From an uncultured Chloroflexia bacterium (GTDB lineage: Bacteria; Chloroflexota; Ktedonobacteria; Ktedonobacterales; JADMIN01): DNA of 32,000 nt. Location of the stretch: assembly GCA_963718915.1 (NCBI GenBank), contig CAVRAI010000007.1:60001-92000 (forward strand), written 5' to 3'. The position numbers and the translations under genes are program-made. The notes under the pieces were generated by a model that was not told the origin of the DNA, did not search any database, and worked only from the letters and a program-made list of their open reading frames with translations. Shown piece after piece: positions 1 to 32,000 of this stretch. Positions within the stretch are counted from its first letter, which is position 1, and every line of letters begins with the position of its first letter.

Positions 1-1
1 C

Positions 2-730
2 GCGTCGCGTTCGGCGGCGATGGGGCCGGTCGGGCCGGAGGTGGTTGCCGCCACGTTCTACAACTTCCATCCGCGGATGGTGGCGCGGGCGATCCCCGAT
101 GCATGGCGCTTCTCGTCGCCGGAACACATTCTCTCAGCCCGCTATGACTCCGCCGATGCCGCGCTCCGCCGTCTTCTGGGCGACGCCACCTTTGGGCCAG
201 CCATCGAGGAGGCGGCGCAACTGGCCTACACAGCAGCCTCGGCGTGCGAGGTGGCGGGGCGGCCGCTCTTCGCCGCCCATAGCGCTCGCCCCTGGCCCGA
301 AGCCGCTCACATGCGTCTCTGGCACGCGACGACACTGCTGCGCGAATATCGCGGCGACGGGCATGTTGCCTCGCTGCTCGCGGGCGGGATCGATGGGTGT
401 GAGGCTCACGTCACGCTCGTTGGGACCGGAGCGGTACCACGTGAGGCGATCCAGCCGCACCGTGGATGGAGCGACGAGGAGTGGGAGGCGGCTGAAACAC
501 GACTGCGCGCCCGTGGCTGGCTCGACGACGTGGGCATGCTCACCCAGGCTGGCCGCGACGCCCGCCAGTGGGTGGAGGCGCGCACCGACGCCCTCGCCGC
601 TCGTCCATGGGAGGCGCTGGGCGCGGATGGCTGCGCGCGACTGCGCGAGCTGGCCTTTCAGCTAAGCGACACCGTCGTGCGCGCTGGCGGCGTTCCGATA
701 CCCAATCCGATGGGCCTTCCGTGGCCATAG
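2..730 (+). CDS. SCO6745-family-like protein of unknown function, 5' end outside the window
   Basis: The ORF-track ORF is 20..730, but the frame stays open back to nt 2, so the start is probably upstream. Segments FYNFHPRMVARAIP, LREYRGDGHVASL and RGWSDEEWEAA..RLRARGWLD resemble this actinobacterial family from memory. Not verified by a search. Confidence 0.5.
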   Translation, partial: ASRSAAMGPVGPEVVAATFYNFHPRMVARAIPDAWRFSSPEHILSARYDSADAALRRLLGDATFGPAIEEAAQLAYTAASACEVAGRPLFAAHSARPWPEAAHMRLWHATTLLREYRGDGHVASLLAGGIDGCEAHVTLVGTGAVPREAIQPHRGWSDEEWEAAETRLRARGWLDDVGMLTQAGRDARQWVEARTDALAARPWEALGADGCARLRELAFQLSDTVVRAGGVPIPNPMGLPWP

Positions 731-767
731 AAGCGCCAACCCTGGGCCGAGCGCGCTCCTCGCCATG

Positions 768-773
768 TATAAT
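768..773 (+). promoter_or_regulatory. Candidate -10 hexamer (TATAAT) upstream of the cytidylyltransferase gene
   Basis: A perfect TATAAT lies in the 116-nt intergenic gap, about 74 nt before ATG 847. No convincing -35 is present. Confidence 0.25.
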
Positions 774-846
774 GGGAAGCTGAAGCGCGAGGCGGCTGGC
801 CTCTCACAATGGCGGCAGCGCACATGAGAAGTTGCAAAGGATCAGC

Positions 847-1305
847 ATGGGCGAGGGTGAGACTGCGAACGGTACGGGCAAAAGTGGACTGGTCGTCGTC
901 ACGGGCGTCTTCGATCTGCTGCACATCGGCCATCTGCGCTTTCTGGAGGCGGCGCGCCATCTGGGCGATACGCTGATCGTCGGCGTCGAAGATGATGCGC
1001 GGGTGCGGCGCTGGAAAGGCGCTGACCGGCCGATCATGACGGAAGATGACCGGTGCGATCTGCTGGCCGCGCTCCGGGTGGTGGACCGCGTCTTTCTTAT
1101 CTCAGGTGAGCGCGTAGATCCCGACTATTACGTAGAATTGCTGCATCCACTCGCGCCACGCTACCTCGCCGTCACCGCCGATGATCCTTTCCTGACGGAG
1201 AAGCGGGCGGCGATGGCGCGCATCGGCGTTGAGGTGCGTGTCGTCACGCCGCGTATCGAAAACTACTCGACCAGCCGACTGATTCGCCTGCTTGGCCTTG
1301 CCTGA
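847..1305 (+). CDS. Cytidylyltransferase/adenylyltransferase-family protein (TagD / RfaE-domain-II-like nucleotidyltransferase)
   Basis: The ORF-track ORF is 832..1305 (TTG). I prefer ATG 847, preceded by AAAGGA at 836-841. It has the nucleotidyltransferase signature GVFDLLHIGHLRFLEAA (HxGH) and is the right size, about 150 aa. Confidence 0.7.
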   Translation: MGEGETANGTGKSGLVVVTGVFDLLHIGHLRFLEAARHLGDTLIVGVEDDARVRRWKGADRPIMTEDDRCDLLAALRVVDRVFLISGERVDPDYYVELLHPLAPRYLAVTADDPFLTEKRAAMARIGVEVRVVTPRIENYSTSRLIRLLGLA

Positions 1306-1438
1306 GGAGTGGGGCAGCGGTAGTATAGTGGCACAGAGCATCGCGGCTCTCGATTGCCAGCATATCCTCAGTGCGTATACCCGGATGAACCAGGTCTGTC
1401 TGGCAAAGTAGTTTCAGGTCGCAGGAGGAAGATGACTC

Positions 1439-2236
1439 ATGTGCTTCGATGTTGACTCACAGCCACCGATTGCGCCGCACCACGGTCTGCCAGTGCGCAC
1501 CGAAGAGCTGGTGCTTTCGGCTTCTGACGGTACCCGCTTCAATGCCTTCGCCGCGCATAGCGATTCTACCACGCCATCCGGCGCCGCAATCGTCGTCATG
1601 CCAGACGTGCGCGGCCTGTTTTCGTTCTATCGCGCGCTTGCCCAGCGTTTCGCCGAGGCAGGCGTCGACGCCGTCGCGATTGACTACTTTGGCCGTACCG
1701 CTGGGCTTGATCCGCGCGAGGATTCCTTTGACTATATGCCGCATGTCATGCAGACCACACCGAAAACCGTCAGCATGGATGTCGCCTCAGGCGTTGCCTA
1801 TCTGCGCGGGATGCCAGGGAGCGGGTCGCGGGCAATCTTCACCGTCGGCTTTTGCTTCGGCGGCCATCATTCGTTCCTACAGGCCGCCAACCATCATGGC
1901 CTCGCGGGGGTAATTGGCTTCTATGGCTCGCCGATGCCTCGCCAGGGAGCGACGGTGGGACCGATTCAGCGAATCGATGAGTTCGAGTGCCCGGTGTTAG
2001 GCCTGTTCGGTGGTACAGACCAGAGCATTCCGCAAGACTCCATCAAAGCGTTCGATGAGGCGCTGACCAATGTGCATATCGAACACGAGCTCATTGTCTA
2101 TCCCAACGCGCCACACAGCTTCTTCGACCGCAAGCAGGAGGAGTTCCAGCAGGAATCGGCCGATGCGTGGCAGCAGATATTGCGGTTCATCGCCGCGCAT
2201 ACACCACAGTCGGGACAGGCGCCTGCTCAGGCGTGA
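1439..2236 (+). CDS. Dienelactone hydrolase family protein
   Basis: 265 aa. AGGAGGA at 1423-1429 lies 9 nt before the ATG. The DLH-like layout includes the GFCFGG nucleophile elbow (Cys type), a C-terminal YPNAPHSF His motif and VVMPDVRGL near the N-terminus. Confidence 0.8.
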   Translation: MCFDVDSQPPIAPHHGLPVRTEELVLSASDGTRFNAFAAHSDSTTPSGAAIVVMPDVRGLFSFYRALAQRFAEAGVDAVAIDYFGRTAGLDPREDSFDYMPHVMQTTPKTVSMDVASGVAYLRGMPGSGSRAIFTVGFCFGGHHSFLQAANHHGLAGVIGFYGSPMPRQGATVGPIQRIDEFECPVLGLFGGTDQSIPQDSIKAFDEALTNVHIEHELIVYPNAPHSFFDRKQEEFQQESADAWQQILRFIAAHTPQSGQAPAQA

Positions 2237-2623
2237 GCGCCGCTGGCGACTGATGTGCTTTTAGAAATTACGGGGGACATGCGTGGGGAAGCGCGGGCGG
2301 TTAAAACCGCGCCTCTGGGGCCTGCGGCCACGAAACCTGCCTCCGCAGGTTGCACCGATGCGCTCGCCAGCGGGTATACCGTTGGGACACACTCTGGGAG
2401 TCCGCCTACGCAGACTTGTGGCCACAGGCCCTTCAGGCGCGGTTTGTGAACTTTAAGCAATACCTCCGAACAGCGTGCTGGGATGGGTGTTCCGGAACCT
2501 GCCAGCGAATGGGCCAGAGAGGGCCGGGAAATTCGCCGTAGCGTTAACGCTACGGCTTGCTCACCCCACCACAATGCCCATGTCCGTCGCACATGCTAAA
2601 ACGACATTAACCGCCAGCCGATG
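2237..2623 (+). repeat. Composite array of hairpin-repeat modules, copy A of the dispersed element family
   Basis: A 387-nt gap between convergent genes with no credible ORF. It contains a perfect hairpin AACCTGC-ctcc-GCAGGTT (2334-2351) and GTGGCCacaggccCTTCAGGCGCGG (2418-2442). The core gcgaatggg..gggaaattcgCCGTAGCGttaaCGCTACGGc..ccccaccacaatg (2504-2576) matches the copies at 14009, 17453 and 22081. Confidence 0.6.
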
Positions 2624-3181
2624 CTACAATAGCCGTTCGACCTCGATCTCCGCCGGGAACCGCATGCGATCAGGCTCGCCGAGCCAGAAGAGCCGTTTGA
2701 GCGTCTCACCCGCGGCAAAGAGCAGGTGCTGCTCGGTCGTCTCTCTGGTTTCCGCGTAGGCCGAGGAGCCATCGTGAGTGCGCGTGCTGAGGAACCAGTC
2801 GCGCACCGGCGAGCCAATGGCGGCGCGTACCAGATAGCAGCGCATCTTGATTGCGCCCTGGCTTTCGGGCAGAAAGATACGTAACTGTGGCGCGCCCGTC
2901 ACGAGATCGAGCCGGTAGAACACCCCGAAATGTTCGCGCGAGGTCTGGAAGAGTGAAAGCTCGGCCTCGCCGCGTGCCTCCTCATCCACGGTTCCATCTC
3001 CTTCAAGCGCGAACGGCAAGATATCTTCCGCCTCCTGCTCCTCACCTGTCGGTGCGGGACGTCGAGGAGAATAGGGCATGCTGGTCGGCGGTGGCGGAGC
3101 GGGCGCCAGTTCTTCGGCGGGATCTTCCAGCACGACACCAAGCTGCGCCAACAGTTCCGCTAGTTGTTCGTCGAGTGTCAT
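2624..3181 (-). CDS. Hypothetical protein (acidic, Pro-rich N-terminal half)
   Basis: 185-aa ORF. GGGGAGG lies 6 nt upstream of the ATG on the minus strand. No family recognised. Confidence 0.55.
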   Translation of the reverse strand: MTLDEQLAELLAQLGVVLEDPAEELAPAPPPPTSMPYSPRRPAPTGEEQEAEDILPFALEGDGTVDEEARGEAELSLFQTSREHFGVFYRLDLVTGAPQLRIFLPESQGAIKMRCYLVRAAIGSPVRDWFLSTRTHDGSSAYAETRETTEQHLLFAAGETLKRLFWLGEPDRMRFPAEIEVERLL

Positions 3182-3363
3182 ACACTGCCTCCCCTGTGTG
3201 GGAATGAGAGATTAGGAAGTGAGAGAAGTAGGGTTGTGGTGATGCATTCTCTGGCGGTTGGCTCCAGTCGGAAAAAGATGCTGCAGGGGGAGCCGTTACG
3301 GGCCATTGGGGCAGTGAGTGATATACTGCACGCGACACCACATCATTTGGGAGGAACGAGCGC

Positions 3364-4196
3364 GTGGCTGATATGGACCAGGGCATCAAGCGACTGATCC
3401 AGACACATCCGGCAGACGTGCTGGCGCCGGCATTGCCAGGCGCGGAGCATTTGGGGGCGCTATCTACTGATATCGCTGCCGAGCCACAATTGATGCTGGA
3501 TACACTTCAGCGTATTCGTTACCAGGGTGTCGAGTGCGCTGCGAATATTGAAGCCGAGGCGCGTCCACGTCCAGATATGCCACGTCGATGCTTCGAATAT
3601 GGGGCGAGAGCAAGTATTATCCACAACTTGCCGGTCGTTTCTATCGTGACTCTGGCTCGAACCAGGCGGGGCTGTTCCAACGTCTCCATGCGTCGGACTT
3701 GCTAGCACGTGATGAGGTTGGCTTACTGCCGTTGATCGCGTTCACCGAAGATGGGAAGTCGATCGAGACCATCGAGGCGGCGGCCAATGCGGTCCAGGAA
3801 CGCGCATCAGCGAAGGACATGGCCGAACTGGAACTGCTGCTGGCGCTCTTCTCAGCACGAAATCTGGGGACAGGTCCCATCATGGGGCTGATACGGAGGC
3901 TGTTTATGAACCGTGAAATTCTGGAGGAGTCGCCTCTCTATCACTGGCTGATGCAGAAGGCTACCGAACAAGGTATGGCACAGGGTATGGCACAAGGCGA
4001 GGAACGTGGTCTGCGAGAAGCAGTGCTGATCATGTTACGTGGGCGCTTCGGGGAGCCTACCGCTGATGTAGTCCAGGCGATAGAGGCTGCCAGCCGCGAG
4101 CTGTTGAGCGCCATTCTGCTGAATACCGCGACTGATAGCCTGGCACAAGTCCGCGGGCGTCTTGGGCTTTCACAAGACGGACAGTCCCAGATATAA
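3364..4196 (+). pseudogene. Rpn-family recombination-promoting nuclease / putative transposase with DUF4351-like C-terminus; frameshifted and internally shortened
   Basis: Two overlapping ORFs lie in different frames (3364..3705 and 3588..4196). The first has the Rpn/YhgA-like N-terminus (GIKRLIQTHPADVL, LDTLQRI, NIEAEA, DMPRRCFEYGARASIIHNLPVVSIV). The second has the GLLPLIAF segment and a DUF4351-like tail (LEESPLYHWLMQKATEQG..GEERG..LRGRFGEP). The frame switch is at about 3650-3680, and roughly 25-30 codons seem missing relative to typical family members. Confidence 0.6.
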
Positions 4197-4207
4197 CCCC
4201 GGTATAG

Positions 4208-6158
4208 ATGCGGCACACAGGAGAGATGGATCGGGGCATGCGAGAGACACAGGCTGATGGCGCCGCTGAAATCGCCACTACTGCGCCATCGGCGGCATCT
4301 GCTGGCTCTGACGCGCCGGAGTCCCTTATCTTTGGCTGGCGCTGGGCGGATGCGCTGCTCGACTGGGCGTGGCGGCATCCTCGGCTCCCACTGGCGCTTG
4401 CCATGGTGGCGGGCATGCTGGCGCGGCTCGTTCTGGTCATGCGCTCGAACGCCCTGATCGACGGCGACGAGGCCATGGTTGGCATCCAGGCCGAGCGCAT
4501 CCTGCATGGCGAATTCCCTACGTATTTCTACGGCCAGGCCTACATGGGCAGCCTGGAAACCTACCTCATCGCCGCGCTCTTCCGCCTGTTCGGCCCCTCA
4601 GCCTGGGCAATGCGCGCCGTACCCATCCTGCTCTCGCCGCTGCTGGTCTACCTTACCTGGCGGCTGACGTATGCGCTGCTGCCGCGTCATTCGCGCGCCA
4701 CACCGCTGCTCGCCGGATTAGCCGCGTTCGTCGCCGCCGTCCCACCCCTCTACGACGCCGTAACCGAGTTGCGCACCTGGGGCGGGCAGATCGAGGTGTA
4801 TATCATCAGTCTCGCGCTGCTCCTCGCCACCGTCGAACTGGCGCGGCGGCTACGCGAAGGGGCGGGCGGCGCCGAACTGGCGCGGCGCTGGGCCATCTGG
4901 GGATTCCTAGCGGGGCTGGGCATCTGGGTCAATCCCCTGATTGTTTACGCGCTTATCACCGCCGTCCTCTGGCTGGTGTTTCCCTACGCGCACCGGGCGT
5001 TTCCTGGACTACTGGCGCGGTTGCGCAGGAACGGCGATACACACCCTGAGACGCCCGCCGCTATCCAACCAGCGCGCGCCGCGACCATCCTCGCGGTGGT
5101 TCCGGGGCTGCTCGTCGGCGGATTGCCCGCGTGGCTCTATGCGCTGAGCCACTCTGGCGAAAACCTGCTGGTCTACCTCACCCAGCCTGCCGTTAGCCCC
5201 GCCGTTAGTGGCGCCGCGCGGCAGGGGCGGCTCGTGCTGGCGGGGGCGATCACGACGCACTACGCGGGCTGTATCGCGCCGCAAGTCTTCAACGGCATGA
5301 TGCCCGCTGAGCCGCTGCTCTACTGGCTGCCGCTCCGCCTGCTGTTGCTTCTGCCGCCGCTGGCTGGCATCCTCTGCGCCGTCTGGCTCCTGCGCCGCGC
5401 GAACGATGGCGCGGGCTGGCAGGTGCGCGGAGGGCTGCCGCTACTCTTTGCCGCCGTCATCACCGCCGTCTTCTGCCTGGGTACTTCAGCCTGGGCCGCC
5501 TCGAAGAACTGCGAGTACGATCTCGCCGGACGCTACGCCGTGCCGCTGGTGCTGGTCGAGCCGTTCCTGCTGCTGGCGCTCTTGCGCTGCCGCTCGCGTG
5601 GCCCACGGTGGACGGTTGCTGCGCCGTCCCGCGCTGCCGCTGAATGGGCAGGCGCTGGCGCGTGGCTGGCGGATCGCACTGCTGGCGCTGGTGCTTGGCG
5701 GCGCCATCCAGTTCGGCACGTATTTCGTCTCGGACATGCAGGCGGCGTTCCAGTCGCCGTTCTATCGCTACATTCGCCAGGATCAGAGCCAGCTCTATGG
5801 CTATCTCAAGACGCACGATATTCATTATGCCTGGTGCAATCACTGGCTCGGCAACATTGTCACCTTCCGCACCGACGGCGAGACGGTCTGCGCCGACTAC
5901 TACGATCAGGTGGTCAAGGGCGGGATTCAGCGACCGCCGGGCACGCTTCAAACCGTGAGCCAGGCCGACCGCCCCAGCTTCATCATCGCGCGCGTCAATC
6001 CGCATCCGATCCTTGCACAGGAGCTTGATGCCCAGGGCATCTCATACACGATCGTGGTGCTACCTCAGGCGGGCGTCACGATCATCACCCCGGCGCGCAC
6101 GGTAGACCCCGCGACGGTCATCGCTGGCCTCGCGCAGGACTACGGCGCGAACCAGTGA
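4208..6158 (+). pseudogene. GT-C / GT39-like (ArnT/PMT-type) polytopic membrane glycosyltransferase, reading frame broken near 5575-5645
   Basis: ORFs 4208..6028 and 5406..6158 are in different frames. The first ~455 aa are multi-TM with the loop motif IDGDEAMVGIQAERILHGEFPTYFYGQ typical of GT39-like enzymes. After about 5580 that frame decays into Arg/Ala-rich junk. The other frame reads protein-like (GAIQFGTYFVSDMQAAFQSPFYRYIRQDQSQLYGYLKTHDIHYAWCNHWLGNIVTF...) up to the stop at 6158. Confidence 0.6.
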
Positions 6159-6170
6159 GGCAACGCTTGT

Positions 6171-6197
6171 GGCAAGCTACCATGCTAGCGCATCGCG
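6171..6197 (+). repeat. Direct repeat copy 1 (GGCAAGCTACCATGCTAGCGCATCGCG)
   Basis: 26 of 27 nt are identical to 6817..6843. It contains the imperfect palindrome GCTACCATGCTAGC. Confidence 0.8.
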
Positions 6198-6306
6198 AGA
6201 GCGCCTTGCTGGAGGATGGGTGGGCATAGCGAGTACGATATCGATGAAGGCCTTGTCACGCATCGTTCATGGACGCTGTACCAGGAACAGGAAAGCGAAG
6301 GAATTG

Positions 6307-6705
6307 ATGCCTAACGCTCAGCCGCATGGGCGCCCAGCGCTCAAGCTGACATCCAAGTGGGTACCGGCGTTCACGGCAGAAGACATGAAGGCCTACCTGC
6401 AAGGCGCCCCATCGTGCTCGTTGGGACCAACACTTTCTGGACAGCCTCCTACCGTTGAGTCGGTGGAATTCGTGACCTGTAAAGAACTGACCGACCGCTT
6501 GAACGTATATATTGGGCTGGCCGATGATGCGCTCGTCTGCTATGTCGTGCTGCGCGGTCCATTCAATTTGACGATGATGTCGCTTCCGCCAGGAGCTTAC
6601 CCGGGGCCTCACTTCAGCGAGACAGTCGAGGAAATCTACGACGCGAGTACAGGTGATCGGCTCGTGGGGGCCGCTGGCTCATTCAAGCCGAGACCAGGTT
6701 TCTAG
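6307..6705 (+). CDS. Hypothetical protein (132 aa)
   Basis: The ORF-track ORF 6169..6705 starts at a GTG inside the repeat. I prefer ATG 6307, preceded by GAAGGA at 6297-6302. No family recognised. It is visibly lower in GC than its neighbours. Confidence 0.45.
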   Translation: MPNAQPHGRPALKLTSKWVPAFTAEDMKAYLQGAPSCSLGPTLSGQPPTVESVEFVTCKELTDRLNVYIGLADDALVCYVVLRGPFNLTMMSLPPGAYPGPHFSETVEEIYDASTGDRLVGAAGSFKPRPGF

Positions 6706-6816
6706 GCAGACAGAGATGACACCTCTGATGACTTCCCACCAGAGATGTGAAGGCTGGGCGCATGAGCATTCTGCCAGAGTCAAGTCCCTTTTGGACTGAG
6801 CGCTAATGGGCGGCGC

Positions 6817-6843
6817 GGCAAGCTACCATGCTAGTGCATCGCG
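6817..6843 (+). repeat. Direct repeat copy 2 (GGCAAGCTACCATGCTAGTGCATCGCG)
   Basis: Matches 6171..6197 with one mismatch. It is followed by a 10-nt insertion TGATATACTG that is absent from copy 1, then by the shared AGAGCG. Confidence 0.8.
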
Positions 6844-6852
6844 TGATATACT
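6844..6852 (+). promoter_or_regulatory. Candidate extended -10 promoter (TGaTATACT) for the metG leader transcript
   Basis: A TGnTATACT-type element lies 43 nt upstream of the leader ORF ATG. The -35 is poor, which extended -10 promoters tolerate. Confidence 0.35.
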
Positions 6853-6894
6853 GAGAGCGATGAACGTTTCATAGATACCAATACAGGGACTTTC

Positions 6895-6990
6895 ATGACG
6901 ACGACCGTTCAGCAGCACACCAACAGCATGATGATGGAGATGGCCATGCGCACGCCGCGCGGGGCATCGTCCATGCTGTCTGCTCACTGA
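6895..6990 (+). CDS. Met-rich leader peptide (31 aa: MTTTVQQHTNSMMMEMAMRTPRGASSMLSAH)
   Basis: Hand-translated, since it is below the ORF-track size cut-off. AGGGA at 6884-6888 lies upstream of ATG 6895. Seven of 31 codons are ATG, five of them within 6928-6948. A terminator hairpin starts 18 nt after the stop, and metG follows. Confidence 0.45.
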   Translation: MTTTVQQHTNSMMMEMAMRTPRGASSMLSAH

Positions 6991-7007
6991 ACATCAGCGC
7001 GAGACCG

Positions 7008-7040
7008 GGGCCGCTCCGCGAGGGGGCGGTCCTTTTTGTT
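7008..7040 (+). terminator. Intrinsic terminator / attenuator hairpin upstream of metG
   Basis: GGGCCGCTCC (7008-7017), GCGA tetraloop, then GGGG(G)CGGTCC (7022-7032). About 10 bp, GC-rich, with one bulge and two G-U pairs. It is followed by TTTTTGTT and a second T5 run at 7045-7049, and lies 50 nt before the metG ATG. Confidence 0.6.
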
Positions 7041-7088
7041 GGCCTTTTTATCCGTAATCATCCATCGAGGAAAGCGAGCGAGTGCAGT

Positions 7089-8723
7089 ATGGCGAACACG
7101 ACGAGCGCAAAGAATGCCAGGAAAACGACCAGGCGATCAACGGCTAAGAAAGCGCCCTGGTACGTCTCAACCACCATCCCATACGTCAACGCCAATCCGC
7201 ATATCGGCCACGCGCTGGAGTATGTGCTGACCGACGCGCTGGCCCGCTACCATCGGCGTGTCGGGGACGATGTCTTTTTTCTGACCGGTACCGACGAGAA
7301 CGCGCTGACTAACGTCCAGAGCGCTGAACGCCTGGGCATCCCCGTAGCGGAGCTGGTCGAGCGCAACTCGACGCGTTTCCGCGAGCTGGCCGAGACGCTC
7401 GAAACGTCATTCGACGATTTCATCCGCACCAGCGCCGACCCGCGTCATACTCCCGGCGTCCACCGGCTGTGGGAGGCGTGCGTCCGGAGCGGTGATATCT
7501 ACAAGCGCCACTATCACGGGCTGTACTGCGTCCGCTGCGAATTGTTCTATCGCGAGGATGAGCTGGTGGATGGCCTCTGCCCGATTCACCATATCCCACC
7601 CGAGGAGGTCGAGGAGGAGAACTACTTCTTCCGCCTCTCACGCTACGCCGACCAACTGGAGCAATTGATCGCCTCAGATACGCTGCGGGTTGTGCCAGAG
7701 ACGCGCAAGAATGAGGTGCTCAGCTTCATTCGTCGCGGTCTGGAAGACTTCAGCGTCTCGCGCTCACGTGAACGCGCACACGGCTGGGGCGTTCCGGTGC
7801 CGGGCGATCCCGCGCAGGTGATCTACGTCTGGTACGACGCACTGGGCAACTACATCACCGCGCTGGGCTACGCCGACGATGGCCCGCTCTACCAGCGCTA
7901 CTGGCAGGAGAATCCCCGGCGTCTGCACGTTTTGGGGAAGGATGTCATCCGCTTCCATGCCGTCTACTGGCCCGCGATGCTGCTTTCGGCGCAGGTTCCG
8001 CTGCCGACGACGGTGCTGGTGCATGGCTTTATCACCAGCGGCGGCCAGAAGATGAGCAAGTCGCTCGGCAACGTGGTGGATCCCGCGCGGATTGCGGCGG
8101 ACTACGGCGTCGAACCGCTGCGCTACTTCCTCTTGCGCGAGATCAGCCCGTTTACCGATAGCGACTTCACGCTGGAGCGGTTTCTGCGCGCCTGTAATAC
8201 CGACCTGGCCGACCAGCTTGGCAATCTGCTCAACCGCACCATCAGCATGCTCCAGCGCTACACCGATGGCGTGATTCCCGCGTCCGGCCCGTTGACGTCC
8301 GCCGAGCAATCGCTCATCGCGCGGGCGCAAGCGCTCCCCGGCCTGGTGGATGTCGCCGTGCGGGCGTACTCGTCGAACGAGGCGCTGGCGGCCATCTGGG
8401 ATCTGATCGGGACGGCGAACCGCTACGTGGCCGAGACGGAGCCGTGGGCGCTGGCGAAGGCGCGCAAAGCGGGCGACGAGGAGGCGGCTCGGCGACTGGA
8501 TACCGCGCTCTACACGCTGGCGGAAACGCTGCGACTGGTGGCGCAGCTACTCGTGCCGTTCCTGCCGGGGACCGCCACAAAGATCGCCGCGCAACTGGGC
8601 ATCGCGCTAGACGACAGCGCACTGTGGGCCGATGTCGCCGTCTGGGGTCAGCTTCCGGCGGGGACGCGAGTCCAGCCTGGCCCACTGCTCTTCCGCAAGT
8701 GGGAGATAGTGGATGAAGCGTGA
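7089..8723 (+). CDS. metG: Methionine--tRNA ligase (class I aaRS)
   Basis: 544 aa. It has the HIGH motif (NANPHIGHALE), the KMSKS motif (GGQKMSKSLGN), WYDALGNYITALGY, a Cys-containing CP knuckle (CVRCELFY..LCPIH) and a short basic N-terminal extension. Confidence 0.93.
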   Translation: MANTTSAKNARKTTRRSTAKKAPWYVSTTIPYVNANPHIGHALEYVLTDALARYHRRVGDDVFFLTGTDENALTNVQSAERLGIPVAELVERNSTRFRELAETLETSFDDFIRTSADPRHTPGVHRLWEACVRSGDIYKRHYHGLYCVRCELFYREDELVDGLCPIHHIPPEEVEEENYFFRLSRYADQLEQLIASDTLRVVPETRKNEVLSFIRRGLEDFSVSRSRERAHGWGVPVPGDPAQVIYVWYDALGNYITALGYADDGPLYQRYWQENPRRLHVLGKDVIRFHAVYWPAMLLSAQVPLPTTVLVHGFITSGGQKMSKSLGNVVDPARIAADYGVEPLRYFLLREISPFTDSDFTLERFLRACNTDLADQLGNLLNRTISMLQRYTDGVIPASGPLTSAEQSLIARAQALPGLVDVAVRAYSSNEALAAIWDLIGTANRYVAETEPWALAKARKAGDEEAARRLDTALYTLAETLRLVAQLLVPFLPGTATKIAAQLGIALDDSALWADVAVWGQLPAGTRVQPGPLLFRKWEIVDEA

Positions 8724-9007
8724 CAGAGGTGCTACGCCATACGTATGATGATGTATCGATGCGATAGAGATTGAGGCGCATACTGAGAGAGTGTGCGCCC
8801 ATGCTCATGGTGTTCGTGACGTTGGCGGGACAGCATTTCACTCGCATGCATCCTCATCCACGGCTTCGCGTCAGCGATAAGGACATCTCACCAACGTCCC
8901 GGCACACTGCTCCATCGCTTCATGCCGCCTCGTCGCGCCCGCCGGCTCGATATTCACTCCGCGACGCTCAACCCCTGGCCAGTTGCTCACAAGGAGGATC
9001 CTTCACC

Positions 9008-12000
9008 ATGTCACTCAGCGGCAAACTTGAAACCTGGCGTAATGATCTCATTGATATGAGCCGCCGGAATCCGATGCTCTATTACAAGAGTGAAGGCTAT
9101 CGCGCCGCGGGCATTCAATTCCTTCCTGAAAGTCCAAGCGCGCTGTTTGCGCAACTCCGCGGTCGTCCTGGCACTGTTGCCCTCAGTGAGATCCCTTGCG
9201 CGCTCTCACCAGAAGACCTGGAACGACGTCCACTGAGCCTCAGGCTGCTCCGACTCTACCTGCGGGTGCGTGAGGATGAGCGGGATCGCGGCATCAGAAC
9301 CCTCTATCTGGCGTTTGGGGTGCTTGAATGGTATGAATCCCCATCCAGTCAGGAGGCGATACATTCACCGCTCATCTTCCTGCCGGTAAAGCTGGAGTAC
9401 AAACGGGCGACAGATTCTTTCACATTGAAATTTGTCGAAGACATCGAATGCGAAATCAATCCGACGTTACGTGAATATCTGAATTATGGATTCAAGATTA
9501 CTCTGCCCACCTTCAGCGAAGTGATCTCTGATGACCCTGATGTCCCGGTGACGCTTGACGCCATCTTGCGGGGAATCGGGGAGGCGCTGCCACAGCAGGG
9601 CGGGTCGCTTCAGGATGAACGCTGGACTATTCATCCTGAGGTACATCTTGGCAGGTTCGCTTTCCAAAAACTGGTGATGTATCAGGATTTGCGGCGCCAT
9701 GCCTCCGAGGTTCTAGCGCATCCTCTCCTTCAGGTATTGGGCGGTGAGGCGGTTCTGCCAGCGCCCACTTCCTGGTTGCCATCACCACGCGAGTTTGATG
9801 ACAACATTCATCCACAACGTGTCCTGGAGATTCTTGACGCCGATTCCAGCCAGCAGGAGGCTATCCAATGGGCCAAGGCTGATGTCAGTTTTGTGCTGAA
9901 GGGTCCGCCAGGAACCGGGAAGAGTCAGACCATCGCCAACATCATCGCGGTGACATTGGGGCAGGGGAAGAAGGTGCTCTTCGTCAGCGAAAAGATGGCC
10001 GCGCTCGATGTCGTGCGCACGCGACTTCAGCAAGTGGGCCTCGGCGATTTCTGCCTTGACCTTCACAGTTCACAGACAGACTCCGCGCAGAAGTCAGCGT
10101 TCTTCAACGCGCTTAAAACCTCGCTCGACGATGTTTCGCGACCACCAGAAGAGCGCAGTGACGGTAGTTGGGCGCTCCAGTCGTCGAACCTGGAGCGACA
10201 GCGCAGGGAACTGAACAGTTACGTGAGGGAATTGCACCAACCGCGCCAGCCGCTGGGGAAATCAGCATTCTGGGCATACGCCGAACTTGCCAGACTCGCC
10301 GACGCCCCTGACTTTGACTTTGCGATCCCAAACGTTGATGCGATAACTCCGGATCAGTTCGACGCGAAGCTACGGACAATCAACGCGCTTGATGCCTGTC
10401 GCGATGTGCTGGACACCTACGAAACGCATCCCTGGCGCGAGACGCGGGCCACGAGCCATTCACTGGAATTAGAATCGAACATTCGCGACCATTACACGCG
10501 CCTCTCGGCCAACCTGCGCACGCTGCATGACGCGCTTGCCGCGATGGTCAAACTGCTCGGAGAACACGCCGCCATTAATTTCGCCTGGATGGACTTTATT
10601 GTACGGCATGCGGAGGTGGTGTTGGAGAGTCCACTCCCGCTGGGCGCGTGGCTCAGCCGTGAAGAACTGGCGCGGCTCCGACCACAGGTGGCGGATATGG
10701 TTGCGCGGTCGCGGGAATATTTAGCGTGGATCGCTCAATTCACACCGGTATACAACCGCGCGTTGCTCGCCGAAGATCTGACGACGTTGCAAGAGTCGCT
10801 CAGCGAGGAAAACGCCCAGAAGATAGCCAGCCTGCGTGACGAGATGGAATCGCCCCGCGATACCGCGATTGCGCAGCATGACGAACTCGATAAGCGCCTC
10901 ACGGCTGCGAGCCGCGCACTGGCGGCCATTCCGCCAGTGGCCAATACCCTGGCGGAACTGTGCGGCGCTGAGCAACCAGAGACGTTAGGCGAGACGAAAG
11001 GATTGATCGCGCTTGCACGCCATCTCTCGCAGTCTCCCAATCCGCCATCTGAGTGGCTGAATCCATCGAAATTTGCTGTCGTGCGCGCGCTAGCGGCTGA
11101 AGCGCGGGAGCGCTATTGGCAGTGCGCGCAATTACGCGGCGCGCTGGAAGGTGTCTATCAGCCTCAGTTCTTCACACTCGATCTGCATGGTATGGCGGAG
11201 CGCTTCCGCACACAGTATCGCTCGTTTTTCCGTTTCTTGCAGACATCGTATCGTCGCGACATCAAGATGGCGCGCTCGCTCCTGCTGCCAGGACAGACGC
11301 GCACAGCGGCGCAGGTTGAGGCAGATCTGTATCAGGCTGTCAAGCTGCTCGATATGGAGGCGGGGCTAAACGAGAAACGGGTTGACTATGCGCAGACACT
11401 GGATCACTATTTCGATGGCGCGCAGACTGACTGGGAGCAGGTGACTGCTGCCCTACGCTGGGTGACGCAGCTTCACGAGTACCTGGCGGGTATTCCTGTT
11501 TCGTCGGCGATGGCTGCCCTGATAACTGGGCCAGCGAAAGCGTTGCGGGCCATGAACGCCACGCTTGATACACTCGCGCAACTGGTTGCGGCATGGGCGG
11601 ATGAGGAATCCTATTGTGTCAGTCGCGTGTGGGTTTCACGGCTTCTTCCTGGCATCATTATGTTCGATGATGCGGCGCCTGAGCAGGCGTGCGTGGCGCT
11701 TGATGCGCTTCTCAGTGACCTGCGGATATTCTGGCAGGCCGTTGACACCGTTCAACGCCACCGTCATATGCCCCCAGAGCCACACCAGCCTATGTCCTGG
11801 GTGAGCCTCCGCGCTGACGTAGCGCTCGCGCGAGCGATTCAAGCGTTCGAGACGCGCCTGACGGAGAAGGCCGACGAGTATTCCAGCGATTTCGGACGCT
11901 ACTTTACAGGTGTGACGACCAATTGGCAGGCCATTGATGACGCGCTGGCGTGGACAGAGCGTTTCCTGACTCACTACGCTGATCGCGCCGTGCCAGAGCC

Positions 12001-14092
12001 AACCCTGGCGCTCGTCACCGATCCCGAGAATACTGTCGGGCGTGATGAACTTCGCCAGGCGCTTACCATGCTCCAGCAGACGTGGCCACACATGGACGCG
12101 GAACTGACGTTCAGTGATACCGTCCTGGCGCGAACAGCGCTCAATAAGCCTGGGAAGACCTTCGAAACCACTCCCCTTGTGACCCTGGCTGATCATGTTG
12201 ATTTCCATCTGCGCGAACTTCCCGCGTTGCATCGTTGGCTCACCTGCCAGCAACGCCTACACCACTGTGGACAGGTTGGCCTGGACGGTTTCATCGCAAG
12301 CCTGATGCGTCACGGCCCGATTCCCCAGAACCTCGCGGCGATCTTCCAGCGCCGATTCTACAAGCTCTGGCTCGATCATGTGCGTAGCCAGTCGCCAACT
12401 CTCGCCCGCTTCCGGGGCGAGGAGCACTCAGTCGCGATTGACCGTTTCCGCAATCTGGACGCTGGTCATCTGACACTCGCCAGAAGGCGTTTGAACGCTT
12501 TACTGCGGCAACGCCGTCGCCATGCCTTTCAAAGCTCAGCGGGTAAACGCGCCGTGGCGCTCTCGCAGGCGGATCGTGCGCTGCGCCGAGAAGCGCAGAA
12601 GAAACGCCATAGCCCTATACGGGTGACTGTGCGAAAGGCCGCGCGCGCATTGCTCGAACTGAAGCCATGCTGGATGATGAGTCCGCTCAGCGTAAGCCTG
12701 TTTCTCGATTCGGCGGAGCAACTCTTCGACCTGGTCATTTTTGACGAAGCGTCTCAGGTCTGCCCGGAAGACAGCATCTCAGCCATCTTGCGCGGGAAGC
12801 AGCTCATCGTGGTGGGTGATCCAAGGCAGCTTCCGCCGACGCGCTTCTTCTCGAAATCACTGGCCGATGAAAGTGGTGATGAGGATGAGGAAGACGAGGA
12901 GAACGAGCAAAAAGAGCGTACTCAGAGTATCCTGGATGAGTGTCGCGCGTCATCGTTCAACGAGCGCAGCCTCGAGTGGCATTATCGCAGCGCCGACGAA
13001 GCGTTGATCGCGTTCTCCAATCACCACTTTTACGATGATCAGTTGGTGACTTTCCCCAGCCCGCTTGGCGCCACTGGGCAGGGTGTGCGCTTCGAGTACG
13101 TTGAGAACAGCAATTACCGGCGCGGACGAAACACCAACGAGGCCGCGCGAGTGGCGGACATTGTCTTCGATCACCTGCAACAGCATGAAGACCCCTCACT
13201 TGGCATCGTAGCGCTGAGCGCCGCCCAGCAGGAAGCCATCACCGAGGCGCTCGAAAACCGTATCAAGCGCGACCCACGGCTGGAGCCGTATTTTGATGCG
13301 CTGTTTATTGGCAAACCCGATGGCATCTTCATTAAGAATCTGGAAAGCGTCCAGGGCGATGAACGCGACACCATCATTCTGAGCGTGGGGTATGGACCAG
13401 ATGTTGATGGCAACATCTATAAACGCTTTGGTCCAGTCAATAATGCGGGCGGCGAGCGTCGTCTCAATGTCGCGGTGACACGCGCGCGCAAACAGATGAT
13501 CGTCGTCAGCTCTATGCGGGCAAGCGACTTGCCACCTCATATGGCCTCGCTCGGCGCTCGCACCCTGCGTGACTATCTGCTCTATGCGGAGGCGTGCTCG
13601 AATGGCGGCGCGCAAGCCGGGAGGCAGGCGCTTTCCGAGCAGTCTACAGCGAGCGACGAACGAGCCATGCGCCTGACGGAGTCGCGATTTGAGTCACCTT
13701 TCGAGGAGGCTGTCTACAACGCATTAACCGCTCGTGGTCTGATGCTCGATACACAGGTGGGCTGTTCAAGATACCGGATCGATCTGGCAGTGCGCGACCC
13801 AGAGCATCCCGGCGCCTATCTGCTGGGTATCGAGTGTGATGGCGCATCGTACCACTCGTCGAAGACCGCGCGCGACCGCGATCGCCTCCGTCAGTGGCAA
13901 CTGGAACACATGGGCTGGAAGCTGCACCGTATCTGGTCGAGCGACTGGTTTGCCACGCCAACTGTTGAGGTGTTGCGTGTTCTGGATGCCGTGGCTGAGA
14001 TTATGAATAGGCGAGCGGGCGGGGAAATTCGCCGTGGCCTTCAGGCTACGGTGGGCGCTCCCAACGACGACGATATTCAGGATGAAGCGTGA
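9008..14092 (+). CDS. Giant DUF4011-like / Upf1-DNA2-type SF1 helicase / Vsr-DUF559-like endonuclease fusion protein (1694 aa)
   Basis: The ORF-track ORF is 8771..14092. I trim it to ATG 9008, 9 nt after AAGGAGGA (8991-8998).
- N-terminus: LETWRNDLIDMSRRNPMLYY...YLAFGVLEW...LGRFAFQKLVMYQDL.
- Walker A: GPPGTGKSQT (from nt 9901).
- Motif II: IFDEASQV (DEASQ at nt 12743-12757).
- Other helicase motifs: VVGDPRQLPPT, WHYRS, QGDERD, LNVAVTRAR.
- C-terminal PD-(D/E)XK-like module: YRIDLAV...LGIECDGASYHSS...RIWSSDWF. Confidence 0.85.
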   Translation: MSLSGKLETWRNDLIDMSRRNPMLYYKSEGYRAAGIQFLPESPSALFAQLRGRPGTVALSEIPCALSPEDLERRPLSLRLLRLYLRVREDERDRGIRTLYLAFGVLEWYESPSSQEAIHSPLIFLPVKLEYKRATDSFTLKFVEDIECEINPTLREYLNYGFKITLPTFSEVISDDPDVPVTLDAILRGIGEALPQQGGSLQDERWTIHPEVHLGRFAFQKLVMYQDLRRHASEVLAHPLLQVLGGEAVLPAPTSWLPSPREFDDNIHPQRVLEILDADSSQQEAIQWAKADVSFVLKGPPGTGKSQTIANIIAVTLGQGKKVLFVSEKMAALDVVRTRLQQVGLGDFCLDLHSSQTDSAQKSAFFNALKTSLDDVSRPPEERSDGSWALQSSNLERQRRELNSYVRELHQPRQPLGKSAFWAYAELARLADAPDFDFAIPNVDAITPDQFDAKLRTINALDACRDVLDTYETHPWRETRATSHSLELESNIRDHYTRLSANLRTLHDALAAMVKLLGEHAAINFAWMDFIVRHAEVVLESPLPLGAWLSREELARLRPQVADMVARSREYLAWIAQFTPVYNRALLAEDLTTLQESLSEENAQKIASLRDEMESPRDTAIAQHDELDKRLTAASRALAAIPPVANTLAELCGAEQPETLGETKGLIALARHLSQSPNPPSEWLNPSKFAVVRALAAEARERYWQCAQLRGALEGVYQPQFFTLDLHGMAERFRTQYRSFFRFLQTSYRRDIKMARSLLLPGQTRTAAQVEADLYQAVKLLDMEAGLNEKRVDYAQTLDHYFDGAQTDWEQVTAALRWVTQLHEYLAGIPVSSAMAALITGPAKALRAMNATLDTLAQLVAAWADEESYCVSRVWVSRLLPGIIMFDDAAPEQACVALDALLSDLRIFWQAVDTVQRHRHMPPEPHQPMSWVSLRADVALARAIQAFETRLTEKADEYSSDFGRYFTGVTTNWQAIDDALAWTERFLTHYADRAVPEPTLALVTDPENTVGRDELRQALTMLQQTWPHMDAELTFSDTVLARTALNKPGKTFETTPLVTLADHVDFHLRELPALHRWLTCQQRLHHCGQVGLDGFIASLMRHGPIPQNLAAIFQRRFYKLWLDHVRSQSPTLARFRGEEHSVAIDRFRNLDAGHLTLARRRLNALLRQRRRHAFQSSAGKRAVALSQADRALRREAQKKRHSPIRVTVRKAARALLELKPCWMMSPLSVSLFLDSAEQLFDLVIFDEASQVCPEDSISAILRGKQLIVVGDPRQLPPTRFFSKSLADESGDEDEEDEENEQKERTQSILDECRASSFNERSLEWHYRSADEALIAFSNHHFYDDQLVTFPSPLGATGQGVRFEYVENSNYRRGRNTNEAARVADIVFDHLQQHEDPSLGIVALSAAQQEAITEALENRIKRDPRLEPYFDALFIGKPDGIFIKNLESVQGDERDTIILSVGYGPDVDGNIYKRFGPVNNAGGERRLNVAVTRARKQMIVVSSMRASDLPPHMASLGARTLRDYLLYAEACSNGGAQAGRQALSEQSTASDERAMRLTESRFESPFEEAVYNALTARGLMLDTQVGCSRYRIDLAVRDPEHPGAYLLGIECDGASYHSSKTARDRDRLRQWQLEHMGWKLHRIWSSDWFATPTVEVLRVLDAVAEIMNRRAGGEIRRGLQATVGAPNDDDIQDEA
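14009..14073 (+). repeat. Dispersed hairpin repeat, copy B (right half only), embedded in the 3' end of the helicase ORF
   Basis: aggcgagc..ggggaaattcgCCGTGGCCttcaGGCTACGGtgggcgctcccaacgacgacga matches copies C and D. The hairpin is at 14032-14051. Confidence 0.7.
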
Positions 14093-14231
14093 GTTTCACC
14101 GGGCGAAAATCCGCCTGCTTTGGCAGTATGGTACGGTGTTTGCTATAACTGCATTGTAGGCAGGCGGCGCCATTCGTCTACTCGTGGCATGTGACGACCG
14201 GCACAATAGTCATAGGCGGGCCGCGCATTTA

Positions 14232-14260
14232 TTGACGGCAAAGCGCCTGTGCGGTATTCT
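14232..14260 (+). promoter_or_regulatory. Candidate sigma-70-type promoter for the kinase gene (TTGACG-17 nt-TATTCT)
   Basis: -35 TTGACG at 14232-14237, an exact 17-nt spacer, and -10 TATTCT at 14255-14260. It lies about 115 nt upstream of GTG 14377. Confidence 0.35.
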
Positions 14261-14376
14261 GATGGCGCAGCACGGCATTGGAAAATAGCGGAGTAGTACG
14301 CTCTGCACGGGCAATGCACGGGTGACGCATGAGCGATGAGCGATGCTCCGGTGTTGCGTGGATGAAGGAGTAGGAC

Positions 14377-16206
14377 GTGCCGCAGGCTCCCGCAAAAAGC
14401 GCACTTGCTCCCGGAACGATCATTCGAAATAACTATCGCATCGAGGAACTGATTGGGAGCGGCGGCTACGCGAATGTCTATCGCGCCACTGAACTCACCT
14501 TCGGCTATGAGCGTGCGATCAAAGAAGTGATTGACCCGGATCCCGGTGTTCGCATGCAGTTCCAGCTTGAAGCTCGCCTGCTTATTGACACCAAGCATCC
14601 TAATATTCCCCGTGGCTACTATATCCTCGATGATAAAGGACGCATGTATCTCATCATGGAGTACGTGCATGGCAAAGACCTCGAAGAAATTCTCAATGAT
14701 AGCCTGAAAACGCACCGGCAGCCACTCGACGAGAAACAGGTGCTCCAGTGGGCGATTGCCGTCTGCGACGCGCTGACCGAGATGCATTCACTCAAAACGC
14801 CCATCATTCACAGGGATATCAAGCCAGCGAATATCAAGATCACTCCGGATGGACGGCCGGTGCTGATTGACTTCGGACTGGCGAAGCTGCACAAGGAGAA
14901 CAAGAATACCCAGGCCGCCGCCCAGGGCGTCTCGCCGGGTTTCGCTCCACCAGAACAATACATGGCCAAAGGCAGGACCGACGCGCGTACCGATGTCTAT
15001 GGCCTGGGCGCAACGCTCTACGCCTGCCTGACCGGCCGCGACGCCCCCGAGGCGCCCGCCCGCCTGCTCGCCCAGACGGGGGCCACTAGCCAGGGCGCCG
15101 ATCTCAAACCCATCCGGTTCTACAACCCACAGGTCAGCGAAGCGACCGAGCGCGTCGTCAAGAAAGCGCTGGAGCTTTCGCCGCAGCAGCGCCAGCAAAC
15201 CGCCGCTGATTTGCAGCGCGAGTTGCAGACTGCCCTCAAGGGTGGCAAGGCTGGGCCAGCCACGCTGGATATGGGACCGGTCTGCGCGAAATGTGGCATG
15301 CAAAATCGCCCTGGGCTGCTGAATTGCGCCAACTGTGGCGCACCTCTCAACGCGGCAGGTGACTCCCTCTCGCGTGGCGCGGGGAAACGCCCGAAGATCG
15401 CCTCACCAGCGGCCTCGAACGCGCGTGGCACTGCGCAGATGCCCGCGATGGCGTCGCCGCCCGTGGCGCATCCGCTGGCCGACGATCAGCGCACCAAAGG
15501 GACTCTTATCGCGGCGCAGCAGCGCAGTTCCAACAAACACCCCGCCGTCTCGCCGACCGCCGCGCGCGGCACTGGCAAACAGCCAGCGGTGTCAAATATG
15601 CCGACGCCATCGATCCTCAACTATCCTGGCAGTGGCACGGCGACAGATATCGCGGGGAACAACGCCCTCGCGCCACGTGTTGCCCCCACTCCCGCCAATC
15701 CCCCGAAGGTGGTCAACCGGGCGACTGGCGCGCCGAGCGCGGTGGGATCGTCGTCGGCGGTGAAGTCCTCCTGGATCAGAGTTGGCACGACGGCTCTGGG
15801 TGGGCCAGGCAAAGTGGTGCTGGCATTTGGCTTCGTCGAGACTCTCTGGGGAGCGCTTATCATCGCGCTGGGCGTGGTGATGGCGGTGACCAGGGGGAAT
15901 AACTTCCCCATCGTCACGTTCGTTGGCGCATGGCTCATCATCGTGGTGCTGGCCAGCCTGATTGGCGGTCACGCGATCAGTCGGCCGGTCTTCCGTCGCA
16001 AGCGGGTGAGCGGATTCAGGCGCGGCCTACAGGCTTTCGGCCTGCTCCTCTACTCAGTCGTGGTGCATGCCGTCGCGATCTGGGGCGTTACGACCTATTC
16101 CAATCTGCAGAGTGGCGCCACCGTCGCTATCATCGCGTTCATCGCCTTCGGTCTGAACGTGTTGGTCATCGGTATCTTCACGATGCTCAATATGCTCAAC
16201 AACTGA
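14377..16206 (+). CDS. Hanks-type Ser/Thr protein kinase with zinc ribbon, low-complexity linker and C-terminal 4-TM module
   Basis: GTG start 6 nt after AAGGAG (14365-14370). Kinase motifs are GSGGYANVY, AIKEV, HRDIKPANI (HRD at 14809-14817), DFGLAK and SPGFAPPE. The zinc ribbon is CAKCG..x..CANCG (15283-15336). A Pro/Ala/Ser-rich linker follows, then about four hydrophobic helices (about 15770-16200). Confidence 0.88.
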   Translation: MPQAPAKSALAPGTIIRNNYRIEELIGSGGYANVYRATELTFGYERAIKEVIDPDPGVRMQFQLEARLLIDTKHPNIPRGYYILDDKGRMYLIMEYVHGKDLEEILNDSLKTHRQPLDEKQVLQWAIAVCDALTEMHSLKTPIIHRDIKPANIKITPDGRPVLIDFGLAKLHKENKNTQAAAQGVSPGFAPPEQYMAKGRTDARTDVYGLGATLYACLTGRDAPEAPARLLAQTGATSQGADLKPIRFYNPQVSEATERVVKKALELSPQQRQQTAADLQRELQTALKGGKAGPATLDMGPVCAKCGMQNRPGLLNCANCGAPLNAAGDSLSRGAGKRPKIASPAASNARGTAQMPAMASPPVAHPLADDQRTKGTLIAAQQRSSNKHPAVSPTAARGTGKQPAVSNMPTPSILNYPGSGTATDIAGNNALAPRVAPTPANPPKVVNRATGAPSAVGSSSAVKSSWIRVGTTALGGPGKVVLAFGFVETLWGALIIALGVVMAVTRGNNFPIVTFVGAWLIIVVLASLIGGHAISRPVFRRKRVSGFRRGLQAFGLLLYSVVVHAVAIWGVTTYSNLQSGATVAIIAFIAFGLNVLVIGIFTMLNMLNN

Positions 16207-16249
16207 ACGCGCTCAGCAACATATTCACCTATTGAGGGGGGCACCTCCC

Positions 16250-17440
16250 ATGCCCCGGTCGAATCCGGCGCTCGCGGCACAGCAACCCAATCCGATGTTT
16301 CGCATCGGCGCGCTGGTCTATGGCCGTGACGACATCCTCCATCTGGAGTTTGGCGAGCCAGACCTCCCCACGCCAGCGCATATCTCCGCCGCCGCCGTTG
16401 CCTCCATCACTCGCGAACGCCAGGGATACGGCCCCGGCAACGGCATTGCCGAACTGCGCGCCGCCGTCGCCGCGCGTGTCCAGCGCGTCAATGGATTCGC
16501 GCCAGCCGCCGAGCAAGTGGTGATGACGGCGGGTGGCACGGGCGGTCTGATGGGCAGCCTGCTCACCCTCTGCGCGCCCGGCGACATCGTGCTGACTCCC
16601 GACCCCGGCTGGCCCGGCTACGACGCAATGTTGGCGGTCGCTGGTGTTGATCGCGCGTACTATCCGCTGCTCCCAGAGCGTGGTTGGCTGCCTGATCTTG
16701 CCGCGCTCGAAGCCGCCATTACGCCGCGAACGCGCGTGCTGCTCGTGAACTCGCCCTCGAATCCCGGCGGCGCGGTCTATCCTGCGGAGACCATCGCCGC
16801 GCTGGTGGAGATTGCCGTCCGGCACGATCTCTGGCTGCTCTCCGATGAGTGCTACGACGAGCTGGTCTTCGATGCGCCTCATGTCAGCCCTGCTTCTCTC
16901 GATCCCGATGGGCGTGTGCTGACAGTGGGCAGCTTCTCGAAGACCTATGCGATGACGGGTTGGCGCATCGGCTGGGTGGTCGCGCCGTCAGCGATTGCAC
17001 CGGCCCTGGGACTGACCACCGCCGCGCAGCTCAACAATCTGCCGCTCTTCGTCCAGCGGGCCGCGCTTGCCGCGCTCGAAGGCCCGCAGGAGTGTGTCGC
17101 CGAGATGCGCGCGTCGTACCAGGCGCGGCGCGACCTCGCGGCGGGACTGCTACGCGAGCGCGGTCTGCTCGAATATACCCCGGCGGGCGCGTTCTACCTG
17201 CTGATTCCGGTGGCGCGCGCGGCGGGCTATGACGCGGATGAGCCGTTCGATACGCTGGCGTTCGCCGAGGCGCTGATCGCCGAACGAGGTATCGCGTTGG
17301 CGCCGGGGATGGCGTTCGGCAGCCGCACCACTCGCTATGTGCGCGTCTCGCTGGCCAGCGCCCCCGACGTGCTACGCGCGGGCGTCTCCGGCCTGCTCGA
17401 CTTCGCCGTCGGATGGCGGCAGCGCATAGGTGATGCCTAA
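16250..17440 (+). CDS. Pyridoxal-phosphate-dependent aminotransferase, class I (AspC-like)
   Basis: The ORF-track start is TTG 16232. I prefer ATG 16250, after GAGGGGGG. It has the PLP-lysine motif SFSKTYAMTGWRIGW, NSPSNPGG and a C-terminal R..VR (YVRVS). Confidence 0.88.
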   Translation: MPRSNPALAAQQPNPMFRIGALVYGRDDILHLEFGEPDLPTPAHISAAAVASITRERQGYGPGNGIAELRAAVAARVQRVNGFAPAAEQVVMTAGGTGGLMGSLLTLCAPGDIVLTPDPGWPGYDAMLAVAGVDRAYYPLLPERGWLPDLAALEAAITPRTRVLLVNSPSNPGGAVYPAETIAALVEIAVRHDLWLLSDECYDELVFDAPHVSPASLDPDGRVLTVGSFSKTYAMTGWRIGWVVAPSAIAPALGLTTAAQLNNLPLFVQRAALAALEGPQECVAEMRASYQARRDLAAGLLRERGLLEYTPAGAFYLLIPVARAAGYDADEPFDTLAFAEALIAERGIALAPGMAFGSRTTRYVRVSLASAPDVLRAGVSGLLDFAVGWRQRIGDA

Positions 17441-17452
17441 TTCGTTAGAGAT

Positions 17453-17559
17453 GTTGTCGTAAGGAGGCGCGCCGTAGCATAAATGCTACGGCGAATGGGC
17501 TGCATACGCGGGAAATTCGTCGTGGCCTTCAGGCTACGGCTGCCTGTCCCAACGACAAC
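17453..17559 (+). repeat. Dispersed structured repeat, copy C (complete, MITE/REP-like)
   Basis: Begins 13 nt after the aminotransferase stop.
- Terminal inverted repeats: GTTGTCGT (17453-60) and ACGACAAC (17552-59).
- Hairpin 1: GCCGTAGCA-taaa-TGCTACGGC (17471-92).
- Complementary bridge: GCGAAT...ATTCG.
- Hairpin 2: CGTGGCC-ttca-GGCTACG (17520-39), which needs a G-U pair on the + strand. Confidence 0.75.
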
Positions 17560-17685
17560 GACGCCCCGGATTCTGTATACTTTGCCGCGCTGCGCACTTT
17601 CTCGTAGACCAATAGAGTTATGTTAATATCACGGGGTTGATGGTACCATGACAACATACGCGCATGCGAGCGATGAGGCGCCCTT

Positions 17686-20367
17686 ATGGATACCTATCTC
17701 CTGGCGACCAAACTGCGCATTCCTCCCTCCCCACATCATCGGGTGCGGCGCGCCCGGCTCGTTGACGCGCTCGATCAGGGTATCCCACGCTACAAGCTCA
17801 CAGTGATCTCCGCCCCGGCTGGCTATGGCAAAACAACCCTGTTGGCCGACTGGGCGCATGCCAGTCCTCTGCCAATGGTCTGGCTCTCGGTGAGCGAAGA
17901 AGACAACGACCCTGAGCGCTTCTTCCGCTATCTGGCGACGGGGTGGGAACAGGTACGGCCAGACATCAGCGAAAGCCCGCTCGGCCTGCTGCTCGGCGCG
18001 GTGATGTCGGAGCGTGAGGCGATCCTGGCCGCGTTCATCAACGCCGCCGCCACCGTGCCCGATCACCTGGTCTTTCTCCTCGACGACTATCACCTGATCG
18101 AGGATCCTTCCATCCATCAGGCGCTGACCTTCCTGCTCGACCACCTGCCGCCAACCGTCCACGTGCTGCTGGCGGGCCGCACCGAACCGCCGCTGCCGCT
18201 GGCCCGCTATCGTGCTCGCCACGAACTGCTGGAGTTGCGGGCGGATGATTTGCAGTTCTCACTAGAGGAGACAGACGATTTCTTGAACCAGCTAATGCGG
18301 CTCGATTTCACGCGGGATGAGCTTGCGTCGCTGCATATGCGGCTGGAAGGCTGGATCGCCGGTCTGCAACTGGTGGCGCTCAGTCGCCAGCGCCGCCACG
18401 CCACGACAGATACGCTGATCATCAGCGGCAGGCAGCGCTTCATCGCCGACTATCTGAGTGAGAATGTGCTTGCCCAGCTACCAACTAGTACGCAGCGATT
18501 CCTGCTCCAGTCTGGCATACTGGATCGCATGTGCGGCTCGCTATGTGACGCCGTCACCGAGGGGCAAGACAGCCAGGCGATGCTGGAAACGCTGGAGCGT
18601 GAGAACCTGTTTCTCGTCGCCCTGGATGACCAGCGCGAGTGGTTCCGCTATCACGTCCTCTTCGCCGACTTTCTCCGCGAGGCGTTGAAACGGCGTTATC
18701 CTGAGGATGTAGTTCCGCTGCATCGCCGCGCCGCGCGATGGTATCTGGCGCATGATCTGCCTGAGCCAGCTTTCCAGCATGCGGTCGCTGGCGAAGACGA
18801 AGACCTTGTGATTCAGATTTTCGAGCGCTACTTCTTCCTGAAGCTGTTGAGCGGCGAGATTGCCGTCGTACAGCGGTGGCTCGCGGCGCTTCCGGCGGCG
18901 TGGGAGGCAAGCCACGTGCAGTTGAGCCTCTTCCGGGCGAATGTGCTGTTCTTCACCGGGCAAATAGAACCGTTTGTGCGCGATCTCGATGCGCTGGAAC
19001 GCCGGGTGCGCGCGGCGGCGGGTGAGGATGCGCGTTTACATCTGGCGCGCGTGACCGCGATGCGCTGCTTCGTCGCCTGTTATAACAACGACGTCGTGCC
19101 AGCGGAGACGTTGGCCTACCAGGCGCTCCAGGATTTGCCCGAAGAGGAAATTGACCTGCGGCAGGGGCTGAATGGCTCGCTCGGCGATCTCTACCGCCAG
19201 AATGGACGCTGGCAGGAAGCGCGCGCATGCTATCTGAAAGCGCTTGACCGGACACTCAATGACCCCCAGAAAGAGGCGTTTCGGATTCAGTCTGTCGAGG
19301 CGTTGGGCGCGCTGGCCGACCTCGATCTGCGGCAGGGGCGCCTTCGGGACGCCGCGACCTGGTGGCGGCGCGCTCTAGACGTGATCGGCGAGCGGGACGG
19401 CCGGAGCGGCTTCCCGCTGCCCCTCATCGGTTGGGTGTATATCCGCCTGGGCGAGATTCTCTATGAGTGGAACCAGTTGAGCGAGGCCGAGAACGACCTC
19501 TCGCGCGGGCTGCAACGCGCTGCGTTGGGCGGCGATGTGCGCGGGATGATCGCTGGCTATCTGCTGGCCGCCCGTCTGAAATTGGCGTCGGGCGACATCA
19601 CCGCCGCTGGTGAGCATTTGGAGCACGCGCGTCCCCTGGTGGAGCATGCCGCGTTCCCCGATTGGGCTGGCCGCTTTGGGCGCCTGGAGGTGGAGTATCT
19701 GCTGGCGCGTCAGAGGATTCTGGCCGCCGTTGAGCGGGCCGAGGCGATGATGCGGAGCGATGACCTCGAAGGGGGCGCTGAAAGCGAGGTTGCGCGGCTG
19801 GCGCTGGCTCGCGCGCTGATCGTGCAGAGCGATAACGAGTCCCTTACACGAGCGCTGGCGCTGCTCAAGCGCCTATTGCCGCTGGCGAGCGACGAGGGGC
19901 GGGCAGGCGTCGCCGCCGAGGCGCTGGCGCTTCAGTCCCTCGCCCACTGGCGGCGCGGCGAAGAGGCGCAGGCGTTGACGATTCTGGAGCGCGCCCTGCG
20001 TCTGGCCGAACCCGAAGGTTATGCGCGTCTCTTCGCCGATTTGGGTCTGCCAATGGCCCGCCTGCTGCAGAAGGCCCATTCCCGCGAGGTGATGCGTGAC
20101 TATGTCGAGCGCCTACTGACGATATGTGCGAGCGACCTCGCCAGCTCCATCGCTCAGCGCGGCACACTGCCAGAGCCGCTCAGCCTGCGCGAACAGGAGG
20201 TGCTGCGCCTGATGGCCGCCGGGCTGACCAATCGAGAAATCGCCGAAACGCTCGTCATCTCGCCGGAAACCGTCAAAAAGCATACTGGCAGCATCTATGG
20301 AAAACTGAGCGTGGGCAACCGCACCGAAGCTGCGGCCAGGGCCAGAGCGCTGAACCTGCTCGACTGA
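17686..20367 (+). CDS. MalT-like STAND ATPase / LuxR-family transcriptional regulator
   Basis: 893 aa. The N-terminus is LATKLRIPP..., Walker A is SAPAGYGKTT and Walker B is LVFLLDDYH. A long TPR-like helical region follows. The C-terminal LuxR HTH is LSLREQEVLRLMAAGLTNREIAETLVISPETVKKHTGSIYGKL. Confidence 0.88.
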   Translation: MDTYLLATKLRIPPSPHHRVRRARLVDALDQGIPRYKLTVISAPAGYGKTTLLADWAHASPLPMVWLSVSEEDNDPERFFRYLATGWEQVRPDISESPLGLLLGAVMSEREAILAAFINAAATVPDHLVFLLDDYHLIEDPSIHQALTFLLDHLPPTVHVLLAGRTEPPLPLARYRARHELLELRADDLQFSLEETDDFLNQLMRLDFTRDELASLHMRLEGWIAGLQLVALSRQRRHATTDTLIISGRQRFIADYLSENVLAQLPTSTQRFLLQSGILDRMCGSLCDAVTEGQDSQAMLETLERENLFLVALDDQREWFRYHVLFADFLREALKRRYPEDVVPLHRRAARWYLAHDLPEPAFQHAVAGEDEDLVIQIFERYFFLKLLSGEIAVVQRWLAALPAAWEASHVQLSLFRANVLFFTGQIEPFVRDLDALERRVRAAAGEDARLHLARVTAMRCFVACYNNDVVPAETLAYQALQDLPEEEIDLRQGLNGSLGDLYRQNGRWQEARACYLKALDRTLNDPQKEAFRIQSVEALGALADLDLRQGRLRDAATWWRRALDVIGERDGRSGFPLPLIGWVYIRLGEILYEWNQLSEAENDLSRGLQRAALGGDVRGMIAGYLLAARLKLASGDITAAGEHLEHARPLVEHAAFPDWAGRFGRLEVEYLLARQRILAAVERAEAMMRSDDLEGGAESEVARLALARALIVQSDNESLTRALALLKRLLPLASDEGRAGVAAEALALQSLAHWRRGEEAQALTILERALRLAEPEGYARLFADLGLPMARLLQKAHSREVMRDYVERLLTICASDLASSIAQRGTLPEPLSLREQEVLRLMAAGLTNREIAETLVISPETVKKHTGSIYGKLSVGNRTEAAARARALNLLD

Positions 20368-20521
20368 GCGCTTCCGCCCACATCTCGTCTCACACCCCAA
20401 AAAGATACCCCTGGTGAATACCCCGTTCCGGGCATTACGCCGCCCTCACTTCCGCATATCATTGCGCATAGCGACAGACGCCGCACGGGGCATCACGGGG
20501 CATTCACAGGGGAGACTGACA

Positions 20522-20896
20522 ATGGACATCAATCTGCCGATCATCGCCGGAGCGATCTCGACGATCTTCTTCGCATCTGGCGAGCTGCCTATGTTGTTGA
20601 AAGCATTCCAGACCAAGAACCTGCGCTCATACAGCCTGAGCAACATCCTGTTCGCCAACATGGGCAACGTCATCTACTCAATCTATGTCTTCCATCTGCC
20701 CCCCGGCCCCATCTGGCTGCTGCATTCGTTCTATATGACCTCCACCGTGCTGATGCTCTTCTGGTATCTGCGCTACGAGCGGCGACCAGGACAGCTCATC
20801 GCAGCGTTACGGGCGCGTCTCCGGCGGCGTGTCGCGGGAGTATTCGCGCGTCTCTCCGAGGCTCTCAGGTGGATAGACAGCCCGGCGGAGGCATGA
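20522..20896 (+). CDS. Small 3-TM membrane protein, PQ-loop / SemiSWEET-like
   Basis: The ORF-track ORF is 20414..20896. I prefer ATG 20522, after GGGGAG. It has three predicted TM helices. The motif GELPMLLKAFQTKNLRSYSLS resembles the PQ-loop signature, with PM in place of PQ. The family call is tentative. Confidence 0.5.
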   Translation: MDINLPIIAGAISTIFFASGELPMLLKAFQTKNLRSYSLSNILFANMGNVIYSIYVFHLPPGPIWLLHSFYMTSTVLMLFWYLRYERRPGQLIAALRARLRRRVAGVFARLSEALRWIDSPAEA

Positions 20897-20930
20897 CGAC
20901 ATCGCTGTATCGCCTAGAGGCGCAGCGCAT

Positions 20931-22061
20931 ATGAAAGGGGCTAGCTCTATGAGCAATCAAACTTTCCACCATGACACTATCGTAATTGGCGGTGGCCAGG
21001 CGGGACTCTCCACTGGCTACTTCCTGAAGCGGCAAGGGCGTGACTTTGTGATTCTCGACGCGAACGAGCGAACTGGCGACTCCTGGCGGAACCGTTGGGA
21101 CTCGCTTCGCCTCTTCACCTACGCCCGCTATGATGGGCTGGCCGGGATGCCATTCCCCGCCCCGGCCCACTCTTTCCCTACGAAAGATGAGATGGTCAAC
21201 TACCTGGAGTCCTACGCGGCGCGGTTTGCCCTGCCGGTGCGGACAGGCGTCCGGGTAGACCGCCTGACGCGACGTGGGGATCGGTTTGTGGCGATGGCGG
21301 GCGACCTGGAGTTCGAGGCTGACCATGTGGTCGTGGCGATGTCAAACTATCAGCGACCGCGCGTGCCCGCGTTCGCCGGGGAACTGGATCCGGGCATCGT
21401 TCAGTTCCATGCCAGCGCGTATCGTAACCCTTCCCAACTCCGCGACGGTGGCGTGCTTATCGTCGGCGCGGGCAACTCGGGGGCCGAGATCGCTATGGAG
21501 GTGGTGCGCAGTCATCACGTCTGGCTTTCAGGGAGGGATACTGGCCACCTCCCGGTTCGTATCGAGGGAGCTTTGACGCCATTTTTCGTCAAACCCCTGT
21601 TTCGCATCGTCTTCCATCGCGTGCTGACGGTCAATACGTCAATTGGGCGCAAGGCGCGTACGAAGCTCCTTGCTGGTGGTGATCCGCTCATTCGAACGAA
21701 ACCCAAAGACCTTGCCGCCGCTGGCATCGAGCGCGTTCCCCGCACCGCCGGTGCGCGCGATGGGCATCCCGCGCTGGATGATGGGCGCGTGCTGGAGGTG
21801 GCGAACGTGATCTGGTGTACGGGGTATCATCCTGGCTTCTCGTGGATTGATCTGCCCATCTTCGACGGCGATGAGCCATCGCATGAGCGTGGGATTGTTA
21901 CCAGAGAGCCGGGGCTATACTTCGTCGGCCTGGAATTTCTCTACGCGGCGTCATCGGCAATGGTGCAGGGGGTAAGCAGGGACGCAGAATATGTCGTCCG
22001 AGCCATCGCGATGGAGGCGAACGGTACACGGACGCATACGCGCGCGCGTGTCGCCGTCTGA
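20931..22061 (+). CDS. FAD/NAD(P)-binding flavin-containing monooxygenase-type oxidoreductase
   Basis: 376 aa with two dinucleotide-binding motifs, VIGGGQAG and IVGAGNSGAEIA. WRNRWDSLRLFT and ATGY-like (WCTGYHP) motifs are typical of FMO/CzcO-like enzymes. Confidence 0.8.
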   Translation: MKGASSMSNQTFHHDTIVIGGGQAGLSTGYFLKRQGRDFVILDANERTGDSWRNRWDSLRLFTYARYDGLAGMPFPAPAHSFPTKDEMVNYLESYAARFALPVRTGVRVDRLTRRGDRFVAMAGDLEFEADHVVVAMSNYQRPRVPAFAGELDPGIVQFHASAYRNPSQLRDGGVLIVGAGNSGAEIAMEVVRSHHVWLSGRDTGHLPVRIEGALTPFFVKPLFRIVFHRVLTVNTSIGRKARTKLLAGGDPLIRTKPKDLAAAGIERVPRTAGARDGHPALDDGRVLEVANVIWCTGYHPGFSWIDLPIFDGDEPSHERGIVTREPGLYFVGLEFLYAASSAMVQGVSRDAEYVVRAIAMEANGTRTHTRARVAV

Positions 22062-22080
22062 TAACACATTCGTTTGGTGG

Positions 22081-22202
22081 GTTGTCGTTTGTGGTGAGGC
22101 GAGCAAGCCATAGCGTGAGCGCTACGGCGAATGGGGAGATGCCGCAGGAGCGGAAATTCGCCGGGGCCTTCAGGTTCCGGCACGCTCCCCACATACAACG
22201 AC
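22081..22202 (+). repeat. Dispersed structured repeat, copy D (complete)
   Basis: Begins 20 nt after the oxidoreductase stop.
- Left end: GTTGTCGTTTGTGG.
- Right end: CCACATACAACGAC, the inverted repeat with a 3-nt indel.
- Hairpin 1: GCCATAGCG-tgag-CGCTACGGC.
- Bridge: GCGAATGGGG...GGAAATTCGCC.
- Hairpin 2: CCGGGGCC-ttca-GGTTCCGG. Confidence 0.75.
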
Positions 22203-22219
22203 CATAGCCGGACTTGGTA

Positions 22220-22996
22220 TCAATCGGGCAATACCTCGCCCACCATCTGCCCAACGGCCTCTTTGCAGGTCGCCAGATATTCGTCGCGGGTGGGCGCGAT
22301 GATGCCCTGCGCGCGCTCGATCAGCGATTCCAGCGCGGCGACATCGGGATTGCTGCCCGCGTGCTTGAGCCGCGTCTGATGGGCGTATGTTTCGGCCTGG
22401 GGTCGTGGCGTCGCGGGAACGAACGTGACCACCGACGGGAAGCGCAGCATCGCGCCGGATAGGGCATCGGCGGGCTGGCCGAAGATGCCTGCCAACACGC
22501 TCGCGATGCGAGTGCAGAGCGCCTCGTCAGCACAGGCGTCTGCTAGCGATGCGCCAAGGCTGGGCATGGCGAGATAGAGCGGCTGCTCGAACGCTATCTC
22601 GATCAGATTGTGCGCCTTCCACCATCCCTGATCCAGCGCGACGCCACAGGCGCGGGCAGCATCCTTGGCCAGCGGAACCGCCTGCTGGAAGGCGTAGCCA
22701 CGCTCGGCTGTGGGACGACCGCCGTACTCCTCGTCGCTGTACCAGTCGAAGCCATGCGGCTCGGCGCCGTGCGAGAGCGCGCCGACGACGAACGCGCGAA
22801 ACTCGTCTCGCGCCGAGCCAGTGGGTATCGTGTTGACGGCCTCCACCAGCCGCGCGCCGCTCCGGTGCGATTCCGTATGTGAGAGCGGGCTGCCGAAGAG
22901 CATGTCCGGCCAGACACATCCCAGGAAGTGGGCAGCCGTCGGCGCTGGAACCAGGCGCTGTATTAACCAGGCATGCGCGAGCGGGAACATGGACAC
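22220..22996 (-). CDS. Hypothetical protein, possibly a His-rich metal-dependent hydrolase
   Basis: 258-aa ORF with protein-like composition. Conserved-looking His/Asp clusters are present (PLAHAW, WPDMLF, SHGAEPHGFDWYSD, KAHNLIE). No confident family assignment. Confidence 0.5.
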   Translation of the reverse strand: MSMFPLAHAWLIQRLVPAPTAAHFLGCVWPDMLFGSPLSHTESHRSGARLVEAVNTIPTGSARDEFRAFVVGALSHGAEPHGFDWYSDEEYGGRPTAERGYAFQQAVPLAKDAARACGVALDQGWWKAHNLIEIAFEQPLYLAMPSLGASLADACADEALCTRIASVLAGIFGQPADALSGAMLRFPSVVTFVPATPRPQAETYAHQTRLKHAGSNPDVAALESLIERAQGIIAPTRDEYLATCKEAVGQMVGEVLPD

Positions 22997-23005
22997 CCCC
23001 TTTGC

Positions 23006-24094
23006 TCAGTCATTGGGCGGCGTTGACCCGGAGACAGGTGGGGGCGCGGGCGGCAATCCTTCCTGCTCGAAGCCCCAGTCGAGCAACCGGCGCATATCGA
23101 CCCGGCGCACCTGCCACGACGGGTCGGCAAGCACGGCTCCAACGATCAGGTGGGCGTGGCGGATGGCGGCAAATGCCTGACAGAATCCAGCGGGGCCGGT
23201 ATAGCCTGGCTTGACACCAATCGCGCCAGGATAAGGCGCACCCGCTCCGGCCAACAGATCATTGCCGGTGAACAGTTTATACGCTTTGTGAGTTGCCGTC
23301 TTGGGGATATCGTATTTGGTCGCGGACATGACCGTCACCAGCGTTGGGTTTTTCATCGCGACGGCTGAGAGCACCGCCAGATCGCGGGCGCTGGTATGAT
23401 GGCCCGGCGCGTCCAGTCCGTGTGGGTTGGCGAAGTGCGTGTGTGTCAGCCCCAACTGGGCCGCCCGCGCATTCATCATGGCCACAAACTTCGCCTGGGT
23501 GCCACCGATAGCGTCGGCGATGGCCACGGCGGCATCGTTCCCGGACGGCATCACCAGCCCATAGAGCAGGTCGCGCAGGGTAAGCTTCTCGCCGGTATCG
23601 AGTCCCATGTAGCTGCTATCCGGCCCCACCAGCGCGTGCGCGTCGGCCCCAACCGTGATCATCTGGTCGAGATTGCCATGCTCCACCGCCAGCAACGCCG
23701 TCATGACCTTCGTGCAGCTCGCCATCGGCAGCTGGGCGTCGGCGTCTTTGGTATAGAGCACGGTATTGGTGTCGGCATCGAAGACGTAGGCCGCGACTGC
23801 GGTGATCTTCGGAGCGTTGGCCGAGAGCAGCTTGAGCGCGCCGCCCGCGAGGCTCGCACTGGTCGTTGCGGGATGCTTCGCCGCTTTGGCGAGCGTGGAC
23901 ATCTGCGCTACAAGTGTGATGAATCCTCCAAGGAGCACGAGTATAGTGATGATTGCAATGGCTGTCCCTCGCCAGGAAACCGGCGCCAGTTCCTCTGGCC
24001 TATCGGTATCCCTTGCCCTGTACCTGGGCCTGAACGACGCTCTGTATCCCGTTCTGTACTCTGCCCTCACCGCGATCCTCCGCCTGTGATTCAC
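23006..24094 (-). CDS. D-alanyl-D-alanine carboxypeptidase (peptidase S11, low-MW PBP) with N-terminal membrane anchor
   Basis: It has SxxK (MASCTKVMT), SxN (PSGND) and KTG-like (KPGYTGPAG) motifs. An N-terminal TM segment, AIAIITILVLLGGFITLVA, is present. Confidence 0.85.
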   Translation of the reverse strand: MNHRRRIAVRAEYRTGYRASFRPRYRARDTDRPEELAPVSWRGTAIAIITILVLLGGFITLVAQMSTLAKAAKHPATTSASLAGGALKLLSANAPKITAVAAYVFDADTNTVLYTKDADAQLPMASCTKVMTALLAVEHGNLDQMITVGADAHALVGPDSSYMGLDTGEKLTLRDLLYGLVMPSGNDAAVAIADAIGGTQAKFVAMMNARAAQLGLTHTHFANPHGLDAPGHHTSARDLAVLSAVAMKNPTLVTVMSATKYDIPKTATHKAYKLFTGNDLLAGAGAPYPGAIGVKPGYTGPAGFCQAFAAIRHAHLIVGAVLADPSWQVRRVDMRRLLDWGFEQEGLPPAPPPVSGSTPPND

Positions 24095-24354
24095 CGTGTC
24101 CTGCCAGTTCCAGGGTATTCACGTCCCTGTGGTGTAAGTCTAGTCCGAACAGGGGCGTCGCTCAAAGGGAATTGGCCCATATTTCTGCGATTTCTCGCAT
24201 CGCATATACGCAATTGGCCGCAAAAGGTGGCAACCGGCAGGGGCGACGACGCCTATCTGTGAAGTAGCGAACGGTATGCATTCGCGCCAGGATCGCACCA
24301 GGATAGAGTAGGGTCGGATCAATATGGGAACGGACGGAGAAGAGGGGGATGAGG

Positions 24355-24427
<73 letters not shown>

Positions 24428-24510
24428 GTATGCCGGAATAGAACCAGCGTTTCACAGTGTATCATTGGCCTCGCGCCGCTGTCAACCGACGCGCGTCCCT
24501 GCGCGCCACC

Positions 24511-25428
24511 TCACGCCGATCCCTCCGCCTGGGCGATACGCGCCAGCCGCAGCCATTCCTCAAGGCTCAGCGTCTGCGCCCGCCGCATGGGGTCGATCTC
24601 GCCCTCGGCCAGCCAGCGGCTAACCGTCTCGCGCGGCGCGTCGAGGTGACGCGCCAGGCTGTTGTGCAGTTGCTTGCGCTTCTCGGCGAAGCCCGCGTGA
24701 ATCAGCGCGAAGAACTGTTCAGTGGTGGCAGCATCCAGCAGGGGCGCGGGATGCAGATCCACGCGCACCACCGCCGAATCGACCCGCGGCGGCGGGAAAA
24801 ACGCCGTCGCCGGGACATAGGTGACGATGCGCGTCGTGCCATAGAACTGCACGCTGAGCGCCAGCAGGCTCATCTCGCCGGGGACAGCCACCAGCCGCTC
24901 GGCGACCTCGCGCTGCACCATCACCACGAGCACGCGTGGCGGATTGGCGGATTCGAGCAGATGGCGCAGGATGAGCGAAGTGATGTAATAGGGCAGGTTG
25001 GCGACCAGCTTATACGGCTCGGCGCCGAAGACTTCTTCCGGCTCCACCTCCAGCAGGTTGAGTGGGATGATCTCGACGTTCGGCAGGTCGTCGGTCGTCT
25101 CGCGCAACACCGGCAGCACCGCGCGATCCAGCTCGACCGCCACCACCCGTTGCGCCAGCAGCGCCAGTTCGCGCGTCAGCACGCCAGGGCCAGCGCCCAC
25201 CTCCAGCACGCGATCATCCGGTGTGAGGTCAGCCGCGCCGACGACCGCGTTGAGCGCCTTCCGGCTGATGAGCAGATGTTGGCCAAGACCCTTGTTAAGG
25301 GAGATGCCGTGGCGCGTCAGCAACTGCTTCAGCGTGCCCAGGTCGGTCAGGTCGCCGTCGAATGAACTGGTTACGCCATGATGGGATTCGGTCGTGAGTG
25401 CGGGAGTCTTCTTTTTATCGTCTATCAT
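24511..25428 (-). CDS. rsmA: 16S rRNA (adenine1518/1519-N6)-dimethyltransferase
   Basis: It has the KsgA signature LNKGLGQHLL, the SAM motif VLEVGAGPGVLT and NLPYYITS. It is 305 aa with a short N-terminal extension. Confidence 0.88.
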   Translation of the reverse strand: MIDDKKKTPALTTESHHGVTSSFDGDLTDLGTLKQLLTRHGISLNKGLGQHLLISRKALNAVVGAADLTPDDRVLEVGAGPGVLTRELALLAQRVVAVELDRAVLPVLRETTDDLPNVEIIPLNLLEVEPEEVFGAEPYKLVANLPYYITSLILRHLLESANPPRVLVVMVQREVAERLVAVPGEMSLLALSVQFYGTTRIVTYVPATAFFPPPRVDSAVVRVDLHPAPLLDAATTEQFFALIHAGFAEKRKQLHNSLARHLDAPRETVSRWLAEGEIDPMRRAQTLSLEEWLRLARIAQAEGSA

Positions 25429-25594
25429 GGCCTAATCGTAGCATGTCTGGGTATAGTCTGGATATCGTTGAGCTATCGCGTTATCCTTAGTTCTGAAAAT
25501 GCATACCTGCTTGAAGCGTCTGCTTTCCCGTTGGGATGTACTCATGTTCAGCCATCCATGCGCATGGAATCACTCTCGCCAAAGGAGCGTGTCT

Positions 25595-26659
25595 GTGTCT
25601 CTAGCCGTTCGTTCCAGACTGCTACGGACCTTTTGTTTCGGCGTAGTGTTGTTCGCCCTGGCTCTTGCTGCCTGCGACGAGCCGACCGTTCAGCGCGGCC
25701 CCACGGGCACCATCAACCTGCGCGGCGCAACAACGCAGGTGCAGTCCGCCGCACTTGTCGAGTATCCCGTACCAGATCGTGATGGCTTTCCATATGACAT
25801 CGTCATCGGGCCAGATGGCAATTTCTGGATCACCGGCCATTTCTCGCCAGATGACACGTTCGACATTCCAACGGTCAGCCGCCTGACCCTCAAAGCGGTG
25901 CTGACGCCGCATGCTATGCCCCAGCCAGGGCAGATCCCCGACGCCATTGTGAATGGCCCCGACGGCAATCTCTGGTTCACGGTCCCCCGGTTCAATATCA
26001 TCGGACGTATCACGCCCGCGGGTGTGATGACTCAGTTCCCACTGCCGTCGAATGGCGGGCCGCTGGATATCGTGTTGGGCAAGGATAACAATCTCTGGTT
26101 CACCGAGCCGGGGAGCAATGCGATTGGGCGCATCACCCCTGAAGGCAAAGTCACCGAGTTTCCGCTGCCAGTTGCCGCGAGTTTCCCCAACCAGATGACC
26201 GTTGGCCCCGATGGCGCGATCTGGTTTACCGAGAACTATCGCAACTTCGTCGGGCGTATCACCTCTGATGGCAAGATCACTGAGCTTGCCGTGCCGATCA
26301 TCGGTCGCGGCCTCTATGGGATTACAGTTGGACCAGACAAGAACCTCTGGATCACCGACATCGGCGATAACTGTATCTGGCAGATGTCGACGAAGGGCGT
26401 GACGAAGAAGTTCGCGTTGCCGTCGTCGCCGCCGCGCACTCCGTATAACATCATCCCTGGGCCAGATGGCAATCTCTGGTTCACCGAAAATTCGTACAAT
26501 GCGATTGCCCGGATGACGCTCAGCGGCGAGCTTACCGAGTATACGCTGCCGCATCCATCGAGCGGCCCGCTCAGTCTTGTCGTGGGCAGCGACGGCAATA
26601 TCTGGTTCACCGAGCTTGGCCAGCATGCCATCGGACGCATCACGCCGCCCGCATCCTGA
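25595..26659 (+). CDS. Exported lipoprotein with 7-bladed Vgb (virginiamycin B lyase)-like beta-propeller repeats
   Basis: The ORF-track ORF is 25499..26659. I prefer GTG 25595, 7 nt after AAGGAG (25582-87). That start gives the signal peptide MSLAVRSRLLRTFCFGVVLFALALAAC with lipobox LAAC (Cys codon 25673-75). There are seven repeats of about 41 aa of the type GPDGNLWFTE..NAIGRITP.G..TEFPLP. Confidence 0.75.
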   Translation: MSLAVRSRLLRTFCFGVVLFALALAACDEPTVQRGPTGTINLRGATTQVQSAALVEYPVPDRDGFPYDIVIGPDGNFWITGHFSPDDTFDIPTVSRLTLKAVLTPHAMPQPGQIPDAIVNGPDGNLWFTVPRFNIIGRITPAGVMTQFPLPSNGGPLDIVLGKDNNLWFTEPGSNAIGRITPEGKVTEFPLPVAASFPNQMTVGPDGAIWFTENYRNFVGRITSDGKITELAVPIIGRGLYGITVGPDKNLWITDIGDNCIWQMSTKGVTKKFALPSSPPRTPYNIIPGPDGNLWFTENSYNAIARMTLSGELTEYTLPHPSSGPLSLVVGSDGNIWFTELGQHAIGRITPPAS

Positions 26660-26680
26660 GGCGTGCCTATGCCTGCTCGC

Positions 26681-27475
26681 TCAGCCCGGAATTGACCTGA
26701 GGAAGCGACGCGCCTCGGCATTGAACAGGTCTGGCGCGTCGACGTTGCTCATGTGGCCGATTCCGGGCAAGACCACCAGCCGCGACCCTGGGATGCGCGC
26801 GTGGAGATCCTCGGCCACGGTCAGCGGCGCCCGTGTATCTGCGCCGCCATAGAGCAGCAATGTCGGCACGGCGATCAGCGGAAGCGCGTCACGAAGGTCT
26901 ACATCGGCGAGTGTTTTCACCATGGTTCGGGCGCCTGCTGGATGAAACTCGGACATGACCGCGATCACCTCATCGGCGGCTCCAGCGGGCGCATGTGATG
27001 TCAGCAGTTCGGGAATCCAGTCGGGGATCCACTGCTCTGGTGGCTGGTCAATTTCGCGTAGGGCGCGTTGCTTGCGTTGCTCAACCATCTCGGGCGAAAG
27101 CGAGCCGACCCACCCGGCATAGGCCGATGCCAGCATGAGCGAACGCGGAACCGTGGGGTGTCTGCGATAGAGTTCCAGCGCGAACATTGAGCCGAGCGAC
27201 AGCCCAAGCACATGCGGACGCTCCAGCCCAAGCGCGGTGATGAATCCGGCGAGGGTGTCGGCCCAATCGGAGAGATAAAACGTCTCGGGTGGATCGGAGG
27301 ATTGGCCGCAGCCCGGAGCATCCCACGCGACCACGGTGAATTCATCGGACAGCCCTTCGATCTGGGGACGCCACGTGCGGCTATCGTCATAGATGCCATG
27401 CAACAGGACGAGAGGTGGCCCTGTGCCTGCCCGTTGATAAGCGATGCGAATCCCTTCGATCTCGATCTGATCCAT
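26681..27475 (-). CDS. Alpha/beta-fold hydrolase
   Basis: 264 aa. It has the HG oxyanion motif (LVLLHGIYDD), the nucleophile elbow GLSLGS and a C-terminal GIGHMSNVD His motif. Confidence 0.85.
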   Translation of the reverse strand: MDQIEIEGIRIAYQRAGTGPPLVLLHGIYDDSRTWRPQIEGLSDEFTVVAWDAPGCGQSSDPPETFYLSDWADTLAGFITALGLERPHVLGLSLGSMFALELYRRHPTVPRSLMLASAYAGWVGSLSPEMVEQRKQRALREIDQPPEQWIPDWIPELLTSHAPAGAADEVIAVMSEFHPAGARTMVKTLADVDLRDALPLIAVPTLLLYGGADTRAPLTVAEDLHARIPGSRLVVLPGIGHMSNVDAPDLFNAEARRFLRSIPG

Positions 27476-27692
27476 ACTACCCTCCCTCTGACCATATGCA
27501 TAGTCCTGTGCGGCGCTACGGGTGAACGGGTACGGGTGGGCGCTCTCCGCACTGTAACATCACGCGCGGCGTTTCGCCTCGGCACTCCCTCGCAGAGACG
27601 TTGCACTTTCGCTGTGATGTACACTGGAAACAAGCGGTAGTCCATTCGGCGGAATGGGCCGCGCACTGTAGTTGAGCAGAGGAGCAAGAGTC

Positions 27693-28244
27693 GTGGATAA
27701 GTTGCTTGCGCGGCACTGGTGGGCGGTGGGGCTTCGGGGGCTGCTGGCGATCATCTTTGGCATTCTCGCGCTGGTGGTGCCGGGCATCACGCTGATCGTG
27801 CTGATAGCGTTCTTCGGCGCGTATGTGCTGATCGACGGCATAATCGCCATTTATCTGGCGATTCGCGGGCGCGAGAACAATCGTAACTGGGGCTGGCTGC
27901 TCATCGAGGGCATCGCTGGTGTGCTCATCGGTATCATCACCTTCCGCTGGCCCGGCGTGACGACCTTTGTGTTGCTGGCGTTCATCGCCGCCTGGGCGAT
28001 CATTACCGGCGTTATGGAAATCTTCGAGGCCATCGAGTTGCGGCGCGTCATCAACAACGAGTGGCTGCTGATCCTCAGCGGCGCGGCGTCGGTCATCTTT
28101 GGCCTGCTCCTGCTCCTCTTCCCCAGCACGGGAGCGCTGGCGTTGGTCTGGCTCATTGGCATCTTCGCGCTTATCTTCGGGATACTGCTGCTGGTACTTT
28201 CCTGGCGGCTGAGAGGGATGGCGCAGAGCGGCCAGATGGCGTGA
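27693..28244 (+). CDS. HdeD/DUF308 family membrane protein
   Basis: The ORF-track start is TTG 27672. I prefer GTG 27693, 8 nt after AGGAG (27680-84). It has about six TM helices and the DUF308-type N-terminus LLARHWWAVGLRGLLAIIFGILAL. Confidence 0.75.
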   Translation: MDKLLARHWWAVGLRGLLAIIFGILALVVPGITLIVLIAFFGAYVLIDGIIAIYLAIRGRENNRNWGWLLIEGIAGVLIGIITFRWPGVTTFVLLAFIAAWAIITGVMEIFEAIELRRVINNEWLLILSGAASVIFGLLLLLFPSTGALALVWLIGIFALIFGILLLVLSWRLRGMAQSGQMA

Positions 28245-28279
28245 ACATCGCGCCAGGATCGCGCCAGACGTCCGGCAGG

Positions 28280-29302
28280 TTAGTCCTCAAGTGTCTCTCG
28301 GAGCGCGGCAACAGCCTCATCCAGTGAGAGCGCCTGCCCCTCGCCCAGCACGCGGGCCAGCGTCGCTTCCTCCATCGTCTCCCTGAGCCAGGCGAGATCG
28401 CCAGCGCGCATCTCATGCTCGACCGGTTCCACTGGTCCGGGTATCGCGTCGCGATGGGTCGTTCCAGCGGCATAGAGGCGCGCGGCCTGCTCCGACTCGC
28501 CACGGGAGCGGGCCAGCGTTCCCGCGCGTTCCGCCAGCCACCAGAGATACTCGTTGGCGCGCACCTGGCCAGAGAGGTCACCGAGCGCCTGCGCCAGGTC
28601 CCGGCGCGCCAACGCAACGTCGTGGGCTTCGAGCGCGTACGTGGCGCGGAAATAGAGGATACGCGCCGCCATCGCCGGATTGCCCAGATTGCGGAACAAC
28701 CGCTCTGCCTCGTCCAGATACCGGCGCCCGACGTCGCTATCGCCCACGCGCCAGTATGCGCGTCCCAGGGTGAAGGCGCAGGTAGCGGCGCCAAAGATAT
28801 CATGTTCGTGGGTGAAGAGGTGATAGTTCGGTTCGGTGACTTCAATCGCGCGGGCTGGCGCATCGAGCATGATATAGGCCTCGCCGACATTGTTCCAGGT
28901 GAGCGCCCGCGCCCAGTCTGTCTCGCCGACCTCGCGACTCAGCGCGAGCGACTCCTCATAATAGGCCAGTGCTTCCCGTGGCCTTCCCATCTCGTAATAC
29001 AGTCCGCCAAGATTCATCAACGGGAAGATCTGATCCTTGCGATTCCCTAACTCACGCTGCAATGCAAGGGCCTCCTCATAGAGTGACTTCCCCCGCTCAT
29101 AGTCATGCAGAGCCGTGATGGTGTTCGCCAGATTCATCTTCGAGTAGGCAATCTGGATCTTGTCGTCCAGCTCACGCCAGAGCGCGAGGGCCGTCTCACC
29201 CGCATGACGCGCGCGCTCCAGCCGATCCAGTCGGTGTGTGATCATCAGCACACCTGTCAACGCCTCGGCAAGTGTAGCGCGGTCCTTCCGCTGTGTCGGC
29301 AT
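28280..29302 (-). CDS. TPR-repeat segment; probable C-terminal part of the split HTH-NB-ARC-TPR STAND gene
   Basis: 340 aa of consecutive 40-residue TPR-like repeats (..NLGGLYYEMGRPREALAYYEESLALSREVGE..). Its frame stays open upstream of the ATG and overlaps the stop of the upstream ORF. Confidence 0.7.
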   Translation of the reverse strand: MPTQRKDRATLAEALTGVLMITHRLDRLERARHAGETALALWRELDDKIQIAYSKMNLANTITALHDYERGKSLYEEALALQRELGNRKDQIFPLMNLGGLYYEMGRPREALAYYEESLALSREVGETDWARALTWNNVGEAYIMLDAPARAIEVTEPNYHLFTHEHDIFGAATCAFTLGRAYWRVGDSDVGRRYLDEAERLFRNLGNPAMAARILYFRATYALEAHDVALARRDLAQALGDLSGQVRANEYLWWLAERAGTLARSRGESEQAARLYAAGTTHRDAIPGPVEPVEHEMRAGDLAWLRETMEEATLARVLGEGQALSLDEAVAALRETLED

Positions 29303-29334
29303 CCCGATTCGGGTAATGAAGCGGTTGAGCCAGT

Positions 29335-30894
29335 CTAACCTTCGAGATATTGCGAATGCGAGGCCCAGAAGCGGCGTAAGTGGCCCGCCATGCGCAGCCC
29401 ATGCATCGTCTCGCCCGTTTCCCAGGCCCAGCCAAGCGCAGCGCGTATATTCTCATATTCCATCTCCAGCCGCGCCATGACCGCCTGAGGCTGGTCTACC
29501 TGGTCGGGAAAGGTCAGATCAACCAATCCCAGAAAATAGTCGGCATGTCGCCGCCGTGCCTCGTCCCATTCGCCCTCGGCGCGCAGTTGCTCCTGCGCGT
29601 AGGCGCGTAGTGTCACCAGTTGCGAATAGCGCCGCATGCCACCACTATCCAGGCTTTGAATCAGGCTCGCGTTGACTAGCGTTGCGAGGTGGGCCATGAG
29701 CGTCTCATCTGGCGTGCTGGTGACTGCCTCGGTAGCGTCAAGGGCTGCTCCGCCCACAAACACCCCCAGCCAGCGAAAGAGCCGCTTCTCCTCATCGCTG
29801 AGCAGGTCGTAGCTCCAGGCGATAGTCGAGCGCATCATCCGCTGATGATCGGCCAGGTCCTGGGCGCCCTCCGCGAGTATCCCAAGAAACGTCTGCTGGG
29901 CCAGCCGGTCGTGCAGCTGATGGAGTCCGAAAATCCGGGCGCGCGCCGCCGCCAGCTCGATGGCCAGCGGCAGGCCATCCAGGCGGGCGCAGATAGCGGC
30001 CACGAGGCGCCCATCCGCCAGCGTCATGATCGCGAAGTCTGGCGCAACCGCGCGGGCACGATCCAGAAAAAGCGCCACCGTCGGAACCTGACGCAACGCA
30101 TCGAGCGACTCCAGTTGCGCCGCGTCTGGCAGGGGAAGCGGTGGGACCGGAAAACACTGCTCGCCACGCACATTCAGCGCCGAGCGGCTCGTCACCAGCG
30201 CTTTGACCCGCGGGCAGGCGATGAGCAACTCCAGCACAGCGCGCGCGGCGGGCAACACCTGCTCAAAGTTATCCAGCACCAGCGCCAGTTCGCGGTCGTG
30301 GAGCGCCTGGATCAGGGTTTCGCGCAGCGGCAAACTGTCGCTCTCATGCACGTCCAGCGCCTGAGCGATAGCAGGTAAAACACGCTCCGGTTCGCGGATG
30401 GGAATGAGGTCCACGAAGACGACATCCTGGCTCTGCCACTCGCGCCGCAGTCTCGCCGCCAGCTCCAACGCCAGCCGCGTCTTGCCCACGCCCGCCGGAC
30501 CCGTCAGCGTCAGCAGCCGTGTCGTCTCGCGCCCGATCAATTCCAGCAGCGCCGCCTGCTCGCGCTCGCGCCCGATCAGCGAGGTCAATGGCACGGGGAG
30601 ATCGCCAGCGAGGAAGTCGTCGGGGCGCCGTTGGGCATCACCAGCATCATCGCGCGAATACCCCCCTCGCGCCTTCGCGACAAACGCCGCCGCTTCGTCC
30701 GGGGCGAGCGCGAGCGCGTCGCTGAGCAGGCTGACGGTTGCTCGCTGCGGGGCAAGCGTAATCCCGCGTTCGAGCAGACTCACCGATGCCACACTCAGGC
30801 CCGCGCGCTCGGCGAGTTCTTCCTGTGTGAGTCCGCTACGACGCCGGTAACGACGTAGCAGGCTGGCGAAGTCGGGGGTATCCACCGCTGACAT
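29335..30894 (-). CDS. XRE-type HTH + NB-ARC/AAA STAND NTPase segment; probable N-terminal part of the split gene
   Basis: GGAGGA lies 6 nt before the ATG. The HTH is GLTQEELAERAGLSVASVSLLERG, Walker A is LTGPAGVGKTRLA and Walker B-like is LALVLDNFEQV. It ends ...RRFWASHSQYLEG* exactly where homologues continue with EGRxWL. Confidence 0.75.
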   Translation of the reverse strand: MSAVDTPDFASLLRRYRRRSGLTQEELAERAGLSVASVSLLERGITLAPQRATVSLLSDALALAPDEAAAFVAKARGGYSRDDAGDAQRRPDDFLAGDLPVPLTSLIGREREQAALLELIGRETTRLLTLTGPAGVGKTRLALELAARLRREWQSQDVVFVDLIPIREPERVLPAIAQALDVHESDSLPLRETLIQALHDRELALVLDNFEQVLPAARAVLELLIACPRVKALVTSRSALNVRGEQCFPVPPLPLPDAAQLESLDALRQVPTVALFLDRARAVAPDFAIMTLADGRLVAAICARLDGLPLAIELAAARARIFGLHQLHDRLAQQTFLGILAEGAQDLADHQRMMRSTIAWSYDLLSDEEKRLFRWLGVFVGGAALDATEAVTSTPDETLMAHLATLVNASLIQSLDSGGMRRYSQLVTLRAYAQEQLRAEGEWDEARRRHADYFLGLVDLTFPDQVDQPQAVMARLEMEYENIRAALGWAWETGETMHGLRMAGHLRRFWASHSQYLEG

Positions 30895-31108
30895 GGAATC
30901 TCCTCCAGGTCTGCGTGCTCAGACTGGTTGCCATAATCGCCACCATTGTAGCACCTTCGGCCAGCATTTTTCGTGATCCTGTTCACGTTGAAAGGATGGT
31001 TTTTACGGGCAGTTTTACGGATTTTCGCTGGTCTCTGTGGTCGCGATCCAGGCACACTGTACGTGCTGAGGCGCAGGGCTGGTTCGGAGCGCAACTGGGG
31101 GCAATCTC

Positions 31109-31933
31109 ATGGCGGGCGAGTCAGATACCGCACTGATATGGGGCGCGCAGCTCGCTCGCGCCGAACGCATCCTGGCCGAGTCCGGCTCGCCTTTGCCAGA
31201 GAGGGAGGCAGCCGAGTTGCTGGGTCATCTGCTCGGTCTGCCCGTCTCCGAGATTCTCACGCAGCCACAGTCCGCGATGCTCCAGGCGGACGCGCGCAGG
31301 TATCACGCATGGGTGACGCGCCGTGCGGGTGGCGTGCCGATGCCATATGTCACCGGACATCTGGAATTCATGGGGCTGGACATCACGATTGGGTGGGACA
31401 CTCCGCTGCCCTTCCCCGGCGCATCGCGATTAGTGGAGGCCGCGCTGGAATGGGCGCGTAGCCGCGCGCCCGATCAGTTGATCGCCGCGGAGTTGCGCAC
31501 CGGTTGCGGCGCTATCGCTCTGGCGCTGGCGGCGCTTGAGCCTCGCTTCAGCCGCATCTACGCGGTGGATTCCTCGCCTCAGATTCTTGCCGTGGCGGCG
31601 GCCAATGGCGCGCGCTATCTCCTCAATCTGGTCATCCACTGGGTGGCGGGAGAAACGCTCGACGTGTTTTCGGAGCCAACTGACCTGATCGTCTGTGGCC
31701 AGTTTGATCCGACGTTACCGCCGTTCAAGGGGCAGGTACTCAGACTGGCCCCTGAGAAGATGCGTCCCGGCGGGGCGGTGATGTGCATGCTCGAGGCCAG
31801 CCGGGCAGCGGTACAACTGGAGTCGCTCCGCAATGTCGTGCCAGAGGAGGCGCAAGTCTGGACAACGCCATCATCTGACGGCACGCTGGTGGCCGTCGCG
31901 CAGTTGCCGCGTTCGCCTTCGTACGGCGTGTAA
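31109..31933 (+). CDS. PrmC/HemK-like methyltransferase-fold protein with degenerate catalytic motifs
   Basis: The HemK-like N-domain is GHLLGLPVSEIL...PMPYVTGHLEFMGLDITI, and the motif I remnant is ELRTGCGAIALALA. At the position of D-x-I-V-S-NPPY it reads DLIVCGQFDP, so there is no NPPY. Confidence 0.6.
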   Translation: MAGESDTALIWGAQLARAERILAESGSPLPEREAAELLGHLLGLPVSEILTQPQSAMLQADARRYHAWVTRRAGGVPMPYVTGHLEFMGLDITIGWDTPLPFPGASRLVEAALEWARSRAPDQLIAAELRTGCGAIALALAALEPRFSRIYAVDSSPQILAVAAANGARYLLNLVIHWVAGETLDVFSEPTDLIVCGQFDPTLPPFKGQVLRLAPEKMRPGGAVMCMLEASRAAVQLESLRNVVPEEAQVWTTPSSDGTLVAVAQLPRSPSYGV

Positions 31934-31968
31934 CGCGCAACATTCGAGACTGAAAGGTAGCTCATACC

Positions 31969-32000
31969 ATGAAGCCCATGAAACGATCTCGACTTCGCAT
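31969..32000 (+). CDS. Possible start of a further ORF (MKPMKRSRLR...), truncated by the window end
   Basis: An ATG lies 36 nt after the previous stop and opens a basic N-terminus. Only 10 codons are visible. Confidence 0.15.
   Translation, partial: MKPMKRSRLR

Follow-up and report, generated by a model that had tools for sequence, protein, structure and literature searches.

The region upstream of metG, the gene for methionyl-tRNA synthetase (MetRS), in an uncultured bacterium of the Ktedonobacterales raises the question of whether a short ORF rich in methionine codons can report the charging of tRNA-Met to the gene behind it. MetRS is an essential enzyme and an antibiotic target. Leader-peptide attenuation is textbook knowledge for Trp, His, Phe, Leu, Thr, and Ile/Val; to our knowledge, no methionine-sensing leader-peptide attenuator is known. 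An initial annotation, made from the letters alone, had proposed an attenuator of this kind in a 32,000-nucleotide stretch of DNA, here called the window, and we followed up that proposal. All of the features described below lie on the forward strand, and positions are those of the window.

Elements between the promoter and metG

The regulated gene, metG, extends from 7089 to 8723 and encodes 544 aa. It had been placed at 7089 in the initial annotation, and the Pfam domains of its product, PF09334 (E = 1.6e-101) and the MetRS anticodon-binding domain PF19303, identify it as a real MetRS, which is 87 to 90% identical to the MetRS of Ktedonobacterales. Upstream of the gene, direct reading of the sequence located an extended -10 element, TGATATACT, at 6844 to 6852, from which transcription would start at about 6859. 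A consensus promoter scanner called no promoter at 6844 to 6852, because a good -35 element is missing there. The -10 element is nevertheless kept in relatives, which carry TATACT or TATAAT at an equal distance from the leader ORF, mostly with TGC before it, and several of which have TTGACG 16 nt upstream of the -10. Identity to five relatives was 0.89 for the -10 element and 0.60 for the adjacent 5' UTR. Further downstream, at 6885 to 6889 and 5 nt ahead of the leader ATG, lies the Shine-Dalgarno-like motif AGGGA; it is weak, and AGG-containing motifs precede the equivalent leader ATG in relatives.

The leader ORF itself (6895 to 6990) consists of 31 codons, MTTTVQQHTNSMMMEMAMRTPRGASSMLSAH, and ends in TGA, and its frame is kept in relatives. 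It contains ATG codons at 6895, 6928, 6931, 6934, 6940, 6946, and 6973, and all seven of its ATG triplets are in frame. Five of these form the putative regulatory Met cluster, ATG ATG ATG GAG ATG GCC ATG, at 6928 to 6948. Methionine makes up 1.7% of the residues of the six long ORFs of the window, and at this frequency the probability of at least 6 Met in 30 codons, as in the six internal Met of the leader, is 1e-5, while that of at least 5 Met in 7 codons, as in the cluster, is 3e-8. The leader is also the sole place in all six frames of the 32-kb window with at least 4 Met in 8 residues.

A terminator scan found, past the end of the leader ORF and ahead of metG, an intrinsic terminator at 7007 to 7040, with the stem 7007-7017/7023-7033, the loop GCGAG, and the T-run TTTTTGTT. 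Eight of the 11 pairs of the stem are G-C, the hairpin energy is -21.6 kcal/mol, and the identity of the terminator to relatives is 0.90. Its 5' arm constitutes segment 3 of the proposed attenuator described below. No promoter-like site was found by scan in the 50-nt spacer between the T-run and metG. Promoter, Shine-Dalgarno motif, Met-rich ORF, terminator, and metG thus follow one another in the order expected of an attenuator. The initial annotation had read the same parts from the letters, and it was accurate on each: TGATATACT and AGGGA are present as described, the 31-codon ORF with its seven ATG codons, five of them within 6928 to 6948, agrees with the ORF listing, and the G+C-rich hairpin with its T-run is the terminator recovered by the scan.

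We then compared the leader with known RNA and peptide families. No T-box or SAM riboswitch was found by Rfam in the window leader and nothing reached a gathering score, in agreement with the earlier impression that no core of either kind is present; no known family explains the region. When positions 6700 to 7200 were searched at E <= 10, only four nonsense matches were returned, all with E >= 0.05 and far under their gathering scores. T-box hallmarks were likewise absent from the window leader, which has no specifier loop, no T-box sequence, and no match to RF00230 at E <= 10. The same Rfam search recovered, as a positive control, the T-box-like leader of another metG locus (L010) at 46 bits. 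At gathering scores, Rfam gave no match in 18 related loci, and the L010 leader was missed as well, because its 46 bits stand against a gathering score of 93. NCBIfam contains models for several named leader peptides; at E <= 10, it offered no family for nine of the leader peptides considered here, drawn from five types. No Met-sensing leader-peptide attenuator was found in the full-text literature searched, Rfam 15, or NCBIfam, a scope outside of which the survey of Lopatovskaya et al. (2010) falls.

Alternative pairings and the proposed mechanism

The predicted pairings of the leader RNA include structures that are mutually exclusive. One is a protector (anti-antiterminator, or 1:2) hairpin at 6907 to 6992, which consists of minimum-free-energy helices and carries Met codons in its 5' arm. 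Its helices are 6923-6930/6972-6979, 6939-6942/6965-6968, 6944-6945/6962-6963, and 6947-6951/6957-6961, with 6939-6951 and 6957-6968 making up the inner stem and with outer stems at 6907-6912/6987-6992 and 6914-6917/6981-6984. The 1:2 stem that had been drawn by eye was roughly right, although its exact pairs differ from these helices. The energy of the protector, -38.9 kcal/mol, was lower than that of shuffles (-29.2 +/- 3.3; z = -2.9, p = 0.01), and RNAalifold retained it in nine relatives, with few changes, which were G-C to G-U or compatible. The protector overlaps the putative regulatory Met codons at 6928 to 6948, and a ribosome stalled there would disrupt it, as in a classical attenuator.

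The competing structure is the predicted antiterminator, whose 5' strand, segment 2 (CGCGGGGC...GTCC, 6958 to 6972), lies within the leader ORF. The pairing of 6958-6965 with 7013-7020 put forward in the initial annotation does exist, at a predicted -14.4 kcal/mol, and is extended by 6969-6972:7008-7011. The energy of the antiterminator duplex, -22.1 kcal/mol, compares with -18.7 +/- 2.7 in shuffled leaders, which are G+C rich (z = -1.2, p = 0.12); such comparisons with shuffles were significant only in the Rokubacteria-like and L147-type leaders.

The switch between the two structures was modeled on transcripts truncated ahead of the 3' arm of the terminator, with the footprint of a stalled ribosome masked on the Met codons at 6928 to 6940, four of the five in the cluster. 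The predicted probability that the terminator 5' arm is sequestered was 0.36 in the free transcript, rose to 0.82 to 0.87 with the footprint, and came to 0.38 when the ribosome was placed on the stop codon, a result that favors the alternative structures expected from the earlier reading. Under the footprint, segment 2 is predicted to pair with both 7008-7011 and 7013-7020, and when the leader was dinucleotide-shuffled 300 times, a single shuffle switched as strongly. Full-length minimum-free-energy folds, whether or not the ribosome was masked, always kept the terminator and gave no switch; such folds therefore cannot show one. Given this and a whole-leader fold z of only -0.2, the model rests on kinetic, co-transcriptional reasoning. 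Among other Chloroflexota, the in-silico switch was weak or absent in L006, L008, L082, L084, L011, and L083, and in L004 it appeared at the minimum-free-energy level only.

Our preferred reading, which we consider likely, is that the leader is a classical ribosome-mediated attenuator that reads charged elongator Met-tRNA and sets the transcription of metG. RNA polymerase would start a few bases past the -10 element at 6844 to 6852, a ribosome would load at AGGGA and the AUG at 6895, and the 31-codon leader would be translated while the polymerase advances. With Met-tRNA plentiful, the ribosome would pass the five Met codons at 6928 to 6948 and reach the UGA at 6988, and the protector would form behind it (6939-6951 paired with 6957-6968, together with the outer stems), allowing the terminator (7007 to 7033 plus the U-run) to fold and transcription to stop about 50 nt before metG. 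With Met-tRNA scarce, from low MetRS activity or low methionine, the ribosome would stall with a Met codon in its A site. The stalled footprint would hide the 5' arm of the protector and leave 6958 to 6972 free to pair with the terminator 5' arm at 7008 to 7020, so that the terminator would be blocked, the polymerase would enter metG, and the additional MetRS would close a negative feedback loop. MetRS charges the initiator tRNA too, and a severe shortage could for this reason cut translation of the leader and favor termination. This dependence on the initiator tRNA would be a design problem absent from the Trp, His, and Phe attenuators.

Met leaders in relatives and across 153 metG loci

Conservation of the leader was examined in the clade of the window. 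In Ktedonobacterales relatives, the frame and the start of the leader are kept and indels are of 3 or 6 nt. Two stretches, Met run to stop and stop to terminator, each had an identity to relatives of 0.95, compared with 0.60 in both the 5' UTR and the spacer to metG. The N-terminal part of the leader varies in length and sequence. Of the eight distinct relatives, seven have the Met cluster unaltered and the other (L164) has ACG at the first ATG; segment 2 was invariant in all nine sequences of the clade, third codon positions included. Where the same amino acid was encoded, 80 of 85 codons in the leader core were identical, versus about 70% in metG; this excess of synonymous identity points to a constraint at the RNA level on top of coding. 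The nine sequences contained no compensatory change in the antiterminator or terminator, because the core is almost invariant, and the RNAalifold terminator of the clade is unreliable because MAFFT misaligned the terminator 3' arm. A peptide homology search, with the 31-aa leader padded by 10 upstream in-frame residues as the query, revealed that the identical peptide and four variants already exist as nameless predicted proteins without a Pfam domain. All three of the loci that were retrieved for these five peptides had the homologue directly upstream of MetRS, and the leader ORF stays with metG even where the upstream neighbor differs. Both the Met-run ORF and the hairpin are thus kept in relatives, always adjoining metG.

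The search was widened to 153 metG loci picked by the similarity of their MetRS to the enzyme of the window. A short upstream ORF with tandem Met (MM) was present at 75 of these, in several phyla, versus 2 of 153 on the reverse strand and 1 of 138 farther upstream; eight other residue doublets occurred in short upstream ORFs at 2 to 13 of the 153 loci. The comparison of related metG upstream regions therefore agrees with what the initial annotation had expected of its Met run. ATG triplets were distributed 98/1/3 by frame over 23 leader ORFs. Of 23 leader-bearing loci examined, 21 had a hairpin equivalent to the window terminator between the leader stop and metG; L108 had none, and the one in L103 was doubtful. 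Leader types distinct from one another, all of them with a hairpin behind the ORF, were found at Ktedonobacteraceae, Anaerolineae, Rokubacteria-like, and actinobacterial loci, and the residues that come behind the Met run recur in the different groups (MRTPRG, MRMPRG, MRGIPRAP, MMPRSRGR, and MGMDPPT). Covariation for the antiterminator was limited to the Rokubacteria-like group, where the leader segment, terminator 5' strand, and terminator 3' strand read A/U/A in L097 and L096 and G/C/G in L103 and L099. In 37 actinobacterial leaders, the 2:3 pairing was present in 99.2% of cells, versus 29 to 60% with the partner columns slid; no double-sided changes were found in their 1:2, 3:4, or 2:3 helices, because these stems are invariant. 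At the metG locus of a member of the Chloroflexia, L010, a full-length T-box-like match had AUG where the specifier should be, with 46 bits and E = 5e-9, under the Rfam gathering score of 93, and the T-box sequence motif was also present in L009, L087, L090, and L093. The L010 leader would place the same gene under tRNA-charging control in a sister lineage.

We see about an even chance that the window leader is one member of a large, undescribed, multi-phylum family of Met-codon leader peptides controlling metG, in the Chloroflexota (Ktedonobacteria and Anaerolineae), the Actinomycetota, and Rokubacteria-like bacteria, which would be the first class to read the charging of elongator Met-tRNA. 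The output would be a terminator in the Chloroflexota; in the Actinobacteria, it may involve an additional helix by the metG ribosome-binding site. In the Actinomycetota, the proposed family includes Streptomyces, Actinomadura, Streptosporangium, Amycolatopsis, and others, and its leaders have the near-invariant ending ...MMPRSRGR.

Several other explanations of the Met-rich leader were weighed against attenuation by Met-tRNA. Any slowing of the ribosome, whether by antibiotics or by an overall shortage of amino acids, might relieve termination, with the Met codons serving as no specific signal. Such a general stress sensor is compatible with the footprint model, which needs a pause anywhere in about 6925 to 6945, and uORFs that sense ribosome-targeting antibiotics have been reported. 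We judge it unlikely, since the enrichment is specific to Met (MM at 75 of 153 loci versus 2 to 13 for the eight other doublets), the product of the regulated gene itself charges tRNA-Met, and Met codons are common to leader types that otherwise look unrelated. The nascent peptide could instead be the sensor, its M-x-M-R-x-P-R-G motif (MMPRSRG in Actinobacteria) arresting the ribosome in response to a small molecule, for instance methionine or SAM, much as TnaC does with tryptophan. The recurrence of the residues after the Met run across groups would fit an arrest motif; however, these codons also make up the G+C-rich strands of the alternative helices predicted here, with conservation at their synonymous positions too, the loop codon of the actinobacterial hairpin is free to vary (S, R, L, A, T, Q, H, or F), the N-terminal part is variable in length and sequence, and no result here calls for a ligand. 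We therefore regard arrest by the peptide as improbable.

Nor do we favor the view that the ORF either encodes an independent small protein or arose by chance, that the terminator belongs to it, and that metG is transcribed from a separate downstream promoter and not attenuated. The presence of the peptide as a predicted protein in public databases and the unremarkable stability of the whole-leader fold (z = -0.2) are in its favor, but the 50-nt spacer ahead of metG holds no promoter-like site and is poorly conserved (0.60), the leader accompanies metG even when the upstream neighbor changes, Met-rich or tandem-Met short ORFs recur before metG across phyla and not on the opposite strand, and synonymous-site conservation shows selection at the RNA level; an independent gene is thus very unlikely. 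ThrRS binds its own mRNA at the thrS operator, and hairpins containing CAU could similarly offer MetRS a mimic of the tRNA-Met anticodon arm. The Met run does contain the anticodon triplet CAU, within two copies of CAUG, a resemblance only. No anticodon-like loop of 7 nt that would present CAU is predicted, the thrS-type mechanism involves no terminator with a T-run, and most clustered Met codons have G, A, or U before them. We rejected this operator, to which we give hardly any credence, on the grounds that the conserved triplet is an in-frame ATG, not CAU. Attenuation through charged Met-tRNA, as proposed in the initial annotation, is the reading favored by the Rfam searches, the modeled alternative folds with their shuffled controls, and the conservation in relatives and at 75 of 153 loci, and the window element is a probable leader-peptide attenuator of a new specificity, Met/metG.

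Significance and comparison with known systems

MetRS serves both initiation and elongation, and a sensor that is itself initiated with fMet-tRNA raises a question of design. If the reading as a family is true, it would account for the way in which lineages without a T-box adjust their MetRS level to the charging of tRNA-Met. Among the 153 metG loci, Met leaders and T-box-like leaders occur in different lineages, which would clearly exemplify two mechanisms with one regulatory role. Should the actinobacterial ...MMPRSRGR leaders act alike, they would regulate MetRS in Streptomyces and related genera. The Met-run ORF provides a simple signature for annotating such leaders, and the predictions of the attenuator are readily tested by reporter fusions.

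A close parallel in organization is pheM/pheST of E. coli, in which a short leader ORF rich in cognate codons is likewise followed by an intrinsic terminator and then by the aminoacyl-tRNA synthetase (aaRS) gene, and in which uncharged cognate tRNA leads to stalling, antitermination, and more synthetase. The two systems differ in amino acid and lineage, Phe in Proteobacteria versus Met in Chloroflexota, and have no sequence relationship; in addition, translation of the Met leader depends on the very enzyme that it regulates, since MetRS charges the initiator tRNA. The four-segment logic of the window leader, with regulatory codons in or just before segment 1, is also that of trpL of E. coli and its relatives, as is the sensing of a rare amino acid with a single codon, and the actinobacterial metG leaders have two tandem codons, MM, like the WW of trpL. 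However, the trp attenuator controls a biosynthetic operon and not a synthetase, and its stop codon lies between segments 1 and 2, whereas the window leader has its stop codon past segment 2 and at the base of the protector. The T-box (RF00230) found before metG or metS acts on the same gene, responds to the same signal of tRNA-Met charging, and has the same output of terminator versus antiterminator, but it reads the tRNA directly and without a ribosome, and the window leader has no T-box.

Attenuation of aaRS genes by leader peptides had been taken in the initial annotation as established for pheST, which is correct and is also cited in PMC1262725, but it is not confined to pheST: Seliverstov et al. 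(2005; PMC1262725) predicted classical attenuators ahead of trpS and of leuS in Streptomyces. These predictions resemble ours in being computational, in concerning aaRS genes of a Gram-positive, high-G+C lineage, and in combining a leader ORF with an antiterminator and a terminator. That survey of the upstream regions of aaRS genes in Actinobacteria reported attenuators only for trpS and leuS, a T-box for ileS, and nothing for metG (PMC1262725); unlike that result, a Met-codon leader here precedes metG in many Actinobacteria and in the clade of the window. Mycobacterial poly-Cys leaderless uORFs are reported to be cysteine-responsive attenuators of downstream genes (bioRxiv 10.1101/834739). 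They are, like the Met leaders, short upstream ORFs enriched in the codons of one amino acid, and they differ in sensing Cys, in residing on leaderless mRNAs, and in controlling no synthetase.

A Met-rich leader ORF upstream of metG

All of the elements that the initial annotation had listed on the + strand between 6844 and 7089 were found to be present. A -10 element (TGATATACT, 6844-6852) and a Shine-Dalgarno-like AGGGA (6885-6889) were read in the sequence, and the ORF listing gave a leader of 31 codons (6895-6990) encoding MTTTVQQHTNSMMMEMAMRTPRGASSMLSAH. This is followed by an intrinsic-terminator-like hairpin identified by a terminator scan (stem 7007-7017/7023-7033, loop GCGAG, tail TTTTTGTT) with a folding energy of -21.6 kcal/mol, and then by the MetRS gene, which starts at 7089, encodes 544 amino acids, matches PF09334 (E = 1.6e-101), and has a product 87-90% identical to MetRS of Ktedonobacterales MAGs, in keeping with a window from a Ktedonobacterales-like Chloroflexota genome. 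The leader Shine-Dalgarno is weak, and a promoter scan found no -35 at the leader promoter. The leader Met codons lie at 6895, 6928, 6931, 6934, 6940, 6946, and 6973, and every ATG triplet within the leader is in frame. Because Met makes up 1.7% of six long ORFs of the window, the chance of six Met in 30 codons is P = 1e-5 and that of five in 7 codons is P = 3e-8, and no second stretch with at least four Met per 8 residues was found in the six frames of the whole 32 kb. The leader Met cluster is a non-chance feature.

The leader was compared with known RNA and peptide families. The sole match in an Rfam scan of the whole window was a tRNA, and no credible match was obtained within 6700-7200; the leader is neither a T-box nor a riboswitch, in agreement with the initial annotation, which had seen no T-box or SAM-riboswitch core and suggested such a scan. 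No curated leader-peptide family (NCBIfam) matched it. The tRNA is a tRNA-Phe gene (anticodon GAA, 24353-24427, - strand) and is the only Rfam or ARAGORN match in the window.

Several neighboring features were also recorded. The second gene upstream of metG (+ strand) is present as two ORFs, 4208-6028 and 5406-6158, and in relatives (L163) is one ORF of about 640 amino acids, of which residues 27-433 match 4319-5536, and residues 470-641 match 5643-6158 in a different frame; the alignment indicates a frameshift at about 5537-5642, due to a pseudogene or to an error in the assembly. The 285 nt that separate metG from the following gene contain a promoter-like site (GTGACA, 18 nt, TATGAT; 8720-8773, + strand), which is overlapped by a tiny ORF, ATGATGATGTATCGATGCGATAGAGATTGA (MMMYRCDRD), a second MMM run beside metG, probably by chance. 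In the ORF at 8771-14092 (+ strand, 1,773 amino acids), DUF4011 is combined with AAA_11/AAA_12 helicase domains and, at the C terminus, an MTES_1575 endonuclease domain; its true start is likely ATG 9009, which follows GGAGG, rather than TTG 8771. This gene also comes after metG in at least one relative.

Predicted folding and the putative switch

The ribosome-free leader was predicted to form a long hairpin (6907-6992) with the Met codons in its 5' arm, comprising an inner stem (6939-6942:6965-6968, 6944-6945:6962-6963, and 6947-6951:6957-6961), a middle stem (6923-6930:6972-6979), and outer stems (6907-6912:6987-6992 and 6914-6917:6981-6984). Its energy was -38.9 kcal/mol, versus -29.2 +/- 3.3 kcal/mol for shuffles (z = -2.9). 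Stalling was modeled by ending the transcript just before the terminator 3' arm and masking 30 nt for the ribosome footprint. When the A site was placed on the Met codon at 6928, 6931, 6934, or 6940, the freed strand 6958-6972 was predicted to pair with 7008-7020, made up of the terminator 5' arm and part of the loop. The predicted folds were mutually exclusive, as the initial annotation had proposed to check: the stall mask raised the probability of upstream pairing of the terminator 5' arm from 0.36 with the ribosome absent to 0.82-0.87 at these four codons, and the value was 0.37 with the A site on 6946, the last clustered Met codon, and 0.38 with the ribosome at the stop codon. The switch size, obtained by subtracting the free or the stop probability, whichever is larger, from the stalled one, was 0.47 for the window, compared to -0.05 +/- 0.18 for 300 dinucleotide shuffles of 6865-7006, only 1 of which reached 0.47. 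The same switch behavior was obtained with this model for the metG leaders of four relatives (L001, L002, L003, and L081); several further Chloroflexota leaders showed it weakly or not at all.

The predicted folds thus agree with the four-segment attenuator logic first claimed for this leader. The antiterminator duplex, at -22.1 kcal/mol, was not clearly better than those of shuffled G+C-rich leaders (z = -1.2, p = 0.12), and no covariation was seen in the window's clade, where the sequences are too uniform. The terminator was always kept in the full-length fold, and the whole leader was not found to be unusually stable; the argument for an attenuator is therefore kinetic. A small transient hairpin, GCGCGAG (6998-7004) with CTCCGCG (7014-7020) on the + strand, could form before the terminator 3' arm is made; it shares bases with the antiterminator target, and all nine sequences of the clade retain it.

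Met leaders at other metG loci

Conservation of the Met-run ORF and hairpin in relatives, another check proposed at the outset, was found at eight loci adjoining metG: the closest metG loci (L001, L002, L003, L081, and L101) and three found by way of predicted leader peptides (L161, L164, and L166). At L003 and L166, metG has kept the leader though the gene on the other side differs. Between the window and five relatives, identity was 0.89 in the -10 element, 0.60 in the 5' untranslated region, 0.84 in leader codons 1-11, 0.95 between the Met run and the leader stop and again between that stop and the terminator, 0.90 in the terminator, and 0.60 in the spacer between terminator and metG. The leader N termini (e.g., MTTVQQHSNS..., MTTTVQQHNS..., and MVITTVIQQQTNSEN...) differ by whole codons, so the frame is preserved. 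In the leader core, 80 of 85 codons for the same amino acid were identical, compared to 66-72% in metG of the same genomes, so the core is under constraint at the RNA level and not only in its reading frame. In databases, the identical 31-residue peptide and four variants are unnamed predicted proteins, and all three variants with a retrievable locus directly precede a MetRS gene.

Other metG loci were sampled by MetRS similarity alone, taking the best 80 genome and best 80 metagenome loci, 153 of which extended 300 nt or more upstream from the MetRS match. Within these 300 nt, a short ORF with at least three Met in 8 residues was present at 25 of the 153 loci, compared to 1 of 153 on the reverse complement and 1 in the region 400-700 nt upstream; for tandem MM the corresponding counts were 75/153, 2/153, and 1/138, and eight other residue doublets gave 2-13/153. 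The leaders were of several types: MTTxSxxxMSMAMRSR... in Ktedonobacteraceae (L004, L011, and L083), ...MSMVMRMRGIPRAP... and relatives in Anaerolineae-like loci (L006, L008, L082, and L084), ...MAMGM..PPT... in Rokubacteria-like loci (L014, L097, L103, L131, L096, and L099), and, in Actinobacteria such as Streptomyces, Actinomadura, Streptosporangium, Amycolatopsis, and Streptacidiphilus, a highly uniform ...Q(V)MMPRSRGR or ...RMMPRRRGC. Of 23 leader-bearing loci examined, 21 have a stable hairpin between the leader stop codon and metG; none was found in L108, and the L103 call is doubtful. The window leader appears to be part of a widespread, hitherto unannotated set of metG leaders.

Two of these types bear on the pairing. 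In the Rokubacteria-like group, the strand that directly follows the Met codons (GCCCACCCG) and the terminator 5' strand (CGGGTGGGC) are complementary; L103 and L099 instead have GCCCGCCCG and CGGGCGGGC, with both partners of the pair altered, and across L097, L096, L103, and L099 the terminator 3' strand co-varies too (CCCAC... versus CCCGC...). This three-way correlation is what an antiterminator/terminator pair would predict. The actinobacterial consensus, ATGATG-CCCCGC-nnn-CGGGGCC...GAGGCCCYG-loop-CGGGGCCTC, gives a predicted compact arrangement of protector (1:2), antiterminator (2:3), and terminator (3:4) in which the loop codon varies freely. Its 2:3 pairing holds in 99.2% of cells versus 29-60% with partner columns slid, and double-sided changes are lacking because the stems are invariant.

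The actinobacterial ORF lies about 100-170 nt upstream of metG at L019, L024, L029, L030, L033, L041, L044, L047, L048, L052, and about 45 further loci, with a near-invariant end (...Q(V)MMPRSRGR* or ...RMMPRRRGC*) and the DNA ATGATG-CCCCGC-nnn-CGGGGCYGC-TGA, followed by the hairpin CCGAGGCCCYG...CGGGGCCTCG. No Rfam or NCBIfam entry for this MMPRSRGR/MMPRRRGC leader and no description in the literature was found. In actinobacterial alignment A2, a conserved block 3' of the hairpin, CGGAGCC(CC), can pair with GGTTCCG adjoining the metG Shine-Dalgarno and start codon (columns 117-123 with 150-156; e.g., L147, about 960-1000), in 86.9% of cells versus at most 50% with partner columns slid. The block can alternatively pair with the 3' arm of the hairpin, which suggests a possible extra translational layer at actinobacterial metG.

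A different leader was found upstream of metG in the Chloroflexia locus L010, where 2647-2916 is a full-length T-box-like match (46 bits, E = 5e-9) that a standard Rfam search misses, since the gathering score is 93. We infer AUG at its specifier position (GAA-AUG-A). The T-box sequence motif also occurs upstream of metG in L009, L087, L090, and L093. With both Met leaders and T-box-like leaders inside Chloroflexota, metG in this one phylum seems to be linked to tRNA-Met charging through two distinct devices.

Proposed mechanism and relation to known attenuators

Taken together, these results make it probable that the window element is a Met-tRNA-sensing leader-peptide attenuator of metG. The candidate has the structural features of a classical attenuator, its antiterminator being a predicted one. 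A ribosome stalled at the leader Met codons would favor the antiterminator, and one passing freely to the leader stop codon would allow the protector hairpin and then the terminator to form. Because MetRS charges the initiator tRNA too, a severe shortage could reduce leader translation and tip the system toward termination.

Other readings are less likely. A general sensor of translation stress does not account for an enrichment of Met only, before a MetRS gene. Arrest by the nascent peptide is very unlikely: M-R-x-P-R-G-like residues do recur, but it is their codons that supply the G+C-rich sides of the alternative helices, synonymous sites in them are conserved as well, and the codon in the loop varies without constraint. 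A separate small gene that ends in a terminator of its own fits poorly with an ORF that travels with metG and with a terminator-metG spacer that is poorly conserved and contains no promoter-like site. An anticodon mimic bound by MetRS is unlikely because the conserved triplet is an in-frame ATG, not CAU.

If the element is a Met-sensing attenuator, what is new is the amino acid specificity, within a well-known kind of regulator. A full-text literature search returned no description of a Met-codon leader or upstream ORF for metG; priority is not fully excluded because one relevant survey of aminoacyl-tRNA attenuators (Lopatovskaya et al. 2010) lay outside the comparison. A 2005 actinobacterial survey of aminoacyl-tRNA synthetase upstream regions reported nothing for metG and predicted attenuators for Streptomyces trpS and leuS (PMC1262725). 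The working mode proposed here is the same as that of these predicted trpS and leuS attenuators and of the pheM-pheST attenuator of E. coli.

Follow-up and report, generated by a model that had tools for sequence, protein, structure and literature searches.

A solitary Ktedonobacterales helicase-nuclease, divergent relative of the anti-phage proteins Hhe and ProA and probable single-protein defence factor

Hhe is a validated anti-phage single-gene system in which a DUF4011 helicase is combined with a Vsr nuclease (Gao 2020), the validation being that of the E. coli Hhe only. Mutation of its Vsr domain (E1731A) abolishes the anti-phage effect, and genes of T7 DNA metabolism act as its triggers. 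A second protein of this architecture is listed by NCBIfam as 'anti-phage protein ProA' and is known here via that model; its reference is encoded on the Klebsiella pneumoniae plasmid pM63-1 (WP_200995691.1, 1963 aa, 2225 bits). The PDC candidates, to which PDC-S37 belongs, were found inside BREX, DISARM and type I RM operons. In P. aeruginosa, on the other hand, every isolate has a DUF4011 gene, which is core there, so that not all members need be accessory.

The gene described here lies on the plus strand of the window (the whole stretch of 32,000 nucleotides that was analysed) and forms an intact reading frame of 1694 aa (5085 nt) from an ATG at 9008 to a stop codon ending at 14092. Judged from its profile matches, the architecture is already known, being that of Hhe (Gao 2020) and of the NCBIfam ProA, and the 1694-aa protein is a divergent relative within the Hhe/ProA family. 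The N-terminus agrees with 40 homologues in the alignment, which share the start Met and have the consensus MxLxxKLxxW. The promoter candidate starts within the final bases of the MetRS gene, whose stop is at 8723, and the promoter scan gave 4 sites vs 2.4 expected from shuffles. As the preliminary description of this DNA had stated, the gene sits in a lower-GC patch: its GC is 58.4% vs 62.9% in the remaining window, and the lowest-GC 5-kb stretch of the window begins at 8701. The features of the gene are as follows.

8720..8749, plus strand: sigma-70-like promoter candidate GTGACA-18-TATGAT (10/12 consensus matches; consensus match only)
8991..8998, plus strand: Shine-Dalgarno AAGGAGGA, 9 nt 5' of the ATG (read from the sequence)
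9008..14092, plus strand: coding sequence of the predicted DUF4011 / SF1B helicase / MTES_1575 nuclease protein, Hhe/ProA superfamily, PADLOC PDC-S37 type (ORF, Pfam, PADLOC and NCBIfam profiles)
9008..9817, plus strand: N-terminal alpha/beta domain, aa1-270, with DUF4011 (Pfam, AF2)
9800..10078, plus strand: first half of RecA1 with Walker A GPPGTGKS at aa299-306, nt 9902-9925 (profiles, motifs, alignment, AF2)
10082..12661, plus strand: all-alpha insert, aa~359-1218, which splits RecA1 (AF2 DSSP, dN/dS)
12662..12862, plus strand: second half of RecA1 with motif II FDEASQ (aa1245) and motif III GDPRQLPPT (aa1270) (profiles, motifs, alignment)
12872..12916, plus strand: acidic loop SGDEDEEDEENEQKE, from aa1289 (motif reading, alignment)
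12959..13513, plus strand: RecA2 (Pfam AAA_12) with QGDERD (motif V, aa1449) and VAVTRAR (motif VI, aa1488) (profiles, motifs, alignment)
13700..13990, plus strand: Vsr-like PD-(D/E)XK nuclease REase_MTES_1575 (Pfam, alignment, dN/dS)

At the N-terminus, Pfam DUF4011 (PF13195) matches aa14-158 (nt 9047-9481) with E 3.5e-24. The AF2 model of this domain (aa1-270) has a pLDDT of 89.2 and a pTM of 0.81, and its best Foldseek match in the PDB reaches only E 0.27; with a confident model yet without a PDB match, a known fold for DUF4011 was rejected for now. In the helicase, the Walker A region (~280-340) is matched by the Pfam profiles AAA_19 and AAA_30, AAA_11 has its best stretch at aa1232-1278 (motifs II-III) plus a second piece, and AAA_12 covers aa1318-1502. 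All helicase motifs are invariant across 41 homologues, including G299-T308 and, in motif II, D1246, E1247, A1248, S1249 and Q1250. The acidic loop is kept family-wide in position, not in sequence, with KSLADxxDDDD as the clade consensus. The nuclease profile REase_MTES_1575 is covered over its full model at aa1565-1661 (E 3.9e-35), with RIDLAV at aa1590, ECDGASYH at aa1609 and RIWSSDWF at aa1641, and D1592, E1609, D1611 and H1616 are invariant in the 41 homologues. Since DUF559 itself reaches only E 0.077, the nuclease is of the Vsr-like fold and belongs to its MTES_1575 branch. Taken as sequence evidence, the profile matches and the invariant catalytic residues are far beyond chance.

The preliminary description had read the same layout from the letters alone. 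Its DUF4011 module, its complete Upf1-type motif set with AAA_11 and AAA_12 and its acidic run after motif III are recovered by the profiles, the motif reading and the invariant columns, and every motif quoted there is present, from GPPGTGKSQT to RIWSSDWF. All its domain assignments hold, that of a DUF559/Vsr-like nuclease included, whose branch is MTES_1575. Two motif positions shift slightly: Walker A begins at nt 9902 rather than 9901, and FDEASQ at nt 12740, the earlier 12743 being that of its D.

Profile scores place the protein in the family at some distance from its named members. The best PADLOC match is the candidate PDC-S37 (1263.1 bits, E = 0; an HMM score taken without the PADLOC coverage rules), and the PADLOC Hhe model gives 573 bits. 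Among the NCBIfam models, ProA (NF058533) scores highest with 1194.2 bits in 4 stretches, followed by Hhe (NF042953) with 842.3 bits in one collinear stretch over aa93-1664, from which it follows that Hhe has a long insert too. Both scores miss the equivalog cut-offs (1194.2 < 1500 bits for ProA, 842.3 < 2000 bits for Hhe), and five other diverse relatives likewise fall under them. The superfamily is very large (more than 7000 relatives scored, a lower bound), and the two equivalog models take in just narrow islands of it. The earlier proposal of a single-protein helicase-nuclease immunity factor is thus supported at the level of the family by these four models; a defence role in this organism is what we infer.

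The long helical insert that the preliminary description had predicted between Walker A and motif II is found, the two motifs being 946 aa apart. In the AF2 model of aa262-1300, aa~359-1218 is entirely alpha-helical with a pLDDT of 84. Two tandem duplications compose it.

10463..11248, plus strand: helical module duplicated in tandem (duplication A), aa~486-612 and aa~621-747 (hhalign)
11246..12220, plus strand: helical module duplicated in tandem (duplication B), aa~747-905 and aa~907-1071 (hhalign)

By hhalign on slices of alignment A1, duplication A has a probability of 99.2% (E 1e-19); for duplication B the probability is 99.6% (E 3e-24), and both of its copies bear G..T[DN]W....L.W. A BLASTP comparison of the insert with itself found no repeats, whereas the profile-profile comparison did detect them. 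The two module duplications are new here, as are the allele replacement and the purifying selection described below. Divergence within the gene is highest in the insert, with a dN of 0.30-0.44 and a dN/dS of 0.25-0.34 over about aa433-1030. Foldseek matched it to MukB, Smc, JetC and Rad50 at E 2e-4 to 5e-2, with a TM of 0.05-0.11 and no higher, and an SMC-like coiled coil was not accepted; the organisation detected by hhalign is one of tandem duplications without a symmetric hairpin. Of the coiled-coil or sensor arm for which the AlphaFold check had been suggested, the helical character is borne out; at a pTM of 0.38 the model does not define the shape of an arm.

The gene is flanked upstream by MetRS and downstream by a Ser/Thr kinase, an aminotransferase and a MalT/LuxR regulator. 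No neighbour in the window has a defence-specific PADLOC match, all being housekeeping or metabolic, and the gene is solitary, outside any defence island, in line with the earlier remark that it stands alone. The Ser/Thr kinase was considered as a PD-T4-6-type defence partner and rejected: its matches are to the generic kinase domain and its evolution rate is ordinary. A signature of mobile-element insertion was rejected as well, as only short chance repeats were found near the gene, with no IS and no MGE hallmarks, and the sole tRNA is 10 kb distant. There is no conserved partner gene, the neighbours varying between members of the clade.

In related Ktedonobacterales genomes the same slot between MetRS and the kinase holds the gene, its flanks being shared by five or more of them; in the wider Ktedonobacterales clade the gene contexts differ and synteny is not kept. 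The preliminary description had set conserved housekeeping synteny without defence islands against a role in defence. The synteny holds for the nearest genomes and fails in the wider clade, a defence island is absent from the present locus, and the gene in the slot behaves as a swapped accessory allele. A single segment marks this behaviour.

8720..14200, no strand assigned: locus-specific excess divergence (putative replaced allele), comprising the gene and the upstream intergenic region (identity, dS, GC3)

Against L001 and L002 the nucleotide identity is 0.85-0.92 (~90%) in the flanks and 0.53-0.82 in the segment (allele ~64%), with sharp edges. The allele has a dS of 1.3 vs 0.46-0.55 in the flanks, so that gene values exceed flank values 2.8-fold for dS and 5.5-fold for dN, and its GC3 is 0.65 vs 0.70-0.73. 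A uniform faster clock was rejected as the source of this divergence because L001-L003 show a dS of the gene about that of the flanks, whereas the window allele has a ratio of 2.8; the MetRS and kinase flanks of the shared slot evolve at ordinary rates. The gene tree conflicts with the flank tree, and at least four allele lineages occur within the slot, which holds several deeply divergent alleles in related genomes. The allele identity of ~64% and dS of ~1.3 against ~90% and ~0.5 in the flanks, the sharp boundaries and the lower GC3 therefore indicate a whole-gene replacement by a divergent, lower-GC allele in a fixed metG-kinase slot. The helicase core and the nuclease are under purifying selection (dN/dS ~0.2 overall, 0.08-0.17 in these two parts, 0.13-0.14 in the nuclease windows). 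No positive selection was detected, the dN/dS being <0.35 everywhere along the gene, and full-length orthologues are present in every related genome examined.

Elsewhere in the family, homologues occur on 557 plasmid records, 229 of them conjugative. Family members are found on conjugative Klebsiella plasmids beside an AbiJ-NTD4 gene, the genuine ProA is carried, with transposases around it, by conjugative IncF plasmids of Klebsiella, and in the phage collection only one contig has a near-full-length homologue. An uncontrolled survey of 134 neighbours of 13 diverse homologues gave strong matches to SoFic, AbiU, PDC-S11, PDC-S48 and MADS components, its kinase-type matches being generic; for these 13 homologues a proximity to defence genes is suggestive at the family level.

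The product of the gene is a functional helicase-nuclease that stands alone and belongs to the Hhe/ProA superfamily (PDC-S37); most likely it defends the cell, as a single protein, against phages or other invading DNA. With Hhe as the analogue, the Upf1-type SF1B motor would load and track along nucleic-acid intermediates of phage or MGE replication, DUF4011 and the ~860-aa insert of duplicated modules might be the sensing or autoinhibitory part, and the C-terminal Vsr-like PD-(D/E)XK domain would, once activated, cleave DNA. The substrate, polarity and trigger in this scheme are presumptive, as is the sensor role of the insert.

Four other accounts have to be weighed against, or added to, this one. 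A housekeeping function in genome maintenance or nucleic-acid surveillance (stalled forks, R-loops, damaged DNA), with the likeness to Hhe/ProA reduced to shared enzymology, would suit a gene that is solitary between housekeeping neighbours, keeps its flanks in five or more related genomes and is under purifying selection, as well as the core DUF4011 gene of all P. aeruginosa isolates; the nearest solved helicases, Upf1, IGHMBP2 and Sen1, are moreover cellular surveillance enzymes. The divergence of a housekeeping gene should match that of its surroundings, but the 2.8-fold dS and 5.5-fold dN relative to the flanks, the sharp edges and the shifted GC3 are at odds with this, as are the discordant gene and flank trees, the absence of synteny in the wider clade, the frequency of the family on plasmids and the anti-phage function of its characterised members, and we regard the housekeeping account as unlikely. 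Still less probable is a narrower form of defence, directed mainly at plasmids and conjugative elements or at competition between MGEs and not at lytic phages. The conjugative plasmids of the genuine ProA, the 557 plasmid records and the single contig in the phage collection speak for it, while NCBIfam names both ProA and Hhe anti-phage and the present copy is chromosomal, with MGE hallmarks absent nearby. That the gene is an inactive relic, horizontally acquired and now decaying without function, is very improbable: a GC below that of the surroundings and a protein evolving faster than the flanks would fit, but the 5085-nt frame is uninterrupted and preceded by a Shine-Dalgarno, all catalytic motifs are invariant, full-length orthologues persist in all related genomes examined, and the dN/dS values, lowest in the catalytic domains, have largely refuted it.

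The fourth account goes further than the preferred defence reading, and we offer it tentatively, as somewhat improbable. The metG-kinase slot might be a dedicated hypervariable single-gene immune locus, at which divergent Hhe/ProA-type alleles are maintained or exchanged between species (by trans-species polymorphism or cassette swapping), with target specificity residing in the rapidly evolving insert; dividing the motor domain, this would work as a sensor or gating arm whose topology recalls SMC/Rad50. In that case the alleles of the clade would form a natural series on which the recognition of invaders by a single-protein helicase-nuclease could be mapped. Such a series could help to locate the specificity determinants, the mechanism of Hhe/ProA being still unsolved; no solved structure turned up, and nothing in the PDB matched the DUF4011 model. 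Independently of this fourth account, the locus is solo and outside a defence island, yet resembles an immunity gene in having a fixed slot between housekeeping genes and several deeply divergent alleles, with signs of whole-gene replacement; methods based on defence-island enrichment would overlook such loci.

Among described systems, the helicase core motifs are shared with the Upf1-like SF1B helicases Upf1, IGHMBP2 and Sen1/SETX, the nearest solved structures by sequence. In PDB phmmer, IGHMBP2 matches at 8.7e-13 (aa265-344), Upf1 at 3.3e-08 (aa1236-1509) and Sen1 at 2.2e-06, within a range of 9e-13 to 1e-3, and the NCBIfam IGHMBP2 family TIGR00376 at 1.8e-26. These eukaryotic RNA/DNA surveillance enzymes have neither DUF4011 nor the ~860-aa RecA1 insert nor a fused Vsr-like nuclease. 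Mokosh (MkoA/MkoC), Nhi and Hna share the logic of an SF1 helicase with a nuclease and are far more distant than Hhe/ProA, the similarity being limited to the helicase core: with the PADLOC models, MkoA gives 117 bits and MkoC 90 bits on the core only, Nhi is not significant (E 0.048), and neither Pfam nor PADLOC profiles detect a PLD or Nhi-type nuclease in the 1694-aa protein. The preliminary description had set the protein apart from Nhi, Mokosh II and Hna by a C-terminal nuclease of another fold; as a difference from described systems this is not borne out, as Hhe and ProA already have this combination.

Hhe shares the single-protein organisation of a DUF4011 helicase with a C-terminal Vsr-like nuclease and, compared by profile models, is more distant than ProA/PDC-S37; its E1731 presumably corresponds to E1609. 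PDC-S37 shares the single-gene organisation. Its model covers the genuine ProA end-to-end and gives 1263 bits here vs 1183 for ProA and 1252-1580 on other relatives; the match here consists of three stretches, with the last ~200 positions of the model, its DUF3320 part, left unmatched. It is a candidate, and whereas the PDCs were nominated for lying within BREX, DISARM or type I RM operons, the present gene is neither inside nor adjacent to such a system.

With ProA the protein shares the order of DUF4011, insert-split SF1 helicase, acidic loop after motif III (NDTDDDTEEDME at the equivalent place in ProA) and MTES_1575, with identical catalytic motifs and BLASTP identities of 31% over aa5-441 and 35% over aa934-1648. 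An N-terminal extension of ~365 aa occurs in ProA only, its DUF4011 starting from aa375 instead of aa14, and BLASTP pairs aa5 with ProA aa367. ProA ends in a C-terminal DUF3320 (wHTH, aa1820-1868), whereas the 1694-aa protein has no PF11784 match and just 33 residues after the nuclease domain. Its insert, in turn, is ~300 aa longer, aa442-933 facing only ~190 aa of ProA with no detectable similarity. The ProA reference is plasmid-borne, the present gene chromosomal in Chloroflexota. No new category of system is opened by this locus; rather, the range of the family is extended to a Chloroflexota (Ktedonobacterales) clade without the accessory regions that ProA carries at its N- and C-termini, and with an insert that is expanded and internally duplicated.

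The helicase-nuclease gene lies in the window as a single long ORF on the plus strand, with an in-frame stretch from 8771 to the stop at 14092. Given AAGGAGGA read upstream of it (8991-8998) and a start at the same position in 40 homologues (consensus MxLxxKLxxW), the ATG at 9008 is the likely start codon. The intact 1694-aa frame of the preliminary description (9008-14092) is thus real, the motifs quoted there are all present, within 1-3 nt of where they had been placed, and its DUF4011, AAA_11 and AAA_12 domains were all matched by Pfam. Predicted features of the gene, its product (aa positions) and the following kinase gene are:

8720-8749, plus strand: promoter-like site (consensus match)
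aa14-158, plus strand: DUF4011 (Pfam, E 3.5e-24)
~aa280-340, plus strand: AAA_19 and AAA_30, Walker A region (Pfam)
aa299 (nt 9902), plus strand: Walker A, GPPGTGKSQT (motif scan)
aa1232-1278, plus strand: best stretch of AAA_11, over motifs II-III (Pfam)
aa1245 (nt 12740), plus strand: FDEASQ (motif scan)
aa1270, plus strand: GDPRQLPPT (motif scan)
aa1289, plus strand: acidic run (motif scan)
aa1318-1502, plus strand: AAA_12 (Pfam)
aa1449, plus strand: QGDERD (motif scan)
aa1488, plus strand: VAVTRAR (motif scan)
aa1565-1661, plus strand: REase_MTES_1575 (Pfam, E 3.9e-35)
aa1590, plus strand: RIDLAV, nuclease (motif scan)
aa1609, plus strand: ECDGASYH, nuclease (motif scan)
aa1641, plus strand: RIWSSDWF, nuclease (motif scan)
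14377-16206, plus strand: Ser/Thr protein kinase gene, beginning 285 nt past the helicase-nuclease stop codon

The nuclease had been described as DUF559/Vsr-like. The Vsr-like fold was borne out through REase_MTES_1575, while DUF559 proper gave no significant Pfam match in the window protein, whereby the nuclease is assigned to the MTES_1575 branch, which was found fused to SF1 helicases and to wHTH/DUF3320 when first described (Anantharaman et al., 2013).

The AlphaFold2 model of the N-terminal domain (aa1-270) was confident (pLDDT 89, pTM 0.81). Since Foldseek found no PDB match to it better than E 0.27, the predicted DUF4011 domain appears to be without a solved structural relative. The helical insert anticipated between Walker A and motif II was recovered in the model of aa262-1300 (pLDDT 84, pTM 0.38), in which the predicted RecA1 is split by an all-alpha-helical insert (aa~359-1218) made of long, locally confident helices with an undefined relative arrangement. 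Its fold matches were all weak (MukB, Smc, JetC and Rad50, TM < 0.11 by Foldseek), and these SMC/Rad50-type matches are read as probably reflecting a topology in common, with long helices interrupting a P-loop head, rather than homology. When slices of the 41-sequence alignment were compared profile to profile, two tandem duplications emerged within the insert, pairing aa~486-612 with 621-747 (E 1e-19) and aa~747-905 with 907-1071 (E 3e-24), which were invisible to BLAST alone. By sequence, the PDB contained no Hhe/ProA-type structure, the nearest chains being IGHMBP2, Upf1 and Sen1. The internally duplicated insert and a DUF4011 model unmatched among solved structures are thus added here.

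The closest genomes (L001-L003, Ktedonobacterales MAGs) have the whole neighbourhood in common with the window. The flanking proteins are ~90% identical to theirs, compared with only 64% for the helicase-nuclease, and nucleotide identity shows an abrupt fall at ~8720 and is regained at ~14200. The gene has a dS of 1.30-1.33 versus 0.46-0.55 for the flanks (ratio 2.8), raised evenly along its whole length, conserved motor included. A faster clock was ruled out, as among L001-L003 the dS of the gene (0.28-0.56) matches the 0.32-0.46 seen for MetRS and the flanks. The window allele has a GC3 of 0.65, below the 0.70-0.73 of the orthologues and the 0.70-0.81 of the genes flanking it in the window. 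The gene-only dS excess without a faster clock, together with the lower GC3, indicates that the resident allele gave way to a divergent one of this gene, and the compositional shift suggests that this took place in the window's lineage. The gene tree places the window allele equally far from L001-L003 and from a more distant genome (L087); the flank tree groups the window with L001-L003. The same slot between MetRS and the kinase was found in two further metagenomic contigs and appears to be present in a third, short one, with at least 4 allele lineages 57-68% identical to each other. The more distant clade members (41-49% identity) are solitary and located in unrelated, mostly metabolic contexts, so there is no order-wide housekeeping synteny. 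Evidence for a slot between housekeeping genes holding swapped, deeply divergent alleles is a further addition of this analysis.

The genes of the window do not make up a defence island. Upstream are genes for an HTH protein, a cytidylyltransferase, a dienelactone hydrolase, a PMT_2-like membrane protein and MetRS; downstream, for the Ser/Thr kinase, an aminotransferase, a MalT/LuxR-type regulator, an oxidoreductase, a D-Ala-D-Ala carboxypeptidase, tRNA-Phe, KsgA and others. PADLOC matched only the generic catalytic domain of the kinase and, weakly, an HTH among these housekeeping and metabolic neighbours, in agreement with the earlier view of a solitary gene. The lower-GC patch seen earlier coincides with the gene, where GC over 5 kb reaches its minimum in the window (58.4% vs 62.9%). 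No flanking repeats, IS or adjacent tRNA were found around the gene in the window. The kinase gene had many PADLOC PD-T4-6, mad6 and MkoA matches (best 4e-59); since none of these reaches beyond the generic kinase domain (aa14-290 in a protein of 609 aa), and since across the syntenic genomes the gene shows ~90% conservation and an ordinary dS, it is probably no defence partner. Antisense to its start, a 214-aa ORF without family matches (14143-14787, minus strand) is probably not a gene, its apparent conservation in L001/L002 being due to the kinase reading frame on the opposite strand.

Elsewhere in the window, a segment of ~870 nt (3336-4206) is a small lineage-specific indel, missing from the otherwise collinear L001 and L002, where its flanks are ~30-40 nt apart; it contains an ORF (3588-4196, plus strand, 202 aa) with no Pfam or PADLOC match, and the region is also GC-poor (0.576 over 3001-4000). 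The adjacent 606-aa protein (4208-6028, plus strand), with a weak match to PMT_2 (glycosyltransferase-like), is the second most divergent of the syntenic block (71-76% identity, dN/dS 0.24-0.28; its neighbours, ~90% and ~0.1). The 893-aa MalT-like regulator (17686-20367, plus strand; P-loop/NACHT-like N-terminus, MalT TPR region, LuxR HTH) is 79% identical in L001 and has weak PADLOC CARF3 matches on the HTH alone. The sole RNA gene found, tRNA-Phe(GAA) (24353-24427, minus strand), adjoins the KsgA/RrnaAD methyltransferase gene (24511-25428, minus strand). A Vgb_lyase (virginiamycin B lyase-family) beta-propeller protein (25499-26659, plus strand, E 2.7e-96) could be an antibiotic-resistance-type enzyme.

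Homologues are carried by 557 plasmid records (229 conjugative), and in the phage collection a near-full-length copy occurs on one contig only. The 134 neighbours of 13 diverse homologues gave strong PADLOC matches to SoFic (two), AbiU, PDC-S11, PDC-S48, PDC-S04, PDC-S24, MADS components and a CARF protein, which, without a control set and with generic kinase-type matches, is no more than suggestive of a defence association. At the locus L083, ~5 kb from the homologue P0017, a 1332-aa fusion of Peptidase_M78 (an ImmA/IrrE-type protease domain), UvrD helicase and PDDEXK_1 (744-4742, minus strand) adjoins a DUF87/TrwB-like ATPase gene; it is a further helicase-nuclease, possibly in an MGE or defence context.

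The window protein is probably an autonomous sensor-effector. From homology to Hhe and from its anatomy we infer a defence activity in this host, the polarity, substrate and trigger of the protein, and a sensor role of the insert. The Upf1-type SF1B motor would track nucleic-acid intermediates of phage or MGE replication, with DUF4011 and the modular helical insert as its regulators, and would deliver or unleash the Vsr-like endonuclease. A housekeeping role in repair or surveillance, favoured by local synteny and by the DUF4011 gene being core in P. aeruginosa, is contradicted by the locus-specific divergence and seems unlikely; a mainly anti-plasmid role is rather less likely still. The helicase motifs and nuclease residues D1592, E1609, D1611 and H1616 are invariant across the clade in the 41-sequence alignment, and selection is purifying throughout, with dN/dS of 0.08-0.17 for the helicase core and the nuclease, rising to 0.25-0.34 for the insert and the DUF4011-helicase linker; an inactive relic is most improbable.

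The earlier defence proposal, reasonable in the light of family scores, thus concerns an intact, divergent newcomer to the Hhe/ProA superfamily, of the PADLOC PDC-S37 type. PADLOC gave 1263 bits for PDC-S37 and 573 for Hhe, with MkoA/MkoC matching through the helicase core only. NCBIfam gave 1194 bits for "anti-phage protein ProA" and 842 for "DUF4011 domain-containing anti-phage protein Hhe", the latter in one collinear stretch (aa93-1664). Both NCBIfam models are equivalogs with cut-offs of 1500 (ProA) and 2000 bits (Hhe), which the window protein and five diverse relatives miss, so the named families appear as narrow islands in a very large superfamily (> 7228 proteins at E <= 1e-10 among the matches listed). 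Since PDC-S37 spans genuine ProA over its whole length and gives the window protein a slightly higher score than ProA, it is the broad model of the ProA-like superfamily, with the window protein inside. The PDC systems, 145 in number, are untested candidates that were put forward because their genes are found inside operons of BREX, DISARM or type I RM.

Genuine ProA (1963 aa, 2225 bits over the full model) is encoded on the Klebsiella pneumoniae conjugative IncFIB/IncFII plasmid pM63-1 (region 4396-12446), where its gene adjoins an AbiJ-NTD4 domain gene between IS1, IS3 and Tn3 elements; in PLSDB its label is still just 'DUF3320 domain-containing protein'. Homologues occur on 244 Klebsiella plasmid records, and those listed first share this label. 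The window protein is 31% identical to ProA over aa5-441 and 35% over aa934-1648, and lacks its ~365-aa N-terminal extension and C-terminal DUF3320. The ~490 aa between the two aligned stretches (442-933) face ~190 aa in ProA, with undetectable similarity. Hhe is a single-gene system active against lambda, T3, T7 and PhiV-1 (Gao et al., 2020). Nuclease-site mutation inactivates Hhe, genes of T7 DNA metabolism act as triggers for it, and several counter-defence genes of phages are known. The preliminary description had compared the gene with Nhi, Mokosh and Hna, which are far more distant, and had taken its architecture to differ from described systems; this difference vanishes once Hhe and ProA are taken into account, the combination of DUF4011 helicase and Vsr-like nuclease being that of Hhe itself.

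Follow-up and report, generated by a model that had tools for sequence, protein, structure and literature searches.

A family of small, probably mobile palindromic repeats in Ktedonobacterales

The window, a stretch of 32,000 nucleotides from the genome of a soil member of the Ktedonobacterales (Chloroflexota), carries four copies of a repeat whose carriers are some members of this order. The repeats probably form a family of small, non-autonomous and mobile palindromic DNA of the REP-doublet (REPIN/BIME) or MITE kind; the sequence family is new, but the kind of element is well known. Between close relatives, intergenic spacers differ by the gain, loss or replacement of copies, at three sites at least, and the units, bridges and arms are reshuffled from copy to copy. 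Together, these observations argue for mobile DNA that is REP/BIME-like or MITE-like.

The four copies of the original prediction lie where it placed them, and the sequences at 2485–2578, 14009–14075, 17453–17562 and 22081–22203 are as first transcribed. The 12-mer GGAAATTCGNCG occurs four times in the window, always on the + strand (starts at 2527, 14023, 17511 and 22152), against 0.74 occurrences expected by chance, and none of 100 shuffles gets to four. A repeat search of the window returns the four right halves as a 52-nt family and hairpin 1 as a 29-nt family at 17471 and 22107. A covariance model (R1), built from four full copies (C and D of the window and the metagenome elements L110 and L111), matches the window at exactly these four places and no others. 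The repeat is real and far above chance similarity, which the shuffles and the R1 scan rule out as its source. The copies, their parts and two associated features are the following:

17453 to 17562, + strand: copy C, complete element (R1 109.3 bits), in the order GTTGTCGT arm, unit 1, GCGAATGGG, 11-nt spacer, GGAAATTCG, inverted unit 2, CCCAACGACAACGAC arm
17470 to 17493, + strand: hairpin 1 of copy C, CGCCGTAGCA taaa TGCTACGGCG (hairpin scan, pair counts)
17519 to 17540, + strand: hairpin 2 of copy C, GTCGTGGCC ttca GGCTACGGC (hairpin scan, pair counts)
22081 to 22203, + strand: copy D, complete element (R1 110.4 bits)
22107 to 22128 and 22160 to 22181, + strand: hairpins 1 and 2 of copy D (hairpin scan)
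14009 to 14075, + strand: copy B, right half only (R1 52.1 bits), with spacer, GGAAATTCGCC, hairpin 2 at 14028–14055 and CCCAACGACGACGA
2467 to 2578, no strand assigned: copy A, rearranged (R1 53.7 bits on +, 52.7 bits on −)
2292 to 2445, no strand assigned: second, unrelated palindromic family adjoining copy A, with arms CGCGGGCGGTTAAAACCGCGCC..GGCCTGCGGCCAC and their inverse
17441 to 17591, + strand: inserted block of ~150 nt with copy C (by-eye alignment against L106 and L107, and spacer lengths)

The claim that all copies are in + orientation stands for GGAAATTCGNCG (4/4), but copy A can be read in either orientation, R1 scoring it almost equally on both strands. Copy A has a left arm of the L111 type (CCGAACAGCGTGCTGGGATGGGTG), lacks unit 1, and retains GCGAATGGG at 2505–2513 and GGAAATTCG at 2527–2535; these are followed by a hairpin-1-type unit at 2535–2556 and by a right arm corresponding to copy D's left arm in inverted form. 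Its hairpin unit is likewise inverted relative to copy D (89% over 44 nt). Since the second palindromic family lies beside copy A, the region 2237–2623 is a mosaic of repeats. The consensus of this second family is GTGGCCRCAGGCCsTTCAGGCGCGGTTT, with an adjacent GAGTCCGC-gcag-GCGGACTTC hairpin; in the window it is present as two inverted copies around ~86 nt of small hairpins, and it has matches in other Ktedonobacterales contigs (L113 5296–5335 and L114 5856–5917).

The original prediction described two distinct hairpins joined by a bridge. Instead, hairpins 1 and 2 are diverged reverse-complement versions of one unit, and the whole element is thus one long imperfect palindrome. The unit is 22–24 nt long and G+C-rich, of the form GCCGTAGCS-tgaa-SGCTACGGC followed by GAAT (GCCGTAGC..GCTACGGC-GAAT), and a full element of 110–215 nt consists of two units placed tail-to-tail, a variable spacer of 10–30 nt and variable outer inverted arms. 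In copy C, hairpin 2 is related to the reverse complement of hairpin 1 and contains a single conserved G-T wobble, and unit 1 (17471–17496) is 88% complementary to the hairpin at 2531–2556. Unit 1 and the left arm of copy D, whose hairpin 1 contains one A-C mismatch, are 89% complementary to 2531–2574. Hairpins of 22–24 nt with stems of 8–10 bp are found at 2535–2556, 14028–14055, 17470–17493, 17519–17540 and 22160–22181, as well as in L110, L111 and L114. The complementarity of GCGAAT and ATTCGC is as first described, and so are the terminal inverted repeats GTTGTCGT/ACGACAAC of copies C and D.

Folding predictions give a single long hairpin for copy C (−63 kcal/mol, z = −5.7) and an outer stem bearing local hairpins for copy D and L111; the full L110 and L111 elements fold at −116 and −107 kcal/mol, respectively (z = −5.7 and −8.2). 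Over the four full copies, a local-hairpin model has 98.8% of cells paired and two compensatory pairs, whereas a cross-paired long-hairpin model has 91.3% of cells paired, no compensatory pair and two positions broken in three of the four. The local hairpins are therefore the conserved structures, and they are kept by compensatory change. Both changes had been proposed from the window copies: the closing pair of hairpin 1 is A-U in copy C and G-C in the other full copies, and position 4 of hairpin 2 is U-A in copy C (and, by eye, in copy B) and G-C in copy D, L110 and L111. With only four full sequences the statistical support is weak, this amount of covariation being equalled by 36 of 500 shuffles. 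The least conserved part of the family is its ends, different copies having unrelated outer arms, whereas the hairpins and their GAAT/ATTC tails are conserved; the stems vary, but the adjoining motifs GGCGAATGGG and GGAAATTCGCC show little or no change.

Scanning 241 million metagenome records for the hairpin-2 pattern returned only three contigs. They represent two different full elements, each ~200 nt long: L110, to which L112 is identical, and L111. Both are on soil-metagenome contigs and share their core with the window copies, with other outer arms (TGATGAAC..CCGAACAGTGT). The source organism of L111 also belongs to the Ktedonobacterales, and the ends of this element form a perfect 13-bp terminal inverted repeat (CCCCGAACAGTGT/ACACTGTTCGGGG). 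The contigs break off at the element or close to it, which a multicopy repeat would be expected to cause. R1 also finds diverged copies in relatives. In the copy at L114 7714–7857 the hairpin is kept and the bridge is TAATCCTGA/TCAGGATTA; in that at L113 3221–3317 GAATG..GGAAATTCGC is kept together with a new perfect 8-bp stem, CTGGAGCA/TGCTCCAG. Hairpin, bridge and arm modules are exchanged unusually freely within this family. Other searches gave no further copies: a chimera of six-frame translations of the element had no match at E ≤ 1 among 5.8 billion proteins, a viral-contig scan and a blastn search of a plasmid collection found none, and a contig scan for GCGAATGGG-N5-30-GGAAATTCG (18 specified bases, wide gap) gave chance matches in unrelated phyla, none with the hairpins.

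Comparison with orthologous sites shows how labile the copies are. The aminotransferase beside copy C is 93% identical to Ktedonobacterales proteins. The R1 scan of four contigs from syntenic relatives (L106–L109, ~59 kb, 85–93% protein identity) finds no copy; in all, across ~100 kb of syntenic DNA from relatives with 85–95% protein identity, the element is absent at the same sites. Copy C is missing from its site in L106, L107 and L109, the spacer between the aminotransferase and the MalT-like regulator gene being 245 nt in the window and 40–112 nt in the relatives. The inserted ~150-nt block is located between the aminotransferase stop and a GCCGCnCTGCGC..GTAGACCAAT block conserved in L106 and L107. 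In the gene table of a further contig (P0004) only 10 nt follow the aminotransferase, which leaves no room for the element. At the site of copy D, relatives have a methyltransferase gene of which no trace is left in the window. The L111 copy is absent from L113–L116, between a luciferase-like gene and a kinase that is 90–95% identical. Finally, the copy at L113 3221–3317 is absent from L114 and that at L114 7714–7857 is absent from L113; at both sites the flanking genes are ~95% identical by eye and the spacers wholly different.

Replacement of spacers by recombination instead of transposition would give the same pattern of presence and absence. No direct repeat, as a target-site duplication would leave, is visible at the junctions of the copy-C block against L106 and L107, whose spacers are much diverged, and the remaining empty sites are too diverged or too truncated by contig ends to show clean junctions. 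The spacers L113 7648–7940 versus L114 7706–7921, and L113 3181–3331 versus L114 4803–5037, have no shared sequence, and each is occupied by its own G+C-rich hairpin repeats, whose loops are often TTCA/TGAA or GCAG. Intergenic DNA seems to turn over generally in this group. A weak sigma-70-like match at 17552–17581 on the + strand (ACGACA, 18 nt, TATACT) spans the right end of copy C and its flank and faces the MalT-like regulator gene; it could be an outward-reading hybrid promoter or a chance match.

The genes beside the copies are those named in the original prediction, encoding a dienelactone hydrolase (DLH), a DUF4011/AAA_11/AAA_12 helicase, a class I/II aminotransferase and a Pyr_redox oxidoreductase. 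The accompanying claim that every copy begins 0–20 nt after the stop codon of a + strand gene fails for copy B, which is inside an open reading frame, and for copy A, whose core is ~250 nt from the DLH stop. Copies C and D and the L113 3221–3317 copy do start 5–19 nt after the stop of a co-oriented gene (5 nt in L113). Copy D is nevertheless flanked by convergent genes (oxidoreductase stop at 22061; a 258-aa gene on the − strand with its stop at 22220), as is copy A and probably copy B, so that these copies are equally downstream of a − strand gene. Moreover, 76% of the coding sequence of the window is on the + strand and a + gene precedes 15 of the 22 spacers, which makes it uninformative that four of four copies follow + genes. 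Outside the window, the L111 copy is antiparallel to the kinase gene downstream and also, inferred by synteny with L113, L115 and L116, to the luciferase-like gene upstream, and the L114 copy has its better R1 score in the antiparallel direction.

Copy B is contained within the helicase open reading frame (8771–14092) and is read as its last ~28 codons, with the stop at 14090–14092; the TGA and TAG near 14004–14010 are out of frame. Among the 150 helicase relatives listed, homology mostly ends at residues ~295–310 of the 330-aa query, although a few reach 327. This end corresponds to nucleotides ~13985–14030, the left edge of copy B, and the Pfam MTES_1575 match ends at residue 1740. A half copy may thus have been absorbed into the 3′ end of the gene, supplying the last 28 codons and the stop. 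Were the L111 kinase an orthologue of the window kinase, copy B and the L111 copy would be one insertion; at 27% identity, it is not. The helicase itself (+ strand, 1773 aa) is a DUF4011/AAA_11/AAA_12/MTES_1575 helicase-nuclease with PADLOC matches to two candidate defence families, PDC-S37 (1263 bits) and Hhe (572 bits). Between the genes for methionyl-tRNA synthetase (MetRS) and the kinase it is absent from L106 and L108 and truncated in L109, and its two closest homologues among the matches listed extend ~165 residues further at the C terminus, in place of the tail that the repeat encodes in the window.

Several other features of the window were noted. A 31-codon Met-rich ORF (MTTTVQQHTNSMMMEMAMRTPRGASSMLSAH) followed by a terminator (GGGGCCGCTCC gcgag GGGGCGGTCC TTTTTGTTGG) occupies 6896–7039 on the + strand, directly upstream of metG (methionyl-tRNA synthetase, 7089–8723). 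Conservation of the Met-rich run and of this canonical terminator extends to L106, L108 and L109, and from its sequence the region looks like a leader-peptide attenuator for MetRS. A 30-nt direct repeat at 6171–6200 and 6817–6846 (93% identity, GGCAAGCTACCATGCTAGYGCATCGCGWGA) brackets an unannotated ORF at 6169–6705. A Vgb_lyase-family beta-propeller gene at 25499–26659 (+ strand) has internal repeats of ~126 nt that make up three repeat families of the window, and a tRNA-Phe(GAA) at 24353–24427 (− strand) is the only Rfam or ARAGORN match in the window.

Regarding mechanism, we infer that copies would be made in trans by an enzyme that recognises the hairpin with its tail in single-stranded form. 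The likeliest candidate, tentatively, is an HUH/Y1 transposase of the IS200/IS605-RAYT type, because the hairpins and GAAT tails are conserved rather than the termini and no target duplication is visible, and because the window copies share one strand and IS605-family genes are abundant in the class, COG0675 being the commonest COG of K. racemifer (PMC3236041). Neither the window nor ~100 kb of related loci encodes a transposase of any kind. Copies would survive mainly just downstream of stop codons, presumably because insertions there are the least harmful. Where transcribed, they would fold into highly stable stem-loops at the 3′ end, which could shield the mRNA, and would not act as intrinsic terminators. 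There is a small likelihood that the family is a REPIN-like population kept by its own domesticated HUH/Y1 transposase, or that the G-U pairs of the + strand reflect an RNA function in 3′ UTRs; no such repeat system was found described for the Ktedonobacterales.

The original prediction had taken the element to act in + strand transcripts. The excess of G-U pairs on which this was based is present, the arm mismatches being G-U 22 times on the + strand of the element and 7 times on the − strand, but it is mostly shared by descent rather than independent (~3 independent G-U events versus 1 in the local hairpins), and the orientation of copies to genes is inconsistent. A hairpin recognised as single-stranded DNA would be expected to show this asymmetry too. 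That the element is a selected cis-acting 3′ UTR RNA (mRNA stabiliser, processing site or source of small RNA) is unlikely, and a selected RNA role, though possible, is unsupported. In its favour, the + strand folds better in five of six copies (−63 versus −54, −62 versus −56.5 and −31.6 versus −20.4 kcal/mol; −116 versus −97 for L110 and −107 versus −93 for L111), the G-U pair at position 5 of hairpin 2 is kept in all copies, two stem pairs covary, and three copies start shortly past a co-oriented stop, as described above. However, shuffles reach the covariation of the four full sequences as often as noted, L111 and probably L114 run against the direction of the genes expected to transcribe them, convergent genes flank copies A, D and probably B, and relatives with 85–95% identical proteins have the same genes and no element.

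The RNA reading also lacks a U-tract and an Rfam match. An intrinsic terminator is rejected since no T-run follows any hairpin (terminator scan of 13000–23000); a canonical terminator is present elsewhere in the window, for instance at 7007–7039. A known Rfam RNA, families described from Chloroflexi included, is rejected as well, no family other than tRNA-Phe matching the window at the gathering threshold and permissive scans of C, D, L110 and L111 giving chance-level matches only (E ≥ 0.33). An integron attC site is excluded by the reversed order of the ends (GTTGTCG ... CGACAAC versus RYYYAAC ... GTTRRRY); in addition, the genes on either side are housekeeping genes with conserved synteny in relatives, and the window holds no integrase. 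A literature search with the motif string returned unrelated primers only. The view that the element is a dispersed structured repeat of REP/BIME/ERIC or MITE kind was borne out, and no match to it was found in Rfam, the plasmid collection or the literature searched.

The rival to the HUH/Y1 route is a DDE-type MITE origin. A classical MITE would be a deletion derivative of an insertion sequence with a DDE transposase, moved by cut-and-paste through its terminal inverted repeats. Such repeats exist in copies C and D and, perfect over 13 bp, in L111, the size of 110–215 nt fits, and sites are polymorphic for insertion. However, the ends are the least conserved part and the internal hairpins are conserved, the reverse of what a transposase recognising terminal inverted repeats would maintain; copy C, with its diverged spacers, shows no target-site duplication, and no parent insertion sequence was found in the window or related loci. 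We consider this origin quite improbable. A structural DNA site, bound or cleaved by gyrase, a nucleoid protein or a polymerase and retained to organise the chromosome, as has been proposed for E. coli BIMEs, is very improbable: GGCGAATGGG and GGAAATTCGCC are nearly invariant beside varying stems and all four window copies have one orientation, yet the same loci in close relatives have no copies, the family is rare in public data, nothing connects it to any binding protein, and exactly these motifs are replaced by another inverted pair in L114.

If confirmed genome-wide, a REP/REPIN- or MITE-like family would be added to the Ktedonobacteria, which are known for very large, transposase-rich genomes. 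It would help to explain the complete turnover of spacers between relatives with ~95% identical flanking genes and would provide a marker for strain typing and assembly breaks; copy B may be one case of such an element rewriting the C terminus of a candidate defence helicase. The finding opens no new mechanism and settles no open question, and its interest is modest.

Among known systems, copy B, in frame in a coding gene, resembles Rickettsia palindromic elements (RPE) and intragenic REPs. Unlike RPE, it replaces a C-terminal tail and supplies the stop instead of being inserted internally in frame, and it is a single case. E. coli BIMEs are mosaics of REP units with other motifs, to which the mosaic of two palindromic families at 2237–2623 and the recombination of modules between copies are comparable; the sequence is unrelated and nothing points to binding motifs for IHF, gyrase or Pol I. 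ERIC/IRU, the Correia elements of Neisseria and RUP are palindromic MITEs of 100–200 nt in transcribed intergenic regions, and the long RNA hairpins of such elements can alter mRNA stability depending on orientation. The present family shares with them an imperfect palindrome of 100–200 nt and a long hairpin fold, but differs in its unrelated sequence, its phylum, the conservation of internal units instead of termini, and the absence of a TA or other target duplication, as judged from diverged spacers.

A second point of comparison is provided by the REP superfamilies tagged GTAG or CGTC. According to Di Nocera et al. 2013 (PMC3733652), REP families are placed 3′ of ORFs whose neighbours are unidirectional or convergent, occur as dimers 20–100 bp apart, contain G-T pairs and are sometimes intragenic; one of them, GTAG-23, is from a member of the Chloroflexi, Thermomicrobium roseum. 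As far as that account goes, our family is similar in its stems of 8–9 bp with 4-nt loops, its dimers 20–100 bp apart, its location, mostly 3′ of ORFs where the neighbouring genes are unidirectional or convergent, its G-T stem pairs, its intragenic copies, its clustering with other repeats and a precedent in the same phylum. On the same account, it differs in the absence of the defining unpaired terminal tetranucleotide. The conserved flank of our family is GAAT(G/T)GG / CC(C/A)ATTC, with CGTC only in copy C.

The REPINs, or REP doublets, and their RAYT transposases are among the closest descriptions (Bertels & Rainey 2011, PMC3116915; PMC3337134). The present family differs from them in having no RAYT/Y1 gene in the window or related loci, GTAG inside the stem, where it is paired with CTAC, no unpaired 5′ tag, a Chloroflexota host, and long outer arms that differ between copies. 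REP units measure 20–40 nt, number tens to hundreds of extragenic copies in a genome and flank a single-copy RAYT gene; the units here are 22–24 nt long, and the 32 kb of the window hold four copies. Because the unpaired GTAG/CGTC tag is missing and no RAYT gene was seen in these loci, it is filed as REP-doublet-like only. As in REPINs, two short, G+C-rich imperfect palindromes are inverted about a spacer (C, D, L110 and L111), the element is extragenic and non-autonomous, singlets (copy B) occur as well as doublets, and the whole can fold as one long hairpin, the compensatory changes here favouring local ones. By this comparison, the family appears to work like a REP doublet rather than to be a proven member.
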